Positions 1 through 64,000 of a stretch of 64,000 nucleotides of DNA are shown one piece after another. Position numbers and translations under genes: made by a program. Location: positions 2,048,001 through 2,112,000 of the forward strand of contig CH464491.1 in assembly GCA_000002445.1 (NCBI GenBank), in the 5' to 3' direction. This DNA comes from Trypanosoma brucei. Its lineage: Eukaryota. How positions within the stretch are numbered: the first letter of the stretch is position 1; each line of letters opens with the position of its first letter. The notes below the pieces were generated by a model. It did no database searches and was not told the DNA's origin. It saw nothing but the letters and a program-made list of their open reading frames with translations.

Positions 1-820
1 AACATAGACCGTGCAATGTTTGAGAAGGGCGCGGAAGGAGAGGAGGAACTGGCAGAAATGGGAAGAAAAAGATTTCGAGCGGTTGTCTAAAGGGGTGGAA
101 GAGGAGGGAAATACCGGCGTACTTAATGCAGCTGCACACGTATACGCCTATACATTTGTTGGAAGAAAAAATTATATATTTAGATATGTGTGTTTGTGTT
201 TGTGTGTGTGCATTTGTACGTTGTGCAAGGAAAAGCATGTTGGAGTCAAAATGCGATACACCAGCAGGGCCGACAGTGTGAAGGAGGTGATCCACACAAA
301 CTTATATATCTACATGTGTTTGTATTACATGGTTTGGAGAAGTAAACAGAACCGAAACAAAAATATATATTTAAATAGACAAACACACATACACACACAC
401 GCACCAGAACGAACAGTAGCTACTAGGATGTTGGTGGAAGAAAGCGTAACGTGTATGCGAGTGCTGAGAAAAGAGAAAGCGGCGCGCCCTGCATAGATAC
501 GCTGTTAGTTCCACGAGCACAGCTTTTTTTTTTCATTGTTTTGTTTGTCCTCCTCGCTGCGGCCGCTTTTTCGTTCTGTGTTTGCCTTCCACATTTTCCC
601 GCAAATCCGAAACATACTTTAGAGGAAATTACGCGCTAGATGTGCGATTAGTCATTACTTTGACCTGCGCGTTATTGGGTGCTCCATCACGTGCACCGAG
701 GTGTCGTGTCTCCGAATGCACTCCCTCTCCGCTTCCCCTTCCTTTGGTGTGTTACATTTACTTTGTTCCCTTCGCAACTTCTGAATTTTGCGTTCTCACG
801 GTTCCCTTTATTTTTAGCAG

Positions 821-1738
821 ATGTCTAGTCTACCTTCAGATTCAGCGGAGGGTTTTATTATATCCCATGACAGCAGATGCAATTCGTCCCCTGTAGCGCT
901 GGGAAATCTGAGTCGCAGTCGTTGCTGTAGGAGAACTTTCATTTGGAGTCCCGACGCCTTCAATCAGCTAATTCCCGTATCTATCACGTCGGCCCTGGTT
1001 TTCGGTGTCGTCTTCACACTGTGGAATGATTTGGGAGTCGCTGAGTTAGTTTTTCTTTTCTTTTTACTTTCCATCGCCTACACCTCCGCCTTTATCCTTA
1101 GCTCCTCCGATCCGGGCGTATATCCACGCCTTCGGTTGAGTGAAGTCGACCCACTGCGGGACCGGATGGAATTAGTCTATTGCCGCGTGTGTAATCTCCG
1201 TCGCCCCCCGCGGACATCACATTGTTACGAGTGTAACGTTTGTGTACGAGAGCATGATCACCACTGCGGGGTGTTGGGTGGTTGCGTCGGGCAGAGGACT
1301 ATGCGTTGGTTTGTATTATATCTAATATCTATTAGTGGCGCGTGCATCCTTGGGTTACTTTGGCTCATCCGTGGGCTGCTTAGGTTGGGCCCTATGGTGG
1401 TGATGCCATCGACCAACTCTTCGACCGTTAGGAATGTCAGTGATCGTGGGGCAGCTCCATCGTCTGCCGCTTACAAGGGTGAAGATGTGAAAGCTGCTGC
1501 AATTATAGTAATGTTCATCATTCTTGTCTTGATTACCATGCTTGTTGGAGGTTTAGCAGGTTATTATCTTTATTTGGTTGCAACGTCTACCACCCGTCGG
1601 GAAGCGCAGAAGAGGACGCCACGAACGCATACCAGCTTTACCCTGAAGGGAATGGTGAGTAATGTGGTGAATGTCATTTATCCACCACCCTCTCTGTTGA
1701 TTGAGCCAGCGGGCGCATCCGATGTTCACATGGTATAG
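821..1738 (+). CDS. DHHC-type zinc-finger palmitoyl acyltransferase (multi-pass membrane protein)
   Basis: The ORF contains the signature 'CRVCNLRRPPRTSHCYECNVCVREHDHHCGVLGGCVG' (DHHC cysteine-rich domain) flanked by hydrophobic TM segments. A polypyrimidine tract with an AG lies immediately upstream of the ATG (about 700-820). Confidence 0.8.
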   Translation: MSSLPSDSAEGFIISHDSRCNSSPVALGNLSRSRCCRRTFIWSPDAFNQLIPVSITSALVFGVVFTLWNDLGVAELVFLFFLLSIAYTSAFILSSSDPGVYPRLRLSEVDPLRDRMELVYCRVCNLRRPPRTSHCYECNVCVREHDHHCGVLGGCVGQRTMRWFVLYLISISGACILGLLWLIRGLLRLGPMVVMPSTNSSTVRNVSDRGAAPSSAAYKGEDVKAAAIIVMFIILVLITMLVGGLAGYYLYLVATSTTRREAQKRTPRTHTSFTLKGMVSNVVNVIYPPPSLLIEPAGASDVHMV

Positions 1739-2646
1739 CATATATTTGCCATTTTCTGCTCAGGTGGGCACCGCTGTTCTTCTTGTTGTTCTTTTCGACC
1801 TCCGGACCTGTTTGTCAACTTCCATGCTGGTGCACACAGATGCGCATCTTCGTCTATCCCGCAAAACTTTTGTCCCTTTCCCCATTTACTTTTCTATCTG
1901 AAAAAGCTTTCTGTCCACAAGCCGGTGAGGCTCTTCACATGTTAGCTTGAATTATTATTACTATCGATGTTTTTCGTTTTGCCGTTTGCGGCTACAGTCA
2001 TATATAGAAGGTGAGTGGGGGAGAGTGATGGAGGTTGTTGCCCAAAGAATACTTCGCGAAAACTTGAATCGTTCCCCCTTTCCGGTTGCCCGAACAGCAA
2101 CCAAGTTTGGTCGATTCGGGAAAAGGAGGAGTAAGATGGGTGTTTTTTTTTGTTTTTGTTTTTTTTATGTTTCAAATTTCCTTCAAATCGGTGATTTTCC
2201 GAGCGTACACTCCACAATGAGCATGATACATATTAATAATGCTCTAGGGCGTTTGCACAACTGCGTATTGAGGATCATAACGAACCTTGTTCGTTTCGTC
2301 TTTTCCCCGTGGATTACAATTCTTTCCATCCTTCTTTTCCTTTTCCGGCGAATAGTTTTCCCTTGTTTTCCCTTTTATTTCCGGGTGCTAGGAGTGCTTG
2401 TACTCTTACCGCGTGCGGCACGACGCTGCTCACTCTCTCTCTTCAACTGCATCACAGAACCGGGTCCAAGAGGGGACGCCTGTGGACCGGTAACACCGAG
2501 GTGGGGGTTCAAAGCAGTTAATTAGGGCACCACGAGGGAACGAAGAAAAGAAAAAAAAACGCGTGCATACGATTGTGCGTGTGGGAGTGATTTGGGTTAG
2601 TGGAAGGAAGAGGAGACTGCAGCAATAATAAGGAGATCCCGTTTGC

Positions 2647-3597
2647 GTGGTACATACCATGCCCCAATGTGGCACGGAAAAACATGTATCTGCACCTCCT
2701 TCTTACACCGGTCCATTTGTTGCCGTTGTCGTGGATCTGGACGGGACGATACTTGACGACAACCACCGTGTAAGTGACGTTACAAAGGCAACTCTTTACG
2801 AAGTTGCGTCATGTGGTGTGCACATCATCATTGCCACTGGCCGTCCTCGTGAGGGTGTGGCAGCCATAGAGCAAGAGCTCAATAGTTATTTCCGTTGCAA
2901 CAGCCGTGTGCCTGGGCGTGCCACTTCTTTGGCAGAGGTTAAGGGATTTCATTTGGTGGCGTCAAATGGCGCGCGGATTTACAACACAACGGGGGAACTC
3001 ATCTCCGCAGAGAGTATTGATAATAGTGTCGTTCGTGCTATATATGAGCGCGTTACGGAGTCGAATATCAATGCCAACAGTGAAGACTCTATGCTGGTGT
3101 CTGTCCACCAGACGGGCGCGTGGTGGGTAAATAACGTACTACCTGAAGAATGGCTGCGGCGTAAGTATGGAACCCTGCCGGAGGTGCGGCAAAACCTCTC
3201 GGATTTTCCAACGGATGGTGTTGGAAAAATATGCCTTCGATCCTTTAATGAAGGCACGCTTCGCACGTTCCAAAAGGAGCTAGATACGAAGTACGAGCAC
3301 TACATAACGACCGTCATGACATCTGATCATTGCTTGGATATTATGCCGAAAGGAGTTTCGAAGGCATCGGCCTTGAGGATGGTTGGGGAAATTTTGAACT
3401 TTGAGCCACATCGGGATGCCATTGCATTTGGTGATAGTCTCAACGATAGGGACATGTTAGAGAGTGTGGCTAAAGGGTGTATAATGAAAAATGGGAAGAA
3501 TGAACTGAAAGAGCTGTTGCCTCATGTGGAGGTAGTTGGTTGCAATGAGGAGGATGGAGTGGCGCATAAGTTACGTGAAGTGTTTCTGCTGAGCTAG
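2647..3597 (+). CDS. HAD-superfamily hydrolase, subfamily IIB (Cof-like sugar-phosphate phosphatase)
   Basis: Motif I 'VVDLDGTILDD' (DxD nucleophile), the 'IIATGRP' loop and motif IV 'FGDSLNDRDM' are all present. The 316 aa length is typical of Cof-type phosphatases. Confidence 0.75.
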   Translation: MVHTMPQCGTEKHVSAPPSYTGPFVAVVVDLDGTILDDNHRVSDVTKATLYEVASCGVHIIIATGRPREGVAAIEQELNSYFRCNSRVPGRATSLAEVKGFHLVASNGARIYNTTGELISAESIDNSVVRAIYERVTESNINANSEDSMLVSVHQTGAWWVNNVLPEEWLRRKYGTLPEVRQNLSDFPTDGVGKICLRSFNEGTLRTFQKELDTKYEHYITTVMTSDHCLDIMPKGVSKASALRMVGEILNFEPHRDAIAFGDSLNDRDMLESVAKGCIMKNGKNELKELLPHVEVVGCNEEDGVAHKLREVFLLS

Positions 3598-5439
3598 GCA
3601 GAGGAAAAGGGACGGAAGAAGATTGTTTATGGGTTCACAACTGATATGACATTCTTCCGTGTTTTACTCCTTACTTTTTTAGTTGGACATGTTTCTTTTT
3701 GTTTTCTCTCCCCCCTCTTTTCCCTTCCTTCGATTCAACAACAACACCAACATATATGAAGAGAAGGCTAACATGTGACTTTGGACGGAATTGAAGCTGT
3801 TCTTGCTCTTCACATAGTTTTGCAATCAGCTGTTCTTCTTTTCTTTTCCACTCCAAATTTTTCTTAGTTTAAATCTGTGTTTTCCCCTCTTTTTTTTTTT
3901 TGCCACGCCTTCATTTGTTTCACCATCTTAACCGGCACTGCATACTGCCGTGACACTACTTTATCTTCCTCTCCCGTCATCCTTCCGTTATTCCTCCCTT
4001 TTTGTATACTTGAAGAGGGGGGGGGGGTCGTATGGACTGAAACTGCGCTCTAGGTTTAATTTATGGCAATTGGGGAATGTTATGGTGGAATACGCAATGA
4101 TGAAAGAAACCATAACATCAGAAGGGAAAGCGAGGACGTGAAAGTCGAAGTGGAGACCAAGTTTGTCATGAGTTGAAGCGAACATTTATTTTTGGTTTCA
4201 CATTACTACATAAACCCACGAAGTGTGTACGTGCATAAATAAATGATATATATATATATATCTTTCCAATGTTTGATATCTTTATTTTTCTTTTTGCTCT
4301 CCTTCCTCTATCCGTGTGCGGCGTATTCGTAGGACCACGGGAATATGAGGAGGGGAGAAAGGTATGATGATATGAGAGCTTGGGTATCTGCTTCTTTTGG
4401 TTGATTTTTTTCTTCTAAATTCCCTTCAGTTTATTTTGATTTAACCCCCGCATCCGCGCAGAGCCATCTTCTCCGCATTGTATCAGGGGCCGTGGAAACG
4501 CCCAGTAAGGGATGCATTGTCTGTAACATGTTTCTTTTCTTTGAGTAGGAGAGAAGGGGACGGGATGCAAGTTGAAAATAGGCAAATGACAAATTATTTC
4601 GACGGAAATTGTAGTGAATTTTTATAGTGTTCCTAGGAGGGATTTGGTGCAATAAAAAGAACAAGTGTCGGGTAATATTCGACCCTCATATCTGAGAGTA
4701 TGGTTCGCCTCAACTACAGACCATATGAGGGAGAGGGAGGTCATGCCGCCTTTGGACGTAGTGAAAACAGCACCGAGCAGTTTTTGAAGCATTTTCTTTT
4801 TTTTGTTGTTGTCCTTCTATCCACTGCTCGCGGTGTGAGTTTTACGATTTTGACGTTGCTCACATTTTACGTCTCCTTTCTCCTTCCAACTACCCCACAT
4901 CAAGTAGTTGTGGTAATTTGTTAGGGTGTTAACATATTTTAGTACATTATCATACCCCATATCGGGAACTACCGGTGGTAAATCCTCAGGTGGAACATAA
5001 TTTGGGTCTCAAACATTTGAAACGAGCATGATAAGAGGAAGAGATATATGCTGAACTGGTGTATTCATTAAAAGGGAGATGATGTTCCCTTCTTTAGTGA
5101 GACAACTATTGGTGCTTGGAAACATTCAACCGTGGGTTTGTGCGGCTCCGACTGCGATATGCTCAACATGAGACCGGCGAAGTACGTGCCTACATGTGTA
5201 GAAGAGGAACTAAATACGTGTCTTACCGGCCTTATTATAATAGCCACATTACCTGCACTTCGATTTCATTCGCTTCTTTCTCTTTGCTGTTCTTAGCATG
5301 TTTGCATTCTTCTTTTGCTATATGAGTGCATTCCATCTGCCTCAGGGTATCATCGTCGTGTAGAATATTCGCAACCATTCCGCGATGATACTCTTGCCAT
5401 TCTGTGACGTTGCTATGTCTAAATATACCTTTTACACTT

Positions 5440-5525
5440 CGGTTCGCCTTGTTTTATCCTCCTGTTCACCTAGTCACCAAATACGCCTCCCTTTTCCCCT
5501 TTTCGTTTTGCGCTGATTGGGTTCA
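5440..5525 (+). promoter_or_regulatory. polypyrimidine tract / trans-splice acceptor region upstream of G3PDH
   Basis: C/T-rich 'ttttatcctcctgttcacctagtcaccaaatacgcctcccttttccccttttcgttttgcgc' lies about 110-190 nt upstream of the ATG. Confidence 0.45.
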
Positions 5526-5633
5526 TGCGGCACTGCTACATAGACAGTGGAAGTTTGTTTATTCCCGTTGCCTAGCAGTACATTTTCTCTGTACCAAGAG
5601 AGAGAGAGAAAGGAAAGAAAAAAACAACAACAA

Positions 5634-7445
5634 ATGTCTCGTATTCCTGAGAAGATTCTCTGCGCGTCAGCAGGTGCCTTTGTGGGTTGCATAGGCTTCA
5701 GCTACACAAACCCAAAGTGGACACAACGACGTTTCAACCCAAAGAATGTGCCACCTCTTCTCTACCAGCAAACGCCCTCCCGTGAGGACTGCTTGAAGCG
5801 GATGGAAGCCTTCAACTCACCTGAAAATCCGATGGATGTAATTATTGTTGGTGGTGGCTCCGTTGGTGCGGGTGTGGCATTGGATGCCACCACACGCGGC
5901 ATGACCGTTGGACTTTTTGAAATGAACGACTACGCCAGCGGAACAAGCAGCCGGAGCACCAAGCTCATTCACGGTGGTATCCGTTACCTTGAAAAAGCTG
6001 TGTTCAAGCTTGACATGCAACAGCTGATGTTGGTGGCAGAGGCACTAAGGGAACGAATCATCATGTCTCATCAGGCGCCTCACCTCTGCCGCAGCATTCC
6101 TACTATGATTCCTTGCTACAATCCAATTGACATCGCCAAGTTTTGGTGTGGCGTGAAACTTTATGACATAATTGCCATGTGGGAACGCGGTACCCTGGAG
6201 TATGCTGGGTACCTCACCCCGTACGCCGCCTTGAAGAAGTTCCCGTACCTTAAGAATGGAACCAATAATGGGAAAATACTCCTTGGTGCTGTAGAGTACT
6301 ATGATGGTCAAATGAATGATGCCCGTCTCTGCCTCTCGGCTGCTCTCACAGCAGCCAGCTATGGCGCCGCAACGGTAAACTACGCCAAGGTGGAAAAAAT
6401 GGAGGTTGTGCAAAACAAAATGGGTGAACAAGTGGTGAAGGCAACCGTCCAAGATAGGATAAATTCCAACACGCTAACTGTGTATGGTAAATCTGTGGTT
6501 AACGCCGGTGGACCCTTCACTGCTCGAATTCAGAAGTTGATCACCGACAAGACATCCGTCCGCATGGCACCAAGTTCCGGTACCCATATCATTATTGACA
6601 GGAAGTACTGCCCCAGGGATAGTGCAATGGTGATCCCTTCTAACGATGGGCGTGTTGTATTCTCGGCTGAGTGGCTCGGCGGTTGCTTAGTGGGAACCAC
6701 TGATAAGGGTTGTGAAGTCACTGAGGACATCCGGCCAACGAAGAGCGACATTAAATTTCTTCTTAACAATGTGGAACCTTACGTGGGTAAAGTGTCGGAG
6801 AAAGATGTCCTTTCTGCGTGGTGTGGGATTCGCCCGCTCGCGCTCCCGGAGAATGCGGAAGGCAGTGACACACAAAACATCGTCCGTGAGCACATGGTGG
6901 TGGTCGACAAGGACAACCTGATGGTGAGTGTTGTGGGCGGTAAATGGACGACATACCGAAAGATTGCTCAAGACACGGTGGATGCCCTTTACTCTTCACT
7001 CCTCAAAGGTCGCGTGGAATGCAAACCGTGTATTACGGAGGAGTTGCAGGTTATCGGTGCGCACGAGCTAGAAACAGTCCCGGAGGAGCCAAAGATTTCC
7101 ATCTCAAACAAGGTTCACAAATTCTGGCGCCGCCAATACGGTGACCGTTATCATGTTTTGGCGGATATGGTGAGGGAGGATCCGTCTCTCCTTAAGCCAC
7201 TGCACCCGGAGGAGCCTGTTTTGGCTGCTGATGTTGTGTATTCCGCGCAGCGTGAGCATTGTGAGCGCGTCGTGGACTTCATTTCCCGCCGTACGAGGTT
7301 GTCATTCCTCAACGTGGAACACGCAAAGGCAATTATTCCAGAGGTTGCGCAAATCATGGCCACGACAAAGAACTGGAGCCGTGCGAGAAAGAGCGAGGAA
7401 GTGGCACACGCGCTTGCTGCGCTGGAATCATTTCACGGCCAATAA
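5634..7445 (+). CDS. FAD-dependent glycerol-3-phosphate dehydrogenase (mitochondrial type)
   Basis: An N-terminal dinucleotide-binding fold 'DVIIVGGGSVGAGVALDATTRGMTVGLFE' is followed by the 'SGTSSRSTKLIHGGIRYLE' GlpA/GPD2 signature. Start taken at the internal Met 'MSRIPEK' because the upstream part of the ORF translates a (GA)n/polypyrimidine UTR-like tract. Confidence 0.9.
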   Translation: MSRIPEKILCASAGAFVGCIGFSYTNPKWTQRRFNPKNVPPLLYQQTPSREDCLKRMEAFNSPENPMDVIIVGGGSVGAGVALDATTRGMTVGLFEMNDYASGTSSRSTKLIHGGIRYLEKAVFKLDMQQLMLVAEALRERIIMSHQAPHLCRSIPTMIPCYNPIDIAKFWCGVKLYDIIAMWERGTLEYAGYLTPYAALKKFPYLKNGTNNGKILLGAVEYYDGQMNDARLCLSAALTAASYGAATVNYAKVEKMEVVQNKMGEQVVKATVQDRINSNTLTVYGKSVVNAGGPFTARIQKLITDKTSVRMAPSSGTHIIIDRKYCPRDSAMVIPSNDGRVVFSAEWLGGCLVGTTDKGCEVTEDIRPTKSDIKFLLNNVEPYVGKVSEKDVLSAWCGIRPLALPENAEGSDTQNIVREHMVVVDKDNLMVSVVGGKWTTYRKIAQDTVDALYSSLLKGRVECKPCITEELQVIGAHELETVPEEPKISISNKVHKFWRRQYGDRYHVLADMVREDPSLLKPLHPEEPVLAADVVYSAQREHCERVVDFISRRTRLSFLNVEHAKAIIPEVAQIMATTKNWSRARKSEEVAHALAALESFHGQ

Positions 7446-7486
7446 AAGCCATGTAGGGGAAAGAGAAAAAAGGGAAAATTACCTTT

Positions 7487-7512
7487 CGGCATGATTGTGT
7501 GTGTGTGTGTGT
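7487..7512. repeat. (GT)n microsatellite
   Basis: 'gtgtgtgtgtgtgtgtgtgtgtgt' read directly from the sequence. Confidence 0.9.
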
Positions 7513-8077
7513 ATGGAGGAGGTGCGGGGGGCGATTTTGCGTGCGTGTGTGGGGGGTGATGGTGGAATAATGAATAAATTGGTTAATTGTAAGAGGGGTT
7601 ATCATACACTATCATCTTCACTCTTTGTTTTTCGTTTGGTTGTTTCACTAACTCAATGGTGGAATGAGAAGGAAAAAGGGGGGGCCAGGCACGATAAAAC
7701 TAAGACTCAAAAAAGGTTAAGCAAAATAAAATGTGTTTGGTTAAGGAGAAGAATGAGAAGAAGTGAATATTATTTTCAAATGAAGGGGGAAAAAATAGAG
7801 AATTGGATGTGGGAAGGAAAGGAAAGGAACATATGCAGTGATGCTGGGGATGCTTTCCCACTCCCAGTGTATAGAAAAGGACCACTTCGTTGCATTCCAT
7901 CCATGACCGCGAGACAGAGAGATACTAAAAGAAACTAATGTAAATAAATAAATATAAATAAATAAATATATATATATATATATATGTACGTGGTCGTTAC
8001 GCTAGTGGGGGTATAATCAAACACGTACGTTTATATGCAACATATGCATATGTATATATATTTATTTGTATACCAGT

Positions 8078-8109
8078 ATGTGTGTATGTGTGTGTGTGTG
8101 TGTGTGTGT
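8078..8109. repeat. (TG)n microsatellite
   Basis: 'tgtgtgtatgtgtgtgtgtgtgtgtgtgtg' read directly. Confidence 0.9.
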
Positions 8110-8824
8110 TTAGGGTGCCTCTTTTCATATTGATTCATGTTTGTCAACGACTGTTTGTTGCAGGGCCTTTCTCAGCTAGATTTAGTGGCAGCGGTGACTA
8201 CGAGTACGCGCAAACAGAATGTTTTCTCCATGTGTTCAAGTCTTATATGCAACCTAAGTTGTGTGGCACTTTTTCTCTTTTGCTGTTCAACAAGAATGTG
8301 ATGGGGAAGCATGCGTGAGGGAAGCAAACGGCCCCAGATCCCGGCGCGTGTTTGCCTCAACCGCTTCAACTTCCCTTTTTTTTGCTTTAATCCTTTTTCT
8401 TTTTGTTTTTTTTTGCCCCTTTACCCCTTCCTTTCCTCTATTTCGCCCTCCCACCTTCCACCCCTCATGAAAGGGAGCGCACAGCTTAAGTCGAGGGTTA
8501 AAATGTTAAGAGGTGGGAGAAATATGTACGAGGTTGTACAGGCAGTAAGTGACCGGGCCTGTGGCTTTCATTTTTAATTTTTTTTGTTTTTCTTGTATTC
8601 CTGAAATTACTTTTTTTTTCTTTCAGTGCCTGTGCAAATGTGAAGCCCCTGGAACCCATGTTTCCTTTCTTTCTTTTTTTCTTTTTAAAAGAGGAGAAAT
8701 GAGGAAACAAAGGATAACTAAATACAGAATAAATGAATGGATGACACTTAAAAATGGGATCAATGAGTAATGTCAATTTTTTAAAAAAAGATGAAACCCC
8801 TCGTAAAAACAACGCCGACAAACC

Positions 8825-8827
<3 letters not shown>

Positions 8828-8859
<32 letters not shown>
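8828..8859. repeat. (TA)n microsatellite
   Basis: About 16 TA units read directly. Confidence 0.9.
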
Positions 8860-8860
<1 letters not shown>

Positions 8861-8988
8861 GTAATTATGTGTATTTATTTACATACACGCAAAAGGAAAA
8901 GACCAAAATAAAGGGATCAATACGCAGTGTTTGTTTAACAATTTGGCGTGATGTTAGATAGTGAGGGAAACTGAGGGGGGGGGGGTAC

Positions 8989-8990
<2 letters not shown>

Positions 8991-9020
<30 letters not shown>
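8991..9020. repeat. (AT)n microsatellite adjacent to a G11 homopolymer (8975-8985)
   Basis: Read directly. Confidence 0.9.
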
Positions 9021-9022
<2 letters not shown>

Positions 9023-9402
9023 TAATTAATAATGCATAATTTTAGGCGATGAACTTAAGTGTACATGCTTTCATTTATATTCATATCCATTTCTTCCTTT
9101 TGCACATCCACTTTTGCCACAAAACTTTGAACATGCACAGGAGAGGGACAGGGGGAAACACCACAATGGGACCCGACATATATATATATATATAGTATTA
9201 CTGCTCTTTTCCATCACTGCGTTACGCTTTATCTTTCCCCCTTCTTCTTGAATTTACTATTTTCACCCAATCCTTGCAACGCTCAATACAGGTTTAACTT
9301 ATACACATTTGGAATAAGGCTGGCTTCCTTTACTCTATTCCAATTGAGGTCAATTCTGCCAAAGTTAGTAACTTCCCTCGGCTCTGCTGTCTAAGTGAGC
9401 AG

Positions 9403-10290
9403 ATGGCCACAGCTAAAGAACTTGGGCCAGGCGGGCTGCGAGAGGATGGGAGACCGATCTTCATAGCCACGGACCACACCAAATTTACTCCCTCTACAAA
9501 GCAAGAACTTACCGATCAGCAGAAGCTTGCCTGGAAGTCCTTCCAGCTTTGGCGTACGACACTTGGGATAGAACGGCGTGACAATGTGTATAAGACGCTC
9601 ACAAATTCGGATTACACCAACTTCCGCCTTGGTACCCACATTTTAGGCACGCCGTACCCTGTCATAGAAACTGTCCCGGGTTTCTTTGACGTGTTTAAGG
9701 CCGTGCGCTGGTATGAGCACGCCATTTCCCTAGCTGTTGCTTTGGGGTACGGTTATTGGATTCGGTCTAAGGCATCGACGCGGTATTCCCGTATGATGCC
9801 CATGTCACGGACGTCCATCACCATGCTCACTTTCATTTCAACTGATTTGTGCTTCTGCTATAGAAGCATGTACAGGCTAACTGGCTACCTGCCAAATGAG
9901 TACGAATGTTTCAAATACGGGGTTCTGGAGGATAAAGATAAACTTCAGCGAAAGAAAGAACTGTGGGAGAAGTACGCGAATCACAAGAGGGAATGGTGCC
10001 GTCGTTACGATTACCATGTCTATGGTATCCGACCCGGTGAGACCTTTTCTTTTTTCTCTGCGTGCATGATTCCCTCGTGGGAGCCCCGTTATAATACACG
10101 CACGGACTATCCACCGAGAAAGAATCCGTACTTCCTCACATCCACGCCGCTACGTGACACATTTCTTGAGTCCCCCTTTACATATGAAATACCAAAGGAT
10201 GAAACAGTGCCGCTGGTGCGGGAGCGGCCTGAACTCAAGTATTTGTACCGTGGGCCTGGGCGCACCACACCGCCGAGTGATGAAAAGTAG
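9403..10290 (+). CDS. hypothetical protein (no recognisable domain)
   Basis: A 295 aa ORF on the PTU coding strand with aromatic/basic-rich composition. No family was recognised by eye. Confidence 0.45.
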   Translation: MATAKELGPGGLREDGRPIFIATDHTKFTPSTKQELTDQQKLAWKSFQLWRTTLGIERRDNVYKTLTNSDYTNFRLGTHILGTPYPVIETVPGFFDVFKAVRWYEHAISLAVALGYGYWIRSKASTRYSRMMPMSRTSITMLTFISTDLCFCYRSMYRLTGYLPNEYECFKYGVLEDKDKLQRKKELWEKYANHKREWCRRYDYHVYGIRPGETFSFFSACMIPSWEPRYNTRTDYPPRKNPYFLTSTPLRDTFLESPFTYEIPKDETVPLVRERPELKYLYRGPGRTTPPSDEK

Positions 10291-11249
10291 CAACAGATGC
10301 ATCGATGCCATTCGACTTTGGTGGTATTTGCGTTTGGCCCGAGGACCTCTTAGTGCTTACCGAGTTGACTTTTTTTTTTGTCTTGCGTAGGTTGGTTAAA
10401 ATGATGCGGTGAACAACAGCGGAGGGGAACGCGGAGAAGGAAGGTTGTGCAGCCCGTCTTACACTTACGGCGAATGCCACATGCGTACGACCGCACAAAT
10501 GGCAATAATATAGTAGTGAAGTAGGTAGCGAAGAAGGAAGTAGTAGTAATGATATTCTTCAAAGTGGTAGTTGTAGCAGTAGATGATATAGCAGTGCTAA
10601 AAGTGACAACCAACATCATGTTTGTATGTGTGTCTGCGGTTGTTATTTTTTCTCACAATTCTCTGCGTGTGTATGGGTTTTGTGGGAGTCTATCTCTTGA
10701 GGGCGTTGCGACCTTCCTTATGTTAAGAAGCTGCTTGCCCACGGTTATGGTGCCTGCATCAAGAATAGTTGAGGAAGACTGTAGGGTTGATGGGGAAACT
10801 GAAGTTCATTTGACAAAAAGTCGAAAGGGGGAAAAAGAAGTGTCTTCAAATGTTTGTTATTTTTTCCCTCCCTCCTTGTGAAGTATTTTTTATTTTTTTC
10901 GGTTCCTAGTATTTGACCGCGTTGTGAGACTTTATCGTTTGAGCTGTGTTGCATACTTTCCCTCCTTTCCTGCAGTCAGGTGGTCGATCATTGGTGAACT
11001 TTGGCGTGAGTATGGGAGACATATCGTATTGTAGCTATGAAATACGGCGAGTTGCCCAATCACCTCTTATCCAACCGTTCTCTTCGTCCCCCCTTTTTTT
11101 ATCTGATCCCCATCACTCTTCATTCTTGAGTCTATGTTTTCCTCTTTTCTTTCCGTAATCTTATGTATATATATTTTAAATAATATTTTGGTGGTTTCTC
11201 ATTTTCCCAGTGACACCGTTGGCTCATAGCTCTGTTTTGCCGCCTCAAG

Positions 11250-14200
11250 GTGAAGGAGGAAGAAACAGAAATTACTTGCTTTCAAATTTCGCTACATGCG
11301 GTATCGCTTGCTCGTAGCGCGCTAATGGAAGACTCTAACGAAGTTGCGTTACGGGGTTTGAGGACAGCGCCTGGAACGCGGCGTGCGAGTCCGCAAGGGG
11401 ACACTAAGCTCAATCTAGTGCCGGAGCCACCACTACCACGCACTGGTGCGTCGATGCTTACAATACCAGTGGTGAAGTTGCTCCACTGCGCGGTCCGTGA
11501 CGTCGTTGAGCAGCAAGCGCCTTCCCTCAAATGTAGTTTATATGACGATGAGGAGGTCACGAACGAAGTGGTCAACCATTTGTTGCATGACACCGCTGTG
11601 GACGGCGTCACGACCCTTGATGTGCTGACGGCGAAGTGGCGGCAGGTTCTCTCAGAATCTCTGAATGCCAATGGCACTGTTTCGGACGCGGAGCGCGCCA
11701 CGCTTCCAGTTACCCCAGGGCCTAGTGAGGCAGAGTGCAATGAGATTCTGGAGCCGGTCACCGACGCCGGTGTGATTTTGAGTCAAAGCCCAGCAAGTGT
11801 TAACGTGCTTCGCCTTGACTGTGATAGTGAACTCTCACTGGATGGTCTGCATACAGAAGATAGTCAGAACACCCATGCTGACGCCCATGAGTTTATTGAT
11901 GCTTGTTTAAATGGATGGTTAAAGGACGGTCACCTAGTTCCTGGCGAGAAAAGGAATGCATTCGTGAGTGCGCTTCGCGTTGTGTCAGACGCGGATAGCG
12001 ATGTGGTTGTGTCAGACAGTCATTGGGATTTCTGGAGGGGCTCCCTGCTGGCCTGTTTGGAGCAACCAACAATTGCTTGGGAAGCAGCAGACCTGATTGT
12101 AGCGTTTCTGTGCAGTCGCTGTTCATCGACGCAGAAGCTTCTTTTGGTAGAAAGTGTCACGAGGATGCTTCGACAGTACAGCCAACAAAACGAAAGTGGA
12201 AGATCACCAGAGGTCTTGTTGCACCTACTCCACAAGCTTGTGCTTCGCCTGGCGGGAGACATAGATTTGCTATTGGATGATGAATTGGGAGGTCTGTTTC
12301 ATCACGTTATCGAATCTGTGATTGAACACATCACTTACTTTGGGGCTGTTGATCCACAAGGGCAGTGGCTGAAAGAGCTTCTGGTGCGTCCAGCACTTAC
12401 CCGTCATGTTATTCGGCTGCCAGAGACTCAGCATGCCCTGGTGAGTAAGCTACTAGATGCTTTTCCCACGACTCATGCGGTGGGACTGACGCTGGTGATG
12501 TTGCCTTTGTGGGTGCAAAAACACAATACTAAGGGTATATTTGCCTCGTTGCTTTCGTGTGTGGTTAACGGGGTTATGACTGGGACTGTTCGGCGTGACA
12601 TGGTTGGAGATGCGTTAGTTTGTATTAGGCGTTGTGCTCGCGGCTTGCATTATTCCAGGCGCTATGAATATGTTAACCAGATTTGCAACATCCTTGCTAG
12701 CAGCGGTAGTGACACAAGAGTGGAGGACAAAAACTGTGGCAATGACCGGAGGTTGTGGCGGTTAGGTTTGCCGCTTCTCCTCGTTTTCTCAGTGCCATCC
12801 GGTCATGATTGTGACAAGGGCTACCGTCTTTTGCCAGGTCAACTGAGGCAACTGGAGAAATGCCTGCTTAGACGCACCGAGCTGTGGTCAGAGGAGTCTC
12901 CGGAAGATCGCGAAATCATTAGCTCTTTTTGGTGTGAAATGCTCCACTGGTACGCAGTGCAGCTGCGCAAGGTAGTGAAGCGTGTTGTAAAGACCGTGGG
13001 CAGCGGGGTTAGCCGATCAGCTGTACCATGGGATGAGAGACACCTGGTTTCCATCAGCACCGTTACTCCTGCTTGGCGTGAACTTGAGAATATTCTCACG
13101 AACAGGGGACGCCATCAACCTCCTGACTACACAACGGTCCTTCAGTGCATGTGTTCTCACAGTGTGCTTGCCACGTCTCCCCAGTATTTTCTTCAGCAGA
13201 ACGTTCAGGTCCCGCAGCGAGATCGATATGCTTTGTTAAATACGAAGCATGAAATTTGGTGGTTACTCATGCGGTGGTGCAGCAGCGCTCCGCTGCGTCA
13301 CGAGCTGTTTCTTGCGACCGGGAGGGTGCTTAAACTGCTCACTAATAGCGAAAGCACTATAAATGAGACCCTCCTCATAGTCCCAGTGGAGGAGTTGGAG
13401 GGGGAGGTGCAGGTTCTGCACACGATTCCGACGGAGGAAATGGAGAAGCGGCGAAGGATAGCGCTTTTTCAATCAATACGCCTATGGATAGCTGCGTTGA
13501 CGCCCCCAGTTGATACTACACCCTTAACCCGTTGGGATGTGGCTGGTGCATTCCTCCAGCAAATCAAGCGGCACTGGATAGACCGCGAGCAAGGCGACAC
13601 GTCAGCGCGTCTATCGTTTGGTGATGACTCTTTGCTTTTACTGCTCTGCGTATATACCATAGGTACATTGACAGGTGCCGTTCTCAATGGCAGTGGAACT
13701 CATCCACCGGACCTTGACAACGCGCTACGTCGAATATTGTTGGATCGTCGGGGCTTCGACCCCGTTCAGCAGCTTCTGTTGTATTTGACCACATGTGCTG
13801 ACTGCAGTGGTCTCACTGATATATTAGCCCATAGATTCGATGCGGTGAGCGAACCCCTTTGGCGAGTGGAGGAATACCGCAACGCCAAGCCAACAGTTAG
13901 TTGTTCACCACTTCCCGTGGGACAAAAAGAGTTGCACCTCTTCAAAAAACATGTTGGAGAGTCATTAGACCAAAGCTACTGTGCCTCTGATGGGTATTAC
14001 TCATCGGGGATGGAACAGGTTTTGATGTTAATCCTTCAGCTGCATGAGGGAAATATAGCTTCAGCAGCAGCCTCTTTGGGATCGTTTCCCCTATCAACGT
14101 GGGAAGCATACGGAGGTGTTAAGGAACTTTCAGCTAGAATTGTCGAATCCATACGTGAAACTCACCCACACATGGAGGGCCTCCTCCGTCTTCATGGTGT

Positions 14201-14489
14201 CGATTTGTACTACCTTTCGCTTCTCTGTACCAGTCGCTGGCTTCGGGATCCGTGGAGGGCGGCAGATGTTGCTAGGACCTCTGTTGATATTTTTGTACGC
14301 CGAGGTTGGAAGGCGTGGGAAAATACCGTGGCGGAATCTCTTTGTGCATATATAACAATGATACATGAGCAGTTTCAGCGGCACCAAAGCCTTTTGTTGT
14401 GCCCATGGGAGGAAACAGCTGTCTTTCCAGTAAGTTATTTCTGGGCTTCGTGTATTACTAATAAATTTACATTGGTAAGGTCTAGCTAG
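11250..14489 (+). CDS. large hypothetical protein (about 1079 aa, helical, Leu-rich)
   Basis: A long uninterrupted ORF on the PTU strand preceded by a polypyrimidine tract (11190-11250). An alternative start is 'MEDSNEV' at 11325. No confident domain was assigned. Confidence 0.55.
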   Translation: MKEEETEITCFQISLHAVSLARSALMEDSNEVALRGLRTAPGTRRASPQGDTKLNLVPEPPLPRTGASMLTIPVVKLLHCAVRDVVEQQAPSLKCSLYDDEEVTNEVVNHLLHDTAVDGVTTLDVLTAKWRQVLSESLNANGTVSDAERATLPVTPGPSEAECNEILEPVTDAGVILSQSPASVNVLRLDCDSELSLDGLHTEDSQNTHADAHEFIDACLNGWLKDGHLVPGEKRNAFVSALRVVSDADSDVVVSDSHWDFWRGSLLACLEQPTIAWEAADLIVAFLCSRCSSTQKLLLVESVTRMLRQYSQQNESGRSPEVLLHLLHKLVLRLAGDIDLLLDDELGGLFHHVIESVIEHITYFGAVDPQGQWLKELLVRPALTRHVIRLPETQHALVSKLLDAFPTTHAVGLTLVMLPLWVQKHNTKGIFASLLSCVVNGVMTGTVRRDMVGDALVCIRRCARGLHYSRRYEYVNQICNILASSGSDTRVEDKNCGNDRRLWRLGLPLLLVFSVPSGHDCDKGYRLLPGQLRQLEKCLLRRTELWSEESPEDREIISSFWCEMLHWYAVQLRKVVKRVVKTVGSGVSRSAVPWDERHLVSISTVTPAWRELENILTNRGRHQPPDYTTVLQCMCSHSVLATSPQYFLQQNVQVPQRDRYALLNTKHEIWWLLMRWCSSAPLRHELFLATGRVLKLLTNSESTINETLLIVPVEELEGEVQVLHTIPTEEMEKRRRIALFQSIRLWIAALTPPVDTTPLTRWDVAGAFLQQIKRHWIDREQGDTSARLSFGDDSLLLLLCVYTIGTLTGAVLNGSGTHPPDLDNALRRILLDRRGFDPVQQLLLYLTTCADCSGLTDILAHRFDAVSEPLWRVEEYRNAKPTVSCSPLPVGQKELHLFKKHVGESLDQSYCASDGYYSSGMEQVLMLILQLHEGNIASAAASLGSFPLSTWEAYGGVKELSARIVESIRETHPHMEGLLRLHGVDLYYLSLLCTSRWLRDPWRAADVARTSVDIFVRRGWKAWENTVAESLCAYITMIHEQFQRHQSLLLCPWEETAVFPVSYFWASCITNKFTLVRSS

Positions 14490-15578
14490 GAAGTCCCTGG
14501 TGGAAATATCTCTTCGTTGAATATTGTCCGAACATGGTTTCGATGCGCACCAACGTGTTTGTTCAGTCAGCTTCTATTGTTCTCACCCACTGCATTGGTC
14601 GCCGTTTTTTCCCCCATCATATGTTTATTTCCTTTCTTTATGTGAACGATCCGTGTTTTTCCCGACACTTCTTTTGTTGCTACTGCTGTTGTGGTAGTAG
14701 TAGTAAACGCGCCTGTCATGTGCTGCAATGAGGTTAAGGAAAGCAAGTGTTCGCACGGCGGTGACGTGAGGAGGGCCTTTGCTCGTGGGCTGTATTAACT
14801 CAGGTTGGTGGTGACACTTTCTGAATAGCTCGGGTTAAATATTTTTTGTCCTTCCTACAAGGTGTCTGGGTGACGAGCGTTTTTGTTTTTTTTTTCATCG
14901 GCCGTATCGCCCTTAACTGCGCTGTAGATGGTTGCACCGTTACAAGTAACTCTCCTTCAACTATTTTGCTTTGCCGAGGAGGGCCAGGATGTTATTGCAA
15001 CTTGTTTTTGTTTTTTACCCCGTTACGTCGCATTCACTCAACACTACCGTGTCACGGTTGAGAAACTCAGAGCGCGGGAGCCGACTTGTCGTGTATGCGT
15101 GTAGAGGGGAGCTGTTCCTTCTATTTTTTATTACTCGTCTCTCGAATAATAGTAACAATAACATAAGAAGTGGTAAAGGCGACTAACTTTTGCACTGAGT
15201 CGTTTCTAGAGGGAGTTACAGTTGTAGAGGAAAGGGACTAGGGGGTATCAGTGGTAAGTGGGGCAAAGTACAGCGGTTTCTTCTTATTTTTCCTTTACGA
15301 AAAAAAAAAGGGAGGAGGGGGTGCACAAGTAAAACAGCGTTAGCAAGGATGTAGGTGGAGGGAGAGAAGAAATTGTTTTGAACAGGAACGTTGTCATGAT
15401 ATCGGTGCTGTGGGACATGATCGTTAAACTGAGGGTTAGTGTTTCTGATGGTAATAAATGGAGCCTTACGTCGATGCAAAGAAAACACGTTCTTGTGTTG
15501 GTTTCACCAACGACCTTTTCGTTGCTTTTTTTTTTTGCTTTTTACACAAGGATACAGACCCACCGCATATTTTAGCAT

Positions 15579-17606
15579 ATGCTTCACCATAAATTAGATA
15601 CAGTGAGCGTCATCGCACTCTTGTTGACACTCCGTGGTACCGTCGCTGACGACAACATCACTGGGGAGGAAGAGGGGACAGGGCACCGATGCATGCACAA
15701 TGATGTTGCCGTTCCATACGATGAGCTTCCCTCCATGGACGCCGTTCATGATTTGCAAACGGCACACGTGGCGGAGGTTTCCAACAATACTGAAGGTGAG
15801 GGAAACAAGAGCAAAAGTGTTGAACGGAAAAATGTGCGGTTTCACATAAAATACGCGTTAGGCGAGACCTGCAAAGGAATCGGAATGACTGTTCCCACCT
15901 ACATCAAGGGAACTACCAAGGAATGCACCGAGGATGATGTGCTGACGAAATGGAAACTTCGCTCTGTCAAGGTCATGATGGAGGCTGCTACAAAATTTCT
16001 TAGTTCTGCGCTTCTTGTAGATCCCCTGGAAGCGGTGAACGTTCCAGGGGGTAAGTGCTCAGGGGTTCAGGTCCCCAAAATGACCGTACCGAATGCGGAT
16101 TACGTTGTGTTTGTGACGATCAACCCACGACCAGAAGAGGAAACCACGACAGTCGCGTGGGCCGCTGCGTGTCTGAAAGATACTCGGTCAGGTAGACCTG
16201 TCGTGGGCCACATCAATTTCATCCCCGCTGCCATCCAACGGAACCCATCAAGTCTTGCTGAACATGTGGCTATGCACGAGCTCGCGCATGCCATCGGCTT
16301 TAGTGATATTGCTGAAACGATGTTAAGAGCACCTAATGGATTGGGTGCGAAAGGCTCGCAAAGAGTGTATCGTAAAGGACTGGGGAAAGCGGTCACACTT
16401 ATTACCTCGCCCAAGGTTCTGAAGGTCGCCCGGGAGTACTATGGTTGCCCCGGCCTTGATGGTGTTGAGGTTGAGGATGCTGGAAGTGAGGGCACGCGGG
16501 GCTCGCACTGGAAGAAACGAATTTTGTTTAACGAGGCCCTCGTTGGTAGTGTAACGTCCGGGCAGCTGTTTTTTTCTCCTCTAACTCTCGCTTACTTTGA
16601 GGACCTTGGATTTTACACGGCCAACTACTCTACCGCAGAGACGGGCATGACCTGGGGGAAGGGCAGAGGGTGCGACTTTTTGTATCAGAAGTGCGATAAT
16701 CATCCCCGGGAGTGGGGAGAGTTCTGTTTTCGTAAAGAAATGTTCGTGTCCACCTGTACATTGGACCGAAGCAGCTTAGGGGCGTGCGATATTACAACTC
16801 ACCCCGAGGATCTCCCTCAGCTTTATCGGTACTTTGATGATCCTCGAGTTGGCGGCTCCTCCGCGGAGATGGATTATTGTCCCACCGTAATGGGGTTTGT
16901 TAATGCGTACTGTACTGCGGAGCTAGGTTTTGCTTTTATGAACGTCTTCGGTAATGAAATGGGTGTGCACAGTCTGTGTTATGACTCCGACGTCATCACA
17001 AGTGTGTTTCCCAACTTCCCCTTCGCGGCACGATGCTTTCCAACAACGTGTACACCCTCTGGACAGCTTCTGCTGCGTGTGCAGGGGCGTACGGTTGCGT
17101 GCCCACGTGACGGTAAAGCGGGATTGGGTGACACCTCGAAGTTGAAGGGTGTTCACGGTAAGGTCCAATGCCCCCCTAGTGAGAACTTTTGCAAAAATTC
17201 TGGTAATGGTATTTCTAAGCTGCAGCTTGCGTCGGTTGCGGACGAGGTGGATGGTAGTTCAAACACGGAAAGAATCGGACACTCACTTATATCTCCTACA
17301 CCGCATACATGGAACAGTGAAGACATGGGGAGCTGCAGCAGTCGCCTCGCTTGTCTGAAAGATATTCCGCCCCCCTTTCCGGCGTGCAGCCTGGCTGCAA
17401 GGAAGGTGAAGGAGTGTCTCGGGAATGATTGCCCAGGGAGTGCGCAGCAATGGCGATATGCAAATGAAGTAGGTAATAGTTGCTTGAACCCAGAGGGTAT
17501 GGTGGCCATGTGTATGGATGGCTGGAGAGGTGTAAATGAATTGTGTGGGGCAGTAGATCCTGAATCCAAGTTGGGACGAAGCTACCGATCGATGCTTCCC
17601 TTCTAA
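15579..17606 (+). CDS. GP63 / leishmanolysin / major surface protease (M8 zinc metalloprotease)
   Basis: An N-terminal signal peptide 'MLHHKLDTVSVIALLLTLRGTVAD' and the zincin motif 'VAMHELAHAIGFS' (HExxH) are present. The Cys-rich C-terminal half is typical of M8 proteases. The C-terminus 'ESKLGRSYRSMLPF' is not hydrophobic, so there is no obvious GPI or TM signal. Confidence 0.9.
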   Translation: MLHHKLDTVSVIALLLTLRGTVADDNITGEEEGTGHRCMHNDVAVPYDELPSMDAVHDLQTAHVAEVSNNTEGEGNKSKSVERKNVRFHIKYALGETCKGIGMTVPTYIKGTTKECTEDDVLTKWKLRSVKVMMEAATKFLSSALLVDPLEAVNVPGGKCSGVQVPKMTVPNADYVVFVTINPRPEEETTTVAWAAACLKDTRSGRPVVGHINFIPAAIQRNPSSLAEHVAMHELAHAIGFSDIAETMLRAPNGLGAKGSQRVYRKGLGKAVTLITSPKVLKVAREYYGCPGLDGVEVEDAGSEGTRGSHWKKRILFNEALVGSVTSGQLFFSPLTLAYFEDLGFYTANYSTAETGMTWGKGRGCDFLYQKCDNHPREWGEFCFRKEMFVSTCTLDRSSLGACDITTHPEDLPQLYRYFDDPRVGGSSAEMDYCPTVMGFVNAYCTAELGFAFMNVFGNEMGVHSLCYDSDVITSVFPNFPFAARCFPTTCTPSGQLLLRVQGRTVACPRDGKAGLGDTSKLKGVHGKVQCPPSENFCKNSGNGISKLQLASVADEVDGSSNTERIGHSLISPTPHTWNSEDMGSCSSRLACLKDIPPPFPACSLAARKVKECLGNDCPGSAQQWRYANEVGNSCLNPEGMVAMCMDGWRGVNELCGAVDPESKLGRSYRSMLPF

Positions 17607-18544
17607 TGTTCGCCCCTCCGAAAGGGGGGGGGGCGAAAGCATGTTCGTTGGGCCTATGATAGCCGTCGGTATTGTAGTCGGAGATGGGGAAACATAAGGA
17701 ACGTAAATACTTTTTTAGGAAAGGTTGTTCCATAATTGCCCTTCGAGTATGTTCCATATGCTTATGTACTCTCCGTTCCCTTCCCACAGTTTGTAAGCAG
17801 GCACATGCTTGTACGATTGGAGGTGATTATATGATAAATCATGTGCCCCACGAAGTAATGCCCATTCTCTTATCTGCCCCGATAAAGTTCACAATTGAAA
17901 ACGCATGATGGTTCGGGTGGTGAGACGATGCCACAACATATCGGTAGCACATCACATTTGCTGAACCGTTAAGGATGCTTGAGGAACGGATAAACATCGC
18001 AAGGTGCTAGAGAACGCGAGTGCTATAGAGGGCGAGCGGGAGACGACGGTGGTTCCTCTCCAGTCTTAAGTTTGCTTCACTCAGGTGGTACGCGAGAGGC
18101 GTGTGGCTCTCCACGCTTTCCCCCATCCATCTTATGACGGTATTGACACTTCATTAGTTGTACTGCACTCGTCCGAACGTGTCATTGTTGTTTCTTCTTT
18201 TTTTTTTTTTATTGCGGGGAACTGCATGGACTGCATCAATGCTGCCAACAGTGGCTCACAGGTATACTGCAGGTCACAAGTGTCTAACCGTTTGCTGGCG
18301 CAAGGCGGTTGTTTTACGGTTCTACTTTTTTCCTTACCCTGGTGGGTATGTTTCGTAATTTTAACAATTGCACCCTTGAAATGTAGCATGTGGTGTGTTT
18401 GCCTATCAAAGAATCACAATGACTGCCTGCATTAACTGTTGCATATGTTTATATTTCGTTTCGTCGCTGTGGTTGTTTCCAAACCCGCTCAATCACTCCT
18501 TTTGGTTCACGTAGAAAGGCTGAATTTGTTGTGCCTGATCAGTA

Positions 18545-19513
18545 ATGGGAGAGGAGGTAGTTAGGTTAGATGGACATGGCGTAACTGATGGCACGGTGGC
18601 TGGTTTGTGTGATCACCGTAATATCCGACGCGTGGAATTAACGAACTGCACCCGCATCACTGATATCAGCCCATTGGCCAATATTTTTACGCTCGAAGAG
18701 GTGGTCATACGCAACTGCCAGTCCGTGCGTTACGTTGGAACACTTGGCCAATCGCAGCCGTCTCTGCGCAGAATTGAATTCACGGGGACCCCTCTGACAG
18801 GAGAGCAGCTGCAACTTCTTAGAAGTGCGCAAGCGCAATTAATTCTTAGAGACGGCGACTTTCCAGTACAACTGAAGCAACCAGGACAACTCCTCGTCAA
18901 GGAATCCATCGATGTTGTCAAGGGCATCGTAAGTCAGTTCAAGCCTGAAGAAATTGGGATTGCCTTCAATGGTGGCAAGGATTCTGTGGTTATGATGGAC
19001 ATCCTCTACTGTGTCATGGGGGCAGAATTCATTTCTCAGTGTTGTGTGTTTCATCTCAACACAATCAACGATAAGGAGTTTCACGAAGTGGTGGAGTTCA
19101 GGAAGGCATTCGCTGCTGCCAGAAAACTCTCTATAGTTCAATCTGATCAGATGTTATCCATGAAGGACGGGCTTGAACAAGTCAAGAAAACGATGGGTAT
19201 TCGAGTAGCTTTCATGGGAACGCGCAAAGCGGACGGTTGCCATCAAATGACTGGTGTAGAGAGAACCACGGCGGGCTGGCCTGATCTGCTGCGCGCCTGC
19301 CCGCTGTTTTGTTGGGAGTATGAAGATGTTTGGGGCTACATACGGACCTATGATCTTCCCTTCTGTGAATTGTATGAAAAAGGATATACTTCCCTTGGAG
19401 GCGCGAACAGCACCATTCCAAATTCTCACCTGTCCCGCGAGGATGGAACGTTCCGCCCCGCCTGGGAATTGGCTAATGGGAGGTCTGAGCGATGTGGAAG
19501 GCTAAGCACATGA
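18545..19513 (+). CDS. FAD synthetase (FMN adenylyltransferase, PAPS-reductase-like fold) with about 110 aa N-terminal Cys-containing LRR-like extension
   Basis: PP-loop motif 'IGIAFNGGKDSVVMMDILYCV' (compare FAD1/FLAD1 'SFNGGKDC') and the C-terminal 'GYTSLGGANSTIPNSHL' FAD1-type motif are present. The N-terminal 'VELTNCTRITDISPLANIFTLEEVVIRNCQSV' resembles trypanosomatid cysteine-containing LRRs. No Met lies between the ORF start and the PP-loop. Confidence 0.75.
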   Translation: MGEEVVRLDGHGVTDGTVAGLCDHRNIRRVELTNCTRITDISPLANIFTLEEVVIRNCQSVRYVGTLGQSQPSLRRIEFTGTPLTGEQLQLLRSAQAQLILRDGDFPVQLKQPGQLLVKESIDVVKGIVSQFKPEEIGIAFNGGKDSVVMMDILYCVMGAEFISQCCVFHLNTINDKEFHEVVEFRKAFAAARKLSIVQSDQMLSMKDGLEQVKKTMGIRVAFMGTRKADGCHQMTGVERTTAGWPDLLRACPLFCWEYEDVWGYIRTYDLPFCELYEKGYTSLGGANSTIPNSHLSREDGTFRPAWELANGRSERCGRLST

Positions 19514-20059
19514 GGAGGCGGGGTATGATGTGGTGTGGCGCGCTCGAGATGGGGAAGGAGTTCGTGCGGCAGCGCAAATTAAGGAGGTGAAAGAAGGTGA
19601 GTGGAGCTAAAGGGGGATTGTGGGCGACAAAGAACAAGTCAGTTGTGATGGGCCACGGGGTGGGTGATCAACCGTTGTTATGCGTCTTACGGTTATTTTT
19701 TTAACGATATTTGGTGCGTTTCGTGGGGAGCTGCAGTTTTGCAGTGAACCGGAAAGTGTTGTACCACTTCGGTTTTTTTTTCTGCCGCTGGAGTTTTGGC
19801 GACGTAAACTGTATAATCTGTACTGTTCAGTTGGTGATAGTTCTGCAACTTTCTTTTGCTGGTTTGCAATATTGTGTGACTCTGTACTTTGTTGACATCA
19901 CACCAAAGGCTAATTACGGTACATCTTTTACAGGACAAACGAATTGGAGTACAACTTAGGGTTGTAAGGAGGAAATAGAAGTGACGAGGGAGAAAGCTGC
20001 CTTCGCTTTGGGTGTGGTGCTTCCTGTGCAATTTCATCCCTAAACTTTCTTCTTTCAGT

Positions 20060-20470
20060 ATGAGCCGTGCCAACGTGCCGTTCAATCCGATGAGGCGGAC
20101 CCCTCCGCCTCCACCCTGCATTGACACATTCACGCTCGTTCCCAGTGATTACATGTCGATGTTATCAGCAGATGGTCATAAATTCGTACTTCATCGTGAC
20201 TGTGCGTGTGCCTCACCTCTTATTCGTAAGGCACTTACAAATCTCGTGGACCCCGGCGTTCCGGAGATGCGCTTCGACTGGGCCAATGGTGACAATGAGC
20301 CTCCGGTTATTTACTTTACAAAAGCGCCAACTGCATTATTAGAGGTGGTTATCAAGTATCTGTACTACAAGCATAGATATGAAGGAGATACCGATTACCG
20401 ACCGCCATTCGACGTGCCACGCCAAATCGCCCTCGATATCATGAAGCTCGCGCAGGTACTCCAATGTTAA
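20060..20470 (+). CDS. Elongin C-like (SKP1/BTB-fold) protein, copy 1
   Basis: 'LSADGHKFVLHRDCACASPLIRKAL ... VIKYLYYKHRYEGDTDYRPPFDVPRQIALDIMKLAQVLQC' aligns along its length with human Elongin C ('[25 protein letters not shown] ... [40 protein letters not shown]'), including the terminal Cys. Confidence 0.75.
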   Translation: MSRANVPFNPMRRTPPPPPCIDTFTLVPSDYMSMLSADGHKFVLHRDCACASPLIRKALTNLVDPGVPEMRFDWANGDNEPPVIYFTKAPTALLEVVIKYLYYKHRYEGDTDYRPPFDVPRQIALDIMKLAQVLQC

Positions 20471-20693
20471 CCACTCACCCTCTCTTTCGGTGGTTCTGCA
20501 TGTGCATGGACATGTGATATGTTGTTGCCTCTATACCAAAAGAGAGAGAAGGGCGAAATGTGTAGGTGTAAACAGCGATTCTTCAATCTAACCATGGTTT
20601 CACACCTGCGTGTCATAACACAAGCCCCTTTTTATGATTGCCATCCGCCTCTTCTCCTCGCACGGCTTTTTCTTCTGGTTTCAAGGGGTTATC

Positions 20694-21272
20694 ATGAAAA
20701 GGGCAAAGGCACTTGTTGTTGCCGAGCAGGCCACACCGCAAGTGATTCCATGTGAGCCGTCCTACATGGTGTGTTTAGAATCCTCTGATGGGCATCGTTT
20801 CTTAGTGGACCGAAACTGTGCTATGGTGAGTGGCGTGATGCGGCAAGCCATGCGCAACAAACTTTCAGATTTTGATGACAACAACTCCTCCCATGTGGCG
20901 GCAAACGCAACTTCCACCGCAGATGGGACGGTTTGTCCTGCCTCTCTGTCACCCACAACGTTTGAAACGGCTACCTTTTCCTCCTCCATCGCTTCCTCCG
21001 TATGCTCCGAGGATTGCGCGAGTACCATGGGAAACCTCATGTCACCCACGCAACGCGGGGAGGAGGTATGCACGATGACAAAAATTGGATCGTTAGAATA
21101 TGAAGTTATTAAACTGGATGAGATACCCGGGGACCTCCTTGACCTCGCAGTGCAAGAGATGTACTACAAGTACAGGTACGATGGGGAGCCGGAGAAGCGA
21201 CCGCAGGAACCAACGCATACTGTAGATATGAGGTACAAACTCGCTGCGTTGAGCGTCCTCCTAGATATGTAA
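20694..21272 (+). CDS. Elongin C-like paralogue, copy 2 (with about 70 aa Ser/Thr-rich insertion)
   Basis: 'LESSDGHRFLVDRNCAMVSGVMRQAM ... VQEMYYKYRYDGEPEKRPQEP' carries the same Elongin C block, split by a low-complexity insertion. It lies immediately downstream of copy 1 on the same strand. Confidence 0.65.
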   Translation: MKRAKALVVAEQATPQVIPCEPSYMVCLESSDGHRFLVDRNCAMVSGVMRQAMRNKLSDFDDNNSSHVAANATSTADGTVCPASLSPTTFETATFSSSIASSVCSEDCASTMGNLMSPTQRGEEVCTMTKIGSLEYEVIKLDEIPGDLLDLAVQEMYYKYRYDGEPEKRPQEPTHTVDMRYKLAALSVLLDM

Positions 21273-21620
21273 TACCTTGCGGATCAGTTCTATTCACAAG
21301 CAGAAGTGGTGTTTGATCATGGTCACCCAGAGGGGGAAAGGGGGTCGGCGCGTGTGTGCATGTGCATGTATTGGGAGTGTAAAATTATTGTGATATGTGG
21401 TGGAACCCCGCGTCACACAAGAAACTGTCAGAGAAGCTGCATGTAGTGTCGTTCTCCCATGCTTTTTGATCTTCACTGCTTTTCGCACCGTGTTTTCTGC
21501 TGTTCTCACCCATTGATATTTCTTTTCAGTGGTGTTTTGCCCACCAGCACCTGGTGGTGACACCGCTTGGATTTTGTTTTCCGATTTTATTTTATTTTTC
21601 GTTGGCAGTGGGACGCTACG

Positions 21621-23420
21621 ATGAGTAGGGATCGTGGTGGTATAGAGCTTGTTTCTCATGGCAGAGGGGTACGTGACTGCTTCGAAGAGAATGAAAGCGC
21701 TTCTGATGCGCCTGATGGTGGCATGGAGTGGGTTTCCAGTGGGGACGCATCCGAGGAATGTGTTAACGACGTTGACGACATTTATAGTAACCGCGATGAT
21801 AGTGGCGCTGATGAGGAAGGAAACGAGTTTGGGCGAGAATATGAGGACGACAGGGGTGAGTTCCGCAGTGGTTTTGCGACAGCATTCAGCAACATTTTAG
21901 CCCGTGACCTGGAAATTCAACAGAGACACTGCCAACAGGTGGAAGGGGCTGGTGTTGACGTTAATCCAAGAGTTGCAACCGCCGACGGCCAGGTGGCAAC
22001 GGCGGGAGCGAAGGAGAAAATTTGCTGCATTTGCAAGGACAAATCTGTTTATACATGCCCTGGCTGCGGTGCCCGGACATGCAGCATGACGTGTGTGCGT
22101 GTTCATAAGGCGCAGTTCAATTGCAGTGGGGAGCGCAATGTTGCCGAGAAAGTGCCCCTAAGTGAGTTCACAGATAAGCAACTTGAACGCGACTTCCACT
22201 TCTTGGAGGACACACGTCGCGTGATAAGTAATTGTGAGCGCACGTTTCCAAAAATGTGGCGCTACACTTTTAGGGCGCTTCCTCCCCCACTTTATGCCCT
22301 ACGAAAGGCTGCAAAGCAGCGAGGAGTTGTATGCCAAATAACCTCCGAGGGAATGTCTAAGCGTGACGCAAACACATCCCGGTTTGATCGCAGGACAGAA
22401 ACGATCATCTGGCGTTGCCAGTTTAACTTCCACACCCCCAATTTCACCGTATCCACAGACTGGGGAAATGAAAGGCACAAACTTGGCGATATTTTGACGT
22501 ACTGCTGGGCTAAAAATCCACCGGTCCACTGTTTTCACATTAATCGAAGGTACAACCGTGCCTCCAAGTGGATTGGGATTGAGGGAGAAAGGGAAGGGAA
22601 AGAAGTGGAACGGGAAGAAGAAGGGGAAAAGGACAAGGAGAATGTTGAAAATGGAAGGGAAGAGAACGAAAGTGTGGAATTCAGGTGCTCCGGTGCCAGT
22701 GACACTTTAGCCGACATCAGTACAAGAAAAGAGGACTCAAATGATGAGGATGGTGCCGTCGGACCTCTGTTCGTCGAAGTGGGTGACAAACAACAGCAAC
22801 AACAAGTATGGAAGCCGTCAGTACTGGACATTAGTCCCCAGTCGCCCGAGGAAACTAAAAGTAAAGAAACTGTTTCTGCGTTCCTCTCTCTGGGTCCCGT
22901 CATTATTTTAGCGCAGGCAGAGCGACTCGGACTGGAGAAGAAGTATTTTCGGCTTTCCCCATCTCAAACCCTCAATGAGACATTGCGTACCCTCTTCTTC
23001 ATCAATGAGTTTCCTGTGTTCGAAGTCATTCATGCATCAGATCTCGAGTCCTATGCTCTGGTCACGGATGCTGACAAGGAGCGGATACGCGAGAGTTTCC
23101 GTGCAGCTCCACGTCCAACGAAGCCGGAGCGCCCACCGCGTCCAACGAAATCAACCTTGACACCGGAGGAGCGTGACCGTTATGCTCAGGTGCCGTGCCG
23201 CCTCTTTCTCGCGGGGTGTTGTAAACTCGGTGAAGAGGAGTGCCCGTACAGACACTGTGAATATCAGGACGTCCCGGTTTGCCGTAGTTTCATGAAGTTC
23301 GCTTCCTGTGAAAAAGGCAACCGGTGCGTGTTTCGGCACGATGCCACCGCCGTAGCGACGGCAAGGAAACGAATGCGAGAGGAGCGCCAGGCTGTACAAC
23401 TAGGCAGGCGGCGTTTTTAG
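21621..23420 (+). CDS. zf-HIT (BCD1/ZNHIT-like) protein with C-terminal tandem CCCH zinc fingers
   Basis: HIT finger 'CCICKDKSVYTCPGCGARTCSMTCVRVHKAQFNC'. An acidic Glu/Lys-rich central region follows. C-terminal 'CRLFLAGCCKLGEEECPYRH' and 'CRSFMKFASCEKGNRCVFRH' give C-x7-8-C-x5-6-C-x3-H. Start set at 'MSRDRGG' because the upstream ORF part translates a polypyrimidine tract. Confidence 0.7.
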   Translation: MSRDRGGIELVSHGRGVRDCFEENESASDAPDGGMEWVSSGDASEECVNDVDDIYSNRDDSGADEEGNEFGREYEDDRGEFRSGFATAFSNILARDLEIQQRHCQQVEGAGVDVNPRVATADGQVATAGAKEKICCICKDKSVYTCPGCGARTCSMTCVRVHKAQFNCSGERNVAEKVPLSEFTDKQLERDFHFLEDTRRVISNCERTFPKMWRYTFRALPPPLYALRKAAKQRGVVCQITSEGMSKRDANTSRFDRRTETIIWRCQFNFHTPNFTVSTDWGNERHKLGDILTYCWAKNPPVHCFHINRRYNRASKWIGIEGEREGKEVEREEEGEKDKENVENGREENESVEFRCSGASDTLADISTRKEDSNDEDGAVGPLFVEVGDKQQQQQVWKPSVLDISPQSPEETKSKETVSAFLSLGPVIILAQAERLGLEKKYFRLSPSQTLNETLRTLFFINEFPVFEVIHASDLESYALVTDADKERIRESFRAAPRPTKPERPPRPTKSTLTPEERDRYAQVPCRLFLAGCCKLGEEECPYRHCEYQDVPVCRSFMKFASCEKGNRCVFRHDATAVATARKRMREERQAVQLGRRRF

Positions 23421-24252
23421 CATATTATATAGTGTTATGGTGACTAGGCGCACCAAATAATTATATGAACAGCAAATCTTATTAATACAAATTCACATGC
23501 ACTCGCATGTATATGTATTAATAGGATTTGCCTTTGCGGCGGGTAGTGCGGCTTTGCTCGTGCTAAATGGGCTGCTACGGCATCGGAGGTACTGTGTTGC
23601 TGCTACATGTGGAAATATAGTGAAAATTAAAAAAGAAAACCGAGAACCGTGTTGACGGTTCGTTGGAGGTGTCTATGCGAGGTGAGTTACAGCACTCAGC
23701 CTTTCAGAATGTTGTTGGATCATAAGCGTTTAAAGAAGTTAACAGTAACATCGGCATAGTAGCATTACGAATTGTCGGTTGTTATACTTACATAAAAATC
23801 TCCACAGCTTTTATAACGTTGTCTCAACCATATAAAAGTGTTCACCGGAGCAACTGGTGTGTGTCCTCTTCTCTCTTTTCCATCCGTTTGAGCGCTGCAC
23901 GTTAAGTTTATACGACGCAAATTTTCTGCAAATTTCCGATCGCAGCCACTCTCGTCTGTGAAGCTGTTTTTTTTGTTCTTAGTCTTTAAGAGAAAATACT
24001 GTATCTATTCAACTTCATCTGTTGCTGCGTTAGTATAAGGATGGGCGCATCACCCACACGCCTCTTCTATGTTTTTCTCTTGTCCTTTCTGTAGTAAGTT
24101 GGCTGCGCAACACCTGTGTGCATTAGGGGTTTATTAAGAGAAGGGTGTATCATAGCCTGCACGGTTGCAGCACCAGCAGGATCAAAAGGAAAGTGCACGG
24201 GTACGGCAAACAGCGGTGTTGGACGCGGCAAGAAGTAGAGTAGGTTAAGAAG

Positions 24253-25170
24253 ATGGGGTCAGACGATAGCGAACTAGAGGTGCTACAAGATCCCTCATCA
24301 TACACCAAGTCAATTCAAAAGGATAATGGCGCACGTTGGGTGCGTGGCCTAACTCCCATTGAAACCAATGATTCGGTGAAACTTACCACAGCGCCCTCTT
24401 CAACACGCAGTTGGGTTTTACGCTGCATGAGGCACTGGCTGCTGGTGCCGGTTATATTGGGTGTCTGTTGCCTCCTTGCCTTGGCCATGGACATGGCTGA
24501 TATGTGGATGACACATGGCACCACTTACCTTGAAAGGAGGCGTCACCCTTTAGATTTCCCGTTAAATGAAGATGAGTTGCGTGGGTTCACTGCGTTACAG
24601 GGGGAGAGCTTAATGCATCATTTGAGCCGAGTCCGACGTATTTGGTGTGTTTCCGTCTTATCTACGTTATTTTCCTTGGCAATTTCGTGGAGAATAGGCA
24701 TCGCTGCGCGTGACTTTTTGGCCCTCTGTGGCGTTGGGGTTTCTATACTTTCACTCCTGGCGACCGGGGGGCAGTGGATCCTTTTGTGGACTGCATGTGA
24801 CACCAAGCCAAAGCGCGGGAACATAGAGTGCAAAGCTCCCTTTGTGTTGTATTGGTGTCTTACTGTTGCACGCATGTGTGGGCCTTTGCTTGCTGTGTGG
24901 TTTACTGCTTCGGTATTTGATGATGTGCGGGGTTATAGGTTTTTCTGGAAAATATTTTTGGCACTGCCCGTTTTCGCTTACGTTTCCGGCGCTGCGCTCC
25001 TGGCGAATTGCTGTAAACGTGGTGGAGGATCGCCTTCATGTGATGGTGAGCACGCTGTTTATCGCTGGTGTTCGGTGGCCACGCTGCTTTCGTGGACGCA
25101 GTTAGTGGTATCGTGTTGGGCACAACACCGATTTAACGTTGTGCTCATGGTGAAGCCACATAACGAGTAA
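24253..25170 (+). CDS. hypothetical multi-pass membrane protein
   Basis: A 305 aa ORF with at least six long hydrophobic segments (for example 'LLVPVILGVCCLLALAM' and 'ILSLLATGGQWILLW'). No family was recognised. Confidence 0.5.
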   Translation: MGSDDSELEVLQDPSSYTKSIQKDNGARWVRGLTPIETNDSVKLTTAPSSTRSWVLRCMRHWLLVPVILGVCCLLALAMDMADMWMTHGTTYLERRRHPLDFPLNEDELRGFTALQGESLMHHLSRVRRIWCVSVLSTLFSLAISWRIGIAARDFLALCGVGVSILSLLATGGQWILLWTACDTKPKRGNIECKAPFVLYWCLTVARMCGPLLAVWFTASVFDDVRGYRFFWKIFLALPVFAYVSGAALLANCCKRGGGSPSCDGEHAVYRWCSVATLLSWTQLVVSCWAQHRFNVVLMVKPHNE

Positions 25171-25914
25171 GCGGAGCATGGGGTTGTACTGCCAAGGAAA
25201 TGTAAGGAACGGACATAACACTGAAGAGTGCATTGTTACAATCAGAAGCCTGAACTATGCGGAAAGTGTGCACTCCAATAGCTAGCGTGTCGTGTCGTGT
25301 CGTATAAATCTACACTCCTTTGTTCTTGTCGTGGGTTTCATATTTACACATGACTTCGTTTTCTTCTGCAACGTTTCTCAAACGTTTTAGCGACGCATAT
25401 GGTGATGGTGGTACCCGGTAGTTATGGAAATAAGTTGTTTCGCTCTTTTCCGCGCTGACACACTCTCACGGAGCTGATGCGCGGCCACGTTTGGATGATT
25501 GTGTTGCTTTGAACGGCCTTCATTCGAGCTGTCGGTCTCGTGGAAATGTTTCGAGTTGCCGCGGATGGTGCCTGAATCATAATTTTCACTGAGCCCTTTT
25601 GCTGCCGTGGTGTAACTTTGTGTTTACGACCGTATGCGACCTAAACTTTTTCTGGTTATCCCCATGACTCTGGTGACCCAGTACCTGTCTTCAACCTCTG
25701 GCAATTTCTGTTAACGAACCTTTAGGTCGGCGTCTTCGAATGCTCCGCCCTGTCTTCCTTATCTGCGCGGAAATGAAAGTCCGATATGAGACGCCTATTT
25801 GTTTTCTTTACGCATTTATTTGTTTTGTGCCCCCTATTCTTATTTACTTTTTGTTTTTTTGCCTTTTGTCACATCGTATACTTGGGGCCTGAACAGGCGG
25901 GGACTGGCCGAAGT

Positions 25915-26925
25915 ATGGCAACCCATCTCATTCCGACGGCTGCGGGCGCGGGTTTAGCATTGCGGCTCTTAGACTGTTCGGCGTGTGCACTCATGAACTC
26001 TTTATCAGGATGGAAGGTCACACTTGAGGGTCGTCGCGATATTGCCAACTTCTCCCTTGACATAATAACGGGTGGAATGATGATTGGTGGGGCGGCCGAA
26101 ACGCTTGTGCCTTTTCGACTACTTGAAACCCTCCACCAAACGTTTGATGCACCTTATTCTGGTGGTACATCACACAAAGCTGCGTGGGATGCCGTACCAA
26201 GGTATGATCAGTTTGTTGTTTTGATAGCCCCATGCGATGTCCCGCAACTCATACAGAAGTTTCCTCTCTACAAGAAGGTGTGCTTGTGTGTTCCCTCGGG
26301 ACCACTTTGCTCGCGTATGCTTTTTGAGAAGTACTTGGAAGAGTTCTATGCGGAGGAATTCAACCCCGCACTATCTGCGTTGGCGGACATGGGCGGCTAC
26401 AAATGCACCGCGTGGCTACGGTCCTCGCTTACATGCCGCTACGAGGGACTTTACGTACCGGGTGTGCGTGTAGCAGAGGCTGCCGCGAGGTTACTAAGCT
26501 GCGATATCCTTGGCGAAGGCGGTGGTTGTTCCTGTGAGCGTGTGGTATTTGAAGAGGGAATCTTTGGTCTAACGCCCCGCTGGCTGGAAACCGTAATGAA
26601 AACGGCGGCATCATGTGGCGTTCCAATGAGGTGTGTGATGTTGGCGCTCTGCCGCGGTGAGAGTGGAAATGTCGGAGAAAACTACGTTCTCTCCAAGGCT
26701 ATGGAAGTGGGCATCGACACAATAGCCGTAACAGCTGTTCCCACTCCTCTTTTTCCAGGCACAGAGGGGCTTCTGGGAATCGATGATGTCCGAACCTTCG
26801 TGTCAGGGTGGAACGACGCGGGAAACGCGGCCGCCTCCCTTGAAGAACTCGAGTTGGTGGATGATTGTGTGGAGTACTGCGCTTTGGTGCGGAAGCAATG
26901 GCAGTCGTTGATGCCAACGATATAA
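25915..26925 (+). CDS. hypothetical protein
   Basis: ORF on the PTU strand. Start placed at 'MATHLIP' because upstream codons translate a T/C-rich tract. No recognised domain. Confidence 0.45.
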   Translation: MATHLIPTAAGAGLALRLLDCSACALMNSLSGWKVTLEGRRDIANFSLDIITGGMMIGGAAETLVPFRLLETLHQTFDAPYSGGTSHKAAWDAVPRYDQFVVLIAPCDVPQLIQKFPLYKKVCLCVPSGPLCSRMLFEKYLEEFYAEEFNPALSALADMGGYKCTAWLRSSLTCRYEGLYVPGVRVAEAAARLLSCDILGEGGGCSCERVVFEEGIFGLTPRWLETVMKTAASCGVPMRCVMLALCRGESGNVGENYVLSKAMEVGIDTIAVTAVPTPLFPGTEGLLGIDDVRTFVSGWNDAGNAAASLEELELVDDCVEYCALVRKQWQSLMPTI

Positions 26926-27242
26926 ACGAACAGTGCCTGTGACAGCTGCCACTGTCAGTCATTTCGGTATGTCGCGTAAATATCCTTGATGTGTACATTT
27001 GCGCATTCACTGTGGTAGCCGTTGTTGTCGAGATTATTAACGAATTTCTTTGGTGTTGTCGTGCTGTTTCCTGCTGCTGATTCCATCCTAATCGTGTTCA
27101 TCGGGAGACTATGAAGAACTGTGTCTTTCCGACTTCATGTTATCTTATGATTCTTAACGATACACTTCGTTGTCGTTGATATCGTCCTTAAGTGCATGTG
27201 CAACTGGTGTCCGATTAACTGTCCTACGTCATGATAGAACCG

Positions 27243-27284
27243 ATTAATTTTTGCTTTTCCCCCCCTCCCACACACACATTCGAA
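27243..27284 (+). promoter_or_regulatory. polypyrimidine tract / splice-acceptor region upstream of RRP44
   Basis: 'ttaatttttgcttttccccccctcccacacacacattcgaag' ends 2 nt before the ATG. Confidence 0.45.
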
Positions 27285-27285
27285 G

Positions 27286-30204
27286 ATGTTTACGAAAAAA
27301 CGACTGGCTGTGCATCAGGTCCGCAGCTCTGCCACGCGGCGCACTGCGAGTGGCATCACTCGCAATGATATCGGGTGTGGTACTGTTGGTTGTAAACTCT
27401 GTGCCTCAACGGCATGTCAAAACAGTGGCAACAGCAGCTCACTCGTCCCAACAGCACCCATAATGATCCCCGACGCCGTCACCATCCTACATAATATGAA
27501 TGCTATGGAGGATGCCCGAATACAGAATATTGTTCTGCTCTCCACCGTCATGTCGGAGGTGCAAGAGCGCAACAAGGCCATATATGCGCGACTCCAGCGT
27601 TTGGTAGGTGGTGAAAGAAAGCAGTGCTACGTCTTCTCAAACGATCGCCACGAGCAGACTCATTGTGTGATGCAGAGCGAAGAAACGCGGAGCGACTTCA
27701 ATGATCGTTGCGTTCGTGTGGCAGGTCGATGGTACGCACAGCATCTTGCCCTCGCCTTCCCAGCCGTAACGGGCGTAGCGGAGATTCCAAGCGTTGTGTT
27801 AGTTTCACATGACAAACTACTGCAGAGTGCACCTAATTCAGCGCAGGCTGAGGAAAATATCTCTAACCTTTCGTGCCTCACACTGCGACAGTTTTTAGAG
27901 GGATGCGTAACGGCTGGAACGGACTTGCTGGAGATGATACAACCCGACAGACCAGTGGAAGGAAAGGAACAGGGATCAGCGAGAGCGCTGTTTTCCCCAC
28001 ACCTCGCCGAGAGTGCCTTGGATCTTGGGGTTCAAAATGGTACGTACCTTCGTGGAAAGCTGCGTGTTAGCGAAACGAATTGTTTTTTTGGCGAGATCCG
28101 CGGGCAATGGAAGGGGCACAACTTCGAGCGGGTGCTGCTGCCCGGACGGACGAACCTCAATCGTGCCATTCATGGGGACATTGTTACGGTGGAGTTACTT
28201 CCGGTGGCTTCGTGGCGCCCTTTGAGGGGTGCGAAACCAACGGAAGAGATGAACGATACCGGTGCAGGCGGTGATGATCACGAAAATAGCGGTCGTGAGG
28301 GTATCGGTGAGGAGTCAGAAGGAGCAGCACTGGCGCGTGGCTACACGCCCGTTGGCCGAGTTGTCGGCATCACCACCATGAACCGACGCCCCTTCTGTGG
28401 CAGCATCGATGTTGAAGAATTGAACAAACTGGCAGATACGTTGGACACGCTAACAGGTACGGTGAGTGTGCTGTTTCAGCCGAAGGACAATCGCATCCCC
28501 CGCATCCGTATTACTACGGCTCATCTAGGGGCTCTAAAGGATAAGAGGTTAAGTGTTATTATTGATGACTGGGGGGAGCACAGCAGCTTCCCCGTGGGTC
28601 ACTACGTTGAGGTCCTCGGTACTATTGGTGACAAGGACACGGAAGCAAAGGTGATCCTTCTGGAGAATGACATACCGCACTATGACTTTAGCGAGGCGGT
28701 GTATGACTGCCTTCCAAAGGGCGAGTGGAACGTCACTGAAGAGGAACTTGGCAACCGGTTGGATCTTCGCGACCTCTGCGTTGTCAGTGTTGATCCACTT
28801 GGATGCCGAGATATCGACGATGCGCTTCACTGCCGCAGAGTGAATGGAAACCACTTGGAGGTCGGCGTTCACATCGCCGATGTTACGCACTTCCTGAAAG
28901 AGGGCACCGCGATGGACGAGGAGGCGGCGAAGAGAAGCACAAGTGTGTATCTCGTAGATAGACGTATCAATATGCTCCCTCAACTTCTCACGGAAAACTT
29001 GTGTTCTATTGTTGCTGACGAGGACAGATATGCATTCTCAATTATGTGGGAGTTTGATGAGAATTACTCTGTAGTACGTGAGTTCTTTGGGAAGACGGTA
29101 ATCCGTTCTCGTGCTGCACTTTATTACGGTGATGCACAACGTATGATCGACGACCCTGAGGATGAGAGTGAGGCTGCTGTTTCCCTGCGGTATCTCATGC
29201 AGCTGAGTCGTCACTTCAGGAAAAGGCGCGAAAAAGACGGTGCCCTGTTCTTGTGTTCGCAGGAGTTTAAGTTTAAGGTTGACAACGATCACGTGAATCC
29301 AACGGACATGCAAGCATATCAGACTTTTGATTCTAACTCGATGATTGAGGAATGGATGCTTTTCGCCAATGCAGCGGCGGCACGGCGCGTGTACGCCAGT
29401 TTTCCTCGGTGGACCCTCCTGCGTCGCCATCAGGCCCCCGCTGAGAATGCTTTCGACACGCTGAATGAGGCAATACGTAGGAAGATTGGTCTGAAACTCG
29501 ACGACACCACATCCCTTGCGTTAAACGAATCGTTAGAGAAATGTGTTGATCCATCTGATCCCTATTTCAACAGGCTTATCCGCACCCTTGTCACTAGATG
29601 TCTGCGTCAGGCACAGTATTTTTCAAGTAGCGAGGTGTCGAAGGACGAGTTTCACCATTTCGGTCTTGCCATGCCTATTTACACGCACTTTACCTCCCCT
29701 ATTCGTCGGTACGCGGACGTAATTGTGCATCGGCAGCTTGCAGCAGCGCTCGGAATTATGGATGTTAGCGAAGCTCATATGGTTTCCGTTAAGATGGAGG
29801 CATTGGCCTCCAATCTTAACTACCGCCACGAGCAAGCGCAGAAGGCTGGACGCGACTCGCAAAATCTCTTTACAGGATTCTACTTGCGTAACTTCGCAAA
29901 CCAGGAAATACCATCGGAGGACGGTTATGTGGTTAAGTTGTCGGAAACACATGTGTTTGTTCTTGTTCCAAAGTATGGCCAGGAAGGGAAAATCGCGAAA
30001 GAGACGCTGGTTCGCGTGCCCAACTTACTTGATAAGGTGAAGGTTGGTATTGAAGTGCGGCAACGCGGTGATGTGCTCCGGGCTTCGCTAGTCTTTTCGA
30101 TTATTGGTTTAACGAAGGGTTGTGAGGACGTCAGTGAACCAGTCGCAATAGCGGGTGAAGATTTACCGTTGAAGAGGCAGCGGCTGGAGGAGGGGCAACA
30201 GTAA
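27286..30204 (+). CDS. RRP44: exosome 3'-5' exoribonuclease RRP44/DIS3 (CR3 + PIN + RNB)
   Basis: The N-terminus 'DIGCGTVGCKLCAS ... MIPDAVTILHNMNAMED ... YVFSNDRHEQT ... NDRCVRVAGRWYAQHL' parallels the human DIS3 CR3/PIN region almost motif for motif. The RNB catalytic motif 'VVSVDPLGCRDIDDALHC' and a C-terminal S1-like region are present. Confidence 0.9.
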   Translation: MFTKKRLAVHQVRSSATRRTASGITRNDIGCGTVGCKLCASTACQNSGNSSSLVPTAPIMIPDAVTILHNMNAMEDARIQNIVLLSTVMSEVQERNKAIYARLQRLVGGERKQCYVFSNDRHEQTHCVMQSEETRSDFNDRCVRVAGRWYAQHLALAFPAVTGVAEIPSVVLVSHDKLLQSAPNSAQAEENISNLSCLTLRQFLEGCVTAGTDLLEMIQPDRPVEGKEQGSARALFSPHLAESALDLGVQNGTYLRGKLRVSETNCFFGEIRGQWKGHNFERVLLPGRTNLNRAIHGDIVTVELLPVASWRPLRGAKPTEEMNDTGAGGDDHENSGREGIGEESEGAALARGYTPVGRVVGITTMNRRPFCGSIDVEELNKLADTLDTLTGTVSVLFQPKDNRIPRIRITTAHLGALKDKRLSVIIDDWGEHSSFPVGHYVEVLGTIGDKDTEAKVILLENDIPHYDFSEAVYDCLPKGEWNVTEEELGNRLDLRDLCVVSVDPLGCRDIDDALHCRRVNGNHLEVGVHIADVTHFLKEGTAMDEEAAKRSTSVYLVDRRINMLPQLLTENLCSIVADEDRYAFSIMWEFDENYSVVREFFGKTVIRSRAALYYGDAQRMIDDPEDESEAAVSLRYLMQLSRHFRKRREKDGALFLCSQEFKFKVDNDHVNPTDMQAYQTFDSNSMIEEWMLFANAAAARRVYASFPRWTLLRRHQAPAENAFDTLNEAIRRKIGLKLDDTTSLALNESLEKCVDPSDPYFNRLIRTLVTRCLRQAQYFSSSEVSKDEFHHFGLAMPIYTHFTSPIRRYADVIVHRQLAAALGIMDVSEAHMVSVKMEALASNLNYRHEQAQKAGRDSQNLFTGFYLRNFANQEIPSEDGYVVKLSETHVFVLVPKYGQEGKIAKETLVRVPNLLDKVKVGIEVRQRGDVLRASLVFSIIGLTKGCEDVSEPVAIAGEDLPLKRQRLEEGQQ

Positions 30205-30568
30205 ACAAGCCCAACAGATAGCTGCGCCTTCATCTTGAGACTGGTGGGGCTGTTCGCTTCGAAGGGTGGTGCGCAAACGGTTGCCGGTGATAAGCTTTTC
30301 AGGCGTTTGATGCGAAATGATTTAATCGAAGATAAGTGTAAGTCATAATCAGCTCACAGACGGCCGTTGCCCGCCATTACTGGGCCTTTAACATCCTTTC
30401 CCTCTTTCGCTGTTTTCCCTCTTCTTTTTTTGTTTTTTAGCGCACTGTATTAACATTATTATTCTGATTCCTACTTTGCATACTTCCCCGCCTTTTTTGT
30501 TCTCCGTTGTGGTACCACGCGTGACACAATGCGGATGTAGCTGGTATCCTTCATCATTTGTTTTCGGC

Positions 30569-33500
30569 ATGAATGGGAGGCTGTACTGTTTGATCCGGCG
30601 TATCACCTCCCCACCCGTGGCTACTCGTTTGATTAAGGAGGAATTGTGCTTATCCATGGCTGCCATTGCGCGTCTGCCTCTACGAAGGGATCAACTGGCA
30701 CATGTAACGAACACGGAGGCCATAACTACAAGGGCGCAACGCATCAGCCATTTATGCACTCCCACAGAACTAGGAATGATAGCGGAGGGTGCCGAAGCAC
30801 TCTCTTGTAATCGTTTCGATCTGGCAGATGCTCTCATTGATGGTGCGTATGAGTCTGTGCGCAGAGCAGCTTCATCTACGCGCCTGAGTCACGTAAGTGC
30901 AATTGCTCGGTATTCGGCTTCAATTAAAACTTATGGCAACGAAACAATTACCACCCTTCTGAAGGCGGGTGCGAGTTTGCTTCAAAAGAATGACTCGGTA
31001 CCCGTGCTGAAATCGTTCTTGGGTGTCGCTCAATCACACCTCACAGATGGAGAAATGAGGGTGTTGATTGATGAAATGTGCGCCAAGGCAACGGAGGAAC
31101 AACGCCTCTGTATTAACAGCATTGGCACGCAGTCTTTGGCCAAAGACGCCGCGAAGTGTGGGGAGGAGACGTTAACGAAGGGAAACGAAGACGGGGACGA
31201 AACTGCTGTCGATGATGAGGAAACACAAGCATGGGATATGTTACGCGCACGGCAGTGGATGTTACAATTGGTGAGGTGTGGGAAGCCACCAACGGCAGCT
31301 GAGGCGGTGCAGGCGATGGAGCTCTACGCACACTTTGCCGTTCGGGACTTTGTTTTACATGAAAAGATTGAGGACTTAGTACTGTTAGTCCTTCCTACCG
31401 GCAACAAATTTCATTTGAACGAAATGCACAAAATAGTACTGAGGTCTCCCAACCTCTTCCCGCGAGTGCGCAATACTCTAGGCCAAGATCATAGCGGAGT
31501 TTCCGATGTCCACCGTGCCGATCGCGGTGTTGAGTGGAGTGACGATCCCGCCTCTTCCCTAACAACAACCTACACAACCTCCAGGGCATACAGTATGTTG
31601 CTGCTGGGTCAGAGATTGTCAGAGGACATAATGTTTGATGTCGTACAGGAGCAGAGTGAAACCATTCCCGTTGATGTGGCGGCGCAGGCGGCATGTCTAT
31701 TTGCTGAAAAGGGTGACATTCCTGAAGGCGTCATCTTGCGCCTCTCGGCAGAACTCGAACACATTAGTCCACAAGGAGTTACGGCGTTTGTCAGGGCAGC
31801 TCGACGCGATTCTTCCGGAGCATTGCTGCCCCACTACGCGGCCGTTCTTAACCGGTTTACTGAGAGGGATCTCTGTGACACGCCACTGGAGACGCTGCTG
31901 CAAATGTGTGAAGTGTTTGCACTACCAGCCCCCCGAGGCACCAGTGAGGGAGACAACGACTCTATAAATGAGTCCCAGAGTAAGTTTCAGAAAGCGTTGA
32001 TAGTGCGGCTTTTCTCAGTGATACAGGGTTCCCGCGATGTGCCGTTCCTTTGTAAAGTGGCGAAGGCAGTGCGCGCGTTCGACGCAAATGACGAGTTGAT
32101 ACAATTTGTTTGTTCTTCCATCTGCGCTCAGGGGGCTCTCTCCGAATGCGAAGCACTCATTGCGTTTGATATGATACGATGCTGCGACTTTGTTTATGAG
32201 CCGCTATTAGACGCCATGGAACCCGTGTTCCGCCGACTTGTCGAGTCTGTGTCCGCGATGTTGGAAGGTAAGTCCACCATCAATGATGTAGAAGTACGAC
32301 GCTGTGCCTGTTTTGCCACGCTTCAGTCAGAGTTTGACTGCCCCGATTTTGAAACGCTGGCATCACTTCTGGTGCACACAGTGGAGAAAAATGTGACCGG
32401 CTGTCCTGTCGAGCTCATCCCGTCGGTTGGATTGCTCTGCGTCAGGACGAGGCGCACAAGTGCTCTTTATATCGTTGGCAACAAATTAGAAGGGAACATG
32501 CAACAGCTGTCTGACGATGCCATTGGCGAGTTAGCGCGGCTGCTCGTGGGCACAGAGAATTTGGCAACAAAGGAGCTGGCAGTCGAATTTCAATCCGTTG
32601 TTGTGAGTCGTCTGTTACGCCAACAATCTTTACCACCGGACGTTGTCGCCTTGTCGGCTGTTGTATGGCTTCGACAGGGTGACAAAGTGGGGACTATCGA
32701 CGAACGGTCAGTTGATTACATTATCAAGTGGATGTACGCAATCGGTTCGAGTGTGTACACAGATTTGTGCCTTGCAGTTCACTTGTCGGCGTCAGTGGAG
32801 TCGCTCTCGAACGCGCTCATTGATGATCTCCCGAGGAGACTGGAGCTGCTGACGACCAACGAGATGGCGAATGCTATATTTGGTCTCGGTGAGGTTTCTG
32901 ATATGGGAGCACGCCTTTCTCACCAACTGGTCGCGGAGAGATGTTCGGACTACGTTGTTGATCATTCGCAGGAGTTCTGGAGTGGGAAAGTTATTGCGCG
33001 GCTTCTGTATGGTTTCTCGCGCATGCATTGCACAAAGCGAAGCCTATATAACGTGTTCGCAACGCGCCTTGCTCATCGGCCAGTGTTTTCCCTTTTGGAT
33101 CAAGAGGCAATCAGTTTTGCTATAGCCGCCTTTGGAAGGGTGAAGTACCTCGACAAGAAACTCTTTGACCGCTTCACGCGTTGGATATTGGATCACTCAA
33201 AGGATCTGAACGCTGCGGAGTTACTCTTGACTATAAGGGGTGTCAGCCGCGTGATGTTGTTGAACGACCAACTGTACGACGACCTTGGGTCAAAGGCCGC
33301 AGAGAAGGTAAAAGAATTCCCAATCGAGTCTCAGTGCGTGCTTTTGTCGTCTTTTGGGTCACTCGGCGTTGAACACGAGAGGCTCGCGTCTCGGATGGTT
33401 TCAAGCATCGCAGAGAATAGGGAAGAGTTGACAGACGCTACCAAGGCTGTCGATGTCATTACCTCCCTGTGGTCAATGAACTATGACGTTGAGGACGATA

Positions 33501-33832
33501 AGCATGTGGCACAACTGGCGGATTGGGTGGTGCAGCGGGCGGAGGAACTGACTGATGAGTCTATTGGTAAGTTGTGTCTTGTGTTAAGCGACACTAACTG
33601 GCGACACGTTCCACTTGTACGAGCAATAGCCGAGCAGTCGGTACGATTGCAAGGTCAACAAAGCATTTCTCCCAAGTGCTGCAGGGAGGTGCTAGATGTG
33701 CTCGGAACCTTTATGATACACCATCAGGGTGCCCGCGAGAATCTTTCGGCACTCGGTAGGAGTATAAGCAAAGAGAGGATTCAGCTTTCTGAAGAGGAGG
33801 AACAGCATCTTCAGCTTCTATTGAGACGCTGA
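30569..33832 (+). CDS. large hypothetical alpha-helical repeat protein (possible FASTK/heptatricopeptide-like, N-terminal presequence-like)
   Basis: The roughly 1090 aa ORF contains repeated Leu/Ala-rich helical units ('LARLLVGTENL', 'ANAIFGLGEVS', 'LLYGFSRMH', 'ISFAIAAFGRVKYLD', 'LLLTIRGVSRVMLL') like FASTK-like repeats. The N-terminus 'MNGRLYCLIRRITSPPVATRL' is Arg-rich and amphipathic. Alternative starts are 30476 and 30656. Confidence 0.5.
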   Translation: MNGRLYCLIRRITSPPVATRLIKEELCLSMAAIARLPLRRDQLAHVTNTEAITTRAQRISHLCTPTELGMIAEGAEALSCNRFDLADALIDGAYESVRRAASSTRLSHVSAIARYSASIKTYGNETITTLLKAGASLLQKNDSVPVLKSFLGVAQSHLTDGEMRVLIDEMCAKATEEQRLCINSIGTQSLAKDAAKCGEETLTKGNEDGDETAVDDEETQAWDMLRARQWMLQLVRCGKPPTAAEAVQAMELYAHFAVRDFVLHEKIEDLVLLVLPTGNKFHLNEMHKIVLRSPNLFPRVRNTLGQDHSGVSDVHRADRGVEWSDDPASSLTTTYTTSRAYSMLLLGQRLSEDIMFDVVQEQSETIPVDVAAQAACLFAEKGDIPEGVILRLSAELEHISPQGVTAFVRAARRDSSGALLPHYAAVLNRFTERDLCDTPLETLLQMCEVFALPAPRGTSEGDNDSINESQSKFQKALIVRLFSVIQGSRDVPFLCKVAKAVRAFDANDELIQFVCSSICAQGALSECEALIAFDMIRCCDFVYEPLLDAMEPVFRRLVESVSAMLEGKSTINDVEVRRCACFATLQSEFDCPDFETLASLLVHTVEKNVTGCPVELIPSVGLLCVRTRRTSALYIVGNKLEGNMQQLSDDAIGELARLLVGTENLATKELAVEFQSVVVSRLLRQQSLPPDVVALSAVVWLRQGDKVGTIDERSVDYIIKWMYAIGSSVYTDLCLAVHLSASVESLSNALIDDLPRRLELLTTNEMANAIFGLGEVSDMGARLSHQLVAERCSDYVVDHSQEFWSGKVIARLLYGFSRMHCTKRSLYNVFATRLAHRPVFSLLDQEAISFAIAAFGRVKYLDKKLFDRFTRWILDHSKDLNAAELLLTIRGVSRVMLLNDQLYDDLGSKAAEKVKEFPIESQCVLLSSFGSLGVEHERLASRMVSSIAENREELTDATKAVDVITSLWSMNYDVEDDKHVAQLADWVVQRAEELTDESIGKLCLVLSDTNWRHVPLVRAIAEQSVRLQGQQSISPKCCREVLDVLGTFMIHHQGARENLSALGRSISKERIQLSEEEEQHLQLLLRR

Positions 33833-34499
33833 CGGTTTGCTTTTTCACAGAGAACTTTCATGGATGATGTTTGACCATTATTTCTTGCCACGTTGTCCCT
33901 AGCACTCTCCTTTTACCACTTCTCAGTTGTCAACACGTGCCATGGGCCACTACCAGTGTAATTTATTTATTCTTTTTTTTTTGCAAGACTGGCAGGCAGG
34001 AAGGCGCCGGTGCGTGTGAGAAGATACATGCCCCTAAATGCAAGGCATCTACCCTCCCCCTCCGTATGATTGCGCGCACGGCATTTCGCATAATAATTTA
34101 TCATATGTTTGTGAGCGCGGCACGCGACGGAAGGACCGAGTAGCGAGTGGTGTTGATGGAAAGTTAAGTGGAGAGAGACGGCCAGAAGGGGGTTACTTAA
34201 CGGTTTCTGCACGAATAATAATTTTAAAAAATAGGATCTGTGTAGTTGCGGCAACGTAAATATACGTTTGCGCGTGAAGAGTTGTGAGGTTGTTCCGTCG
34301 TGTCCGTGTGCTGCCCTAGGGTAAGAATACGTGCATGCGCACATGCTGTCTAACGCACTTCTTTTTCCCTTTGCTTTACTTTATGTCTGCCCCGTTGAGG
34401 ATACATAAGGTGTGGGTGGGAAGCTTCACAGGAGTCGAATACGGGCAGCCATTAATTATTTTTTTTAGTTGGTGCTTCGATTTGCATTAATCACAAAAG

Positions 34500-35588
34500 A
34501 TGAAGGACCAACGAACCACTATTCTTGATTCCGTTCTCGACACGATCGGTTCAACACCATGCATACGCCTCAATCGCCTGCCGAATATGCACGGGATCCA
34601 GTGTGAAGTCGTGGCTAAATGCGAATTCTTTAACCCGGGGGGAAGCGTGAAGGACCGCATCGCGCTAAAAATGGTGCTTGACGCGGAGGCCAGTGGGAGA
34701 CTTCCTCCTAACAGCACGCTTGTTGAGGCAACGAGTGGAAACACCGGCATTGGCCTCAGTTTGGTGGGCTCCGTTCGGGGCCACCGCGTGGTGATCACAA
34801 TGCCAAAGAAGATGTCCCATGAAAAGGAGGTGGTGGTTCGCGCTCTAGGGGCTGAGGTTATCCGAACCGAAACTTCGCTGGCATGGGACCATCCAGAGAG
34901 CCTTATTGGTGTGGCACGCCGCCTGGAAAGGGAGGAGGGTTACGTGTTCTTGGATCAGTACAGGAATCCAAGTAACCCAGGGGCGCACTACGAATCTACG
35001 GGACAAGAGATATACGACCAGTGCGGTGGGAAGGTGGACATGGTTATTCTTGGGGCCGGTACTGGAGGCACAATCACTGGCGTGGCGAAGAAGCTGAAGA
35101 GTTTGCTCCCTGATGTTATTGTGGTCGGCGTCGACCCCGTCGGTAGTCTTCTGGCCGATCCCGCTAATCCACCAAAGGATGCCAAACCATACTTGGTTGA
35201 AGGTATTGGTTATGACTTTGTGCCAGATGTATGCGAGAGAGAATATGTGGATAAATGGGTAAAGTCCACTGACAAGGAAAGCTTCGAACTGGCATCACAA
35301 TTGCACCGTGAGGAGGGCCTATTGGTGGGGGGTAGCAGCGGTTCCGCCATGTGGGGAGTGCTGCAGGCGGCGAAGGATCTTGGCCCGAACCAACGTTGTG
35401 TTGTGGTCTTCCCGGACGGCATTAGGAATTACATGTCCAAGTTCCCTGATGTAAACTGGAGGATTGAGAAGAAACTTGAGTCCGGTGAGGTGACACGTCC
35501 CACATATGAAAACCTACAGGCAGAGCTTGAGGGTACGAGGAAGAAGCTGGCGGAATATGAAGCCAAACTCGGTTTAATTGGGAAGTGA
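34500..35588 (+). CDS. CBS: cystathionine beta-synthase / cysteine synthase family (PLP-dependent, short form)
   Basis: The PLP-lysine motif 'NPGGSVKDRIALKMV' and the glycine loops 'TSGNTGIGLS' and 'GAGTGGTITG' are present. At 362 aa it has no haem domain and no C-terminal Bateman domains. Confidence 0.85.
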   Translation: MKDQRTTILDSVLDTIGSTPCIRLNRLPNMHGIQCEVVAKCEFFNPGGSVKDRIALKMVLDAEASGRLPPNSTLVEATSGNTGIGLSLVGSVRGHRVVITMPKKMSHEKEVVVRALGAEVIRTETSLAWDHPESLIGVARRLEREEGYVFLDQYRNPSNPGAHYESTGQEIYDQCGGKVDMVILGAGTGGTITGVAKKLKSLLPDVIVVGVDPVGSLLADPANPPKDAKPYLVEGIGYDFVPDVCEREYVDKWVKSTDKESFELASQLHREEGLLVGGSSGSAMWGVLQAAKDLGPNQRCVVVFPDGIRNYMSKFPDVNWRIEKKLESGEVTRPTYENLQAELEGTRKKLAEYEAKLGLIGK

Positions 35589-35968
35589 TATTCTGGCAGT
35601 GAAGCGCAGGAAGGCACTGCGAAAAAAAAGGGGGGAAAAGCGGAAAAGACTCAACCAGCGAGTAGCCTGTACTTGAGGAGGTGATACGTGCTTTATTTTA
35701 TTTCTTAATTTCATTCTATATTTATATCGATTTCGTCGTTGTTATTTTATTCCAGGACATGTGCGGGGGACATCTGGCTTAAGGTGGTCGTTTAACTATA
35801 GGGGTTGTCTGCCGCAACTTTCCCCATATTTTGGATGTTTTCATTTTTCGCGTTCGTTATATTATCTAATTACCCGCCGGACCGCTTCTGTGTGTGTGAT
35901 AAAAGGCTTTACAACGGTATTCTGGTGAGCGGAGGCACCTCGCGCATCGTATCTATCTATAAATAATA

Positions 35969-35992
35969 ATATATATATATATATATATATAT
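35969..35992. repeat. (AT)n microsatellite
   Basis: Read directly. Confidence 0.85.
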
Positions 35993-36792
35993 TCTTCGCA
36001 TTTGGGAAGTGGGTAGCTCGGATGCGAGGCGCTGTTCTTTGTTGTAAATCCAGTGTGCTCAGCCCCCGCCGTTTTTATTAGTCATCGACTGTTACTATTA
36101 TTATCATTTATTTATTTTTTTCATCCTGGGCACTCTATCAAGCTCAGACGCACGCATATTCACGCTCATCTAAAATAATTTTGTCCAACAAAAAAAGTGA
36201 GGATGGTTGGGGAGGAGTAAAATCTCTCCTTCCTGTTAAAACATAATTTTCTGACAGCGACATTTGGTACTCTGTTAGTAAGCCCGACGGTGTTTTGTCC
36301 ATCTTCCCCATATATTCATGGACTTGGACGCGTCGCTGGACGTTTTTCCACTCATCTCCATCAAAAATTCCCGTGGTTTCCGCCACTTTATTTCCTTTCC
36401 CACTTCCCCTCGTTTCCCTCAATTAGAGAACAAAACTAACCCTTTATCAGGGCTAAATATTCACTTAGTTACTTGCCGCAAAAAAAAAAAAGGGAATTTG
36501 TAGCGGGGGTTGCGGAGAGCGATATTCCGTGGGGTCCCCACCGGCGCCAGGTGTTGACTTCCTTTTTTTTTTTGCGTCTGCGGCTTCATGTGATGCGGGT
36601 GTGCATCCGGACACCGCTGCGCTTGGTTGTTATTTGAATCTGGCCTTGGTCATTTTTTGGGGGATCACCGCCGCGGATGGAGACGTACCCCCCGTCCCGA
36701 ATTTTTATTTCTGCCGGGGGTTTGCCTTAATTTTTTTGCTTAAACAATGTCCTTTGCCTTCTCACCCTTCTCTCCTTCACTTAAGCGCGGCG

Positions 36793-37680
36793 ATGAATGC
36801 GGACGAAAAAACGCGGTATGACCGGCAAATGCGGCTCTGGGGGAAGAGCACGCAGGAAAGACTACGGAGGACGGAAGTCAACATCAAGGGCATAACTTCC
36901 GCCAATGCAGAGGTGGCCAAAAATTTGGTGCTCGCCGGCGTCGGTTCCGTCGTCTTGGACGATACGGCCCCTGTTGAGGCTGCCGATCTTAAGCACAGTT
37001 TTATTCTTCAGGGTTGTAAGTTGGGGGAACGGCGGGGTGAGGCTTCGGCGGGGAAGCTCCAGTCGCTTAACCCGTACGTGGCGGTGTCGTCGAGTCGGGA
37101 AATTAGAAATAGGGATGGGGCGCCGCAGAGCAACTCGTCGCTTCGGGTTGTTTTGGCACGCGCAAAGTGTGAGGCTGACATGCTCGAGTGTGCGGGGGAT
37201 CCACTGAGCGGGTCAGCGGATGTCATGCTGCTCACGGTCGACCTCGGGCACCTGACAGCGGGCTTCTTCCTTTACAGGAAACAAAAGATCCCTTTCGTGG
37301 CGCAATTAAGAGCATTACTCGATGAGGAAGTCGGCACGAGGCCCGTTGTGTTCCAGCGGGTGCTGTTGTTGTTAAAAATGGCTGAATGCCCACAGGAGCT
37401 TAATTACTTTGAGCGTCTTCTCTTTGCTAAGGATTTTGTGCGTCAACGTAGTCTGCTGCAACTGACGCGTGAAGATATCGAGTTTGCCGCGGCCGCCACT
37501 GGAGAGTTGATGCACAGCACCGCGATCGAAACCACAGTGGCGGGAGGCGTGTTTGCTCAGCTCATTATTCACACAATAGGAATGGGAAGCGAAGAAATGG
37601 GAGAAGGAGAATATGCCTGGGCAATTAGTGACACCAGCGACGGTGTCGAGGTTCAAGTGGGGCACCTGCGCAACCCGTAG
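36793..37680 (+). CDS. ubiquitin-like activating enzyme E1 regulatory subunit (AOS1/SAE1- or ULA1-like, ThiF fold)
   Basis: 'MNADEKTRYDRQMRLWGKSTQERLRRTEVNIKGITSANAEVAKNLVLAGVGSVVLDD' matches the 'YDRQIRLWG ... GLG.EIAKNLVLAGV' opening of AOS1/APPBP1. The start is the internal Met, since upstream codons translate a T-rich tract. Confidence 0.7.
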   Translation: MNADEKTRYDRQMRLWGKSTQERLRRTEVNIKGITSANAEVAKNLVLAGVGSVVLDDTAPVEAADLKHSFILQGCKLGERRGEASAGKLQSLNPYVAVSSSREIRNRDGAPQSNSSLRVVLARAKCEADMLECAGDPLSGSADVMLLTVDLGHLTAGFFLYRKQKIPFVAQLRALLDEEVGTRPVVFQRVLLLLKMAECPQELNYFERLLFAKDFVRQRSLLQLTREDIEFAAAATGELMHSTAIETTVAGGVFAQLIIHTIGMGSEEMGEGEYAWAISDTSDGVEVQVGHLRNP

Positions 37681-38562
37681 AGGGATCGATGCGCTCATAA
37701 GGCACGCAGCGCATGTGTTTTGGTCCGTATATTTCGTACCTTTCGCAGGCTGGATGGGATTGTGTGCAGCTGCCAACCAAAGTATCTCGTTTTCTACTCT
37801 TATGAGGGGGGGGGGGGGTTGGTTGGTGCCAATAAACTTATTCGGCGGTGTGCCTCTATTCAGGGGATAAAATGCGAAACTGCCGCAAACAAAACTCATC
37901 GCAACCTTTTCTCTTGCTTTTGTCTGTAACACTAGGTGCAGCCCCAAGGGTCAATCTATTGTTTAGCGAAGGCTCGTTGCCAAGTCTTCATGTGACGGTG
38001 CCCCCAACAGCACCTGGAAGTTGTACGGGGAGTGCTTGCCGCTGGAAGTAGCTCTCTCCTATCATTTTTTCTTTGTCCGCCAGGTGGGGTTGTTGAGATG
38101 TTGACGTCCCACAAACACATGTAACGATTTGCGTGGGTTAGTTGGTGCACGCGCACTCCAAATAATTCATGCCCTCGAACAGCCAACGCGATTGGGGCTT
38201 TGGAAATGTGATCTACGCTTGCGCCAACTTTTAGAAGATGTAGAAGAGAAGCCGCATTGCCCAACACCGCCCCAACACTTTAAACACACCAAGCGGCAGC
38301 AGAGTTAGAACTGAGAAACCATCCGGTTGCCCCGAGAAAGGGTACAAACGTGCACGCCGTCAGCACATACTACCATTGGCATCGAAACCATTGCGACAAA
38401 CAAATATAAACCGGCAGGAACCGATAGGAAATTTACGGAAGTAAAACTGTAAGCGCGCGTTCTTCCAAAGCACTGGCAACGCATGAGAAAGTGGGTGTGG
38501 ATATGCACAATTACCGATGGGTCGACGTCCTCCACCATCATCGGGCCCAAACCACATAACAC
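37681..38562. terminator. convergent strand-switch region between the plus and minus PTUs (putative Pol II termination zone)
   Basis: The last plus-strand CDS stops at 37680 and the first minus-strand CDS stops at 38563. There is no ORF and no tRNA-like T-loop in between. The region contains a G13 tract at 37806-37818. Confidence 0.5.
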
Positions 38563-40473
38563 TCACGCCGTCCAGACATCCTTCAAATACCGTTCATCAG
38601 TTGCGAGTTTCTCAAGCAATGCCGTCGCCTCATCCTCCTTCATTGCACCATATTTCTGCGCGATGTCCAGTAGCTGCCTCTCGACATCCCTCGCCATATT
38701 CTTTGCATCCCCGCATACGTAAACATTTCCTCCTCTGCTGATTATTTCCCATACTTCCTTCCCGCGTGCCGCTAAGCGGTGCTGCACATAAACTTTATCC
38801 GCTTGTTCTCTGCTGTAAGCAACATCCCGCACGGAGAGTGCCCCATTCGATAGACACTTCTCCATAAAGTCGGCATATATATGATCCTCCTCACGCCTCC
38901 TGCAACCAAAAAACAAAAGTGCATCACCAACTTTGTTACCCTTTTCCAGCCACGCGCTACGGCGGTGGAGAAATCCAATAAAAGGCGCTACACCCGTGCC
39001 CGGGCCAATCATGATGATTGGTCGATCCTTAGCTCGAAGCGGAAGGTGGAAGTTAGATTTTCGCACAAACACGGGAATGTTTTGACCCACGGCTGCCTGC
39101 TGAAGCAAATTCGTGCAGAGGCCACCCTCGACCACAGCAACAGTAATGGCCACACTCGTCGGGTGGGTCAGAGAATCAGACGAAATGGAAAAATACCGTG
39201 GGGCAATCCGCGGCATCATCTCCAAGAAGAAACTCAGCGGGGGAGACATCGACTTGAATCGCTGCAAAAAGCCAAGGACAGTCCTTAACTCCAAAACAAG
39301 CTTGCCATACGCCTCCACCGACTCGGGTTCAGTACTCAGCAGTTTTAACAAGGTGTCCTTTTCAACGGGATCAGTGCAATGGTGGGCGAAAGCACGCAAA
39401 GTAGACTTCTTGGGGGGCCCGGCAAGATCGATGTACCATGTGAGTGCAGTGCGAATTGACACGCGACAAGGAAAAACGTTCTTGCCAGTTGCTCTGTTCT
39501 GCAGCGAGATGACCTGACTTGATTCTTGCTCGCTCACGCCCAACACCCGCAGATAAGTGTTCACCATTTCGCTGGGGTTACTAGGAAGAACACCGAGGTG
39601 GTCACCAGCCTGGTAGGAGATAACAGTTTCTGATGTATCAAACTCAATTAACCTTGTACTTCTTCCGGTAGCATTGCTCAGCAGCTCCTTGTTCACCTTC
39701 ACTGGTGCCCAAGAAGGCAATCGTTGTGTTGGTTCCAACACTGACGCGAGCTTGGGGAACGGCAACGGGGCCTCTTCCGGAGGTCCCCATAATTTCATTC
39801 GGCATTCGGGTGCCACGGGTTCGGTTGAGTTCGATTTCAGTACTAGAGAAAGTGCGCGTCCCAAGACTGGCCAGAGGTTGTGACACCAGTTATCAAATTC
39901 TTCTTCGATGCTATTTCCACAGTCGCCATAACCGAGGGGATAGAAACGTTGAGCACCTAACTCAGACATGCGGCGGTCCACCGTGATGCCTTCACGGCAA
40001 AAGAACTTGTATTGCCGGTCCCCGAGGGCAAACACTGTGTATTTCACCCCACTTAATTCCTCTCCCACTGCACGGGAGTCGTCTACCAACCACTCATGGA
40101 ACCCGACCATGGTGTCCGTGGGTTCACCCTCACCATACGTGGCGCAGATAATAATGACATATTTTTCCCCTGCCAAGTCGGACGGACGATAATTTTCCAC
40201 GTCAGCAAGTTTCATAGGGACACCCAGTCTCAAGCCCTCTCGCGTAACAGTCTTAGCAAACATTTCAGCAGTACCTGTTTGCGAGCCGAAGAGAACGCGA
40301 ACGTCGACTCGAGAAGACGGTTGTGAAGGATATTGAGCAACCCCTACAACCTGTGGTGCGGCGGTTTTCCCCCTACCCCCACCACCGCGTATGAAAACCC
40401 CGGCAACGAACCATGCAAGGACCGCGATAATGGCGGTGGATATCACGAGGAAAATCATGAGATACAACGCCAA
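38563..40473 (-). CDS. CPR: NADPH-cytochrome P450 reductase
   Basis: N-terminal TM anchor 'MALYLMIFLVISTAIIAVLAWFVAGVFI'. The flavodoxin motif 'VLFGSQTGTAE', FAD-binding 'RYFSISS' and NADPH site 'IMIGPGTGVAPFIGF' are all present. Confidence 0.9.
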   Translation of the reverse strand: MALYLMIFLVISTAIIAVLAWFVAGVFIRGGGGRGKTAAPQVVGVAQYPSQPSSRVDVRVLFGSQTGTAEMFAKTVTREGLRLGVPMKLADVENYRPSDLAGEKYVIIICATYGEGEPTDTMVGFHEWLVDDSRAVGEELSGVKYTVFALGDRQYKFFCREGITVDRRMSELGAQRFYPLGYGDCGNSIEEEFDNWCHNLWPVLGRALSLVLKSNSTEPVAPECRMKLWGPPEEAPLPFPKLASVLEPTQRLPSWAPVKVNKELLSNATGRSTRLIEFDTSETVISYQAGDHLGVLPSNPSEMVNTYLRVLGVSEQESSQVISLQNRATGKNVFPCRVSIRTALTWYIDLAGPPKKSTLRAFAHHCTDPVEKDTLLKLLSTEPESVEAYGKLVLELRTVLGFLQRFKSMSPPLSFFLEMMPRIAPRYFSISSDSLTHPTSVAITVAVVEGGLCTNLLQQAAVGQNIPVFVRKSNFHLPLRAKDRPIIMIGPGTGVAPFIGFLHRRSAWLEKGNKVGDALLFFGCRRREEDHIYADFMEKCLSNGALSVRDVAYSREQADKVYVQHRLAARGKEVWEIISRGGNVYVCGDAKNMARDVERQLLDIAQKYGAMKEDEATALLEKLATDERYLKDVWTA

Positions 40474-40509
40474 CTATATATAAAAATAACCTTAAAACGA
40501 AACGCGCGC

Positions 40510-40527
40510 GCACACACACACACACAC
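40510..40527. repeat. (CA)n microsatellite just upstream of the CPR start codon (minus strand)
   Basis: 'cacacacacacacacaca' read directly. Confidence 0.85.
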
Positions 40528-40828
40528 TCACAATGTTTGTGATCGCTAACCCGACTCCGAATACGAAAGAGGGAAAGAGAGAATGGGGAAATTGAGCGAC
40601 AACTTCACACCACTTTCGTGCCGCCACAAAAAACACCAGTCGGCGCGTTACCCCACATTAGTGTCCATATTTCGTGTGTTTCTTGCTCGCTTTCACGCAC
40701 CGACGAATCTCAATGCCGTGAATACTCCTGTTGGGAACAGTGCGTGCTGAACCTGCATTAACATAATTCCAAGGAACCCCCAAGAACAGGAGAAACCCCC
40801 TCTTCAAACCAACTCCCGTCCTCATCAT

Positions 40829-41482
40829 CTACTCGTGTTGGCACCCATGACCGTAAGGCGGGAACCTAACGAATTCAAAACAGCCTCCTCCCCCCCCCCC
40901 CCAGTGTACACGGATGGGGGCACGTTTATGTAGTGATAGGGTTTGAAATGGATAACGTCGTGTGCCGATCCAGCCCACCTCGTTTCTTTCCTGGTTGGAG
41001 CGGAAAAAGCGATGGACCCATGACGGTGGACAAACACACCCACAGGCCCCGTGCAGCACCGCGCGGCCGCTCAGAGCCGTGGAGAAACAGTTTGGTTGAT
41101 ACAATTTCCAAACAACGGTCGCTATAAAGCAGAAATGTGTCACATGTGCAAACCCAACGGTGTTGTTGATCAGTGAGAGCTTCGTCAGGGGTAGAGAGGG
41201 GTTGTCCGGTAATGCAGGGCATCGGCACTCCCTGTGGCGGGGCCTCAGGTTCAGTTCGACAACCGACATGCAGTAGTTACAAATGATATGACGCGATACG
41301 TACGTTTGGCATACAGGCGCACAACGAGAGGGGGCCACGAACGGTGCGAGCGTTTCCTTTACCGTTTTACTTCGAACCCCTTTCGTTTTTGCTCCGTTTC
41401 CCATATCAGCTCTCGTTACTAGCGCCAGTCTACCGAACAGTTCGTGCGAAGTCGCCATGAACCAGTCTAGAAATGGGAACAC
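40829..41482 (-). CDS. questionable small ORF (hypothetical)
   Basis: A 217 aa ORF on the PTU strand in a 1.4 kb intergenic gap. It is partly built from the C14 homopolymer (GGGGGG) and has no recognisable features. Possibly a UTR. Confidence 0.2.
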   Translation of the reverse strand: MFPFLDWFMATSHELFGRLALVTRADMGNGAKTKGVRSKTVKETLAPFVAPSRCAPVCQTYVSRHIICNYCMSVVELNLRPRHRECRCPALPDNPSLPLTKLSLINNTVGFAHVTHFCFIATVVWKLYQPNCFSTALSGRAVLHGACGCVCPPSWVHRFFRSNQERNEVGWIGTRRYPFQTLSLHKRAPIRVHWGGGGGGCFEFVRFPPYGHGCQHE

Positions 41483-41864
41483 TCAAAAGTGTCGTTCTCC
41501 CCTCTCCAAGATGTGTATTTCGCAACGAACGTTGCCCCCAGAAGCCATCTGCTGTTTTCATTAGGTTCCATTACCTTTGGCGTGCTCGGTCCAGTGAATT
41601 CGCTTTTCTCGTCTCTGCACACCCACCCACTGGGCAGCTTCACCTGCTTCTCCTTCGACGTCGTGCGGCTACGCAACGCCTGTGGAGTAACGGCCCTTTT
41701 TCTTCGGTTATGGCGAACTGAGCTCCCGCTGTGAGGTCATGGGGGGAGCATTAGCCCATTCCCTCTCCCTCATCGGCTCCTTGTGCTGCTTGCGCCTTCA
41801 CTGAGCCGGCACATCCAATTCGCTCCTATCTTCACGTTGTCCACCCTAGTCCTCATGCTATTTA

Positions 41865-43097
41865 TTACTCAGCACCCGCAGCGGTTAAAGTTTCGCCCTC
41901 CTTTTCCTTGCTTCTTCTATTCCGCCTTTTCCTATCCGCTCGCCGCTTCTTTCGACGGTTCGCGCGTTTTTCGGCGTCCCTGCATCCTTTATCGTTCACT
42001 GCACTTTCGTCCGAATGATTGTCTAATTCTGCTGTGCGTTTGGGGAGTTTCAGCCCCTTCCCTTTCCGCCCTTCTAGCGTGCCCGAAACACCGTCAGTAT
42101 TACGATGTCCATCAAGATCGTCCAGCTTTGCCGCCTTCTTCTTCGACTGCCGCGAGCGCTTGCGCCGCTTTCCTCCACCGCTTTCGCCTTGTCCACCACC
42201 TTCTCGGGGCGGCGTTTTCGTCGTCCCCGAGCTGACTTCCCGCCTCTGTAAACCTGCCCCCGTCTGCCCCACCGATGTCAACTTCCCTGCATCGTCTTCA
42301 GTCCATTCTCGCACAAGTATCTTCATCGGTTTGGCGTTGGCAGGGGCACCTGCTTTCTTTTCATTCTTGCGCCGGCAGCTGGACCCTTTCTTCTTGCGTT
42401 GGTCCACGCCGGAAACCAAATACTTTACGAGATTTGAAATTTGTTTGCCCTCGCCCTCCTGTGACCCTTGTTGGTGTTGTTCCCGCAGCGATGTAGCGGC
42501 GGCGCCAGCCTGATGGGTTGTAGCCCCGTCCCCAGTATTCCCCCCTTCATGCATCCATCCTTTCGACATGTTATTACCAGCCGTCAACACCTCCCTGTTG
42601 CTTCCCAGCGCAGATACGCAAAAGGCTCTGTAGTTGTCGTCATCTTCGATGGATCCGGCACTAATACTGCGCAACCTATTGACCCAATCCTCTGACACAC
42701 CCCTTTTACTACGCATGCCCGAGGGGATTCTAAGACAAACAGGCGAGAGTTCCACGGTGGATTCCATTACGTTGCAGGTGCCAGCATCACCGGAGTGAAC
42801 CACTTTTCCGTCGAAGGTATCAGCCACAATCTCGAGAGCGCGATCGCACATCGCGAGGTTGCTGTCGGCCTGCTGGCGTGCCGTCGGTTGTATCGTAACG
42901 ACTGCTGTGGAGGGAATGGGGGGCAGGACGCCTTGTTGAGGACGCCCGGGGATTACGTACACCGTCGTTACCTCCTCCACACTATCAGTGGGGCAACCCT
43001 CAACGATGATCCGAGTGATGCTTTCGGCGGTTGTATCATGAGGAAGATGCCGTACTAACAGACGGATGGGGTAGCGTCGAGTCGTTGGTGGTGTCAT
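41865..43097 (-). CDS. candidate Smg4/UPF3-like protein (RRM-like N-domain + basic Lys/Arg-rich tail)
   Basis: 'YPIRLLVRHLPHDTTAESITRII ... IVADTFDGKVVHSGDAGTCNVMESTVELSPV ... IEDDDNYRAFCVSAL' resembles the human UPF3B blocks 'KVVIRRLPPTLTKEQLQEHL ... FRDRFDGYVFLDNKGQEYPAIVEFAPFQK ... IDDDPEYRKFLESYA'. The C-terminal half is highly basic, like UPF3. Confidence 0.45.
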   Translation of the reverse strand: MTPPTTRRYPIRLLVRHLPHDTTAESITRIIVEGCPTDSVEEVTTVYVIPGRPQQGVLPPIPSTAVVTIQPTARQQADSNLAMCDRALEIVADTFDGKVVHSGDAGTCNVMESTVELSPVCLRIPSGMRSKRGVSEDWVNRLRSISAGSIEDDDNYRAFCVSALGSNREVLTAGNNMSKGWMHEGGNTGDGATTHQAGAAATSLREQHQQGSQEGEGKQISNLVKYLVSGVDQRKKKGSSCRRKNEKKAGAPANAKPMKILVREWTEDDAGKLTSVGQTGAGLQRREVSSGTTKTPPREGGGQGESGGGKRRKRSRQSKKKAAKLDDLDGHRNTDGVSGTLEGRKGKGLKLPKRTAELDNHSDESAVNDKGCRDAEKRANRRKKRRADRKRRNRRSKEKEGETLTAAGAE

Positions 43098-43573
43098 ATT
43101 TGCGTGACTCCTCCACCTGCAATGGCCAAATTCTATGGTTGCTACTGTTAGTGTTATGCGCTGTTAGTAATACAACGTGAAGAAGGTAAACATGGTTTTC
43201 TTTCCCTTTTTTCTTTTCTTTCGTGCTCTTAGCGTACTTACCACGACATTCGTAACAGATATGAAAATTCGTGCAGGCTACGGCCACCATCCCGTATCAA
43301 AAAGAAAAACAAAAACAGTCATGTCCTGGGGTGAGCACGAGAAAACAAGCAAAAAAAATGGTGATACACAACTCCCCACCAATCCACACATAGGTCCCTC
43401 CCGCCCCTTCAGTTACGACGTGAAACCTTCTCTTTCCATCTCACACACGCGTGCGCTCCATGAGTGTAACAACTCGCGTGAAGTGAGAAGCCCAAACAGA
43501 CACTTTAAAAAAAAAAAATGAAAATCAGTGTACAAAAACACGATTTTCTCGTGTAATCCATCAGAACCACGGA

Positions 43574-45289
43574 CTACGCTGCAAAGCGCATCCCACCTAT
43601 TTCTTCCCCAACCACAAAGAGGTCTTCCTCACCTGCATCTGGTACACACGGGAAGACATCCATTTCTTCGTACCTTTCTCTGTACTCCCCAACATGAGAA
43701 GCAGAAGGCATAGCTGAAGCACTTGCGCCTGTGGCCGGGGCTACAGTATGTCCATTTAAGGTGCCAATGAAAGTGAACCCCCGGACCCCGTTCGGTCGCT
43801 CTGCGACGCGAGACATCACTTCCACACCATCATTCGCCAGGGATACGGCGGGAGCAACCGCTTTTGATGTCTCGTGATGTGACTTAAGAGACCTTATGCC
43901 ATTTTGGCCCTTTCTTCTGACCTCAGCAAGCACCTCAGCAGGATACAAAAAACCATCATGCTCCGCTAGATTTGGTGAAGTCACCTGCGATGCGGCAGGG
44001 TTACAACACTGATGCGTGTTGCCTCGACCCGGCCGACCGAAGCGCTCTTCAGCAACTACGCAGCTATCACTGGACGTAGTTGAATTACTAGAAACATACT
44101 CATACCCCGAGGACCCCTCGTCATCAATAAGTAAGGATGGCCACGTTGTGAGTGTTGACGACTCCGAGTCACAACCTATACCATCACCACTATCAGAGAG
44201 AAGCACTACATCTCCGGTGCTGGGTTTCGGTGCCGTCCAGTCCTCGTCGTCATCTAAGAGCAACCGACGTCCCTGTACGACCGTTGTCGTAAGCGGCCGT
44301 GGCGATTTCGGTACTGATCTGCGGTGTCGCTTAGGTGGTGTTTCACACGGTGGTTTTGGCGCCTCGAACGATAACAACGCCTGTTCATTTGCGTCCTTGG
44401 TAACACTCGATCGGCTGCCTCCACGCACTGCTGTTTCCCTCCGAACTCCGGTTGAAGGGCGCGCGACAGGCGCAGGTACATCCACAGACGACATTGCCTT
44501 TATTTCATCCCAAAGGCGGTGCGCCTGCACACCCCTGTAAGTTCGGCCGTTGTAGTGTAACTGCCGTCGGCCCCTCACGGTGCTCCAGCTATGGGGAAAT
44601 GGCATGCCGTTTCGTTGCAGAGGAAGTTTAACACCTTTGCTGCTACCTTTGTTACCCCGATGACGAGTTGTGCGACTCACTGGCTTTTTGCCTGCTTTTT
44701 TGCTGCCTCGGCCTCGGTTATTTGAGGGTTGAGTCGACCTCCTACTCCTCCATTCGCCTTCAGCTACATGGCTTTCAGCGACAGTTGGTGAGAAACTCGT
44801 GACATTGTTACTTTTTCCGGAAGCTTCGGTGTCGATGGGGACCGCGTCCCACAAGACGGTATCTGACGGCTTTTCACTCACGCTGCGGACCGGCGGTCGT
44901 TGTGCCTTAGGAGGCACAGCAAACGGAGCCATAACATTGACCCCAAGTTCGCTCAGCCTAACAATTGCACCGCCGTACCGTCGTTGCTCCGGTGCTGTGG
45001 CTGTGGCGCCACCGTTGGCTTCAGCGCTAATGCCACTTACTGCCGGCGCGGTAGGTGCACCGATGGAAATTGGCGTAGGGTGTTGAGGAGGTGGAGAGTT
45101 CACACCCGTTGGGGGCGCCTGTCCAGCAGCAACCGAAAGCGGTCTAAACACCACGCGAAACCTCCCTGATGGTTTATCACACTCCATGACTAAACCTTCG
45201 GGAAGGCTCAAACCTAGACCTATCATATTGAAAGGAAGATGGGTAATGCAAATGTGAACAACATAATAGCAAGGTCCACACAACAACAT
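43574..45289 (-). CDS. hypothetical Pro/Ser/Arg-rich, largely disordered protein
   Basis: A 571 aa ORF on the PTU strand with low-complexity composition and an acidic 'LLIDDEGSSGYEYV' patch. The start is uncertain. Alternatives are 'MIGLGLS' and 'MECDKPSGRF'. Confidence 0.45.
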   Translation of the reverse strand: MLLCGPCYYVVHICITHLPFNMIGLGLSLPEGLVMECDKPSGRFRVVFRPLSVAAGQAPPTGVNSPPPQHPTPISIGAPTAPAVSGISAEANGGATATAPEQRRYGGAIVRLSELGVNVMAPFAVPPKAQRPPVRSVSEKPSDTVLWDAVPIDTEASGKSNNVTSFSPTVAESHVAEGEWRSRRSTQPSNNRGRGSKKAGKKPVSRTTRHRGNKGSSKGVKLPLQRNGMPFPHSWSTVRGRRQLHYNGRTYRGVQAHRLWDEIKAMSSVDVPAPVARPSTGVRRETAVRGGSRSSVTKDANEQALLSFEAPKPPCETPPKRHRRSVPKSPRPLTTTVVQGRRLLLDDDEDWTAPKPSTGDVVLLSDSGDGIGCDSESSTLTTWPSLLIDDEGSSGYEYVSSNSTTSSDSCVVAEERFGRPGRGNTHQCCNPAASQVTSPNLAEHDGFLYPAEVLAEVRRKGQNGIRSLKSHHETSKAVAPAVSLANDGVEVMSRVAERPNGVRGFTFIGTLNGHTVAPATGASASAMPSASHVGEYRERYEEMDVFPCVPDAGEEDLFVVGEEIGGMRFAA

Positions 45290-45599
45290 GCACCTTTCAC
45301 TACAACATCTTCACAATCCCTTAGCCATCAACAACAGGAGTCATTCGGTTTACGAGGGAATACAACCAACGTGCCAACGCATCAACATCCCCCAAACAAT
45401 GAAAAAAAAAAATTCAGCACTAACGAAAAATATTCCACCCCCAGGGAAAAAGATTGAGCCACAAAGCTACATCATTGAACAAGCACACAAACACTGCCAG
45501 TAAGCTCGCTGCTCACACAATTTAAACGAACCAAATTTGCTGCAGTAATTATAAAAAACGGCATTATAAAACAAACGATTCAAACACCTGCCAGTACAC

Positions 45600-47561
45600 T
45601 TACAGATCGTCCATGGGTTGTGGCTTGTCGCCTCCGCCGGCGGATTGGTAAGTCTTCTGGATGATGGGGTTGGTCACGCTCTGCAGAGTTTCCAGGGCAG
45701 TTTTGTACTCCTCCTTTTCGGCGTTCGGATTTTCGTCAAGGAAGCGGATCGCCTCCGCAACAGCGGTCTCCACTGCAGCCTTGTCATTGGGGTCAAGTTT
45801 CCCACCAAGCTTATCCTTATCGTTCACTTGGTTGCGTAGGGAATACGCAACGCTCTCCAGCGAGTTACGCGCATCCACACGCTCGCGCACCTTGCGGTCC
45901 TCGTCCTCGAACTCTGCCGCTTCGCGCACCATACGCTCAATCTCCTCCTCGCTCAGGCGACCCTTGTCGTTGGTGATGGTGATCTCTTCCTTCTTTCCAG
46001 ACGACTTGTCCATAGCGCTCACCTGCAGGATGCTGTTCTCGTCGACGTCAAATGTCACTTCGATTTGTGGCACACCACGCGCGGCAGGAGGAATTCCCGA
46101 CAACTCGAATTTGCCCAGGAGGCGGTTATCCTTTGTCAGCTGGCGCTCACCCTCATACACTTGGATAAGCACACCCGGCTGGTTGTCCGCATGGGTAGAA
46201 AAGACCTGACTCTTCTTGGTGGGGATCTGTGTGTTACGCTCGATGAGTTTTGTCATGACACCACCTACAGTTTCAATACCAAGCGACAGTGGGATCACAT
46301 CTACAAGCACAACGCGCCCGCCAACCTCGCTTTCACCGGTTAGCACCGCAGCTTGCACAGCGGCACCATATGCTACGGCTTCATCGGGGTTAATACCACG
46401 GTTCAGTTCCTTCCCACCGAAGAAGTCACTGATCAGTTGTTGTACCTTCGGCACACGTGTGGATCCACCAACGAGCACAATCTCGTGGATGTCACTCTTC
46501 TTCAGCTTCGCATCCTCCAGCACACGTTGCACGGGCACGAGTGTCCCCTTGAAGAGGTCCATGTTCAGCTCCTCAAACTTCGCACGTGTGATTTTCTCGC
46601 TGAAATCGAAGCCCTCCGTAAGGCTGTCCACCTCCACACGCGCCTCGGGATGAGACGACAGCTGTCGCTTCGCAGCCTCACATGCCTTGCGAAGACGTGC
46701 CAGTGCCTTTTGGTCCTTACTGATGTCAACATTCTTTTTCTTCTTCAGCATGTCCACAAAGTGTCGCATCATGTTGTTATCAAAGTCCTCACCACCAAGG
46801 TGCGTATCACCGTTTGTCGCCACAACTTCGAAGAAGCCCTCATCGATTGTCAGCAGTGACACATCAAAGGTACCACCACCAAGATCGAACACCAGGATAT
46901 TCTTCTCACCGGCTTTGTTTAGCCCATATGCGATGGCGGCTGCGGTGGGCTCATTGATGATGCGCACTACGTTCAAACCGGCGATGGTCCCAGCATCCTT
47001 TGTCGACTGCCGTTGTGCGTCATTGAAGTACGCAGGTACCGTTACAACAGCGTTTTTCACTTTCTCGCCAAGGTACGTTTCTGCAATTTCCTTCATCTTC
47101 TGCAGCACCATGGCACTGATCTCTTCTGGTGTGAACTGTTTCTTTTTCCCACCCACCATCACTTGTACCTTCGGCTTCCCGTCGCGGTCCGCAATGACCT
47201 CATACGACAGCAGTTTCTTGTCAGCCTGCACTGCCGCATCCGTGTACTTGCGGCCAATCAGCCTCTTGATGGTGTAGATTGTATTATGCGGATTCTGTGG
47301 AAGCTGATTCTTCGCACCGTCACCGATCAGCCGCTCTGTGTCGGTAAAGGCGACGACGGAAGGTGTGATGCGGTTACCCATCTCGTTCGGGATGATATGC
47401 ACATCACCCTTCTGCCACACACCCACAACGGAGTATGTTGTGCCGAGGTCGATGCCCACGCATGGTGCTTCCACCTTGCCGCCACTTTCGGGTGCTGCTG
47501 AGACGGCTGCAACCGTCACAGTCAGGAACACCGCTGCAGTGGTCAGCCACATCCTCGACAT
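45600..47561 (-). CDS. BiP: BiP/GRP78 (ER-lumenal Hsp70), copy 1
   Basis: Signal peptide '[22 protein letters not shown]'. Hsp70 signatures 'IDLGTTYS' and 'DLGGGTFD' are present. The C-terminal ER-retention signal 'MDDL' matches the published T. brucei BiP retention motif. Confidence 0.95.
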
Positions 47562-47659
47562 CGGGAGGGGGATTATCTTGAACTTAATATTAGTGTTAGG
47601 TAAGTAGGTTTGTGTGTTTTAGTATGCTTAGCTTATCTTTCCAAAACAACGCGAAACGT

Positions 47660-47790
47660 GAAAATATGTGGAGAGGAGGTGTGGTGGGGCGATGAAAAGG
47701 GACAAATAGGGAAAAGGAAATGGTAAAACGCAGATGGCACACGGAAAGGGCAAGGCGGAAGAAGGGGTCGCCTCCAGTGCTGCCATGGGG
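47660..47790 (-). promoter_or_regulatory. polypyrimidine tract / trans-splice acceptor region upstream of BiP copy 1
   Basis: Read on the minus strand, this is a run of about 120 nt of C/T-rich sequence (the plus strand reads 'ggaggtgtggtggggcgatgaaaagggacaaatagggaaaagg...'). It lies about 100-230 nt upstream of the BiP ATG. The identical tract occurs at 55950-56080 upstream of copy 2. Confidence 0.5.
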
Positions 47791-47960
47791 CTCCTGCAAG
47801 TAGAGGTTATGTGCTCTCTAGATAAAAATGCGCGTGAAGTCTGCCGCTACGGGGCAATACGCACCACAGAATTTACATAATTAAAACGAGGGATGTAAGT
47901 CCTTCCTGTACACCCAAAACTGTAGAAGTTCCAAAAAAAAATGTGCAGAGTGGGGCTTCC

Positions 47961-48725
47961 CTACCACTCACGCGTTGGTAAGGAGCACTTTGGGGGAAGC
48001 GACATGCCGTGCGGTGGTGCTTGGTCCTCAGTATAGTAACGTCCCGTTCGCTGTTGGTAATGTGTTGTGCTTTCGTAGATGAGTGGAAGCCGAAGGTAGG
48101 TATTGTCTACCGCTGCGGGTGCGCACCACGGCTCCGTCACCGTTCCGTTGTATTCAGATCCACCTGTTGGTGGTATGCGATCTGTGTGGTTCCCAGGGTG
48201 AGCAATTCTCCGCTCGGGGTTAGCGGTGTCGAGTGGAAGCTGCTTGTCCATTATGTCACCTGTGGAAAACGGTTGTTTCCCCTCTGCAGAATTGATGCAG
48301 GTTCCGATCGTTTCTCCTTGTTGTCCATGGTCGCCGACAGTGCCTGCCAGTCCGCTGCCGAGCTGCAAACCTCCGTCATTGCCGTGGGTACCAGCTTTAA
48401 CGCCTTCAACAGCGTCAACACCGCCGTTCCCATCACCTTCCGCTCCAGAAGTCTCTCTTATAGCACCGTCTCCAGAACTTCCAATAGGAACTCTGCTGTA
48501 ACGCGACCTCCCAAACAAATCCGGCACGTCTCTTACCTTCGGATTGCCAAACGGATCAATTAAATCACCTTTCTTTGACGATGTGTACGTGCTGCGCGGG
48601 GCAAAGGTCCCCCCAGGAACGGGGTTAATCCAATAAGCTCCGCCGTGGTTGATAAATACATCACGATCTACTGAGGCCGTTTGTGAAGCGGGTACAAATG
48701 ACATTTCTAAAAGCCTTCTGCTCAA
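47961..48725 (-). CDS. hypothetical Gly-rich protein
   Basis: A 254 aa ORF on the PTU strand between BiP copy 1 and the AN1 gene. It is Gly/Asp-rich ('GDGNGGVDAVEGVKAGTHGNDGG') with no recognised domain. Confidence 0.35.
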   Translation of the reverse strand: MSRRLLEMSFVPASQTASVDRDVFINHGGAYWINPVPGGTFAPRSTYTSSKKGDLIDPFGNPKVRDVPDLFGRSRYSRVPIGSSGDGAIRETSGAEGDGNGGVDAVEGVKAGTHGNDGGLQLGSGLAGTVGDHGQQGETIGTCINSAEGKQPFSTGDIMDKQLPLDTANPERRIAHPGNHTDRIPPTGGSEYNGTVTEPWCAPAAVDNTYLRLPLIYESTTHYQQRTGRYYTEDQAPPHGMSLPPKCSLPTREW

Positions 48726-48956
48726 TGAATCTAGAAGAGGGATAAGGACGAAAGCAGTGCATTTTAGAGACCCTCACAGTATCGAAAGCATTATAGAAAA
48801 GTGTGCATGCGAAACTGCAGTGACGATGATACAACAGTTGTGCACATTCCTTAGTACTTTGTACACCAGCAGATACTTATCCCTTTTTCTACTGGTGCAA
48901 GGGGAACATTCCACCGTAAACTGCATCATCTTCAAAACATTTGCATCGGCATCGCC

Positions 48957-49241
48957 CTACTTTTTCTTGATTGGCTTCTTTTGCCGTTGTGCGGCCAGTT
49001 CTTCTCTGCGCCGTGTCAACCGTGCCTTGGCGTCGTCTAAGCCGATATGCTTTCGCTGCTGCCGTTGCTCCGCTGCGTCGGCAGTTGCCTTCCGTTGTGC
49101 CACATTCTTAGCCCTGTCACCGCAGCCATGCACTTCTGGGAGCAGGTGAGACGTACACATGCGCTGGCTGCAATGCTCACAGGCCGGCAGCGCGGTATAT
49201 GTCAGGTTTGAGCACCCTTTGAATGCACAAACAACGGACAT
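48957..49241 (-). CDS. small AN1-type zinc-finger protein
   Basis: 'CAFKGCSNLTYTALPACEHCSQRMCTSHLLPEVHGC' fits zf-AN1 spacing C-x4-C-x10-C-x2-C-x4-C-x2-H-x5-H-x-C. A basic Lys/Arg-rich tail follows. Confidence 0.65.
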   Translation of the reverse strand: MSVVCAFKGCSNLTYTALPACEHCSQRMCTSHLLPEVHGCGDRAKNVAQRKATADAAEQRQQRKHIGLDDAKARLTRRREELAAQRQKKPIKKK

Positions 49242-49652
49242 ATTCCTTTAGCGTGCACAAACTTAATTAGATGTGTTGTATAACCGCAGGTGCCACGCTA
49301 GCAAGTTTTGGAAGAAAGCGAAAGAAGATGTTTGGTTGATTAACAGAGCGAAAAGAAGATGCAGCATAGAATCCAACAACACACGGTTCCTTATCCACCA
49401 GCAGCGAGTGACGCCGCTCCCTTTGTGGAGCCACATCCGAACCGTATGGCTTTATCTAACCACAACTAAAGTAAACCGACTCTGAGCAAAATCCTCCCTT
49501 GGGGGAAAACGCTACCTTCCTTAGCACCAATGCCATGCGGGTTGCTCTCCAAGTCGACCGAGGCACAACCAGCAGTCACTTTTTCCCTCCCTTCTCTCCC
49601 CCCCTACATTTGCCCCCAAAGGCCCCCTGTCCTTTTTCCTTTCCATGTGGTA

Positions 49653-50252
49653 TCATGAAGAGTCACAGAGTCCCGTGTACCTGTTCGCTTGGTTATTCAT
49701 CAACAATGCAATGATAAGCCCATAGAGGCCCAGGGCCTCGGAAAAGATCAACATGAGCACCATGGCCACGAAAACCTGATCCTGCTTGCCATAAGCCCGG
49801 GTGGTTGTGTCACCCACCACACCGATGGAAAGCCCTGCGGCAAGCGAGGCGAGTCCCGCCGCCATTCCCGCGCCCAAATGCAGGTTGGCAGAGAAGGTAG
49901 AATAGGAGTAGAGCTCCGTTTTGATGTTGTTGTTTATTATAACTGCCACGATCAAACCATAGATGCCGAGGATGCCAGCCATAACAACTGGAACGATGCC
50001 GCGCATGATCTTCTCGGGAGCCAGAAGTCCTAGTTGGGCTAATCCGACGCCTGACTTTGCAGCACCGTAGGCAGAGCCCAGATTAGCAAAGATAAGAGCA
50101 ACAGCCACACCCAGAGAGCCGAAAAAGCCAGCGCTTTGTGGGTACATTCGGGCCAAACAGGCCTCTTTCCGAGTAGTATTGCCGTCACCGACCGTAGCAA
50201 AGACAGTGGTGACACATATCACGGAGAGTAAACCTATAAAAGAGTATTTCAT
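49653..50252 (-). CDS. V-type H+-ATPase proteolipid subunit (c/c''-type, about 200 aa)
   Basis: Proteolipid motifs 'GSAYGAAKSGVGLAQLG' and 'IVPVVMAGILGIYGLIVAVII', plus a second repeat 'GAGMAAGLASLAAGLSIG'. Start placed at the internal Met 'MKYSF' because the upstream ORF part lacks hydrophobic or proteolipid character. Confidence 0.8.
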   Translation of the reverse strand: MKYSFIGLLSVICVTTVFATVGDGNTTRKEACLARMYPQSAGFFGSLGVAVALIFANLGSAYGAAKSGVGLAQLGLLAPEKIMRGIVPVVMAGILGIYGLIVAVIINNNIKTELYSYSTFSANLHLGAGMAAGLASLAAGLSIGVVGDTTTRAYGKQDQVFVAMVLMLIFSEALGLYGLIIALLMNNQANRYTGLCDSS

Positions 50253-50902
50253 AGGTGCAGCAAACGACGCACAACCTAAAGTGAGCAATGTTCGCGCATA
50301 CAAAGATAACAGTGGAGACAATAAAGGGGAAGAGATATGATAAAGATGAAGGTTGCGCGAACTGCCGCTCGCAGAAAAAAGGGGGTGGAGACGCAAAACC
50401 TCTTGCAGCATGCACACGGAAGGTAGACAATCCACGAATAGTCAGATGGCCTTGGCACAACAAAAGCAAAGTACTGTCCAACTCTCCTTGTGCGAAATGC
50501 CCAACTAAAAGGGATGAGAAGCAGTCGCGATAAATGTGGTGTCGCGACGCGTTTCCTTAACGTTAGTTAGCATAACTCACCCATCCTCCGCGACGCAATC
50601 TCCAAAAAAAAAACGGCTACCCGCATAAATACACATCAACCAAACAACACTCCAGCCAGATGGATGTGATACGCATGAAAAAAGTACGCGATTTAGTGCG
50701 ACTTATAATTGATATTGAAAACAAGTCACGCAAACACAAACTGTTAAGAACACGGCACAGATTGCATCTGGCTGAGTAAAGGGCTCATCGCACTCTCAAC
50801 TCTTGCCGATACTTCCCTGTCGACTCGAAGATAATCCCTAGCCGCTGGCCGCGTTAAGGTGGAATACTGTGAGTTAAGGAGCCGGTCTCCACGTCCAAAT
50901 CC

Positions 50903-51859
50903 CTAACGATAAATTGCTCCCTAAACTATGATTCGCTAAAGCACAAAGCAGAGTGATAGGGAGGAGAGTTAAGGTGGAATGACACACGCTGCTCACGACA
51001 AGATGTAAGAGAAAAACACGCTACACCGCGGTGCGGCACAGCTCACAGGGTGATAGGGTGAGAAGGATTTCCTACAAATATAAAACCTGCGACACCAGTG
51101 AGAAAATGGGCTCTCTCACTTAGTTCAGTCGAGCGCTCACAAATAAAAAGAAATAAATAATCAAAACAAATAAAATAGAAAAATTGATGAATCATATATA
51201 TATTTATATGTTTTCGTTAATTAAAAAAAATCCCTCCTGTACATGGTATGTCGTGCCGCCATCCTCTCCCGGGGTCATTTTCGTATCACCAGTGGATGAC
51301 AGAACATTATAATGTCATTGCCGAGTGCCTCCAGGTAAAACTTACTGATAGTTTATTCATTCTTAGAAACCTGCAATTGCAACAGACACCCACCCCAACA
51401 TCATTGTGATAGCACCAACCGGAGCCATAGGACCCACTTGTTTGCCAGGGACTCCCAAGCAGATGGCATAGACGGTACCACAAAAGATCGTTGTTCCGGC
51501 GAACAATAACACGAAACTGCGGTTGAGCCACCTGGCGGCGCTGCTTTCCGGCTCGGCAATCTTGAGGGCAGCAAAGATAGCCATCATCGCGGCAGTGTGA
51601 ATAAGGTTAAATTGGACAGCGTGGTCCCATGCGAGCTTCAACTTATCAGAAAGGTTAGGGTCCAGCCAGTGCGAGCCGGCGGCTGCGGCCACGACACCGA
51701 TGAGACCGAGGACGCCAATGAGGATCATCGGAGTATCTCTTACTTTGCCCATGGTTGTAGTGTTACTTGTTTTTAGGTTTGGTGTGTTCAATAACGATAA
51801 TTAACCTTGCTGTTACTTCCATTAGTTCAAACAAAATGGAAGGAGAGAAAGAATAATAC
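50903..51859. repeat. direct repeat unit A (957 bp) carrying DUF423 gene copy 1
   Basis: Near-identical to 52089-53045 (offset 1186 bp). The identity break-points are at 50902/52088 and 51860/53046. Confidence 0.85.
51363..51791 (-). CDS. DUF423/TMEM256-like small membrane protein, copy 1
   Basis: 'FAGTTIFCGTVYAICLG' and 'APVGAITMMLGWVSVAIAGF' parallel human TMEM256 'ASGTTLFCTSFYYQALSG' and 'APAGGTLLLLGWLALAL'. There are four predicted TM helices. Confidence 0.7.
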   Translation of the reverse strand: MNTPNLKTSNTTTMGKVRDTPMILIGVLGLIGVVAAAAGSHWLDPNLSDKLKLAWDHAVQFNLIHTAAMMAIFAALKIAEPESSAARWLNRSFVLLFAGTTIFCGTVYAICLGVPGKQVGPMAPVGAITMMLGWVSVAIAGF

Positions 51860-52088
51860 CCGTCAGGCCCTCGAGGAATGCATATACGTTGGGGTACTGG
51901 CTGATAAAAGTAAGGAAAATGCATAGTAAATGATGCAGACACTGATCACTAGATGTTAATCACGTAGCCCTAATATCCGAATACCTCCTCGTTAACATCA
52001 ATTGCACTGCTGTGAAAAAGATAAATCTACCGCCAAATCCAAAGAACTGACCGACACAACAAGAAATTTGGTTTTCGCATAAAACCCT

Positions 52089-53045
52089 CTAACGATAAAT
52101 TGCTCCCTAAACTATGATTCGCTAAAGCACAAAGCAGAGTGATAGGGAGGAGAGTTAAGGTGGAATGACACACGCTGCTCACGACAAGATGTAAGAGAAA
52201 AACACGCTACACCGCGGTGCGGCACGGCTCACAGGGTGATAGGGTGAGAAGGATTTCCTACAAATATAAAACCTGCGACACCAGTGAGAAAATGGGCCCT
52301 CTCACTTAGTTCAGTCGAGCGCTCACAAATAAAAAGAAATAAATAATCAAAACAAATAAAATAGAAAAATTGATGAATCATATATATATTTATATGTTTT
52401 CGTTAATTAAAAAAAATCCCTCCTGTACATGGTATGTCGTGCCGCCATCCTCTCCCGGGGTCATTTTCGTATCACCAGTGGATGACAGAACATTATAATG
52501 TCATTGCCGAGTGCCTCCAGGTAAAACTTACTGATAGTTTATTCATTCTTAGAAACCTGCAATTGCAACAGACACCCACCCCAACATCATTGTGATACCA
52601 CCAACCGGAGCGAAGTGCCCCACTTGTTTGCCAGGGACTCCCAAGCAGATGGCATAGACGGTACCGCAAAAGATCGTTGTTCCGGCGAACAATAACACGA
52701 AACTGCGGTTGAGCCACCTGGCGGCGCTGCTTTCCGGCTCGGCAATCTTGAGGGCAGCAAAGATAGCCATCATCGCGGCAGTGTGAATAAGGTTAAATTG
52801 GACAGCGTGGTCCCATGCGAGCTTCAACTTATCAGAAAGGTTAGGGTCCAGCCAGTGCGAGCCGGCGGCTGCGGCCACGACACCGATGAGACCGAGGACG
52901 CCAATGAGGATCATCGGAGTATCTCTTACTTTGCCCATGGTTGTAGTGTTACTTGTTTTTAGGTTTGGTGTGCTCAATAACGATAATTAACCTTGCTGTT
53001 ACTTCCATTAGTTCAAACAAAATGGAAGGAGAGAAAGAATAATAC
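52089..53045. repeat. direct repeat unit B (957 bp) carrying DUF423 gene copy 2
   Basis: Near-identical to 50903-51859. The two units are separated by a 229 bp unique spacer (51860-52088). Confidence 0.85.
52549..52977 (-). CDS. DUF423/TMEM256-like small membrane protein, copy 2
   Basis: It differs from copy 1 at only a few residues (N2S, and 'GPMAPVGAI' versus 'GHFAPVGGI'). Confidence 0.7.
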   Translation of the reverse strand: MSTPNLKTSNTTTMGKVRDTPMILIGVLGLIGVVAAAAGSHWLDPNLSDKLKLAWDHAVQFNLIHTAAMMAIFAALKIAEPESSAARWLNRSFVLLFAGTTIFCGTVYAICLGVPGKQVGHFAPVGGITMMLGWVSVAIAGF

Positions 53046-53873
53046 TTCCTGTATAACTATTTCTTTCCATTTAAAACAAATACAAATAGGCGCACACACC
53101 CAGCACAAACTTTTCTTCTTGGCTAACCAGAGGCAAAAAATTATCAAATTTTGTTGTTTTTTTTCCCGAACCTCCTCAAATATAAATTTCAGAGAAATGG
53201 TTGCCGTATGCAGAGCAGGCACCTTAATTTTCCTTTTTTTTTTAATTTCCCACCTCCTTTCCGCAAGACGAAGAACTGGTATACGTACCTTAGACATCTC
53301 TTAGGATCACTTCGTCTGAAGGGCACGAACAAAACTAGGAAAAGTAGAGTTAGAAAAAAAAGATGGCCAGTTAAATTTTCTTTGAACCACCGGTGTGCCC
53401 TTCGTTATTCTTCCTCCGTGTTCCAGCACTCTGTGGTTTGATTACAGAGGTCAGAGAACAGGTATGCCGCACATTTTATTAACCAATCTTTCAGTTCAGT
53501 CGTCTCCCATTCAATTTTTCTCTACCAATCTCACCCTATTACCCACTTCAATTGCTTACCTTTTACCTTCATATCCCCATGACACCGGTGATGCCTTTGT
53601 ATTGTTTGCTGCTTTCGCAGAAAGTAGATTAAACATCTATTTGACACACGAAGAAAATAGCACGTGCTTCAACTAAAGTCAGTAAGTTGAGAATAAACAG
53701 CAGCCACAATTACAAGCAACTCCATTTCTTCCCACCATTCATCGACCAGTATCGCACACCAAGCGCTTCCAACCACTCTTCTTGAACAACTGCAGGCCAA
53801 CCATTCTACCATATCCACTCTGCACTTCAATAAGTATACAAAGCAAAAAAAAATAATAATAATAACCACTCAC

Positions 53874-56207
53874 ACACCTGCCAGTACACTTACAGATCGT
53901 CCATGGGTTGTGGCTTGTCGCCTCCGCCGGCGGATTGGTAAGTCTTCTGGATGATGGGGTTGGTCACGCTCTGCAGAGTTTCCAGGGCAGTTTTGTACTC
54001 CTCCTTTTCGGCGTTCGGATTTTCGTCAAGGAAGCGGATCGCCTCCGCAACAGCGGTCTCCACTGCAGCCTTGTCATTGGGGTCAAGTTTCCCACCAAGC
54101 TTATCCTTATCGTTCACTTGGTTGCGTAGGGAATACGCAACGCTCTCCAGCGAGTTACGCGCATCCACACGCTCGCGCACCTTGCGGTCCTCGTCCTCGA
54201 ACTCTGCCGCTTCGCGCACCATACGCTCAATCTCCTCCTCGCTCAGGCGACCCTTGTCGTTGGTGATGGTGATCTCTTCCTTCTTTCCAGACGACTTGTC
54301 CATAGCGCTCACCTGCAGGATGCTGTTCTCGTCGACGTCAAATGTCACTTCGATTTGTGGCACACCACGCGCGGCAGGAGGAATTCCCGACAACTCGAAT
54401 TTGCCCAGGAGGCGGTTATCCTTTGTCAGCTGGCGCTCACCCTCATACACTTGGATAAGCACACCCGGCTGGTTGTCCGCATGGGTAGAAAAGACCTGAC
54501 TCTTCTTGGTGGGGATCTGTGTGTTACGCTCGATGAGTTTTGTCATGACACCACCTACAGTTTCAATACCAAGCGACAGTGGGATCACATCTACAAGCAC
54601 AACGCGCCCGCCAACCTCGCTTTCACCGGTTAGCACCGCAGCTTGCACAGCGGCACCATATGCTACGGCTTCATCGGGGTTAATACCACGGTTCAGTTCC
54701 TTCCCACCGAAGAAGTCACTGATCAGTTGTTGTACCTTCGGCACACGTGTGGATCCACCAACGAGCACAATCTCGTGGATGTCACTCTTCTTCAGCTTCG
54801 CATCCTCCAGCACACGTTGCACGGGCACGAGTGTCCCCTTGAAGAGGTCCATGTTCAGCTCCTCAAACTTCGCACGTGTGATTTTCTCGCTGAAATCGAA
54901 GCCCTCCGTAAGGCTGTCCACCTCCACACGCGCCTCGGGATGAGACGACAGCTGTCGCTTCGCAGCCTCACATGCCTTGCGAAGACGTGCCAGTGCCTTT
55001 TGGTCCTTACTGATGTCAACATTCTTTTTCTTCTTCAGCATGTCCACAAAGTGTCGCATCATGTTGTTATCAAAGTCCTCACCACCAAGGTGCGTATCAC
55101 CGTTTGTCGCCACAACTTCGAAGAAGCCCTCATCGATTGTCAGCAGTGACACATCAAAGGTACCACCACCAAGATCGAACACCAGGATATTCTTCTCACC
55201 GGCTTTGTTTAGCCCATATGCGATGGCGGCTGCGGTGGGCTCATTGATGATGCGCACTACGTTCAAACCGGCGATGGTCCCAGCATCCTTTGTCGACTGC
55301 CGTTGTGCGTCATTGAAGTACGCAGGTACCGTTACAACAGCGTTTTTCACTTTCTCGCCAAGGTACGTTTCTGCAATTTCCTTCATCTTCTGCAGCACCA
55401 TGGCACTGATCTCTTCTGGTGTGAACTGTTTCTTTTTCCCACCCACCATCACTTGTACCTTCGGCTTCCCGTCGCGGTCCGCAATGACCTCATACGACAG
55501 CAGTTTCTTGTCAGCCTGCACTGCCGCATCCGTGTACTTGCGGCCAATCAGCCTCTTGATGGTGTAGATTGTATTATGCGGATTCTGTGGAAGCTGATTC
55601 TTCGCACCGTCACCGATCAGCCGCTCTGTGTCGGTAAAGGCGACGACGGAAGGTGTGATGCGGTTACCCATCTCGTTCGGGATGATATGCACATCACCCT
55701 TCTGCCACACACCCACAACGGAGTATGTTGTGCCGAGGTCGATGCCCACGCATGGTGCTTCCACCTTGCCGCCACTTTCGGGTGCTGCTGAGACGGCTGC
55801 AACCGTCACAGTCAGGAACACCGCTGCAGTGGTCAGCCACATCCTCGACATCGGGAGGGGGATTATCTTGAACTTAATATTAGTGTTAGGTAAGTAGGTT
55901 TGTGTGTTTTAGTATGCTTAGCTTATCTTTCCAAAACAACGCGAAACGTGAAAATATGTGGAGAGGAGGTGTGGTGGGGCGATGAAAAGGGACAAATAGG
56001 GAAAAGGAAATGGTAAAACGCAGATGGCACACGGAAAGGGCAAGGCGGAAGAAGGGGTCGCCTCCAGTGCTGCCATGGGGCTCCTGCAAGTAGAGGTTAT
56101 GTGCTCTCTAGATAAAAATGCGCGTGAAGTCTGCCGCTACGGGGCAATACGCACCACAGAATTTACATAATTAAAACGAGGGATGTAAGTCCTTCCTGTA
56201 TACCCAA
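53874..56207. repeat. 2334 bp duplicated segment B (BiP copy 2 unit)
   Basis: See segment A. Confidence 0.9.
53890..55851 (-). CDS. BiP: BiP/GRP78 (ER-lumenal Hsp70), copy 2, identical to copy 1
   Basis: The 653 aa translation is identical to copy 1, including the signal peptide and the C-terminal MDDL. Confidence 0.95.
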
Positions 56208-56838
56208 CAACACCGTTTACCTGCATTGATATTTTTTGTTTGGCCTCCCTTTCGGTAAGTCACTAGTAAATTGCTGTTGCGCAATAAATAACTATGCGTG
56301 AAACTCGTGCCGTGTACACGGTTACTGTGTTTCTTCTGAAACGGTCTTAGTAAGCCTGCTGCCATCGTAAACACAGTAACATCTTCCTGCTGTCATGTAT
56401 AAAAAGTGGAGGAACTGTTAGGTTTGAAAGCGCACTTCATTTATCTTTGCGAATCGCATGCTCATCTGTGGTATTGTTACGTCGATTCTATATTATCAGG
56501 CGTCAGCGCATATTTCCACGACAGGGCGTATTGCTACTGCTGCAATAGCCTCTCCAGTTTGGCGAAGCCATATATTTGTGAAAGGAAAGAATAACTACCT
56601 GATGTTTTGAAGATGAATGAGTTTTGGGATTTCCCCCCCCTTTGCAATGTGCATATACAAAAAAAAAGGCACGTACAAGTTTTATTTATGTTCAGTAGGT
56701 GGTGGGCGCTGTCCGAATAAGCTCATGGGTGTGTTCGGTTCTTGTTATGAAACATATACTACACAACTAGAGGGAAACATAATCCCCTCTCGTCCTTTAA
56801 CCTCTTTGCTCTCGCCTCTGCTAATGTTTGCTATCGTT

Positions 56839-57963
56839 TCAGTTGGGGGGACGGAGGAAACGCATGATGGGGTCGAAAGGAATATTCTCAACCCGACATT
56901 TTGCCGCGTTTCGGGCGCTGCTAAGTATCTCCTCCTGTGTAAAACACTCAAATTCACTTCCGTCTACGCTGTCAAGGTTAAGTAAGAAGAAAGACACATT
57001 GTTCGGAAATAAATGCTCCTCCCTCGCCGTTAAATCGCGGTGTTGGATGGTATGCTCTGTTCCAATGATCAGCGCTCGGAATGAGCGGCCTGTCAATGTG
57101 GAAACAAGATGATCCTTAACGAAGGTATTCAATGCGAAAGAGAGGGCGCTAATGAGCGACTTTGCGTTCCGTTCGCTTGTATCACTCTCATGTAGACGTA
57201 ATGTTGCGGCTACCTGCACGTCACAGGCAACCTCTGCCGCCACACAGAAACCACCAACGATGGCACAGTGAATGCACAACTTGGCCCGCGGAACATAATC
57301 GTTAAAAAATAAGCATGGTGTTCGGTCAACCGCGGCAGCCAACATGGGATGGTCATTCATAAGATGCAGGACGTCCCACCCATAAGTGCAAGGAACACCA
57401 ATGTATGAAAGCGCCCCAAGGGATGACTTGGAGTTCCGCTCCCCCTCGGGAACGTGGAAAGCTGACGATACAAAAGTGGGTGACAGTTTCGAAAGTGGTA
57501 GATGCAGCGGTACCGTCTGAACGAGGAAACGCGGCAGCTCCAATGCATCCACCGCCTTCACCATCTCTGCACGTCCACCAGACGAAAGGCCTCGTGGACA
57601 CGGGGTAATGGCCATGAAGGGTGTCTTGCTAACCAAAGCTTCGGTATGGTACCAATCCTGTAATATGTCCTTCCCAACACCCTGCTCAGCGCGACGCGAC
57701 ATCCAATCGTTAAATGCTCCATCCTCCCGTGAAGCAGCTTCAGCTGATTGCACACGCTGCGTTAAACTGTCTGATTCATCTTGCTGTTGCTTCTCCGTCG
57801 CGAAAAAACGGTGCATCTCCTCGTTCCACATATTTTGACGACTCTGCAGGAGTGTTACGGTGTCAAGAATTTCTCGTGCAAGCTTCACCGGCGCGGGGTA
57901 ACGCCCGTTCCCCTTCCCTTCCTCTCCGTTCATGAGAATAATCAGCACAATCGCACCGCCCAC
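56839..57963 (-). CDS. hypothetical protein
   Basis: A 374 aa ORF on the PTU strand with no recognised domain. It has a Cys-containing region 'CIHCAIVGGFCVAAEVACD'. Confidence 0.45.
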   Translation of the reverse strand: MGGAIVLIILMNGEEGKGNGRYPAPVKLAREILDTVTLLQSRQNMWNEEMHRFFATEKQQQDESDSLTQRVQSAEAASREDGAFNDWMSRRAEQGVGKDILQDWYHTEALVSKTPFMAITPCPRGLSSGGRAEMVKAVDALELPRFLVQTVPLHLPLSKLSPTFVSSAFHVPEGERNSKSSLGALSYIGVPCTYGWDVLHLMNDHPMLAAAVDRTPCLFFNDYVPRAKLCIHCAIVGGFCVAAEVACDVQVAATLRLHESDTSERNAKSLISALSFALNTFVKDHLVSTLTGRSFRALIIGTEHTIQHRDLTAREEHLFPNNVSFFLLNLDSVDGSEFECFTQEEILSSARNAAKCRVENIPFDPIMRFLRPPN

Positions 57964-58953
57964 CCCCTTAGCTTTATTGACCTCTTACCGTTTGCGGTGG
58001 AGGCAAATAGATACAGAGAGAAAGGGGAAAATATTGATAATTGTAATGCGGCTGTTCCTCACCCCTTCCTCTGTGCTAATAAAATAAAATAAATGCGCAC
58101 CACAACTCGTTACACCTACGGATGACTGCCGTTTAGCGCCTAAACTCTTTTGATCCCTCTTCGTTTTTCAGTTTTCACTCTCATCAGCCGCTTTCACAAG
58201 GCGATCATTATAGGGGGGAAAATACGGTGTCAGGGCTCCGCACGTCAAATCAATAGAACCCATCTGCAATCTTTCACTTGCACAGAAATAACCAGCTAAC
58301 GCAGTTTAAATTTGTTACACACATGTAATCAGCAGCTCAACGTTTTACTATTTTTTTTTTTAGTAAGGGAAAAATTGAGGAAAGGAATGCAGAACTGAAT
58401 TCGAAGAAAAAATTAATTTGCGGACGTCCGTGTGTGAGCGCTGAGCCACAGCGACCAACAAAGAAAAAAAATTGTGAAAAAAAAAGGTACACGAGAGCGC
58501 ATGAACTATGAGCTCTTAGTGTATGCAAAAAAAAAACAACTGTCAGCGTGCGATAATCTTGATGGCAAAACCAAGAAAAAAATCAAGAATATAGTGGTGA
58601 TAGAGTGAAGTAAAGACACAACAAGCTTGACGCGTGAGTGGGGTACCAGACATTAAAGAAGCTTCGAATGCTGCACCCCACGCCGAGTTAATCCGACCAA
58701 CGCAACTGATTTGAAAGAGGGCACAGACACCCACGTTATCAGTATCAGTGAGACGTGAGAAGAGGGGCGTTGCAACGCAAACACTGTCACCTGACGTGCC
58801 ATCTAATACCATATGTTGTTATTCTCAGCATCGTACTTGTAAAAACCACAGGGATACAACCACGCCTGCATGGATGATACCCATCCAGTTCGTCCCTGTT
58901 AGACGCTGCGGGTTTGCACCGCGTCTGCGCAGCGAACGCGACGGCACTATGAT

Positions 58954-61137
58954 TTAAACAAGGTTAAACATGGATCTGAGCGCTCCCTTGTTCACCTTAC
59001 CTGTTGTGTTCCGCGGCACCTCCGGCACAATGATGTACCGCGCAGGGCATTTGTAATATGCGAGGACCTCGTGAACCACGGCAGACAGTTCCTGTGTCAA
59101 CTCCGGTGATTCATAATGGTTAAAATTGTCGGGTACATTCCACTTCCTCAGCGCCGCAGCCTGTAATGAGGCGATAGCCACCACACTTTGACCTTTAACC
59201 TCGTCCTTGCATCCCACAACTGCAACCTCGTAAAAAATATCCCGGAAGGTAAGCAGCGCAGCTTCAATCTCCAACGCAGACAGCTTGAATCCAGACGACT
59301 TGATTATATCAACACTCGTCCGACCAAGAATGGTGTAAACTACACTGTCACAGTCACTGTTAAACATCTTCACTCCCACAGTATCACCCGTATCAAAGAA
59401 GCGTTGACCACTGCTGTTGACAACCAACTCCTTCTTGGTCGCTGCTGGATTATCCCAATAGCGGTCAAACACGGACTTGGAGGAAACACCAAGGCGACCA
59501 ACGGTGTCATACTCCGCCGGTTTTCCCTTCCCATCCGCCTTTTCACCACCTTCATCTGTCACGGTTTCCTCTGGGTTGTTGAATACATACGTTTGCACAG
59601 TTGGAAGGGCCTGCCCCACTGTTCCAGGAACCCTTCTCGTTACGGGTCGGAGGGGCTGACCAAGCGCCATCCCGATTTCAGTCATTCCATAACGCTCCAG
59701 TAGAATGTGGCCGGTTAGCTCATGGAAGGCGTGAAGGGTCGGTGTGGGGAGAGCGGCGCTACCGCTCACAATCAATCGGACACTTTGAGAGACCGCTGTT
59801 TTAAACCCCCGTTTTTCAATAGGTGACATTTTTTCGTTAATAGCAGCAATTAATTTCGTGTAGAGCGTGGGCACGCCCATCAATAGAGTGATATCACCCC
59901 GCTCAAGGCGGCGTGCGATGCGAATTGGGTCGTCAAACTTCGTAATCACACATCGGGCACCCGACGCCAGGGAGCAAAGAAGGATATTAACAAGCCCATG
60001 TATATGATGCATGGGCAACATATGGAGGACAGTGTCGTCGGAGGACCATTGCCACACATCCTGGAGGACATTTACCATATTTCGCACGGTCCCGTGGGTG
60101 TGGACGACACCCTTCGGTTTGGCTGTTGTGCCTGATGTATACAACATTAGGCAATCATCATTCCACCCTGGACGTGACCGTGGGTCCTCCACCCAGCGGC
60201 GGTGCACCGGATTGAGAGAGTGAAGATTTTCTGTATCGTAATACATTTCACCAGCGTCACCATCAGCTGCATGTGTGACGGCGTTATTTTCTTTGAACTG
60301 TTCACTCATCATGCTTTGACGGCGTGCTTCACAACGCTTGGCGTCGGCAGCCTTTTCAAGTTCCAGTCGATCGATAACATCGTGTGCATCATTAATTTTC
60401 CTCGATTCAGCCTTCGCGGGGATGTGTTCTGGTTGAAGCAGGGTTCCCGTCTCCTCTTCCTTTTCACGTTGGGCTTCGACAGAATCAAGAAGTGAGTCGA
60501 GGTCAAACATCGTTTCTACGTGGTGTGTTGACGAGGTTGCACTTCTGCATGTGGGCCACCTTCCGCATTCCAGTTCCCGCACCAAAAGATTTTTATAATC
60601 CGCCGGAAACTTATCTTCAAACGCCCAGGTGTCCCCCAACACTGCCCTGCTCTTACTATGCCCAAGAATGTACGACAACTCGCCCGCATACTTCTGCGAA
60701 GCGGACATGGGAACAGCCATCTGGTTGAGTGACCACGCGGCCAACAGGGACACAACGAAAGCGTAACCAGCATTTCCTGTTATCGCCAAATTATATGTTC
60801 CATCATCCTTAAGAAAATCACAACTCAGAACCCCTCCCTCTTCATTACTGTAAACACTCCTCACATTGTCTGGCCTTGGTGGCTGCAGCCAACAGAGCGA
60901 CGGCATTCGCTGGATTTTCGCTAAAAGCTCCCGTCGTTGCACGATGACATTCGCCACTGCAAGAACATCTTTTCGTAAGCGTCCAAACGAGTAACACATC
61001 GGCTCAGCACCGGCTACCTCGACTACTAGAGCATCTTTTCGCGCCGGCGCGGAAAAAACGCTTTCTAAAACGGTGTTGTAGCTGAAGAGTGTGGAAAAGG
61101 GAATTTTGTCTAACCGGCGCCCGACAAGAGTAAACAT
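58954..61137 (-). CDS. AMP-dependent acyl-CoA synthetase/ligase family protein (with internal charged insertion)
   Basis: AMP-binding motif 'LMLYTSGTTAKPKGVVHTHG', plus 'ERYGMTE' and 'FDTGDT' motifs and a C-terminal 'TTGKVNKGALR'. An acidic Lys/Glu-rich insertion of about 120 aa sits in the N-terminal half. Confidence 0.85.
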   Translation of the reverse strand: MFTLVGRRLDKIPFSTLFSYNTVLESVFSAPARKDALVVEVAGAEPMCYSFGRLRKDVLAVANVIVQRRELLAKIQRMPSLCWLQPPRPDNVRSVYSNEEGGVLSCDFLKDDGTYNLAITGNAGYAFVVSLLAAWSLNQMAVPMSASQKYAGELSYILGHSKSRAVLGDTWAFEDKFPADYKNLLVRELECGRWPTCRSATSSTHHVETMFDLDSLLDSVEAQREKEEETGTLLQPEHIPAKAESRKINDAHDVIDRLELEKAADAKRCEARRQSMMSEQFKENNAVTHAADGDAGEMYYDTENLHSLNPVHRRWVEDPRSRPGWNDDCLMLYTSGTTAKPKGVVHTHGTVRNMVNVLQDVWQWSSDDTVLHMLPMHHIHGLVNILLCSLASGARCVITKFDDPIRIARRLERGDITLLMGVPTLYTKLIAAINEKMSPIEKRGFKTAVSQSVRLIVSGSAALPTPTLHAFHELTGHILLERYGMTEIGMALGQPLRPVTRRVPGTVGQALPTVQTYVFNNPEETVTDEGGEKADGKGKPAEYDTVGRLGVSSKSVFDRYWDNPAATKKELVVNSSGQRFFDTGDTVGVKMFNSDCDSVVYTILGRTSVDIIKSSGFKLSALEIEAALLTFRDIFYEVAVVGCKDEVKGQSVVAIASLQAAALRKWNVPDNFNHYESPELTQELSAVVHEVLAYYKCPARYIIVPEVPRNTTGKVNKGALRSMFNLV

Positions 61138-62266
61138 CTTCGGCAGTTTGGTTGTTTTCCTCCCCTTTCTTTGGAGCTCTGCAGAAGTGTGTTCCTGCCT
61201 TCCGCTTTATTTAAGAGGACAGCCGTTTCCGCCCTGATGCACAAATATATATATTTATATAAGTATGAGGGACAAGCTTCTCTCGCTTTCCTTCGACTTG
61301 AATGCTCTTCGGGACGATATTTTTTCCCCCTCCTCACTCACACCTCCTTTTCACTTTCTACACGACGCCTAATAATTTATCCCGCTTTGACGTTTGCAGT
61401 AGAAGTTGAAACAGTGGGAGAAACCCTTGCGGAAGTGGATGGAAGTAAGCAACCAAGGGGGCAAACTAAAAACAGAACCTAATGTTGTTAGTTTGAAAAG
61501 CGGATGAACCCCACTTCCCTCTACTTTAATAAGCCGTCGACGCCTCGTTAAATCAATAAAGGTAAAACATACGCACCCAACATCAAAAGAAGATGAATAC
61601 GCCTTCAAGGACAGATAAGGAAACTGTGGTGGAAGCTGCACGATGAACAGAACAAGAAGAATGACATATAAGTTATCCTCATTTTTTTTGTTTTTTAGAT
61701 GGGAGCAATCAAATCAAGTGATTGTTCAACCGCATCTGTGAGAGTGGCACCTTAACGAAGAGAAAGGGAAACATAAGGTATGACGATAAAAGCAGCACAA
61801 CCATTGGTTGGGCTGCATAATCACATTTCACAGCAGTTCATCCATTTGTTCATTCATTGCTTCTAAATGCTTTGTAACAGTTTCATTCTTTTTAAGGCAA
61901 ATCGGCCATGCAAAAAATGAACCAGAAAAAAAAAAATACGCGTGATAATAAAAAAAGAAAGGAATTCTGGAAATACGGAAAGAACCCGATTGCAATCGTT
62001 CTTCACCAATCAAATGCCACTGTATAGATTCATTCAGCCCCCACAGGCACAACTCGCTGGTTAACTGAGGTTAATGTTCGGTCCAGAACTGAAAGCGCAT
62101 GCACCGCCACTTTTTTTTTTGCTTTCGAGATGCGCTGCACGTTTGTACCTGTACATCAAATAACCGACTTCCGCAAGTTCACAGTGCGTTTTTAGCCTTT
62201 ATAGCGTTATTATGACTTTTTGTGACTCACTTCCTGCAAGAACTCTGCATTGAGCTTTCATGCGCA

Positions 62267-62270
<4 letters not shown>

Positions 62271-62309
<39 letters not shown>
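62271..62309. repeat. (TA)n microsatellite (about 19 units)
   Basis: Read directly. Confidence 0.9.
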
Positions 62310-62313
<4 letters not shown>

Positions 62314-62422
62314 ATGCATCTTCTCAGCTTTCTTGTGAATATACCTCTCCTACCCACCAACCTTCATAAAGGAATTTCACCATCGCCAACAGATACATTT
62401 TTCAACATTCTTACCCGCATTT

Positions 62423-63424
62423 TCACTTCCTTGACTTCGTAACCAGTTCAGTAAGCTTTGGCACAGCGACAAAAAGATCCTCCACAAGCCCGTAGTCTGC
62501 CACTTGAAAGAAGGGTGCTTCAGCATCGTTGTTAATTACTGCAATAACTTTCGCATCCTTTAAACCAGCAACGTGTTGTATGGCACCCGACACACCGCAG
62601 CCAACGTAAAGGTTCGGCGCCACAGTTTTTCCCGTTTGCCCAATCTGGAGGTCATTGGAGCAATAACCGGCATCCACCGCCGCGCGAGTTGCACCAACGG
62701 CCGCATGGAGTGGCTTTGCTAAATCATGAAGAAGTTTAAAATTCTCGCCACTCTTCAAACCACGCCCCCCCGCGATAACCGTCGCCGCTGTTTGGATATC
62801 TGGCGCGTCATTATTTACTGAGGCATCCTCAAGCCACTTCGAAGTGCCAACCACCGGTGTCACTTCTACCTCCTGCTGCAATGCGTTACCTCCTTCAAGA
62901 GGTGCTCGCTCAAATGAGGTGCTGCGAATCGTAGCGAACTTCACCGGGTCAGTGGACCTTACCGTACTAACAACACCTCCAGCGTACATGTAACGGACGA
63001 AGGTGGACTCATCTTTCACTTCCGACACTTCACTAATGGGCATGACATCACACAGCGCCGCGGCACGAGGGATAATTCCCTTGCCGAAAGCTGAGGTAGC
63101 CGCGAGAACATGCGTGTAACCGCCAAGCTGTACGAGTGATGCCACAAGCGGTGCATATTCCTCAGGCAAACCATGCTCATAGTGGATACCTGAAGCAATG
63201 AACACTTGGGAAACGCCCTTCACCTTTGACAGTTGCGCTGCAGCGGTTGCGGGGGTTTCACCAGCGATAAGTGTGGTTACTTCACCAAGTTGCAAGCCCG
63301 CCGTTACCGCTGCGAGAGTACCTGGAAATATAGAGTTTTGATGGGTCTCCGCCAGCACCAGCACTTTGCCGAAGAATGCAGCGGTGTAACGAAACATCAG
63401 GGGAAAATGTTGATCTCCAAACAC
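62423..63424 (-). CDS. ETFA: electron transfer flavoprotein alpha subunit
   Basis: Collinear with human ETFA: '[103 protein letters not shown]' against '[99 protein letters not shown]'. Confidence 0.9.
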   Translation of the reverse strand: [333 protein letters not shown]

Positions 63425-64000
63425 CTTTAAAACGACTCAGAGTGAAATTATACTAAGTTAGCTAACCCTTTGATAATGCCCGACAACCTGATTCCGTCGA
63501 GAAGTGGAGCGCAAATATCTCCAGGACAACCCGCCTTATGATCTTCCCTTTGTAGCACTCCTTAAACAGAACCAACCACAAATAAACTTGTAGCGATCAA
63601 GAGGAGGAGTTTGATTCAACATAGCATGTCCATAAACAATAGTGGCAGGGGGGAAATAATATCCCTAAGGACATGAAAGTGGAAGCAACCACCTGCAGAG
63701 CGTTAATAGGTCTTTGGCTTAATGGGGAACAAGTGCAAGCACAGCAAACAAAAGCATATGTAGTAACCAACAGGCTATACGAAGGGGTAATGAGAAGGGG
63801 ATCCAAGCAAACGCGGTGCCGACATGCACTATTATTTAATTAGTTCTTTTCATCGTGATCGCTGTTTTTTTTTTTAAATCTTCCCTCAGGATGTCCACAC
63901 CTGCTGGTGCACGTTAAAACAAGTCCCAATAACTAATTCCACAACTCTTTTCTTTTCAACCGCTCCCTTGTGTCACTTTTTTCTTTTAGTCTTTCCCCTC

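What the first reader, a model, noticed from the sequence alone, without database searches (positions are those of the whole stretch)
20060..21272. Tandem pair of divergent Elongin C-like genes
Two adjacent same-strand ORFs both carry the Elongin C (SKP1/BTB-fold) core and the 'Y-Y-K-[HY]-R-Y' helix that contacts BC-box proteins. They are only about 40% identical to each other. The second carries a Ser/Thr-rich insertion of about 70 aa between the core and the C-terminal helix. Most eukaryotes have a single Elongin C, which acts as the adaptor for Cul2/Cul5 ligases and for Elongin A. A divergent tandem paralogue suggests sub-functionalisation, for example a dedicated adaptor for a kinetoplastid-specific BC-box protein set.
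Basis: partly seen in the sequence, partly recalled or inferred. Interest (0 to 1): 0.55.

Follow-up and report, generated by a model that had tools for sequence, protein, structure and literature searches.

The report
Ancient tandem Elongin C gene pair
Two neighbouring Trypanosoma brucei genes both encode Elongin C-type adaptor proteins: one is the ordinary orthologue, and the other is an old, divergent copy kept next to it since before trypanosomes split from free-living bodonids, with its partner-binding groove changed and its function untested.

Summary
The window is T. brucei TREU927 chromosome 11.

- **ORF1:** 20060-20470, 136 aa, Tb927.11.7430. It is a clear Elongin C orthologue. Its family profile matches human Elongin C at E=1.3e-15 over the full length. 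The AlphaFold model matches Elongin C chains with TM about 0.83-0.90. The residues of the human receptor (BC/VHL-box) groove are kept.
- **ORF2:** the real start is most likely 20694, not the annotated 20634. It ends at 21272 and is 192 aa, probably Tb927.11.7440. It is a paralogue of ORF1 (hhalign 98.9%, E=1.4e-17). Its model also matches Elongin C best (TM about 0.8).
- **ORF2 loop and groove:** ORF2 carries a 64-residue, 34% Ser/Thr, disordered and fast-evolving loop between helix 2 and strand 3. In Trypanosoma its groove is remodelled (Y76 to E/A/S/M, F93 to E, A100 to R/K).
- **Age:** the pair is old. The same ORF1-type then ORF2-type tandem follows the PAPS_reduct gene in T. vivax, T. 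cruzi, T. theileri, Angomonas, Novymonas, Bodo saltans and an unidentified organism.
- **Cullin contacts:** neither copy keeps the Met105/Phe109 Cul2 pocket. Neither was among the published interactors of five T. brucei cullins.

Sub-functionalisation is plausible but untested. This is a new member of a known kind, of moderate interest.

The parts
20060..20470 (+). ORF1, 136 aa, Tb927.11.7430 (UniProt Q384S2): the kinetoplastid Elongin C orthologue
   Evidence: ORF. phmmer against PDB Elongin C gives 5e-9 over the full length, and the family profile gives 1.3e-15. AlphaFold mean pLDDT is 79.6. Foldseek top hits are all Elongin C, TMt 0.74-0.90. The gene ID, the 136-aa length and the location 2092278-2092688(+) come from a supplementary table of PMC12816148.
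20081..20116 (+). N-terminal motif of ORF1, FNPMRRTPPPPP (residues 8-19). It lies outside the Elongin C fold and is conserved from Bodo to Trypanosoma.
   Evidence: Invariant columns F8 N9 P10 M11 P15-P17 P19 in alignment A4, which includes Bodo and Angomonas (sequences). The region has low pLDDT in the model. Its function is unknown.
20363..20380 (+). YYKHRY motif at the C-terminal end of helix 3 of ORF1
   Evidence: Helix 91-107 in the model. It aligns to human T78-Y83, and human Tyr79 contacts a VHL-box residue (PMC12580893).
20634..20693 (+). Annotated N-terminal extension of ORF2. It is probably 5' UTR: a polypyrimidine tract followed by AG at 20684-20685.
   Evidence: No orthologue shares it. 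T. equiperdum is annotated at 192 aa. Sequence read. The splice-acceptor reading is an inference; no RNA data were available.
20694..21272 (+). ORF2, 192 aa from MKRAK. Probably Tb927.11.7440, inferred from its position next to .7430. UniProt Q384S1. A divergent Elongin C paralogue.
   Evidence: BLASTP against ORF1 4e-9. hhalign of the ORF1 family against the ORF2 family gives 98.9%, E=1.4e-17. AlphaFold core pLDDT 80-92. The 50 Foldseek PDB hits listed are all Elongin C. Orthologues in 9 Trypanosoma species and in Phytomonas, Angomonas, Novymonas, Lotmaria, Bodo and Trypanoplasma.
20877..21068 (+). Ser/Thr-rich disordered loop insertion of ORF2 (residues 62-125), between helix 2 and strand 3
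   Evidence: pLDDT mostly below 50 across residues 63-124. 22 of 64 residues are Ser/Thr. Identity to orthologues is 8-30% here against 57-69% in the core, and the length is variable. Loop length across kinetoplastids ranges from 35 to 158 residues.
21162..21179 (+). YYKYRY motif at the end of helix 3 of ORF2
   Evidence: Helix 146-162 in the model.
18545..19513 (+). Upstream synteny anchor: a gene with a PAPS_reduct domain (FAD-synthetase-like)
   Evidence: Pfam PF01507, 9.5e-24. The same gene lies directly upstream of the pair in T. vivax, T. cruzi, T. theileri, Bodo, Angomonas, Novymonas and L009.
21618..23420 (+). Downstream synteny anchor: BCD1/zf-HIT protein. The ATG at 21618 is assumed; the ORF opens at a TTG at 21567.
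   Evidence: Pfam PF25790 7.8e-22 and PF04438 2.9e-6. It follows the pair in T. vivax, T. cruzi, T. theileri and Angomonas.

Best explanation
**Shown.**

- ORF1 (Tb927.11.7430) is the kinetoplastid orthologue of Elongin C.
- ORF2 is a paralogue of it with the same fold, ending after helix 4 as Elongin C does.
- The two arose by a tandem duplication that predates the divergence of Bodo saltans from trypanosomatids, and they have stayed adjacent since.
- ORF2-type proteins form their own clade, evolve faster, and carry a length-variable disordered loop at the position where the fold tolerates insertions.

**Inferred.**

- ORF1 keeps the hydrophobic groove that in human Elongin C holds the BC/VHL-box helix. 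It therefore most likely still docks a helix-bearing partner in the canonical way.
- In Trypanosoma, ORF2 has replaced key groove residues with charged or small ones and has its own invariant C-terminal helix (LAALSVLLDM). It therefore most likely docks a different partner set. The copies are sub-functionalised adaptors rather than redundant ones.
- Neither copy keeps the Met105/Phe109 pocket that receives the Cul2 N-terminal tail. Any scaffold they bridge to is not contacted in the Cul2 manner. It could be one of the two cullins without a known adaptor (TbCul-B, TbCul-C) or a non-cullin complex.
For: - **ORF1 is Elongin C:**
- **ORF2 is homologous to ORF1 and has the Elongin C fold:**
- **Conserved tandem PAPS_reduct, ORF1-type, ORF2-type:** T. 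vivax, T. cruzi and T. theileri, Bodo saltans, Angomonas, Novymonas, and the unidentified organism of L009.
- **Phylogeny:** in a neighbour-joining tree on 101 core columns, the ORF2-type clade of 39 sequences, including Bodo and Trypanoplasma, has 84% bootstrap. It excludes ORF1 and canonical Elongin C. Scores against the two family HMMs agree with this split.
- **Purifying selection on the ORF2 core:** 37 invariant columns across 8 Trypanosoma species, with core identity 57-69% against 8-30% in the loop.
- **Groove residues:** ORF1 keeps V/I73, Y76, F93, V/I95, A100, L/I/V103 and C112. Trypanosoma ORF2 has A/G73, E/A/S/M76, E93, R/K100, A/V/T104 and M112. The groove is defined from structures.
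- **Expression:** ORF1 protein is expressed (7 peptides, 56.6% coverage). TrypTag places it in the cytoplasm and axoneme.
Against: - No interaction data exist for either protein.
- Neither is in the significant interactor lists of five T. brucei cullins. This fits a non-cullin role or simply a partner that has not been sampled.
- The residue mapping of ORF2 around positions 93-100 crosses a one-residue indel, so F93/I95/A100 equivalences are less certain than Y76.
- Outside Trypanosoma, ORF2-type proteins keep F/Y at position 76, and some keep F or L at position 93. The groove change is therefore partly genus-specific, not a property of the whole clade.
- Sequence-only evidence that ORF2 is Elongin C rather than SKP1-like is weak. 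The Pfam Skp1_POZ score is 17.8 bits, below the cut-off of 21.9. The family profile hits Arabidopsis SKP1-like 20 at 2.4e-3 and Elongin C at 4e-3.
- Gene order is highly conserved in kinetoplastids in general, so retained adjacency does not itself show functional coupling.
- The tree is neighbour-joining on about 100 columns.
Confidence: 0.72

Rival explanations
1. ORF2 works outside cullin ligases. Like the trypanosome Skp1 paralogue SkpZ, which binds the deubiquitinase TbUsp7 and TbTpr86 rather than a cullin, it would serve as a small structural subunit of a lineage-specific complex. ORF1 may do the same in the flagellum.
For: There is a precedent in the same organism and fold superfamily: SkpZ forms the TUSK complex (PMC11732084). 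Neither ORF is among the significant interactors of TbCul-A, D, E, F or G. The Cul2-pocket residues Met105/Phe109 are not kept in either copy. ORF1 localises to the axoneme and cytoplasm.
Against: TbCul-B could not be tagged and TbCul-C gave no adaptors, so a cullin partner is not excluded. ORF1 keeps the receptor groove of a ligase adaptor. Absence from significance-filtered lists is weak negative evidence.
Confidence: 0.3
2. ORF2 is a member of the SKP1 family proper, one more Skp1 paralogue like Skp1.2-1.4, and not an Elongin C duplicate.
For: UniProt names it 'SKP1 component POZ domain-containing protein'. The only Pfam hit is Skp1_POZ. The best sequence hit of the ORF2 family profile in the PDB is Arabidopsis SKP1-like 20, marginally ahead of Elongin C.
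Against: The protein ends after helix 4 and has no SKP1 C-terminal F-box-binding domain. The 50 Foldseek PDB hits listed are all Elongin C. Its closest relative is the adjacent ORF1, whose family profile hits Elongin C at 1e-15 and Skp1 only at 1e-4. Its T. grayi and T. rangeli orthologues are not in the published Skp1 paralogue table, and Skp1.3 has different orthologues.
Confidence: 0.07
3. ORF2 is a decaying or strain-specific duplicate without function.
For: It evolves faster than ORF1: T. brucei to T. congolense identity is 53% against 75%. A third of it is a low-complexity loop. It was not found in the stored parts of the proteome tables searched, although those files were cut when stored.
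Against: The frame is intact in every species examined, from Bodo to T. brucei. There are 37 invariant columns among Trypanosoma, including the whole C-terminal SVLLDM. The core is confidently folded. Phytomonas keeps ORF2-type even though no ORF1-type lies next to it.
Confidence: 0.02

Closest known systems
Human Elongin C (ELOC/TCEB1), the adaptor of CRL2/CRL5 ligases and of Elongin A
   Same: Both ORFs have the same fold and the same end point after helix 4. ORF1 aligns over the full length and keeps groove residues V73/Y76/F93/I95/A100/L103/C112.
   Different: Both ORFs have N-terminal extensions and longer loops between helix 2 and strand 3. Met105/Phe109, the Cul2 hotspot, become K/R plus V/T/M/A in ORF1 and A plus L/I/M in ORF2. 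Trypanosoma ORF2 has acidic or small residues at positions 76 and 93 and a basic residue at 100. An Elongin B partner and Cul2/Cul5 are not established in kinetoplastids.
Yeast Elc1
   Same: It is an Elongin C homologue in an organism without Cul2/Cul5. This shows that the family works with other scaffolds (Ela1/Cul3 is discussed in PMC2785787).
   Different: Yeast has a single copy without a loop insertion. It was used only as a sequence recalled from memory in the tree.
T. brucei Skp1 paralogues Skp1.2, Skp1.3, Skp1.4 and SkpZ (PMC12816148, PMC11732084)
   Same: They are lineage-specific small adaptors of the SKP1/BTB-POZ superfamily in the same organism. Some are bound to kinetoplastid-specific cullins, and one (SkpZ) is repurposed to a deubiquitinase complex.
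   Different: They are different genes: Tb927.9.8370, Tb927.11.13330, Tb927.10.14310 and Tb927.10.11610. The pair here is absent from those papers' ortholog table and interactor lists. Those studies queried with SKP1, RBX1/2, ELOB and APC11, not with ELOC. The pair here is closer to Elongin C than to SKP1.
SKP1
   Same: It shares the N-terminal POZ-like fold. Both ORFs give sub-threshold Pfam Skp1_POZ hits. SKP1 also tolerates a disordered loop in the same region of the fold (my own knowledge, not tested here).
   Different: Neither ORF has the C-terminal Skp1 domain that binds F-boxes.

Membership tests
Elongin C | Significant full-length sequence similarity to characterised Elongin C | tested here: met
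   For ORF1: phmmer 5e-9, and the family profile gives 1.3e-15 over positions 21-136. SKP1 chains score only 1e-4 or worse.
Elongin C | Significant full-length sequence similarity to characterised Elongin C (ORF2) | tested here: inconclusive
   ORF2 alone gives 1.3e-3, and only the N-terminal block is significant. The family profile gives 4e-3 and is outscored by a SKP1-like chain at 2.4e-3. Homology to Elongin C is carried indirectly, through ORF1 (hhalign 98.9%).
Elongin C | Pfam Skp1_POZ (PF03931) at or above the gathering score | tested here: not met
   ORF1 scores 15.2 bits and ORF2 17.8 bits, against a cut-off of 21.9. The T. cruzi ORF1 orthologue does carry a precomputed PF03931 hit.
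Elongin C | Fold: two strands, helices 1-2, a third strand (a hairpin in these models), then helices 3 and 4, ending after helix 4 | tested here: met
   AlphaFold models. The 50 Foldseek PDB hits listed for each model are all Elongin C chains: TMt 0.71-0.87 for ORF2 and 0.74-0.90 for ORF1.
Elongin C | Hydrophobic groove for the BC/VHL-box helix: Val73, Tyr76, Phe77, Phe93, Ile95, Ala100, Leu103, Leu104, Cys112 (PMC11053023, PMC12580893) | tested here: met
   For the ORF1 family, from Bodo to T. brucei: V/I/T/L73, Y76, L/F/M77, F93 (L in Angomonas), V/I95, A100, L/I/V103, M/I/L104, C112 (L in T. vivax).
Elongin C | The same groove in ORF2 | tested here: not met
   Trypanosoma ORF2 has A/G73, E/A/S/M76, M77, E93, variable 95, R/K100, L/F103, A/V/T104 and M112. 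Other kinetoplastid ORF2-type proteins keep F/Y76 but vary at 93 and 100. The alignment near 93-100 crosses an indel.
Elongin C | Met105/Phe109 pocket that receives the Cul2 N-terminal Leu3 (PMC5462531) | tested here: not met
   ORF1 family has K/R105 with V/T/M/A109. ORF2 family has A105 with L/I/M109. The hotspot is defined.
Elongin C | Physical association with Elongin B, a BC-box protein and a cullin | not testable with these tools
   No multimer prediction and no search of the T. brucei proteome were available. Neither protein is in the published significant interactor lists of five cullins.
SKP1 | C-terminal Skp1 domain (helices 5-8) that binds the F-box | tested here: not met
   There is no Pfam hit beyond Skp1_POZ. 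Both proteins end 2-3 residues after the last modelled helix.

The most novel reading that the evidence does not exclude
Kinetoplastids, and perhaps a wider euglenozoan group, carry a second, clade-wide Elongin C lineage. Its remodelled groove and invariant C-terminal helix would nucleate a lineage-specific complex that does not use BC-box receptors. That complex could be built on one of the cullins with no known adaptor (TbCul-B or TbCul-C) or could be a non-cullin assembly. The canonical copy would work at least partly in the axoneme. The two might even act together, which would explain adjacency kept across the whole group.
Probability: 0.25. Interest if true: 0.6.

Novelty: new member of a known kind. 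Interest (0 to 1): 0.4.

Why it matters
The trypanosome cullin-ligase inventory was published recently. It lists Skp1.1-1.4 and SkpZ but not this pair, and two cullins there still lack an adaptor.

An Elongin C orthologue plus a conserved divergent paralogue are obvious candidates for those gaps, or for new non-cullin complexes. The orthologue has a reported axonemal signal.

It also shows that Elongin C is present, and was duplicated early, in a lineage that lacks Cul2/Cul5. This bears on the view that elongin-based ligases are a late animal and fungal invention.

Tried and rejected
1. **Identity with Skp1.3.** I suspected that ORF2 was the published TbSkp1.3 (Tb927.11.13330). This was rejected: its T. 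grayi and T. rangeli orthologues are different genes from those of ORF2.
2. **Guessing gene IDs by counting from BiP and RRP44.** This gave wrong IDs; Tb927.11.7350 turned out to be H2B.V. The ID of ORF1 was fixed from a supplementary FASTA header. The ID of ORF2 (.7440) remains inferred from position.
3. **Literature searches.** Searches for the gene IDs, UniProt and RefSeq accessions and old IDs found nothing in main texts. The stored TrypTag and TUSK supplements have no entry for either gene.
4. **Word-indexed protein searches.** These found only Trypanosoma homologues. The exhaustive profile search was needed to reach other kinetoplastids.
5. **Bootstrap with Biopython.** It timed out, so I re-implemented it.
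6. **tRNA scan of the window.** It found none.
7. **Contig of P0030.** It could not be read.
8. **Not attempted.** There was also no way to search the T. brucei proteome for Elongin B, Elongin A or BC-box proteins.
Full report
**Where we are.** The two proteins are identical to T. brucei brucei TREU927 entries on a 5.26-Mb contig. A supplementary FASTA header in PMC12816148 gives Tb927.11.7430 as a 136-aa protein at Tb927_11_v5.1:2092278-2092688(+). That is the length and span of ORF1 at 20060-20470. ORF2 is the next gene, so it is presumably Tb927.11.7440. TriTrypDB calls ORF1 'hypothetical protein, conserved'. UniProt auto-names the two 'Elongin-C' (Q384S2) and 'SKP1 component POZ domain-containing protein' (Q384S1).

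**The observation.** Both ORFs are present on the + strand. ORF1 starts at ATG 20060, directly after a pyrimidine run and an AG.

ORF2 is annotated from 20634. Every orthologue begins at the position of MKRAK (20694), and T. equiperdum is annotated at 192 aa. The extra 60 bases are a polypyrimidine tract ending in AG. I therefore take 20694 as the start; this is an inference, since no RNA data were available.

The YYK[HY]RY motif is in both ORFs, at 20363-20380 and 21162-21179. The two proteins are 26-27% identical overall, and 34% and 38% identical in the two alignable blocks, with BLASTP E=4e-9 and 6e-8.

**What each protein is.**

*ORF1.* It matches human Elongin C over its whole fold (E=5e-9). 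A profile of ten kinetoplastid ORF1-type sequences gives 1.3e-15 against Elongin C and only 1e-4 against Skp1. Its AlphaFold model has mean pLDDT 79.6. All of the listed Foldseek PDB hits are Elongin C, with target TM 0.74-0.90.

*ORF2.* It is weak by sequence alone:
- 1.3e-3 for the single sequence;
- Pfam Skp1_POZ at 17.8 bits against a cut-off of 21.9;
- a family profile that gives 2.4e-3 to an Arabidopsis SKP1-like protein and 4e-3 to Elongin C.

The case for ORF2 rests on three other results. Profile-profile comparison with the ORF1 family gives 98.9% probability and E=1.4e-17 over 108 columns. The AlphaFold core is confident, with pLDDT 80-92 and the order strand, strand, helix, helix, strand hairpin, helix, helix. 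The 50 Foldseek PDB hits listed are all Elongin C, with target TM about 0.71-0.87. ORF2 also ends right after the last helix, as Elongin C does, and lacks the SKP1 C-terminal domain.

**The insertion.** Residues 62-125 of ORF2 are predicted to be disordered. They are 34% Ser/Thr and only 8-30% identical among Trypanosoma orthologues, against 57-69% for the core.

The insertion sits between helix 2 and strand 3, at the human 47-60 loop, so it lies inside the fold. Its length varies from 35 to 158 residues across kinetoplastid ORF2-type proteins.

ORF1-type proteins of T. theileri, Angomonas and Novymonas have also expanded the same loop, to 62, 50 and 118 residues (sequences). The loop is a general hotspot for insertions and is not a defining feature of ORF2.

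**Age of the pair.** Orthologues of both genes occur in the Trypanosoma species returned by the searches. The order PAPS_reduct gene, ORF1-type, ORF2-type, BCD1 gene is the same in T. vivax, T. cruzi and T. theileri, and in this window.

An exhaustive profile search plus name look-ups found ORF2-type proteins in six more organisms:
- Phytomonas;
- Angomonas;
- Novymonas;
- Lotmaria;
- Bodo saltans;
- Trypanoplasma borreli.

Reading the loci showed how far the tandem extends:
- **Bodo saltans:** PAPS_reduct, then an ORF1-type gene (…QPFNPMWKPPPPPPP…KVATMLQC), then the ORF2-type gene.
- **Angomonas:** the same order, followed by BCD1.
- **Novymonas:** an unannotated ORF1-type ORF lies between PAPS_reduct and the ORF2-type gene.
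- **Unidentified organism (Logan contig L009):** PAPS_reduct, an ORF1-like gene, and an unannotated 'MSKK…' ORF2-type ORF.
- **Phytomonas Hart1:** it keeps the ORF2-type gene, but no ORF1-type gene lies next to it.

In a neighbour-joining tree on 101 core columns with 500 bootstraps, all ORF2-type sequences form one clade at 84%. That clade includes Bodo and Trypanoplasma and excludes ORF1 and canonical Elongin C. The trypanosomatid subset has 74% support, and the ORF1 sequences of Trypanosoma have 100%. Scoring against the two family HMMs gives the same split, and canonical eukaryotic Elongin C sequences score higher with the ORF1 model.

The duplication is therefore a single old event, at least as old as the common ancestor of Bodo and trypanosomatids. 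The tree is distance-based and short, so deeper placement is open.

**How it probably works.** Published structures define the human Elongin C groove for the BC/VHL-box helix as Val73, Tyr76, Phe77, Phe93, Ile95 and Leu103 (PMC11053023). Ala100, Leu104 and Cys112 also contribute (PMC12580893).

- The ORF1 family keeps these residues almost unchanged from Bodo to T. brucei.
- Trypanosoma ORF2 has A/G73, E/A/S/M76, E93, R/K100, A/V/T104 and M112. T. brucei itself carries two acidic residues in place of the two aromatic ones.
- ORF2-type proteins of other kinetoplastids keep F/Y76 but vary at positions 93 and 100.
- The ORF2 mapping near 93-100 crosses a one-residue indel and is less certain.

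The Cul2 hotspot Met105/Phe109 (PMC5462531) is K/R plus V/T/M/A in ORF1 and A plus L/I/M in ORF2. Neither copy looks built for a Cul2-type N-terminal tail. That fits the reports that Cul2/Cul5 are animal-specific.

My reading is as follows. ORF1 is a canonical-type adaptor that docks a helical box. ORF2 is a sub-functionalised adaptor with a different partner surface. The scaffold for either is unknown.

**What is known experimentally.** ORF1 protein is detected in whole-cell proteomes (7 peptides, 56.6% coverage). TrypTag annotates it as cytoplasm plus axoneme with both N- and C-terminal tags.

The T. brucei cullin study lists significant interactors for TbCul-A, D, E, F and G, and neither gene is there. 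TbCul-B could not be tagged, and TbCul-C gave no adaptors.

That study and the TUSK paper describe Skp1.1-1.4 and SkpZ. The pair here is not in their ortholog table, and their searches did not use ELOC as a query. SkpZ shows that this fold can be repurposed to a non-cullin complex in trypanosomes. This is the main rival for function.

I found no paper that mentions either gene.

**Verdict.** The pair is genuine, ancient and under constraint, and the residue pattern fits divergence of partner specificity. A BC-box adaptor role for ORF2 is not supported by its groove, and all function remains inferred.

This is a new, conserved member pair of a known adaptor family in a lineage already known for Skp1-type expansions. 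It is useful for completing the trypanosome ligase inventory and is moderately interesting.

Noticed in passing
window 20081-20116 (ORF1 residues 8-19); L004 5304-5837; L005 5346-5828: ORF1-type proteins share an N-terminal FNPM[RKW][RK]xPPPPP motif outside the Elongin C fold. It is invariant from Bodo saltans to T. brucei, and related unnamed sequences carry KKxxPPPPSG instead. A proline-rich docking site is possible, but nothing is known about it.
   Followed up: partly
window 20634-20693: The annotated start of the T. brucei TREU927 and T. b. gambiense ORF2 protein (212 aa) is probably 20 codons too early. The T. cruzi CL Brener model (P0007, 200 aa) likewise carries about 59 extra N-terminal residues.
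   Followed up: yes
L006 3661-4362 (Novymonas esmeraldas) and L009 2788-3252 (Logan SRR15674825): Elongin C-type genes were left uncalled in these records. The first is an ORF1-type gene with a loop insert of about 100 residues. The second is an ORF2-type gene ('MSKK…').
   Followed up: yes
L007 (Phytomonas sp. Hart1) 3369-5001: Phytomonas keeps the ORF2-type gene in a different neighbourhood (SPX/Na-sulphate symporter upstream, Dor1 downstream). No ORF1-type ORF of 90 aa or more lies next to it. I could not check whether ORF1 is elsewhere in the genome or lost.
   Followed up: partly
L008 2586-5537 (groundwater metagenome contig) and protein P0025: BCD1 (zf-HIT plus CCCH) lies next to an Elongin C-type gene in other arrangements too. 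In L008, BCD1 is directly upstream of an ORF1-like gene. P0025 is a 1526-aa EukProt model that fuses an ORF2-type protein to BCD1 and further genes, and is almost certainly a run-through gene model.
   Followed up: no
window 45600-47561 and 53890-55851, minus strand: There are two 653-aa HSP70-family ORFs about 8.3 kb apart, with the same pattern of overlapping antisense ORFs. This is a tandem duplicate, consistent with the BiP/GRP78 pair as I recall it (the identification is from my memory).
   Followed up: partly
window about 37680-38563: Coding strand switches from + to - here, which marks a convergent strand-switch region. The last + gene has a ThiF domain and the first - gene is an NADPH-P450-reductase-like gene. 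ARAGORN finds no tRNA genes anywhere in the window.
   Followed up: partly
[quoted passage not shown]: The paper states that EloB has a Skp1-like domain and uses human ELOB (Q15370) as query and outgroup. To my knowledge it is Elongin C that has the Skp1-like fold, and Elongin B is ubiquitin-like. This may be why the pair described here is missing from that inventory.
   Followed up: no

Follow-up and report, generated by a model that had tools for sequence, protein, structure and literature searches.

The locus examined here raised the question of whether Trypanosoma brucei possesses UPF3, the third of the core nonsense-mediated mRNA decay (NMD) factors, which published surveys have placed outside the trypanosome inventory. 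No UPF3 match was obtained in T. brucei (Delhi et al. 2011), UPF3 was found to be present in every group but Excavata (Causier et al. 2017), and T. brucei was listed with UPF1 and UPF2 only (Lloyd 2018). A 'complete loss of UPF3 in the Kinetoplastida' was stated on the basis of BLASTp with human UPF3 and formed part of the argument that trypanosomes dismantle the EJC/NMD pathway, and a UPF1-dependent, EJC-independent NMD-like pathway was reported to operate in T. brucei (Gabiatti et al. 2025). The original prediction, made on a 64,000-nucleotide stretch of T. brucei DNA (the window), had proposed a UPF3 homologue and had described UPF3 as hard to find in kinetoplastids, a remark with which all four reports of absence agreed. 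Based on the comparisons presented below, the 410-aa protein encoded at this locus is very probably homologous to UPF3, as judged from its sequence. The complete statement, that it is a strongly diverged trypanosome UPF3 orthologue which binds UPF2 and acts in NMD, was regarded as reasonably probable.

The predicted open reading frame proved to be real. It was a single uninterrupted ATG-to-stop frame on the minus strand, which had been left unstated before, and the plus-strand reading of the same interval was full of stops. The gene and its neighbours were located as follows.

41865..43097, minus strand: complete CDS of 410 aa plus stop, identical to XP_828831.1 / Q384R2
38563..40473: NADPH-cytochrome-P450 reductase, a neighbour of the 410-aa gene
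43574..45289: unknown 571-aa protein, a neighbour of the 410-aa gene
45600..47561 and 53890..55851: BiP/HSP70, two copies 100% identical to each other
58954..61137: AMP-binding acyl-CoA ligase, further along from the 410-aa gene

The product showed 0 differences from T. b. brucei TREU927 XP_828831.1 (UniProt Q384R2), was also identical to the T. equiperdum protein and differed by 2 aa from the T. b. gambiense DAL972 copy. The putative start codon was supported by the N-termini of the orthologues (MTPPTTRRYPIRLL versus MTPQQLGRCPVRLL versus MAPQIGIRQPIRLL). The only annotation carried by the T. brucei-group copies was 'hypothetical protein, conserved' or 'uncharacterized', and no competing annotation of the protein was found; the T. 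theileri and T. conorhini orthologues bore the automatic UniProt name 'UPF3 domain-containing protein'. The gene belonged to a minus-strand cluster beginning at a convergent strand switch (37.7-38.6 kb). Counting genes from the BiP and ACS8 anchors, its identifier is probably Tb927.11.7440, where the BiP genes are those which we take to be Tb927.11.7460/7510 and the acyl-CoA ligase (ACS8) is named as Tb927.11.7530. Identifiers Tb927.11.7460/7510 are cited in ER-related papers. Tb927.11.7440 was not mentioned in the main texts or supplements of the literature searched, nor did any paper among them link the T. brucei 410-aa protein to UPF3.

An exhaustive phmmer search with residues 1-175 against 1.84 billion representatives gave five relatives with E values of 1.5e-18 to 3.7e-16, originating from T. 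vivax, T. theileri, T. conorhini, T. grayi and T. rangeli. The overall identity among the proteins of the six Trypanosoma species was 31-41%. The gene order in T. grayi (ATP-synt_C ... HSP70, unknown gene(s), UPF3-like gene) agreed with that of the T. brucei window, and due to this shared order the five relatives were considered to be orthologues. Four further phmmer matches (E 9e-5 to 9e-4), each made of multiple stretches, were treated as noise, and the two that were inspected were repetitive proteins. A word-indexed homologue search recovered only the T. brucei cluster, and only T. grayi when the family profile was used; a metagenome scan returned no free-living kinetoplastid relatives.

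In the Pfam-A search of the T. brucei protein, Smg4_UPF3 (PF03467) was the sole family found (residues 12-162, 15.3 bits, E 0.021), a match below the gathering score of 24 bits. The same family was the sole credible match in all five orthologues. Three of them exceeded the gathering score, namely T. theileri (45.2 bits, E 1.4e-11), T. grayi (32.5 bits) and T. conorhini (26.2 bits), and two stayed under it, T. rangeli (21.4 bits) and T. vivax (18.1 bits). No RRM_1 or other RRM-clan Pfam family was matched at E<=10 for T. brucei or at E<=1 for the orthologues. When the 443 window ORFs of at least 60 aa were scanned in six frames with a pan-eukaryote UPF3 HMM, only the 410-aa ORF matched (E 1.1e-4), the runner-up being at 0.49.

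Comparisons that started from one sequence gave nothing. The T. brucei protein had no relevant phmmer match in the PDB, full-length and N-terminal T. theileri queries found nothing there, all E values of single-sequence phmmer against 16 UPF3s were >6, and those from the T. brucei protein against euglenozoan UPF3s were > 1. Such a complete failure of single-sequence comparison explains why the published BLAST screens found no UPF3. Once the six N-terminal sequences were combined into a profile, the best two matches among PDB sequences were human UPF3B (7NWU, E 0.001) and UPF3A (7QG6, E 0.0014), with canonical RRMs ranked behind them. The Trypanosoma family profile was further compared by hhalign with profiles of bona fide UPF3s, the euglenozoan sequences being taken from the S3 Table of PMC11888146.

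15 metazoan UPF3s: probability 94.3%, E 1.1e-7, 125 columns
5 euglenid/diplonemid UPF3s: probability 97.9%, E 5.5e-13, 157 columns
10 other eukaryote UPF3s: probability 98.1%, E 7.6e-14, 125 columns
All UPF3s combined: probability 98.8%, E 4.4e-17, 124 columns

After 200 column shuffles of the query alignment the score was 13.2 +/- 2.4 (maximum 22.6) versus 57.0 observed, and the probability was <=2.0%. At the level of sequence profiles, the match of the Trypanosoma family to UPF3 is far beyond chance. Homology to the UPF3 RRM-like domain, proposed originally from motifs matched by eye, was thereby upheld by the sole Pfam family, by the three of five orthologues above threshold and by significant profile-profile matches of 94-98.8%. 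The three motif blocks on which the proposal was built were all present: IRLLVRHLPHD at residues 11-21, FDGKVVHSGDAGT...VELSP at 95-119 and DDDNYRAF at 152-159. They were the very blocks which HMMER and HH-suite aligned to human UPF3B (VVIRRLP, FDGYVF...VEFAP and GTIDDDPEYRKF), in register in the metazoan hhalign alignment.

The euglenid and diplonemid proteins (Euglena gracilis/longa, Eutreptiella, Hemistasia, Rhynchopus) are phylogenetically the closest accepted UPF3s. They shared with the trypanosome family, and not with metazoan UPF3s, R-H-L-P in beta1 and, following the conserved aromatic, F-C in place of F-L, as well as a P/S-L-V-Q-E-L-L block. Unlike the trypanosome proteins, they were found by BLAST with human UPF3, when kinetoplastid rows of the same screen were ND/A (PMC11888146). 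The HMM-versus-sequence scores revealed no special affinity of the trypanosome family for euglenozoan over other UPF3s, hence the shared motifs may serve as qualitative support only for vertical descent.

The T. brucei protein was divided into the following segments, all on the minus strand.

42741..43067, minus strand: RRM-like (RRM-L) domain, residues 11-119, b1-a1-b2-b3-a2-hairpin-b4
42573..42668, minus strand: NOPS-like linker and helix, residues 144-175, from alignment to UPF3B and a predicted helix at 154-175
42441..42572, minus strand: Gly/Gln/Ala-rich low-complexity linker, residues 176-219, predicted disordered, pLDDT < 50 at 179-217
42411..42440, minus strand: fourth conserved block, I220-S-N-L223-V224-K-Y-L227-V-S, from the family alignment, at the start of a predicted helix 222-248
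41868..42410, minus strand: Lys/Arg/Glu-rich C-terminal tail, residues 230-410, 28.7% K+R, from composition

The AlphaFold2 model built from the six-sequence alignment had a pLDDT of 68 and a b-a-b-b-a-b topology. With 21 sequences and an extension to residue 250, the core reached a pLDDT of 86-94, and the model now also contained a beta-hairpin, one helix at the NOPS-L position (154-175) and another in the fourth block (222-248), with residues 179-217 disordered. That alignment contained UPF3s, so the 21-sequence model is not independent evidence. The modelling confirmed a predicted RRM fold which is compatible with UPF3, but a fold of this kind cannot single out UPF3, and Foldseek against the PDB returned no significant match for the predicted structure.

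Within the RRM-L domain, the segment IRLLVRHLP placed R12 and R16 at human K52 and R56, F95-D96-G97 corresponded to human F114-D115-G116, and V115-E116-x-x-P119 to human V131-E132-x-x-P135. Positions which are aromatic in canonical RNP1/RNP2 motifs were non-aromatic, and the canonical RNP aromatics are likewise absent from human UPF3B/UPF3A. The NOPS-like segment read S144...G148-S149-I150-E151-D152-D153-D154-N155-Y156-R157-A158-F159-C160, its counterpart in human UPF3B being D148...G152-T153-I154-D-D-D157-P-E-Y160-R-K-F163-L. The linker at 176-219 varied in length among the aligned Trypanosoma species. In the fourth block, the consensus S-L-L-V-Q-x-L-L (S-L-L-V-x-x-L-L) was common to all six Trypanosoma proteins, with L223, V224 and L227 invariant. 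This block was aligned by the MAFFT merge to human UPF3 'TTPLLSFLK' (TTPLLSFLKNKQRMREEKRE; human TTPLLSFLKNKQRMREEK), and the pairing with Euglena 'APLVQELL' (APLVQELLERRR; APLVQELLERRRH) was covered by the confident part of the hhalign comparison with euglenozoan UPF3 (query 11-211). It was followed in the T. brucei protein by Lys/Arg/Glu-rich sequence, QRKKKGSSCRRKNEKK.

The long basic tail noted in the original prediction was present, its 28.7% K+R including three NLS-like basic clusters, RRKNEKK (242), KRRKR (310) and RRKKRRADRKRR (381); by itself, such a tail is weak evidence for UPF3. No EJC-binding motif was found in the tails of the six Trypanosoma proteins by local alignment of the 2XB2 EBM peptide, verified against PDB 2XB2 chain G, in comparison with shuffles: the observed score was reached by a fraction of 0.23-0.97 of the shuffled sequences. 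The pattern 'RPxxxLxxPxG' in the tails was suspected by eye to resemble the EJC-binding motif and was rejected by the shuffle test. The absence of the motif is consistent with EJC-independent NMD, and the motif, which belongs to metazoan UPF3 and is not universal, is not family-defining for UPF3. Saccharomyces cerevisiae Upf3p, basic, NLS-rich and very divergent from metazoan UPF3, also works without an EJC-binding motif; compared directly with the trypanosome family, its sequence gave 7.5 bits, too little to be useful.

Human UPF3B contacts UPF2 through K52, R56, R57, E132, F136, Q137 and K138 of RRM-L and through D148, G152, T153, I154, D157, Y160, F163 and Y167 of NOPS-L (PMC9177958). The D148-F163 segment is the source of high-affinity UPF2 binding; mutations of Y160/F163 caused a 24- to 39-fold loss of affinity, and those of Y167 almost none (PMC9177958). 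These residues were mapped using a merged MAFFT alignment of the six Trypanosoma and the UPF3 sequences.

Human K52: T. brucei R12, Arg in 5/6 Trypanosoma species
Human R56: T. brucei R16, invariant (6/6)
Human R57: T. brucei H17, His or Arg
Human E132: T. brucei E116, invariant (6/6)
Human F136, Q137, K138: T. brucei V120, C121, L122, not conserved (V/A, C/S/Y, L/F across Trypanosoma)
Human D148: T. brucei S144, Glu in 4 other Trypanosoma species
Human G152: T. brucei G148, invariant (6/6)
Human T153: T. brucei S149, Ser or Thr
Human I154: T. brucei I150, invariant (6/6)
Human D157: T. brucei D153, invariant (6/6)
Human Y160: T. brucei Y156, invariant (6/6)
Human F163: T. brucei F159, invariant (6/6)
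Human Y167: T. brucei A163, not conserved, Leu in arthropod UPF3s too

In the NOPS-like segment, G148, I150, E151, D153, Y156, F159 and C160 were invariant in all six Trypanosoma proteins. When the 21 trypanosome and metazoan sequences were considered together, R16, L18, P19, A65, F95, D96, G97, V115, E116, P119, I150, D153, Y156 and F159 were invariant; the Gly at the G148 position was replaced in 3/15 metazoan UPF3s. As read from this alignment, the main high-affinity UPF2 determinants are kept and one peripheral patch (F136-Q137-K138) is lost. The trypanosome protein resembled human UPF3B/UPF3A (PF03467; PDB 1UW4, 7NWU, 7QG6) in its RRM-like domain, NOPS-like linker/helix, TPLL-type block and Lys/Arg/Glu-rich helical region, as well as in the equivalents of K52, R56, E132, G152, T153, I154, D157, Y160 and F163. 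Its identity to them was ~20%; the b2-b3 and a2 regions carried long insertions, as did the stretch ahead of NOPS-L; the F136-Q137-K138 patch, Y167 and the EJC-binding motif were missing; and the protein was shorter, its low-complexity linker standing where they have the first coiled-coil segment.

The distribution of the family was also compared with that of its putative partners. According to the S3 table of Gabiatti et al. (2025), UPF1 occurs in all listed Trypanosoma species except T. congolense; the UPF2 rows excerpted from that table listed six Trypanosoma species with sequences, T. congolense not being among them, and neither factor was present in Leishmania, Crithidia, Leptomonas, Phytomonas, Paratrypanosoma and others. 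The UPF3-like family was found in six Trypanosoma species (brucei, vivax, theileri, conorhini, grayi, rangeli), all with UPF1, and the excerpted UPF2 rows covered T. brucei, T. grayi, T. theileri and T. vivax among them. One phmmer search, with the most divergent member as the query, gave no family member in the lineages lacking UPF1 and UPF2 (Leishmaniinae, Phytomonas, Paratrypanosoma) and no match in the bodonids that keep UPF1. The phmmer representatives were clustered at 50%, and a T. congolense copy could be hidden inside the T. brucei cluster. The phyletic pattern detected resembled that of UPF1/UPF2.

From residue conservation together with this pattern we infer UPF2 binding and a role in NMD; the localisation of the protein is also an inferred point. 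We proposed that the N-terminal ~175 residues would form a UPF3-type RRM-like domain followed by a NOPS-like linker and helix, and that RRM-L and NOPS-L would together hold MIF4G domain 3 of TbUPF2 (Tb927.11.6410) in a clamp, on the model of human UPF3B/UPF3A. Salt bridges would be formed by R12, R16 and E116 of the sheet, and I150, Y156 and F159 of the NOPS-like helix would fit into a hydrophobic cleft. UPF2 may connect the protein to UPF1 (Tb927.5.2140), and so to the NMD-like pathway that depends on UPF1 and not on the EJC; since an EJC-binding motif is absent, recruitment of the protein would not require the exon-junction complex. The helix of the SNLVKYL block and the basic tail may supply non-specific RNA/ribosome binding and nuclear-import signals, similarly to the middle domain of UPF3B.

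It was also considered that the protein derives from UPF3 but was repurposed, with no UPF2 binding or NMD function and with a nuclear or nucleolar RNA-associated role, for example in RNA processing or in a specialised decay body. Three points make such a history plausible: within the family the T. brucei copy has diverged furthest (15.3 bits), T. brucei can dispense with its NMD factors, and NMD-like folds have previously been recruited in this organism to the decay of expression-site RNA (VEX2, ESAP1, ESB2); the loss of a part of the contact patch (F136/Q137/K138, D148) and a tail rich in NLS-like basic clusters point in the same direction. However, the equivalents of I154, D157, Y160, F163, R56 and E132 were invariant in six species whose proteins are only 31-41% identical, a degree of conservation that would be difficult to account for unless a partner were conserved too, and the detected distribution matches UPF1/UPF2. 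Repurposing was judged less likely, yet the main alternative, and a UPF2-binding UPF3 orthologue was kept as the preferred reading.

The similarity could instead reflect an ordinary or orphan RRM protein, its UPF3 likeness being due to a shared RRM fold and chance motifs. This is very improbable, since no RRM-clan Pfam family was matched even at E<=10, canonical RNP aromatics are absent, hhalign E values went down to 4e-17 with shuffles at <=2%, and the strongest similarity lay outside the RRM core, in the UPF3-specific NOPS-L GTIEDDxxYxxF and the SLLVxxLL block. A DBHS/paraspeckle-type protein (NONO, SFPQ, PSPC1) would likewise place extended helices and a NOPS-type linker behind an RRM, in an arrangement reported for UPF3 too. 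Two RRMs and a coiled coil for obligate dimerisation are typical of DBHS proteins, however, whereas the trypanosome protein has a single RRM-like domain; the NONO matches were non-significant (E about 0.8) and confined to beta1 (residues 6-40 only), the NOPS-like segment fitted the UPF3 consensus residue by residue, and Pfam gave Smg4_UPF3 only, so that a DBHS identity is scarcely credible.

ESAP1 (Tb927.10.11600), an expression-site-body protein restricted to trypanosomes, carries a basic/RS C-terminus and an RRM-like domain that was superposed on UPF3B 7NWU; it was stated by its authors not to be a homologue of NMD factors (2026 paper). Despite the likeness in restriction, reported UPF3-like RRM fold and basic C-terminus, identity of the 410-aa protein with ESAP1 can be practically dismissed: ESAP1 is encoded on chromosome 10 beside nicotinate phosphoribosyltransferase, an SKP1-like protein and a Ca-ATPase, and the 410-aa ORF on chromosome 11 beside cytochrome-P450 reductase, the 571-aa protein and tandem BiP, near ACS8 (Tb927.11.7530), so the two are different genes, set apart by identifier, chromosome and neighbours. 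The exhaustive HMMER search recovered no second T. brucei protein at E<=1e-3, and thus not ESAP1 as a paralogue. A broader scenario, in which a complete UPF1-UPF2-UPF3 core was kept in Trypanosoma, with UPF3 not lost at the kinetoplastean base but diverged beyond the reach of BLAST, and UPF3 was later lost together with UPF1/UPF2 in Leishmaniinae and other lineages, would add that ESAP1, VEX2 (a UPF1-like helicase) and ESB2 (with an SMG6-like PIN) stem from the ancient duplication of an NMD module and were turned to expression-site RNA decay, the 410-aa gene being the 'housekeeping' UPF3 paralogue of ESAP1; taken as a whole, it is a speculative and rather improbable one.

With the UPF3 homology retained, the 410-aa protein contradicts the statements of 2011, 2017, 2018 and 2025 that UPF3 is missing from T. 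brucei or from Kinetoplastea. It is an unrecognised divergent member of the known UPF3 family and not a new kind of protein. A UPF3-family protein with most UPF2-contact residues conserved alters the trypanosome NMD inventory, and the pathway may have a canonical three-factor core without an EJC link. The gene (probably Tb927.11.7440) is a concrete candidate for depletion, tethering and interaction work, for which a UPF1 degron line and PTC-GFP reporters exist. In other protists, too, a UPF3 absence deduced by BLAST screening may be a false negative. The assignment was already latent in databases through the two automatically named orthologues, and the gain is its connection to T. brucei and to the claim in the literature.

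It may be that T. brucei possesses two UPF3-like proteins, since a UPF3-like RRM fold was reported in 2026 for ESAP1 (Tb927.10.11600), an expression-site-body protein that is encoded on chromosome 10, outside the window. The orthologue of the UPF3-like gene under study was located in T. grayi, on a locus (L001) of the contig JMRU01000120.1:

L001 9485-10222, T. grayi orthologue of the UPF3-like gene

The translation of this gene differed from the query protein, and its annotated length was just 245 aa, whereas that of the orthologues in other species was 358-588 aa. The T. grayi gene model was probably truncated, or else the contig probably contained an error in the basic tail.

The immediate upstream neighbour of the UPF3-like gene and the strand-switch region of the window were as follows:

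43574-45289, minus strand, 571-aa protein, immediate upstream neighbour
37681-38562, convergent strand-switch region

No Pfam match was obtained for the 571-aa protein, and its counterpart was annotated as two genes in T. grayi. Gene counting suggested that the neighbour was Tb927.11.7450. The TrypTag localization recorded for Tb927.11.7450 was 'nucleolus periphery points', which applies to the 571-aa protein only if that identification is correct.

All large ORFs up to position 37680 were carried by the plus strand, the last of them encoding a ThiF-family protein, and all those from 38563 onward by the minus strand, the first being a cytochrome-P450 reductase. No tRNA genes were detected in the whole window.

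It was also observed that the BiP/HSP70 gene was present as a tandem duplication, and that a second tandem repeat was located between its copies:

45574-47920, minus strand, BiP/HSP70 duplicated block, copy 1
45600..47561, minus strand, BiP/HSP70 CDS, copy 1 (1962 nt)
53864-56211, minus strand, BiP/HSP70 duplicated block, copy 2
53890..55851, minus strand, BiP/HSP70 CDS, copy 2 (1962 nt)
50897-51859, second tandem repeat, unit 1
51363..51791, minus strand, 142-aa ORF of unit 1
52082-53045, second tandem repeat, unit 2
52549..52977, minus strand, 142-aa ORF of unit 2
49653-50435, minus strand, ORF with an ATP-synt_C match (V-ATPase proteolipid; mechanical call, 260 aa)

The two BiP/HSP70 CDSs were 100% identical and the blocks 99.8% identical over about 2.35 kb, which suggests that gene conversion is still active between the copies. 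The units of the second repeat (about 965 bp) were 98.9% identical, each containing one 142-aa ORF that looked hydrophobic by eye and was assigned to no family.

The ATP-synt_C match was confined to the C-terminal part of the 260-aa ORF, with the best-scoring stretch at 187-246, and the true start codon probably lies downstream of the listed GTG; the corresponding T. grayi gene encoded 199 aa.

Follow-up and report, generated by a model that had tools for sequence, protein, structure and literature searches.

Two nearly identical BiP genes around a five-gene cassette on Trypanosoma brucei chromosome 11: an old duplication, very likely kept alike by gene conversion

The 64-kb window analysed here, 2,048,001-2,112,000 of chromosome 11 of Trypanosoma brucei TREU927 (the whole stretch of DNA; positions are window positions unless stated), contains two BiP/GRP78 genes on the minus strand. 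They lie in repeat units of 2334 bp each (45584-47917 and 53874-56207, offset 8290), which agree at 2333 of 2334 positions. An exact repeat of 2.3 kb is not attributable to chance. The duplication is old, it predates the split between T. brucei and T. vivax; judged from assembled consensus sequences, its copies have very likely been kept identical by gene conversion, that is, by concerted evolution. The two units are the annotated pair Tb927.11.7460 and Tb927.11.7510 of chromosome 11. The pair is largely known already, and gene conversion is a well-known process in T. brucei.

The repeat units and the genes between them

The features of the locus, all on the minus strand, are as follows.

45342..45599, minus: 3' UTR of the downstream BiP copy, 258 nt (Kolev 2010 Table S13, poly(A) site 2093342)
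45584..47917, minus: downstream BiP repeat unit (Tb11.02.5450 / Tb927.11.7460), between the Gly-rich gene and the downstream 571-aa gene; from repeat comparison, poly(A) coordinates and synteny
45600..47561, minus: BiP/GRP78 CDS, downstream copy; 653 aa, ends in MDDL, Pfam HSP70
47562..47917, minus: shared 5' non-coding part of the repeat (twin 55852-56207); sequence features predicted, poly(A) site mapped
47961..48725, minus: Gly-rich conserved gene Tb11.02.5460; its 152-nt 3' UTR ends inside the BiP repeat
48957..49241, minus: zf-AN1 gene, 94 aa (PF01428, E=8.5e-9); kept in T. vivax, T. grayi and L. major
49653..50435, minus: V-ATPase proteolipid (ATP-synt_C) gene; Pfam, mechanical ORF limits
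50897..53045, minus: DUF423 tandem pair, ORFs 51363-51791 and 52549-52977; Pfam and self-BLAST
52978..53889, minus: 912 bp from the upstream BiP stop to the next DUF423 ORF start, harbouring the unmapped 3' UTR of that copy
53874..56207, minus: upstream BiP repeat unit (Tb11.02.5500 / Tb927.11.7510), between the 374-aa gene and the DUF423 genes
53890..55851, minus: BiP/GRP78 CDS, upstream copy; 0 nucleotide differences from the downstream copy

The sole mismatch between the units (47911/56201) is located 6 nt inside the gene-upstream edge, and the longest exact run, 45584-47910, is 2327 bp in length. The first-pass annotation had called the units 100% identical; its coordinates and the near-perfect identity, non-coding 5' flank included, stand, but one mismatch in 2334 has to be admitted. 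Each unit is composed of 356 bp of upstream sequence, the 653-aa CDS and 16 bp past the stop codon, in good agreement with the composition given earlier (about 350 bp, CDS and about 16 bp). The BiP repeat and the DUF423 tandem were the only repeats detected by self-BLAST of the whole window, and Rfam and tRNA scans of the whole 64 kb returned no matches.

Beyond the edges, local alignment scored 22 for the 3' flanks (shuffled sequences, 21.3 +/- 2.5) and 22 for the 5' flanks (19.9 +/- 2.4), both at chance level. A larger original duplication was sought as residual similarity outside the edges; it was absent on both sides. The edges had been taken as the marks of a conversion tract. Since no homology is detectable outside them, they are the limits of homology and not the ends of one particular conversion tract; they are the same in two other Trypanozoon assemblies.

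The Hsp70 domain of the BiP protein is full-length (PF00012, E=1.5e-252), residues 35-639 matching positions 2-599 of the 599-position profile. The translation ends with ...PQPMDDL; MDDL is kept in all 12 trypanosomatid sequences compared, and a published passage describes it as the ER-retention signal of T. brucei. By inspection of the translation, the N-terminus is hydrophobic. The protein is identical at 652 of 653 residues to AAC37174.1, 'BiP/GRP78 [Trypanosoma brucei brucei]', and shares 92-97% identity with BiP across Trypanosoma. Gene ids were assigned via the poly(A) coordinates of Kolev 2010 Table S13, chromosome 11 positions being window positions plus 2,048,000. At this offset, three published sites fit the window stops 45600, 47961 and 52549 exactly (sites 2093342, 2095809 and 2100257, with 3' UTRs of 258, 152 and 292 nt, respectively).

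Between the copies, the first-pass annotation had listed a Gly-rich gene, a zf-AN1 gene, a V-ATPase proteolipid gene and two DUF423 genes. Pfam searches bore out this five-gene cassette, with no hit for the Gly-rich gene; homologues of the latter are present in T. vivax, T. congolense, T. grayi and L. major, with 39-53% identity. The true start of the V-ATPase proteolipid is probably internal, to judge from sequence conservation that begins near residue 62. The DUF423 tandem repeats every 1186 bp and consists of two 965-bp units that are 98.9% identical. Translation of DUF423 likely starts at the ATG 13 codons in (39 nt past the listed TTG), giving 129 aa; among assemblies, the copy number varies from 1 to 2 or 3.

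Age of the duplication and exchange between the copies

The gene order in T. vivax is 374-aa gene, BiP, DUF423, V-ATPase c, zf-AN1, Gly-rich, BiP and 571-aa gene; T. brucei and T. vivax thus agree in both BiP positions and in all cassette genes. T. vivax BiP also forms a repeat of its own, 2311 bp in length and 99.65% identical, which extends from -259 to +92 around the CDS. Whether the cassette is ancestral and the copies homogenised in relatives had been posed as a check, and T. vivax answers yes to both. In T. congolense, one contig carries the Gly-rich gene, BiP and the 571-aa gene in this order; in T. grayi and L. major, BiP is located downstream of zf-AN1 and the Gly-rich gene, in part with V-ATPase c ahead of them. 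As the neighbours are the same in these three species, the copy adjoining the Gly-rich gene (45584..47917) is in the ancestral position. Only one BiP copy, on a single 3.9 kb contig, was seen in the fragmentary T. congolense assembly, and copy number is unreadable in T. conorhini and T. rangeli, whose contigs stop 2-3 kb upstream of BiP. T. cruzi has 2-3 BiP copies with a different spacer, which contains larger ORFs without Pfam domain and no homologue of the T. brucei cassette.

The two-copy layout recurs with identical breakpoints in GCA_000210295.1 and GCA_003543875.1, two independent assemblies of the T. brucei group, one of T. b. gambiense and one of another Trypanozoon. We take GCA_003543875.1 and GCA_021307395.1 to be long-read assemblies. 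A single BiP gene falsely expanded to two in the reference assembly is extremely improbable. One scaffold, in GCA_001457755.2 (L003), does have one BiP and lacks the cassette, but it carries a 10-N gap exactly at the cassette position, which marks that scaffold as the collapsed one. In the other two assemblies of the T. brucei group, as in both contig sets of T. vivax, the two copies are embedded in distinct unique flanks. Moreover, TREU927 annotates the protein twice, as EAN79721.1 and EAN79726.1, and the pair is also found in the literature.

Near-perfect identity that includes non-coding sequence, together with sharp edges, could also be produced by a very recent duplication in T. brucei, too young to diverge and without any gene conversion. 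This was one of the two explanations offered by the first-pass annotation, and it does not hold: the BiP-cassette-BiP layout recurs with its neighbours in T. vivax, whose BiP CDS differs from that of T. brucei at 18% of sites, therefore the duplication is not recent. The breakpoints shared with T. b. gambiense and a second Trypanozoon assembly, as well as the occurrence of strain-separating variants in both copies, also argue against it. We consider such an origin very improbable; the other explanation, gene conversion, is retained.

The evidence for exchange comes from the comparison of paralogues with orthologues. The CDS paralogues have 0 differences in T. brucei and 2, both synonymous, in T. 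vivax, whereas 356 of 1953 CDS sites differ between the two species, with 45% of third positions changed. For the 356-bp 5' part, no similarity between T. brucei and T. vivax is detectable (z=1.2); the T. brucei paralogues differ there at one base. BiP is a highly expressed and essential chaperone, and the conservation of the protein across Trypanosoma shows that purifying selection on it is strong. However, synonymous sites are not frozen between the species, and the 5' non-coding part, unalignable between them, is preserved between the paralogues; it is hardly credible that selection maintained the identity without sequence exchange.

Within species, the variants point in the same direction. 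The T. brucei group has seven sites where one genome carries, in both copies, a variant absent from the other genomes, and most copy-specific differences are located within 80 bp of the edges (alignment columns 94, 164, 2372 and 2413). The counts of shared variants, here and in T. vivax, and the clustering at the edges could be inflated, because assembly can even out a 2.3-kb repeat internally, reads being anchored by unique flanks only near the edges. Four sites common to L001 and L002 may represent one old haplotype instead of separate recent conversions. Between the two T. vivax contig sets, five sites have a variant common to both copies. Column 122 is the only substitution that separates the T. 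vivax copies in both sets, and several single-copy differences are internal (columns 288, 289, 1632 and 2034).

The BiP copies are dispersed direct duplicates within one minus-strand gene run, assumed to be a single polycistronic transcription unit, with five unrelated conserved genes between them. The duplication was already in place before T. brucei and T. vivax diverged. Repeated intrachromosomal gene conversion, presumably through homologous-recombination repair with the other copy as template, would then keep the 2.3-kb segment (5' intergenic/UTR region, CDS and a few bases past the stop) identical within species while it diverges between species. Conversion would be unable to pass the homology limits, so that the 3' UTRs of the two copies stay separate. 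The shared 5' part would provide both copies with the same trans-splice acceptor, and two different upstream neighbours with the same poly(A) site region.

Untranslated regions of the two copies

The shared 5' part contains a predicted polypyrimidine tract (47767-47743), and the next AG is 47638-47637. Counted from this first AG, the BiP 5' UTR is predicted to be ~75 nt in length. The Gly-rich gene Tb11.02.5460 has its mapped poly(A) site in this shared part as well (47809, chr11 2095809; Kolev 2010). For the downstream BiP copy, the poly(A) site (45342) is located 242 nt past the repeat edge, thus the 3' UTRs of the two copies differ: only their first 16 nt (45599-45584) are in common. The earlier statement that the duplication copies the processing signals is correct for the BiP polypyrimidine tract and splice acceptor region, but not for the BiP poly(A) site; the repeat brings along the site of the upstream neighbour instead.

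Downstream of the upstream copy, the 912-bp stretch is unique after its first 16 nt. It contains one UAUUUUUU motif at +35, found in this copy only of the two BiP 3' flanks, and a polypyrimidine tract near +851. Comparison of the 3' UTRs among T. brucei, T. congolense and T. vivax yielded no pair clearly above shuffled controls; the best pair reached z=3.1 with a raw score below the shuffle maximum, in a test that is uninformative because intergenic DNA is saturated between these species. The only flank comparison that aligns is the 5' region of T. brucei and T. congolense (z=7.1).

Two-fold BiP dosage may reasonably be expected from the pair, and the two 3' UTRs could differ in regulation. 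In addition to the homogenisation by conversion, selection may have held the edge 16 nt past the stop codon in place, the 3' UTRs serving two post-transcriptional programmes, for life-cycle stage or stress. This is a tentative reading. It is consistent with the unrelated 3' UTRs and their different available lengths (258 nt as mapped, against a 3' UTR within an intergenic stretch of 912 bp), with the UAUUUUUU motif being confined to the upstream copy, and with the T. vivax tract, which likewise stops soon after the stop codon, at +92. On the other hand, neutral erosion of homology also predicts an edge near the stop codon, and the 3' flanks have no cross-species conservation indicative of functional elements. 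Nor did we find copy-resolved expression data: Kolev 2010 pools both BiP genes at 15.7 RNAs per cell and gives a poly(A) site for Tb11.02.5450 only, the BiP gene ids are absent from the Fadda 2014 and Jensen 2014 supplements, and a literature text search found no paper on two BiP genes with different UTRs. The fuller proposal, in which a pair kept identical by conversion since before the species split, with a maintained stop-codon edge, yields copies regulated differently by stage or ER load, is somewhat more doubtful still. If true, two mRNAs with unrelated 3' UTRs would make the BiP supply tunable, in an organism reported, in a passage of Field et al. 2010 (PMC2797082), to be without a conventional transcriptional unfolded-protein response.

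Practical meaning and comparison with known systems

BiP is the main ER chaperone and the standard ER marker in T. brucei. Any tagging, knockout or quantification of BiP has to reckon with two loci and four alleles. Only the 3' UTRs, from 17 nt past the stop, tell the two genes apart; reads from the CDS or the 5' UTR inevitably map to both. Two unrelated upstream genes, moreover, take their poly(A) site region from the repeat. The pair opens no new question; it is a clean small example of concerted evolution across intervening genes, contrary to the general pattern reported for arrays in T. brucei.

The regulatory reading has its model in T. brucei PGKB and PGKC, a pair of neighbouring paralogues whose coding regions are homogenised by conversion and whose distinct 3' UTRs lead to stage-specific expression. 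Unlike the two BiP proteins, which are identical, those of PGKB and PGKC have different targeting and functions. Gene conversion has reportedly also homogenised mammalian Hsp70 paralogues (Kudla 2004, as cited in PMC1855330), duplicates of the same family; different from BiP, these are cytosolic, heat-inducible and promoter-regulated, and belong to another lineage.

Like BiP, calreticulin is an ER chaperone encoded by two identical ORFs in T. brucei (Tb927.4.5010 and Tb927.8.7410). Different from the BiP copies, which are 8 kb apart on one strand, the calreticulin copies are located on different chromosomes, in what a passage of PMC2212663 describes as the chromosome 4/8 duplicon. The identical ORFs of the BiP pair were already noted by Field et al. 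2010 (PMC2797082); the passages of that paper on the pair do not deal with identity in non-coding sequence, the difference between the 3' UTRs, the T. vivax layout or concerted evolution.

The tandem arrays of T. brucei described by Jackson 2007 (PMC1855330), among which BiP is not listed, resemble the BiP pair in many respects. In both cases, same-strand duplicates are identical in the CDS and in part of the non-coding flanks, genes are as a rule transcribed polycistronically, gene conversion is taken to homogenise the copies, and the benefit is proposed to be one of dosage. Unlike the array members, however, the BiP copies are not adjacent, with five unrelated genes and 6 kb between them and unrelated 3' flanks; the pair is therefore a dispersed duplicate and not a tandem array in the sense of that study. 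According to PMC1855330, copies that unrelated genes part from an array and that have UTRs of their own tend not to be homogenised and to stay orthologous across species. The BiP pair is the opposite of this trend.

The BiP repeat units and the genes between them

The two BiP copies are located in direct repeat units on the minus strand, and five genes (the cassette) are sandwiched between them.

45584-47917, minus strand: downstream BiP repeat unit, 2334 bp
53874-56207, minus strand: upstream BiP repeat unit, 2334 bp
45600-47561, minus strand: CDS of the downstream BiP gene, Tb11.02.5450 (Tb927.11.7460), assigned by poly(A) coordinate match
53890-55851, minus strand: CDS of the upstream BiP gene, Tb11.02.5500 (Tb927.11.7510)
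Within the cassette: conserved Gly-rich gene without Pfam domain, Tb11.02.5460
48957-49241, within the cassette: zf-AN1 gene
49653-50435, within the cassette: V-ATPase proteolipid gene
50897-53045, within the cassette: two DUF423 genes in tandem, one of them Tb11.02.5490

Each unit is composed of 356 bp 5' of the start codon, the 1962-bp CDS and 16 bp past the stop. The first-pass annotation placed both segments correctly, but described them as 100% identical; the units differ at one position, 47911/56201, and the longest exact match is 2327 bp (45584-47910). No homology was found past either edge of the repeat, where local alignment scores of the flanks did not exceed those of shuffled sequence. 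In a comparison of the 64-kb window with itself, the BiP units and a 965-bp tandem of the DUF423 gene were the sole repeats. The DUF423 pair is 98.9% identical over the 965 bp, with four amino-acid differences, three of them near the C-terminus; these adjacent genes diverge more than the BiP copies 8 kb apart. DUF423 copy number is one in T. b. gambiense GCA_000210295.1, two in the window and three in GCA_003543875.1.

The BiP product is a full-length Hsp70 with MDDL at its C-terminus. At 652 of 653 residues it agrees with the published BiP/GRP78 sequence of T. brucei (AAC37174.1), and the T. brucei TREU927 proteins EAN79721.1 and EAN79726.1 match it exactly; T. equiperdum and T. b. gambiense have the same protein too. 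Identity of the two ORFs is already stated in a passage of Field et al. 2010 (PMC2797082). The second BiP of T. b. gambiense (17098-19059 of locus L001, FN554974.1) was annotated as a 593-residue protein starting at Met61 (CBH17746.1); since the underlying DNA has an intact 653-residue ORF, identical to that of the window, this is an annotation inconsistency, not a truncation.

The accession span EAN79721-EAN79726 has space for no more than four annotated cassette genes, compared to five conserved ORFs. As the Gly-rich gene and one DUF423 gene are accounted for, the zf-AN1, V-ATPase c or second DUF423 gene was probably absent from the early annotation, the 94-residue zf-AN1 being the likeliest. 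The V-ATPase proteolipid ORF is 260 residues in length when counted from GTG, and resembles its T. vivax and T. grayi counterparts only from residues 45-62 onward; its start codon is uncertain, because gene calls vary from 164 to 252 residues across other assemblies.

Processing signals and 3' UTRs

Predominant poly(A) sites were reported at chr11 2093342 for Tb11.02.5450, 2095809 for Tb11.02.5460 and 2100257 for Tb11.02.5490, with 3' UTRs of 258, 152 and 292 nt, respectively (Kolev et al. 2010 Table S13, PMC2936537). After subtraction of 2,048,000, these sites fall at 45342, 47809 and 52257 of the window, exactly 258, 152 and 292 nt past the stop coordinates 45600, 47961 and 52549, which places the window at T. 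brucei TREU927 chr11 2,048,001-2,112,000. The second site lies in the shared 356 bp, followed by two further elements.

47809, minus strand: mapped poly(A) site of the Gly-rich gene, first element in the shared 356 bp
47767-47743, minus strand: polypyrimidine tract, after 47809 in the shared 356 bp
47638-47637, minus strand: first AG after the tract, predicting a BiP 5' UTR of ~75 nt

In trypanosomes, trans-splicing of one gene is coupled to polyadenylation of the preceding gene, and the order and spacing of the three elements agree with such coupling. The repeat thus supplies the same splice acceptor region to both BiP copies, and two different upstream neighbours would receive one common poly(A) region from it.

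For BiP itself, the first-pass claim that the duplication also copies polyadenylation signals is wrong, as the downstream gene's own poly(A) site, 45342, lies 242 nt beyond the repeat edge. The upstream gene is followed by a 912-bp stretch to the next ORF, unrelated to the 3' flank of the other copy. The two BiP mRNAs therefore carry unrelated 3' UTRs; the UAUUUUUU motif is present in the upstream copy only. That the two copies may be differently regulated through these 3' UTRs is an attractive idea; no published data distinguishing the two copies were found in literature and supplementary data, and comparison of 3' UTRs across species was uninformative on a regulatory difference. Site 45342 precedes the initial ATG of the neighbouring ORF (43574-45289) by only 53 nt; the two genes either have overlapping processing signals, or this 571-residue gene really starts further in.

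Age of the duplication and homogenisation of the copies

In T. vivax (GCA_021307395.1, two contig sets) the gene order is acyl-CoA-synthetase-like gene, 374-residue homologue, BiP, DUF423, V-ATPase c, zf-AN1, Gly-rich gene, BiP, 571-residue homologue and 410-residue homologue. The direct repeat there is 2311 bp in length and 99.65% identical, reaching from 259 bp 5' of the CDS to 92 bp past the stop.

An assembly artefact, recent duplication and purifying selection were weighed as sources of the identical pair. One assembly, GCA_001457755.2, does have a single BiP and no cassette; however, it carries a run of 10 N at precisely the cassette position, and its scaffold was therefore collapsed at the repeat during assembly. 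In T. b. gambiense GCA_000210295.1 and Trypanozoon GCA_003543875.1, two units are present with identical boundaries and are embedded in separate unique flanking sequence, which excludes an artefact. At 12839-12848 of the collapsed locus (CZPT02001289.1), the upstream BiP unit is joined via the 10 N to sequence beyond the second BiP, with loss of the cassette and one BiP copy. The units of GCA_003543875.1 contain single-base indels (columns 316-317 and 2048-2049 of the BiP-unit alignment), one disrupting the reading frame of its downstream copy; the indels probably reflect errors in sequencing and not a pseudogene.

Very recent duplication, one of two origins proposed in the first-pass annotation, would also yield near-perfect identity. 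It is excluded, because T. vivax holds both copy positions although its BiP CDS differs from that of T. brucei at 356 of 1953 aligned sites, including 45% of third codon positions. Within species, the CDS copies differ at no site in T. brucei and at two synonymous sites in T. vivax. The 5' non-coding part of the repeat is not alignable between T. brucei and T. vivax; between copies, a single base differs in T. brucei and a few positions differ in T. vivax, most of these confined to one copy. Purifying selection on the protein cannot explain the pattern, since the identity extends to silent and non-coding sites.

In both species, each copy resembles its same-genome partner more than its positional orthologue. 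As the positions are conserved in the two species, yet the copies are most like their own partners, the pair bears the signature of concerted evolution, and the other proposed origin, ongoing gene conversion, is borne out. Among seven BiP units from four T. brucei-group genomes, seven sites (columns 290, 353, 388, 1529, 1739, 1922 and 2051) carry a variant in both copies of a genome that is missing from other genomes; likewise, at five T. vivax sites both copies distinguish one contig set from the other. Most between-copy differences in the T. brucei group (columns 94, 164, 2372 and 2413) fall no more than ~80 bp from an edge, a pattern that may be partly technical, as assemblers separate copies best beside unique flanks. 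The sole T. vivax substitution consistently splitting upstream from downstream copies is at column 122, near the 5' edge. This distribution fits conversion that is efficient inside the repeat and weakens at the homology limits. Taken together, the pair is best read as an old dispersed duplication of BiP, whose copies are homogenised by intrachromosomal gene conversion, with the repeat edges marking the limits of homology.

Gene orders in other trypanosomatids point to the older copy: V-ATPase c, zf-AN1, Gly-rich gene, BiP and downstream genes in T. grayi; zf-AN1, Gly-rich gene, copine gene and BiP in L. major; and Gly-rich gene, BiP and 571-residue homologue on a T. congolense contig. By these orders, BiP at 45600-47561 is in the ancestral position, and BiP at 53890-55851, between the 374-residue gene and DUF423, is the derived copy. 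The L. major copine-domain gene (7101-8627 of locus L013, OU755562.1) is absent between the Gly-rich gene and BiP from the trypanosome loci examined. Of two T. cruzi assemblies (GCA_002219105.2 and GCA_003177105.1), one carries three BiP copies and the other two; the copies recur at periods of 4.5 and 8.9 kb, in repeat units of >3.6 kb, longer than that of T. brucei. The T. brucei cassette genes are all missing between the T. cruzi copies, and the spacer ORFs gave no Pfam matches; Peptidase_M8 (GP63) genes are located upstream.

Comparison with known tandem arrays

Both the BiP pair and the identity of its copies were known before from annotation and publication; added here are the exact reach of the identity into non-coding sequence, the difference between the 3' UTRs of the two copies, and conservation of the BiP-cassette-BiP layout in T. 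vivax. Jackson 2007 (PMC1855330), which makes no mention of BiP, described concerted evolution in T. brucei tandem arrays, and the BiP pair behaves likewise. In that study, copies parted from an array by unrelated genes, with their own UTRs, usually escape homogenisation; different from this pattern, the BiP copies stay homogenised across five genes.
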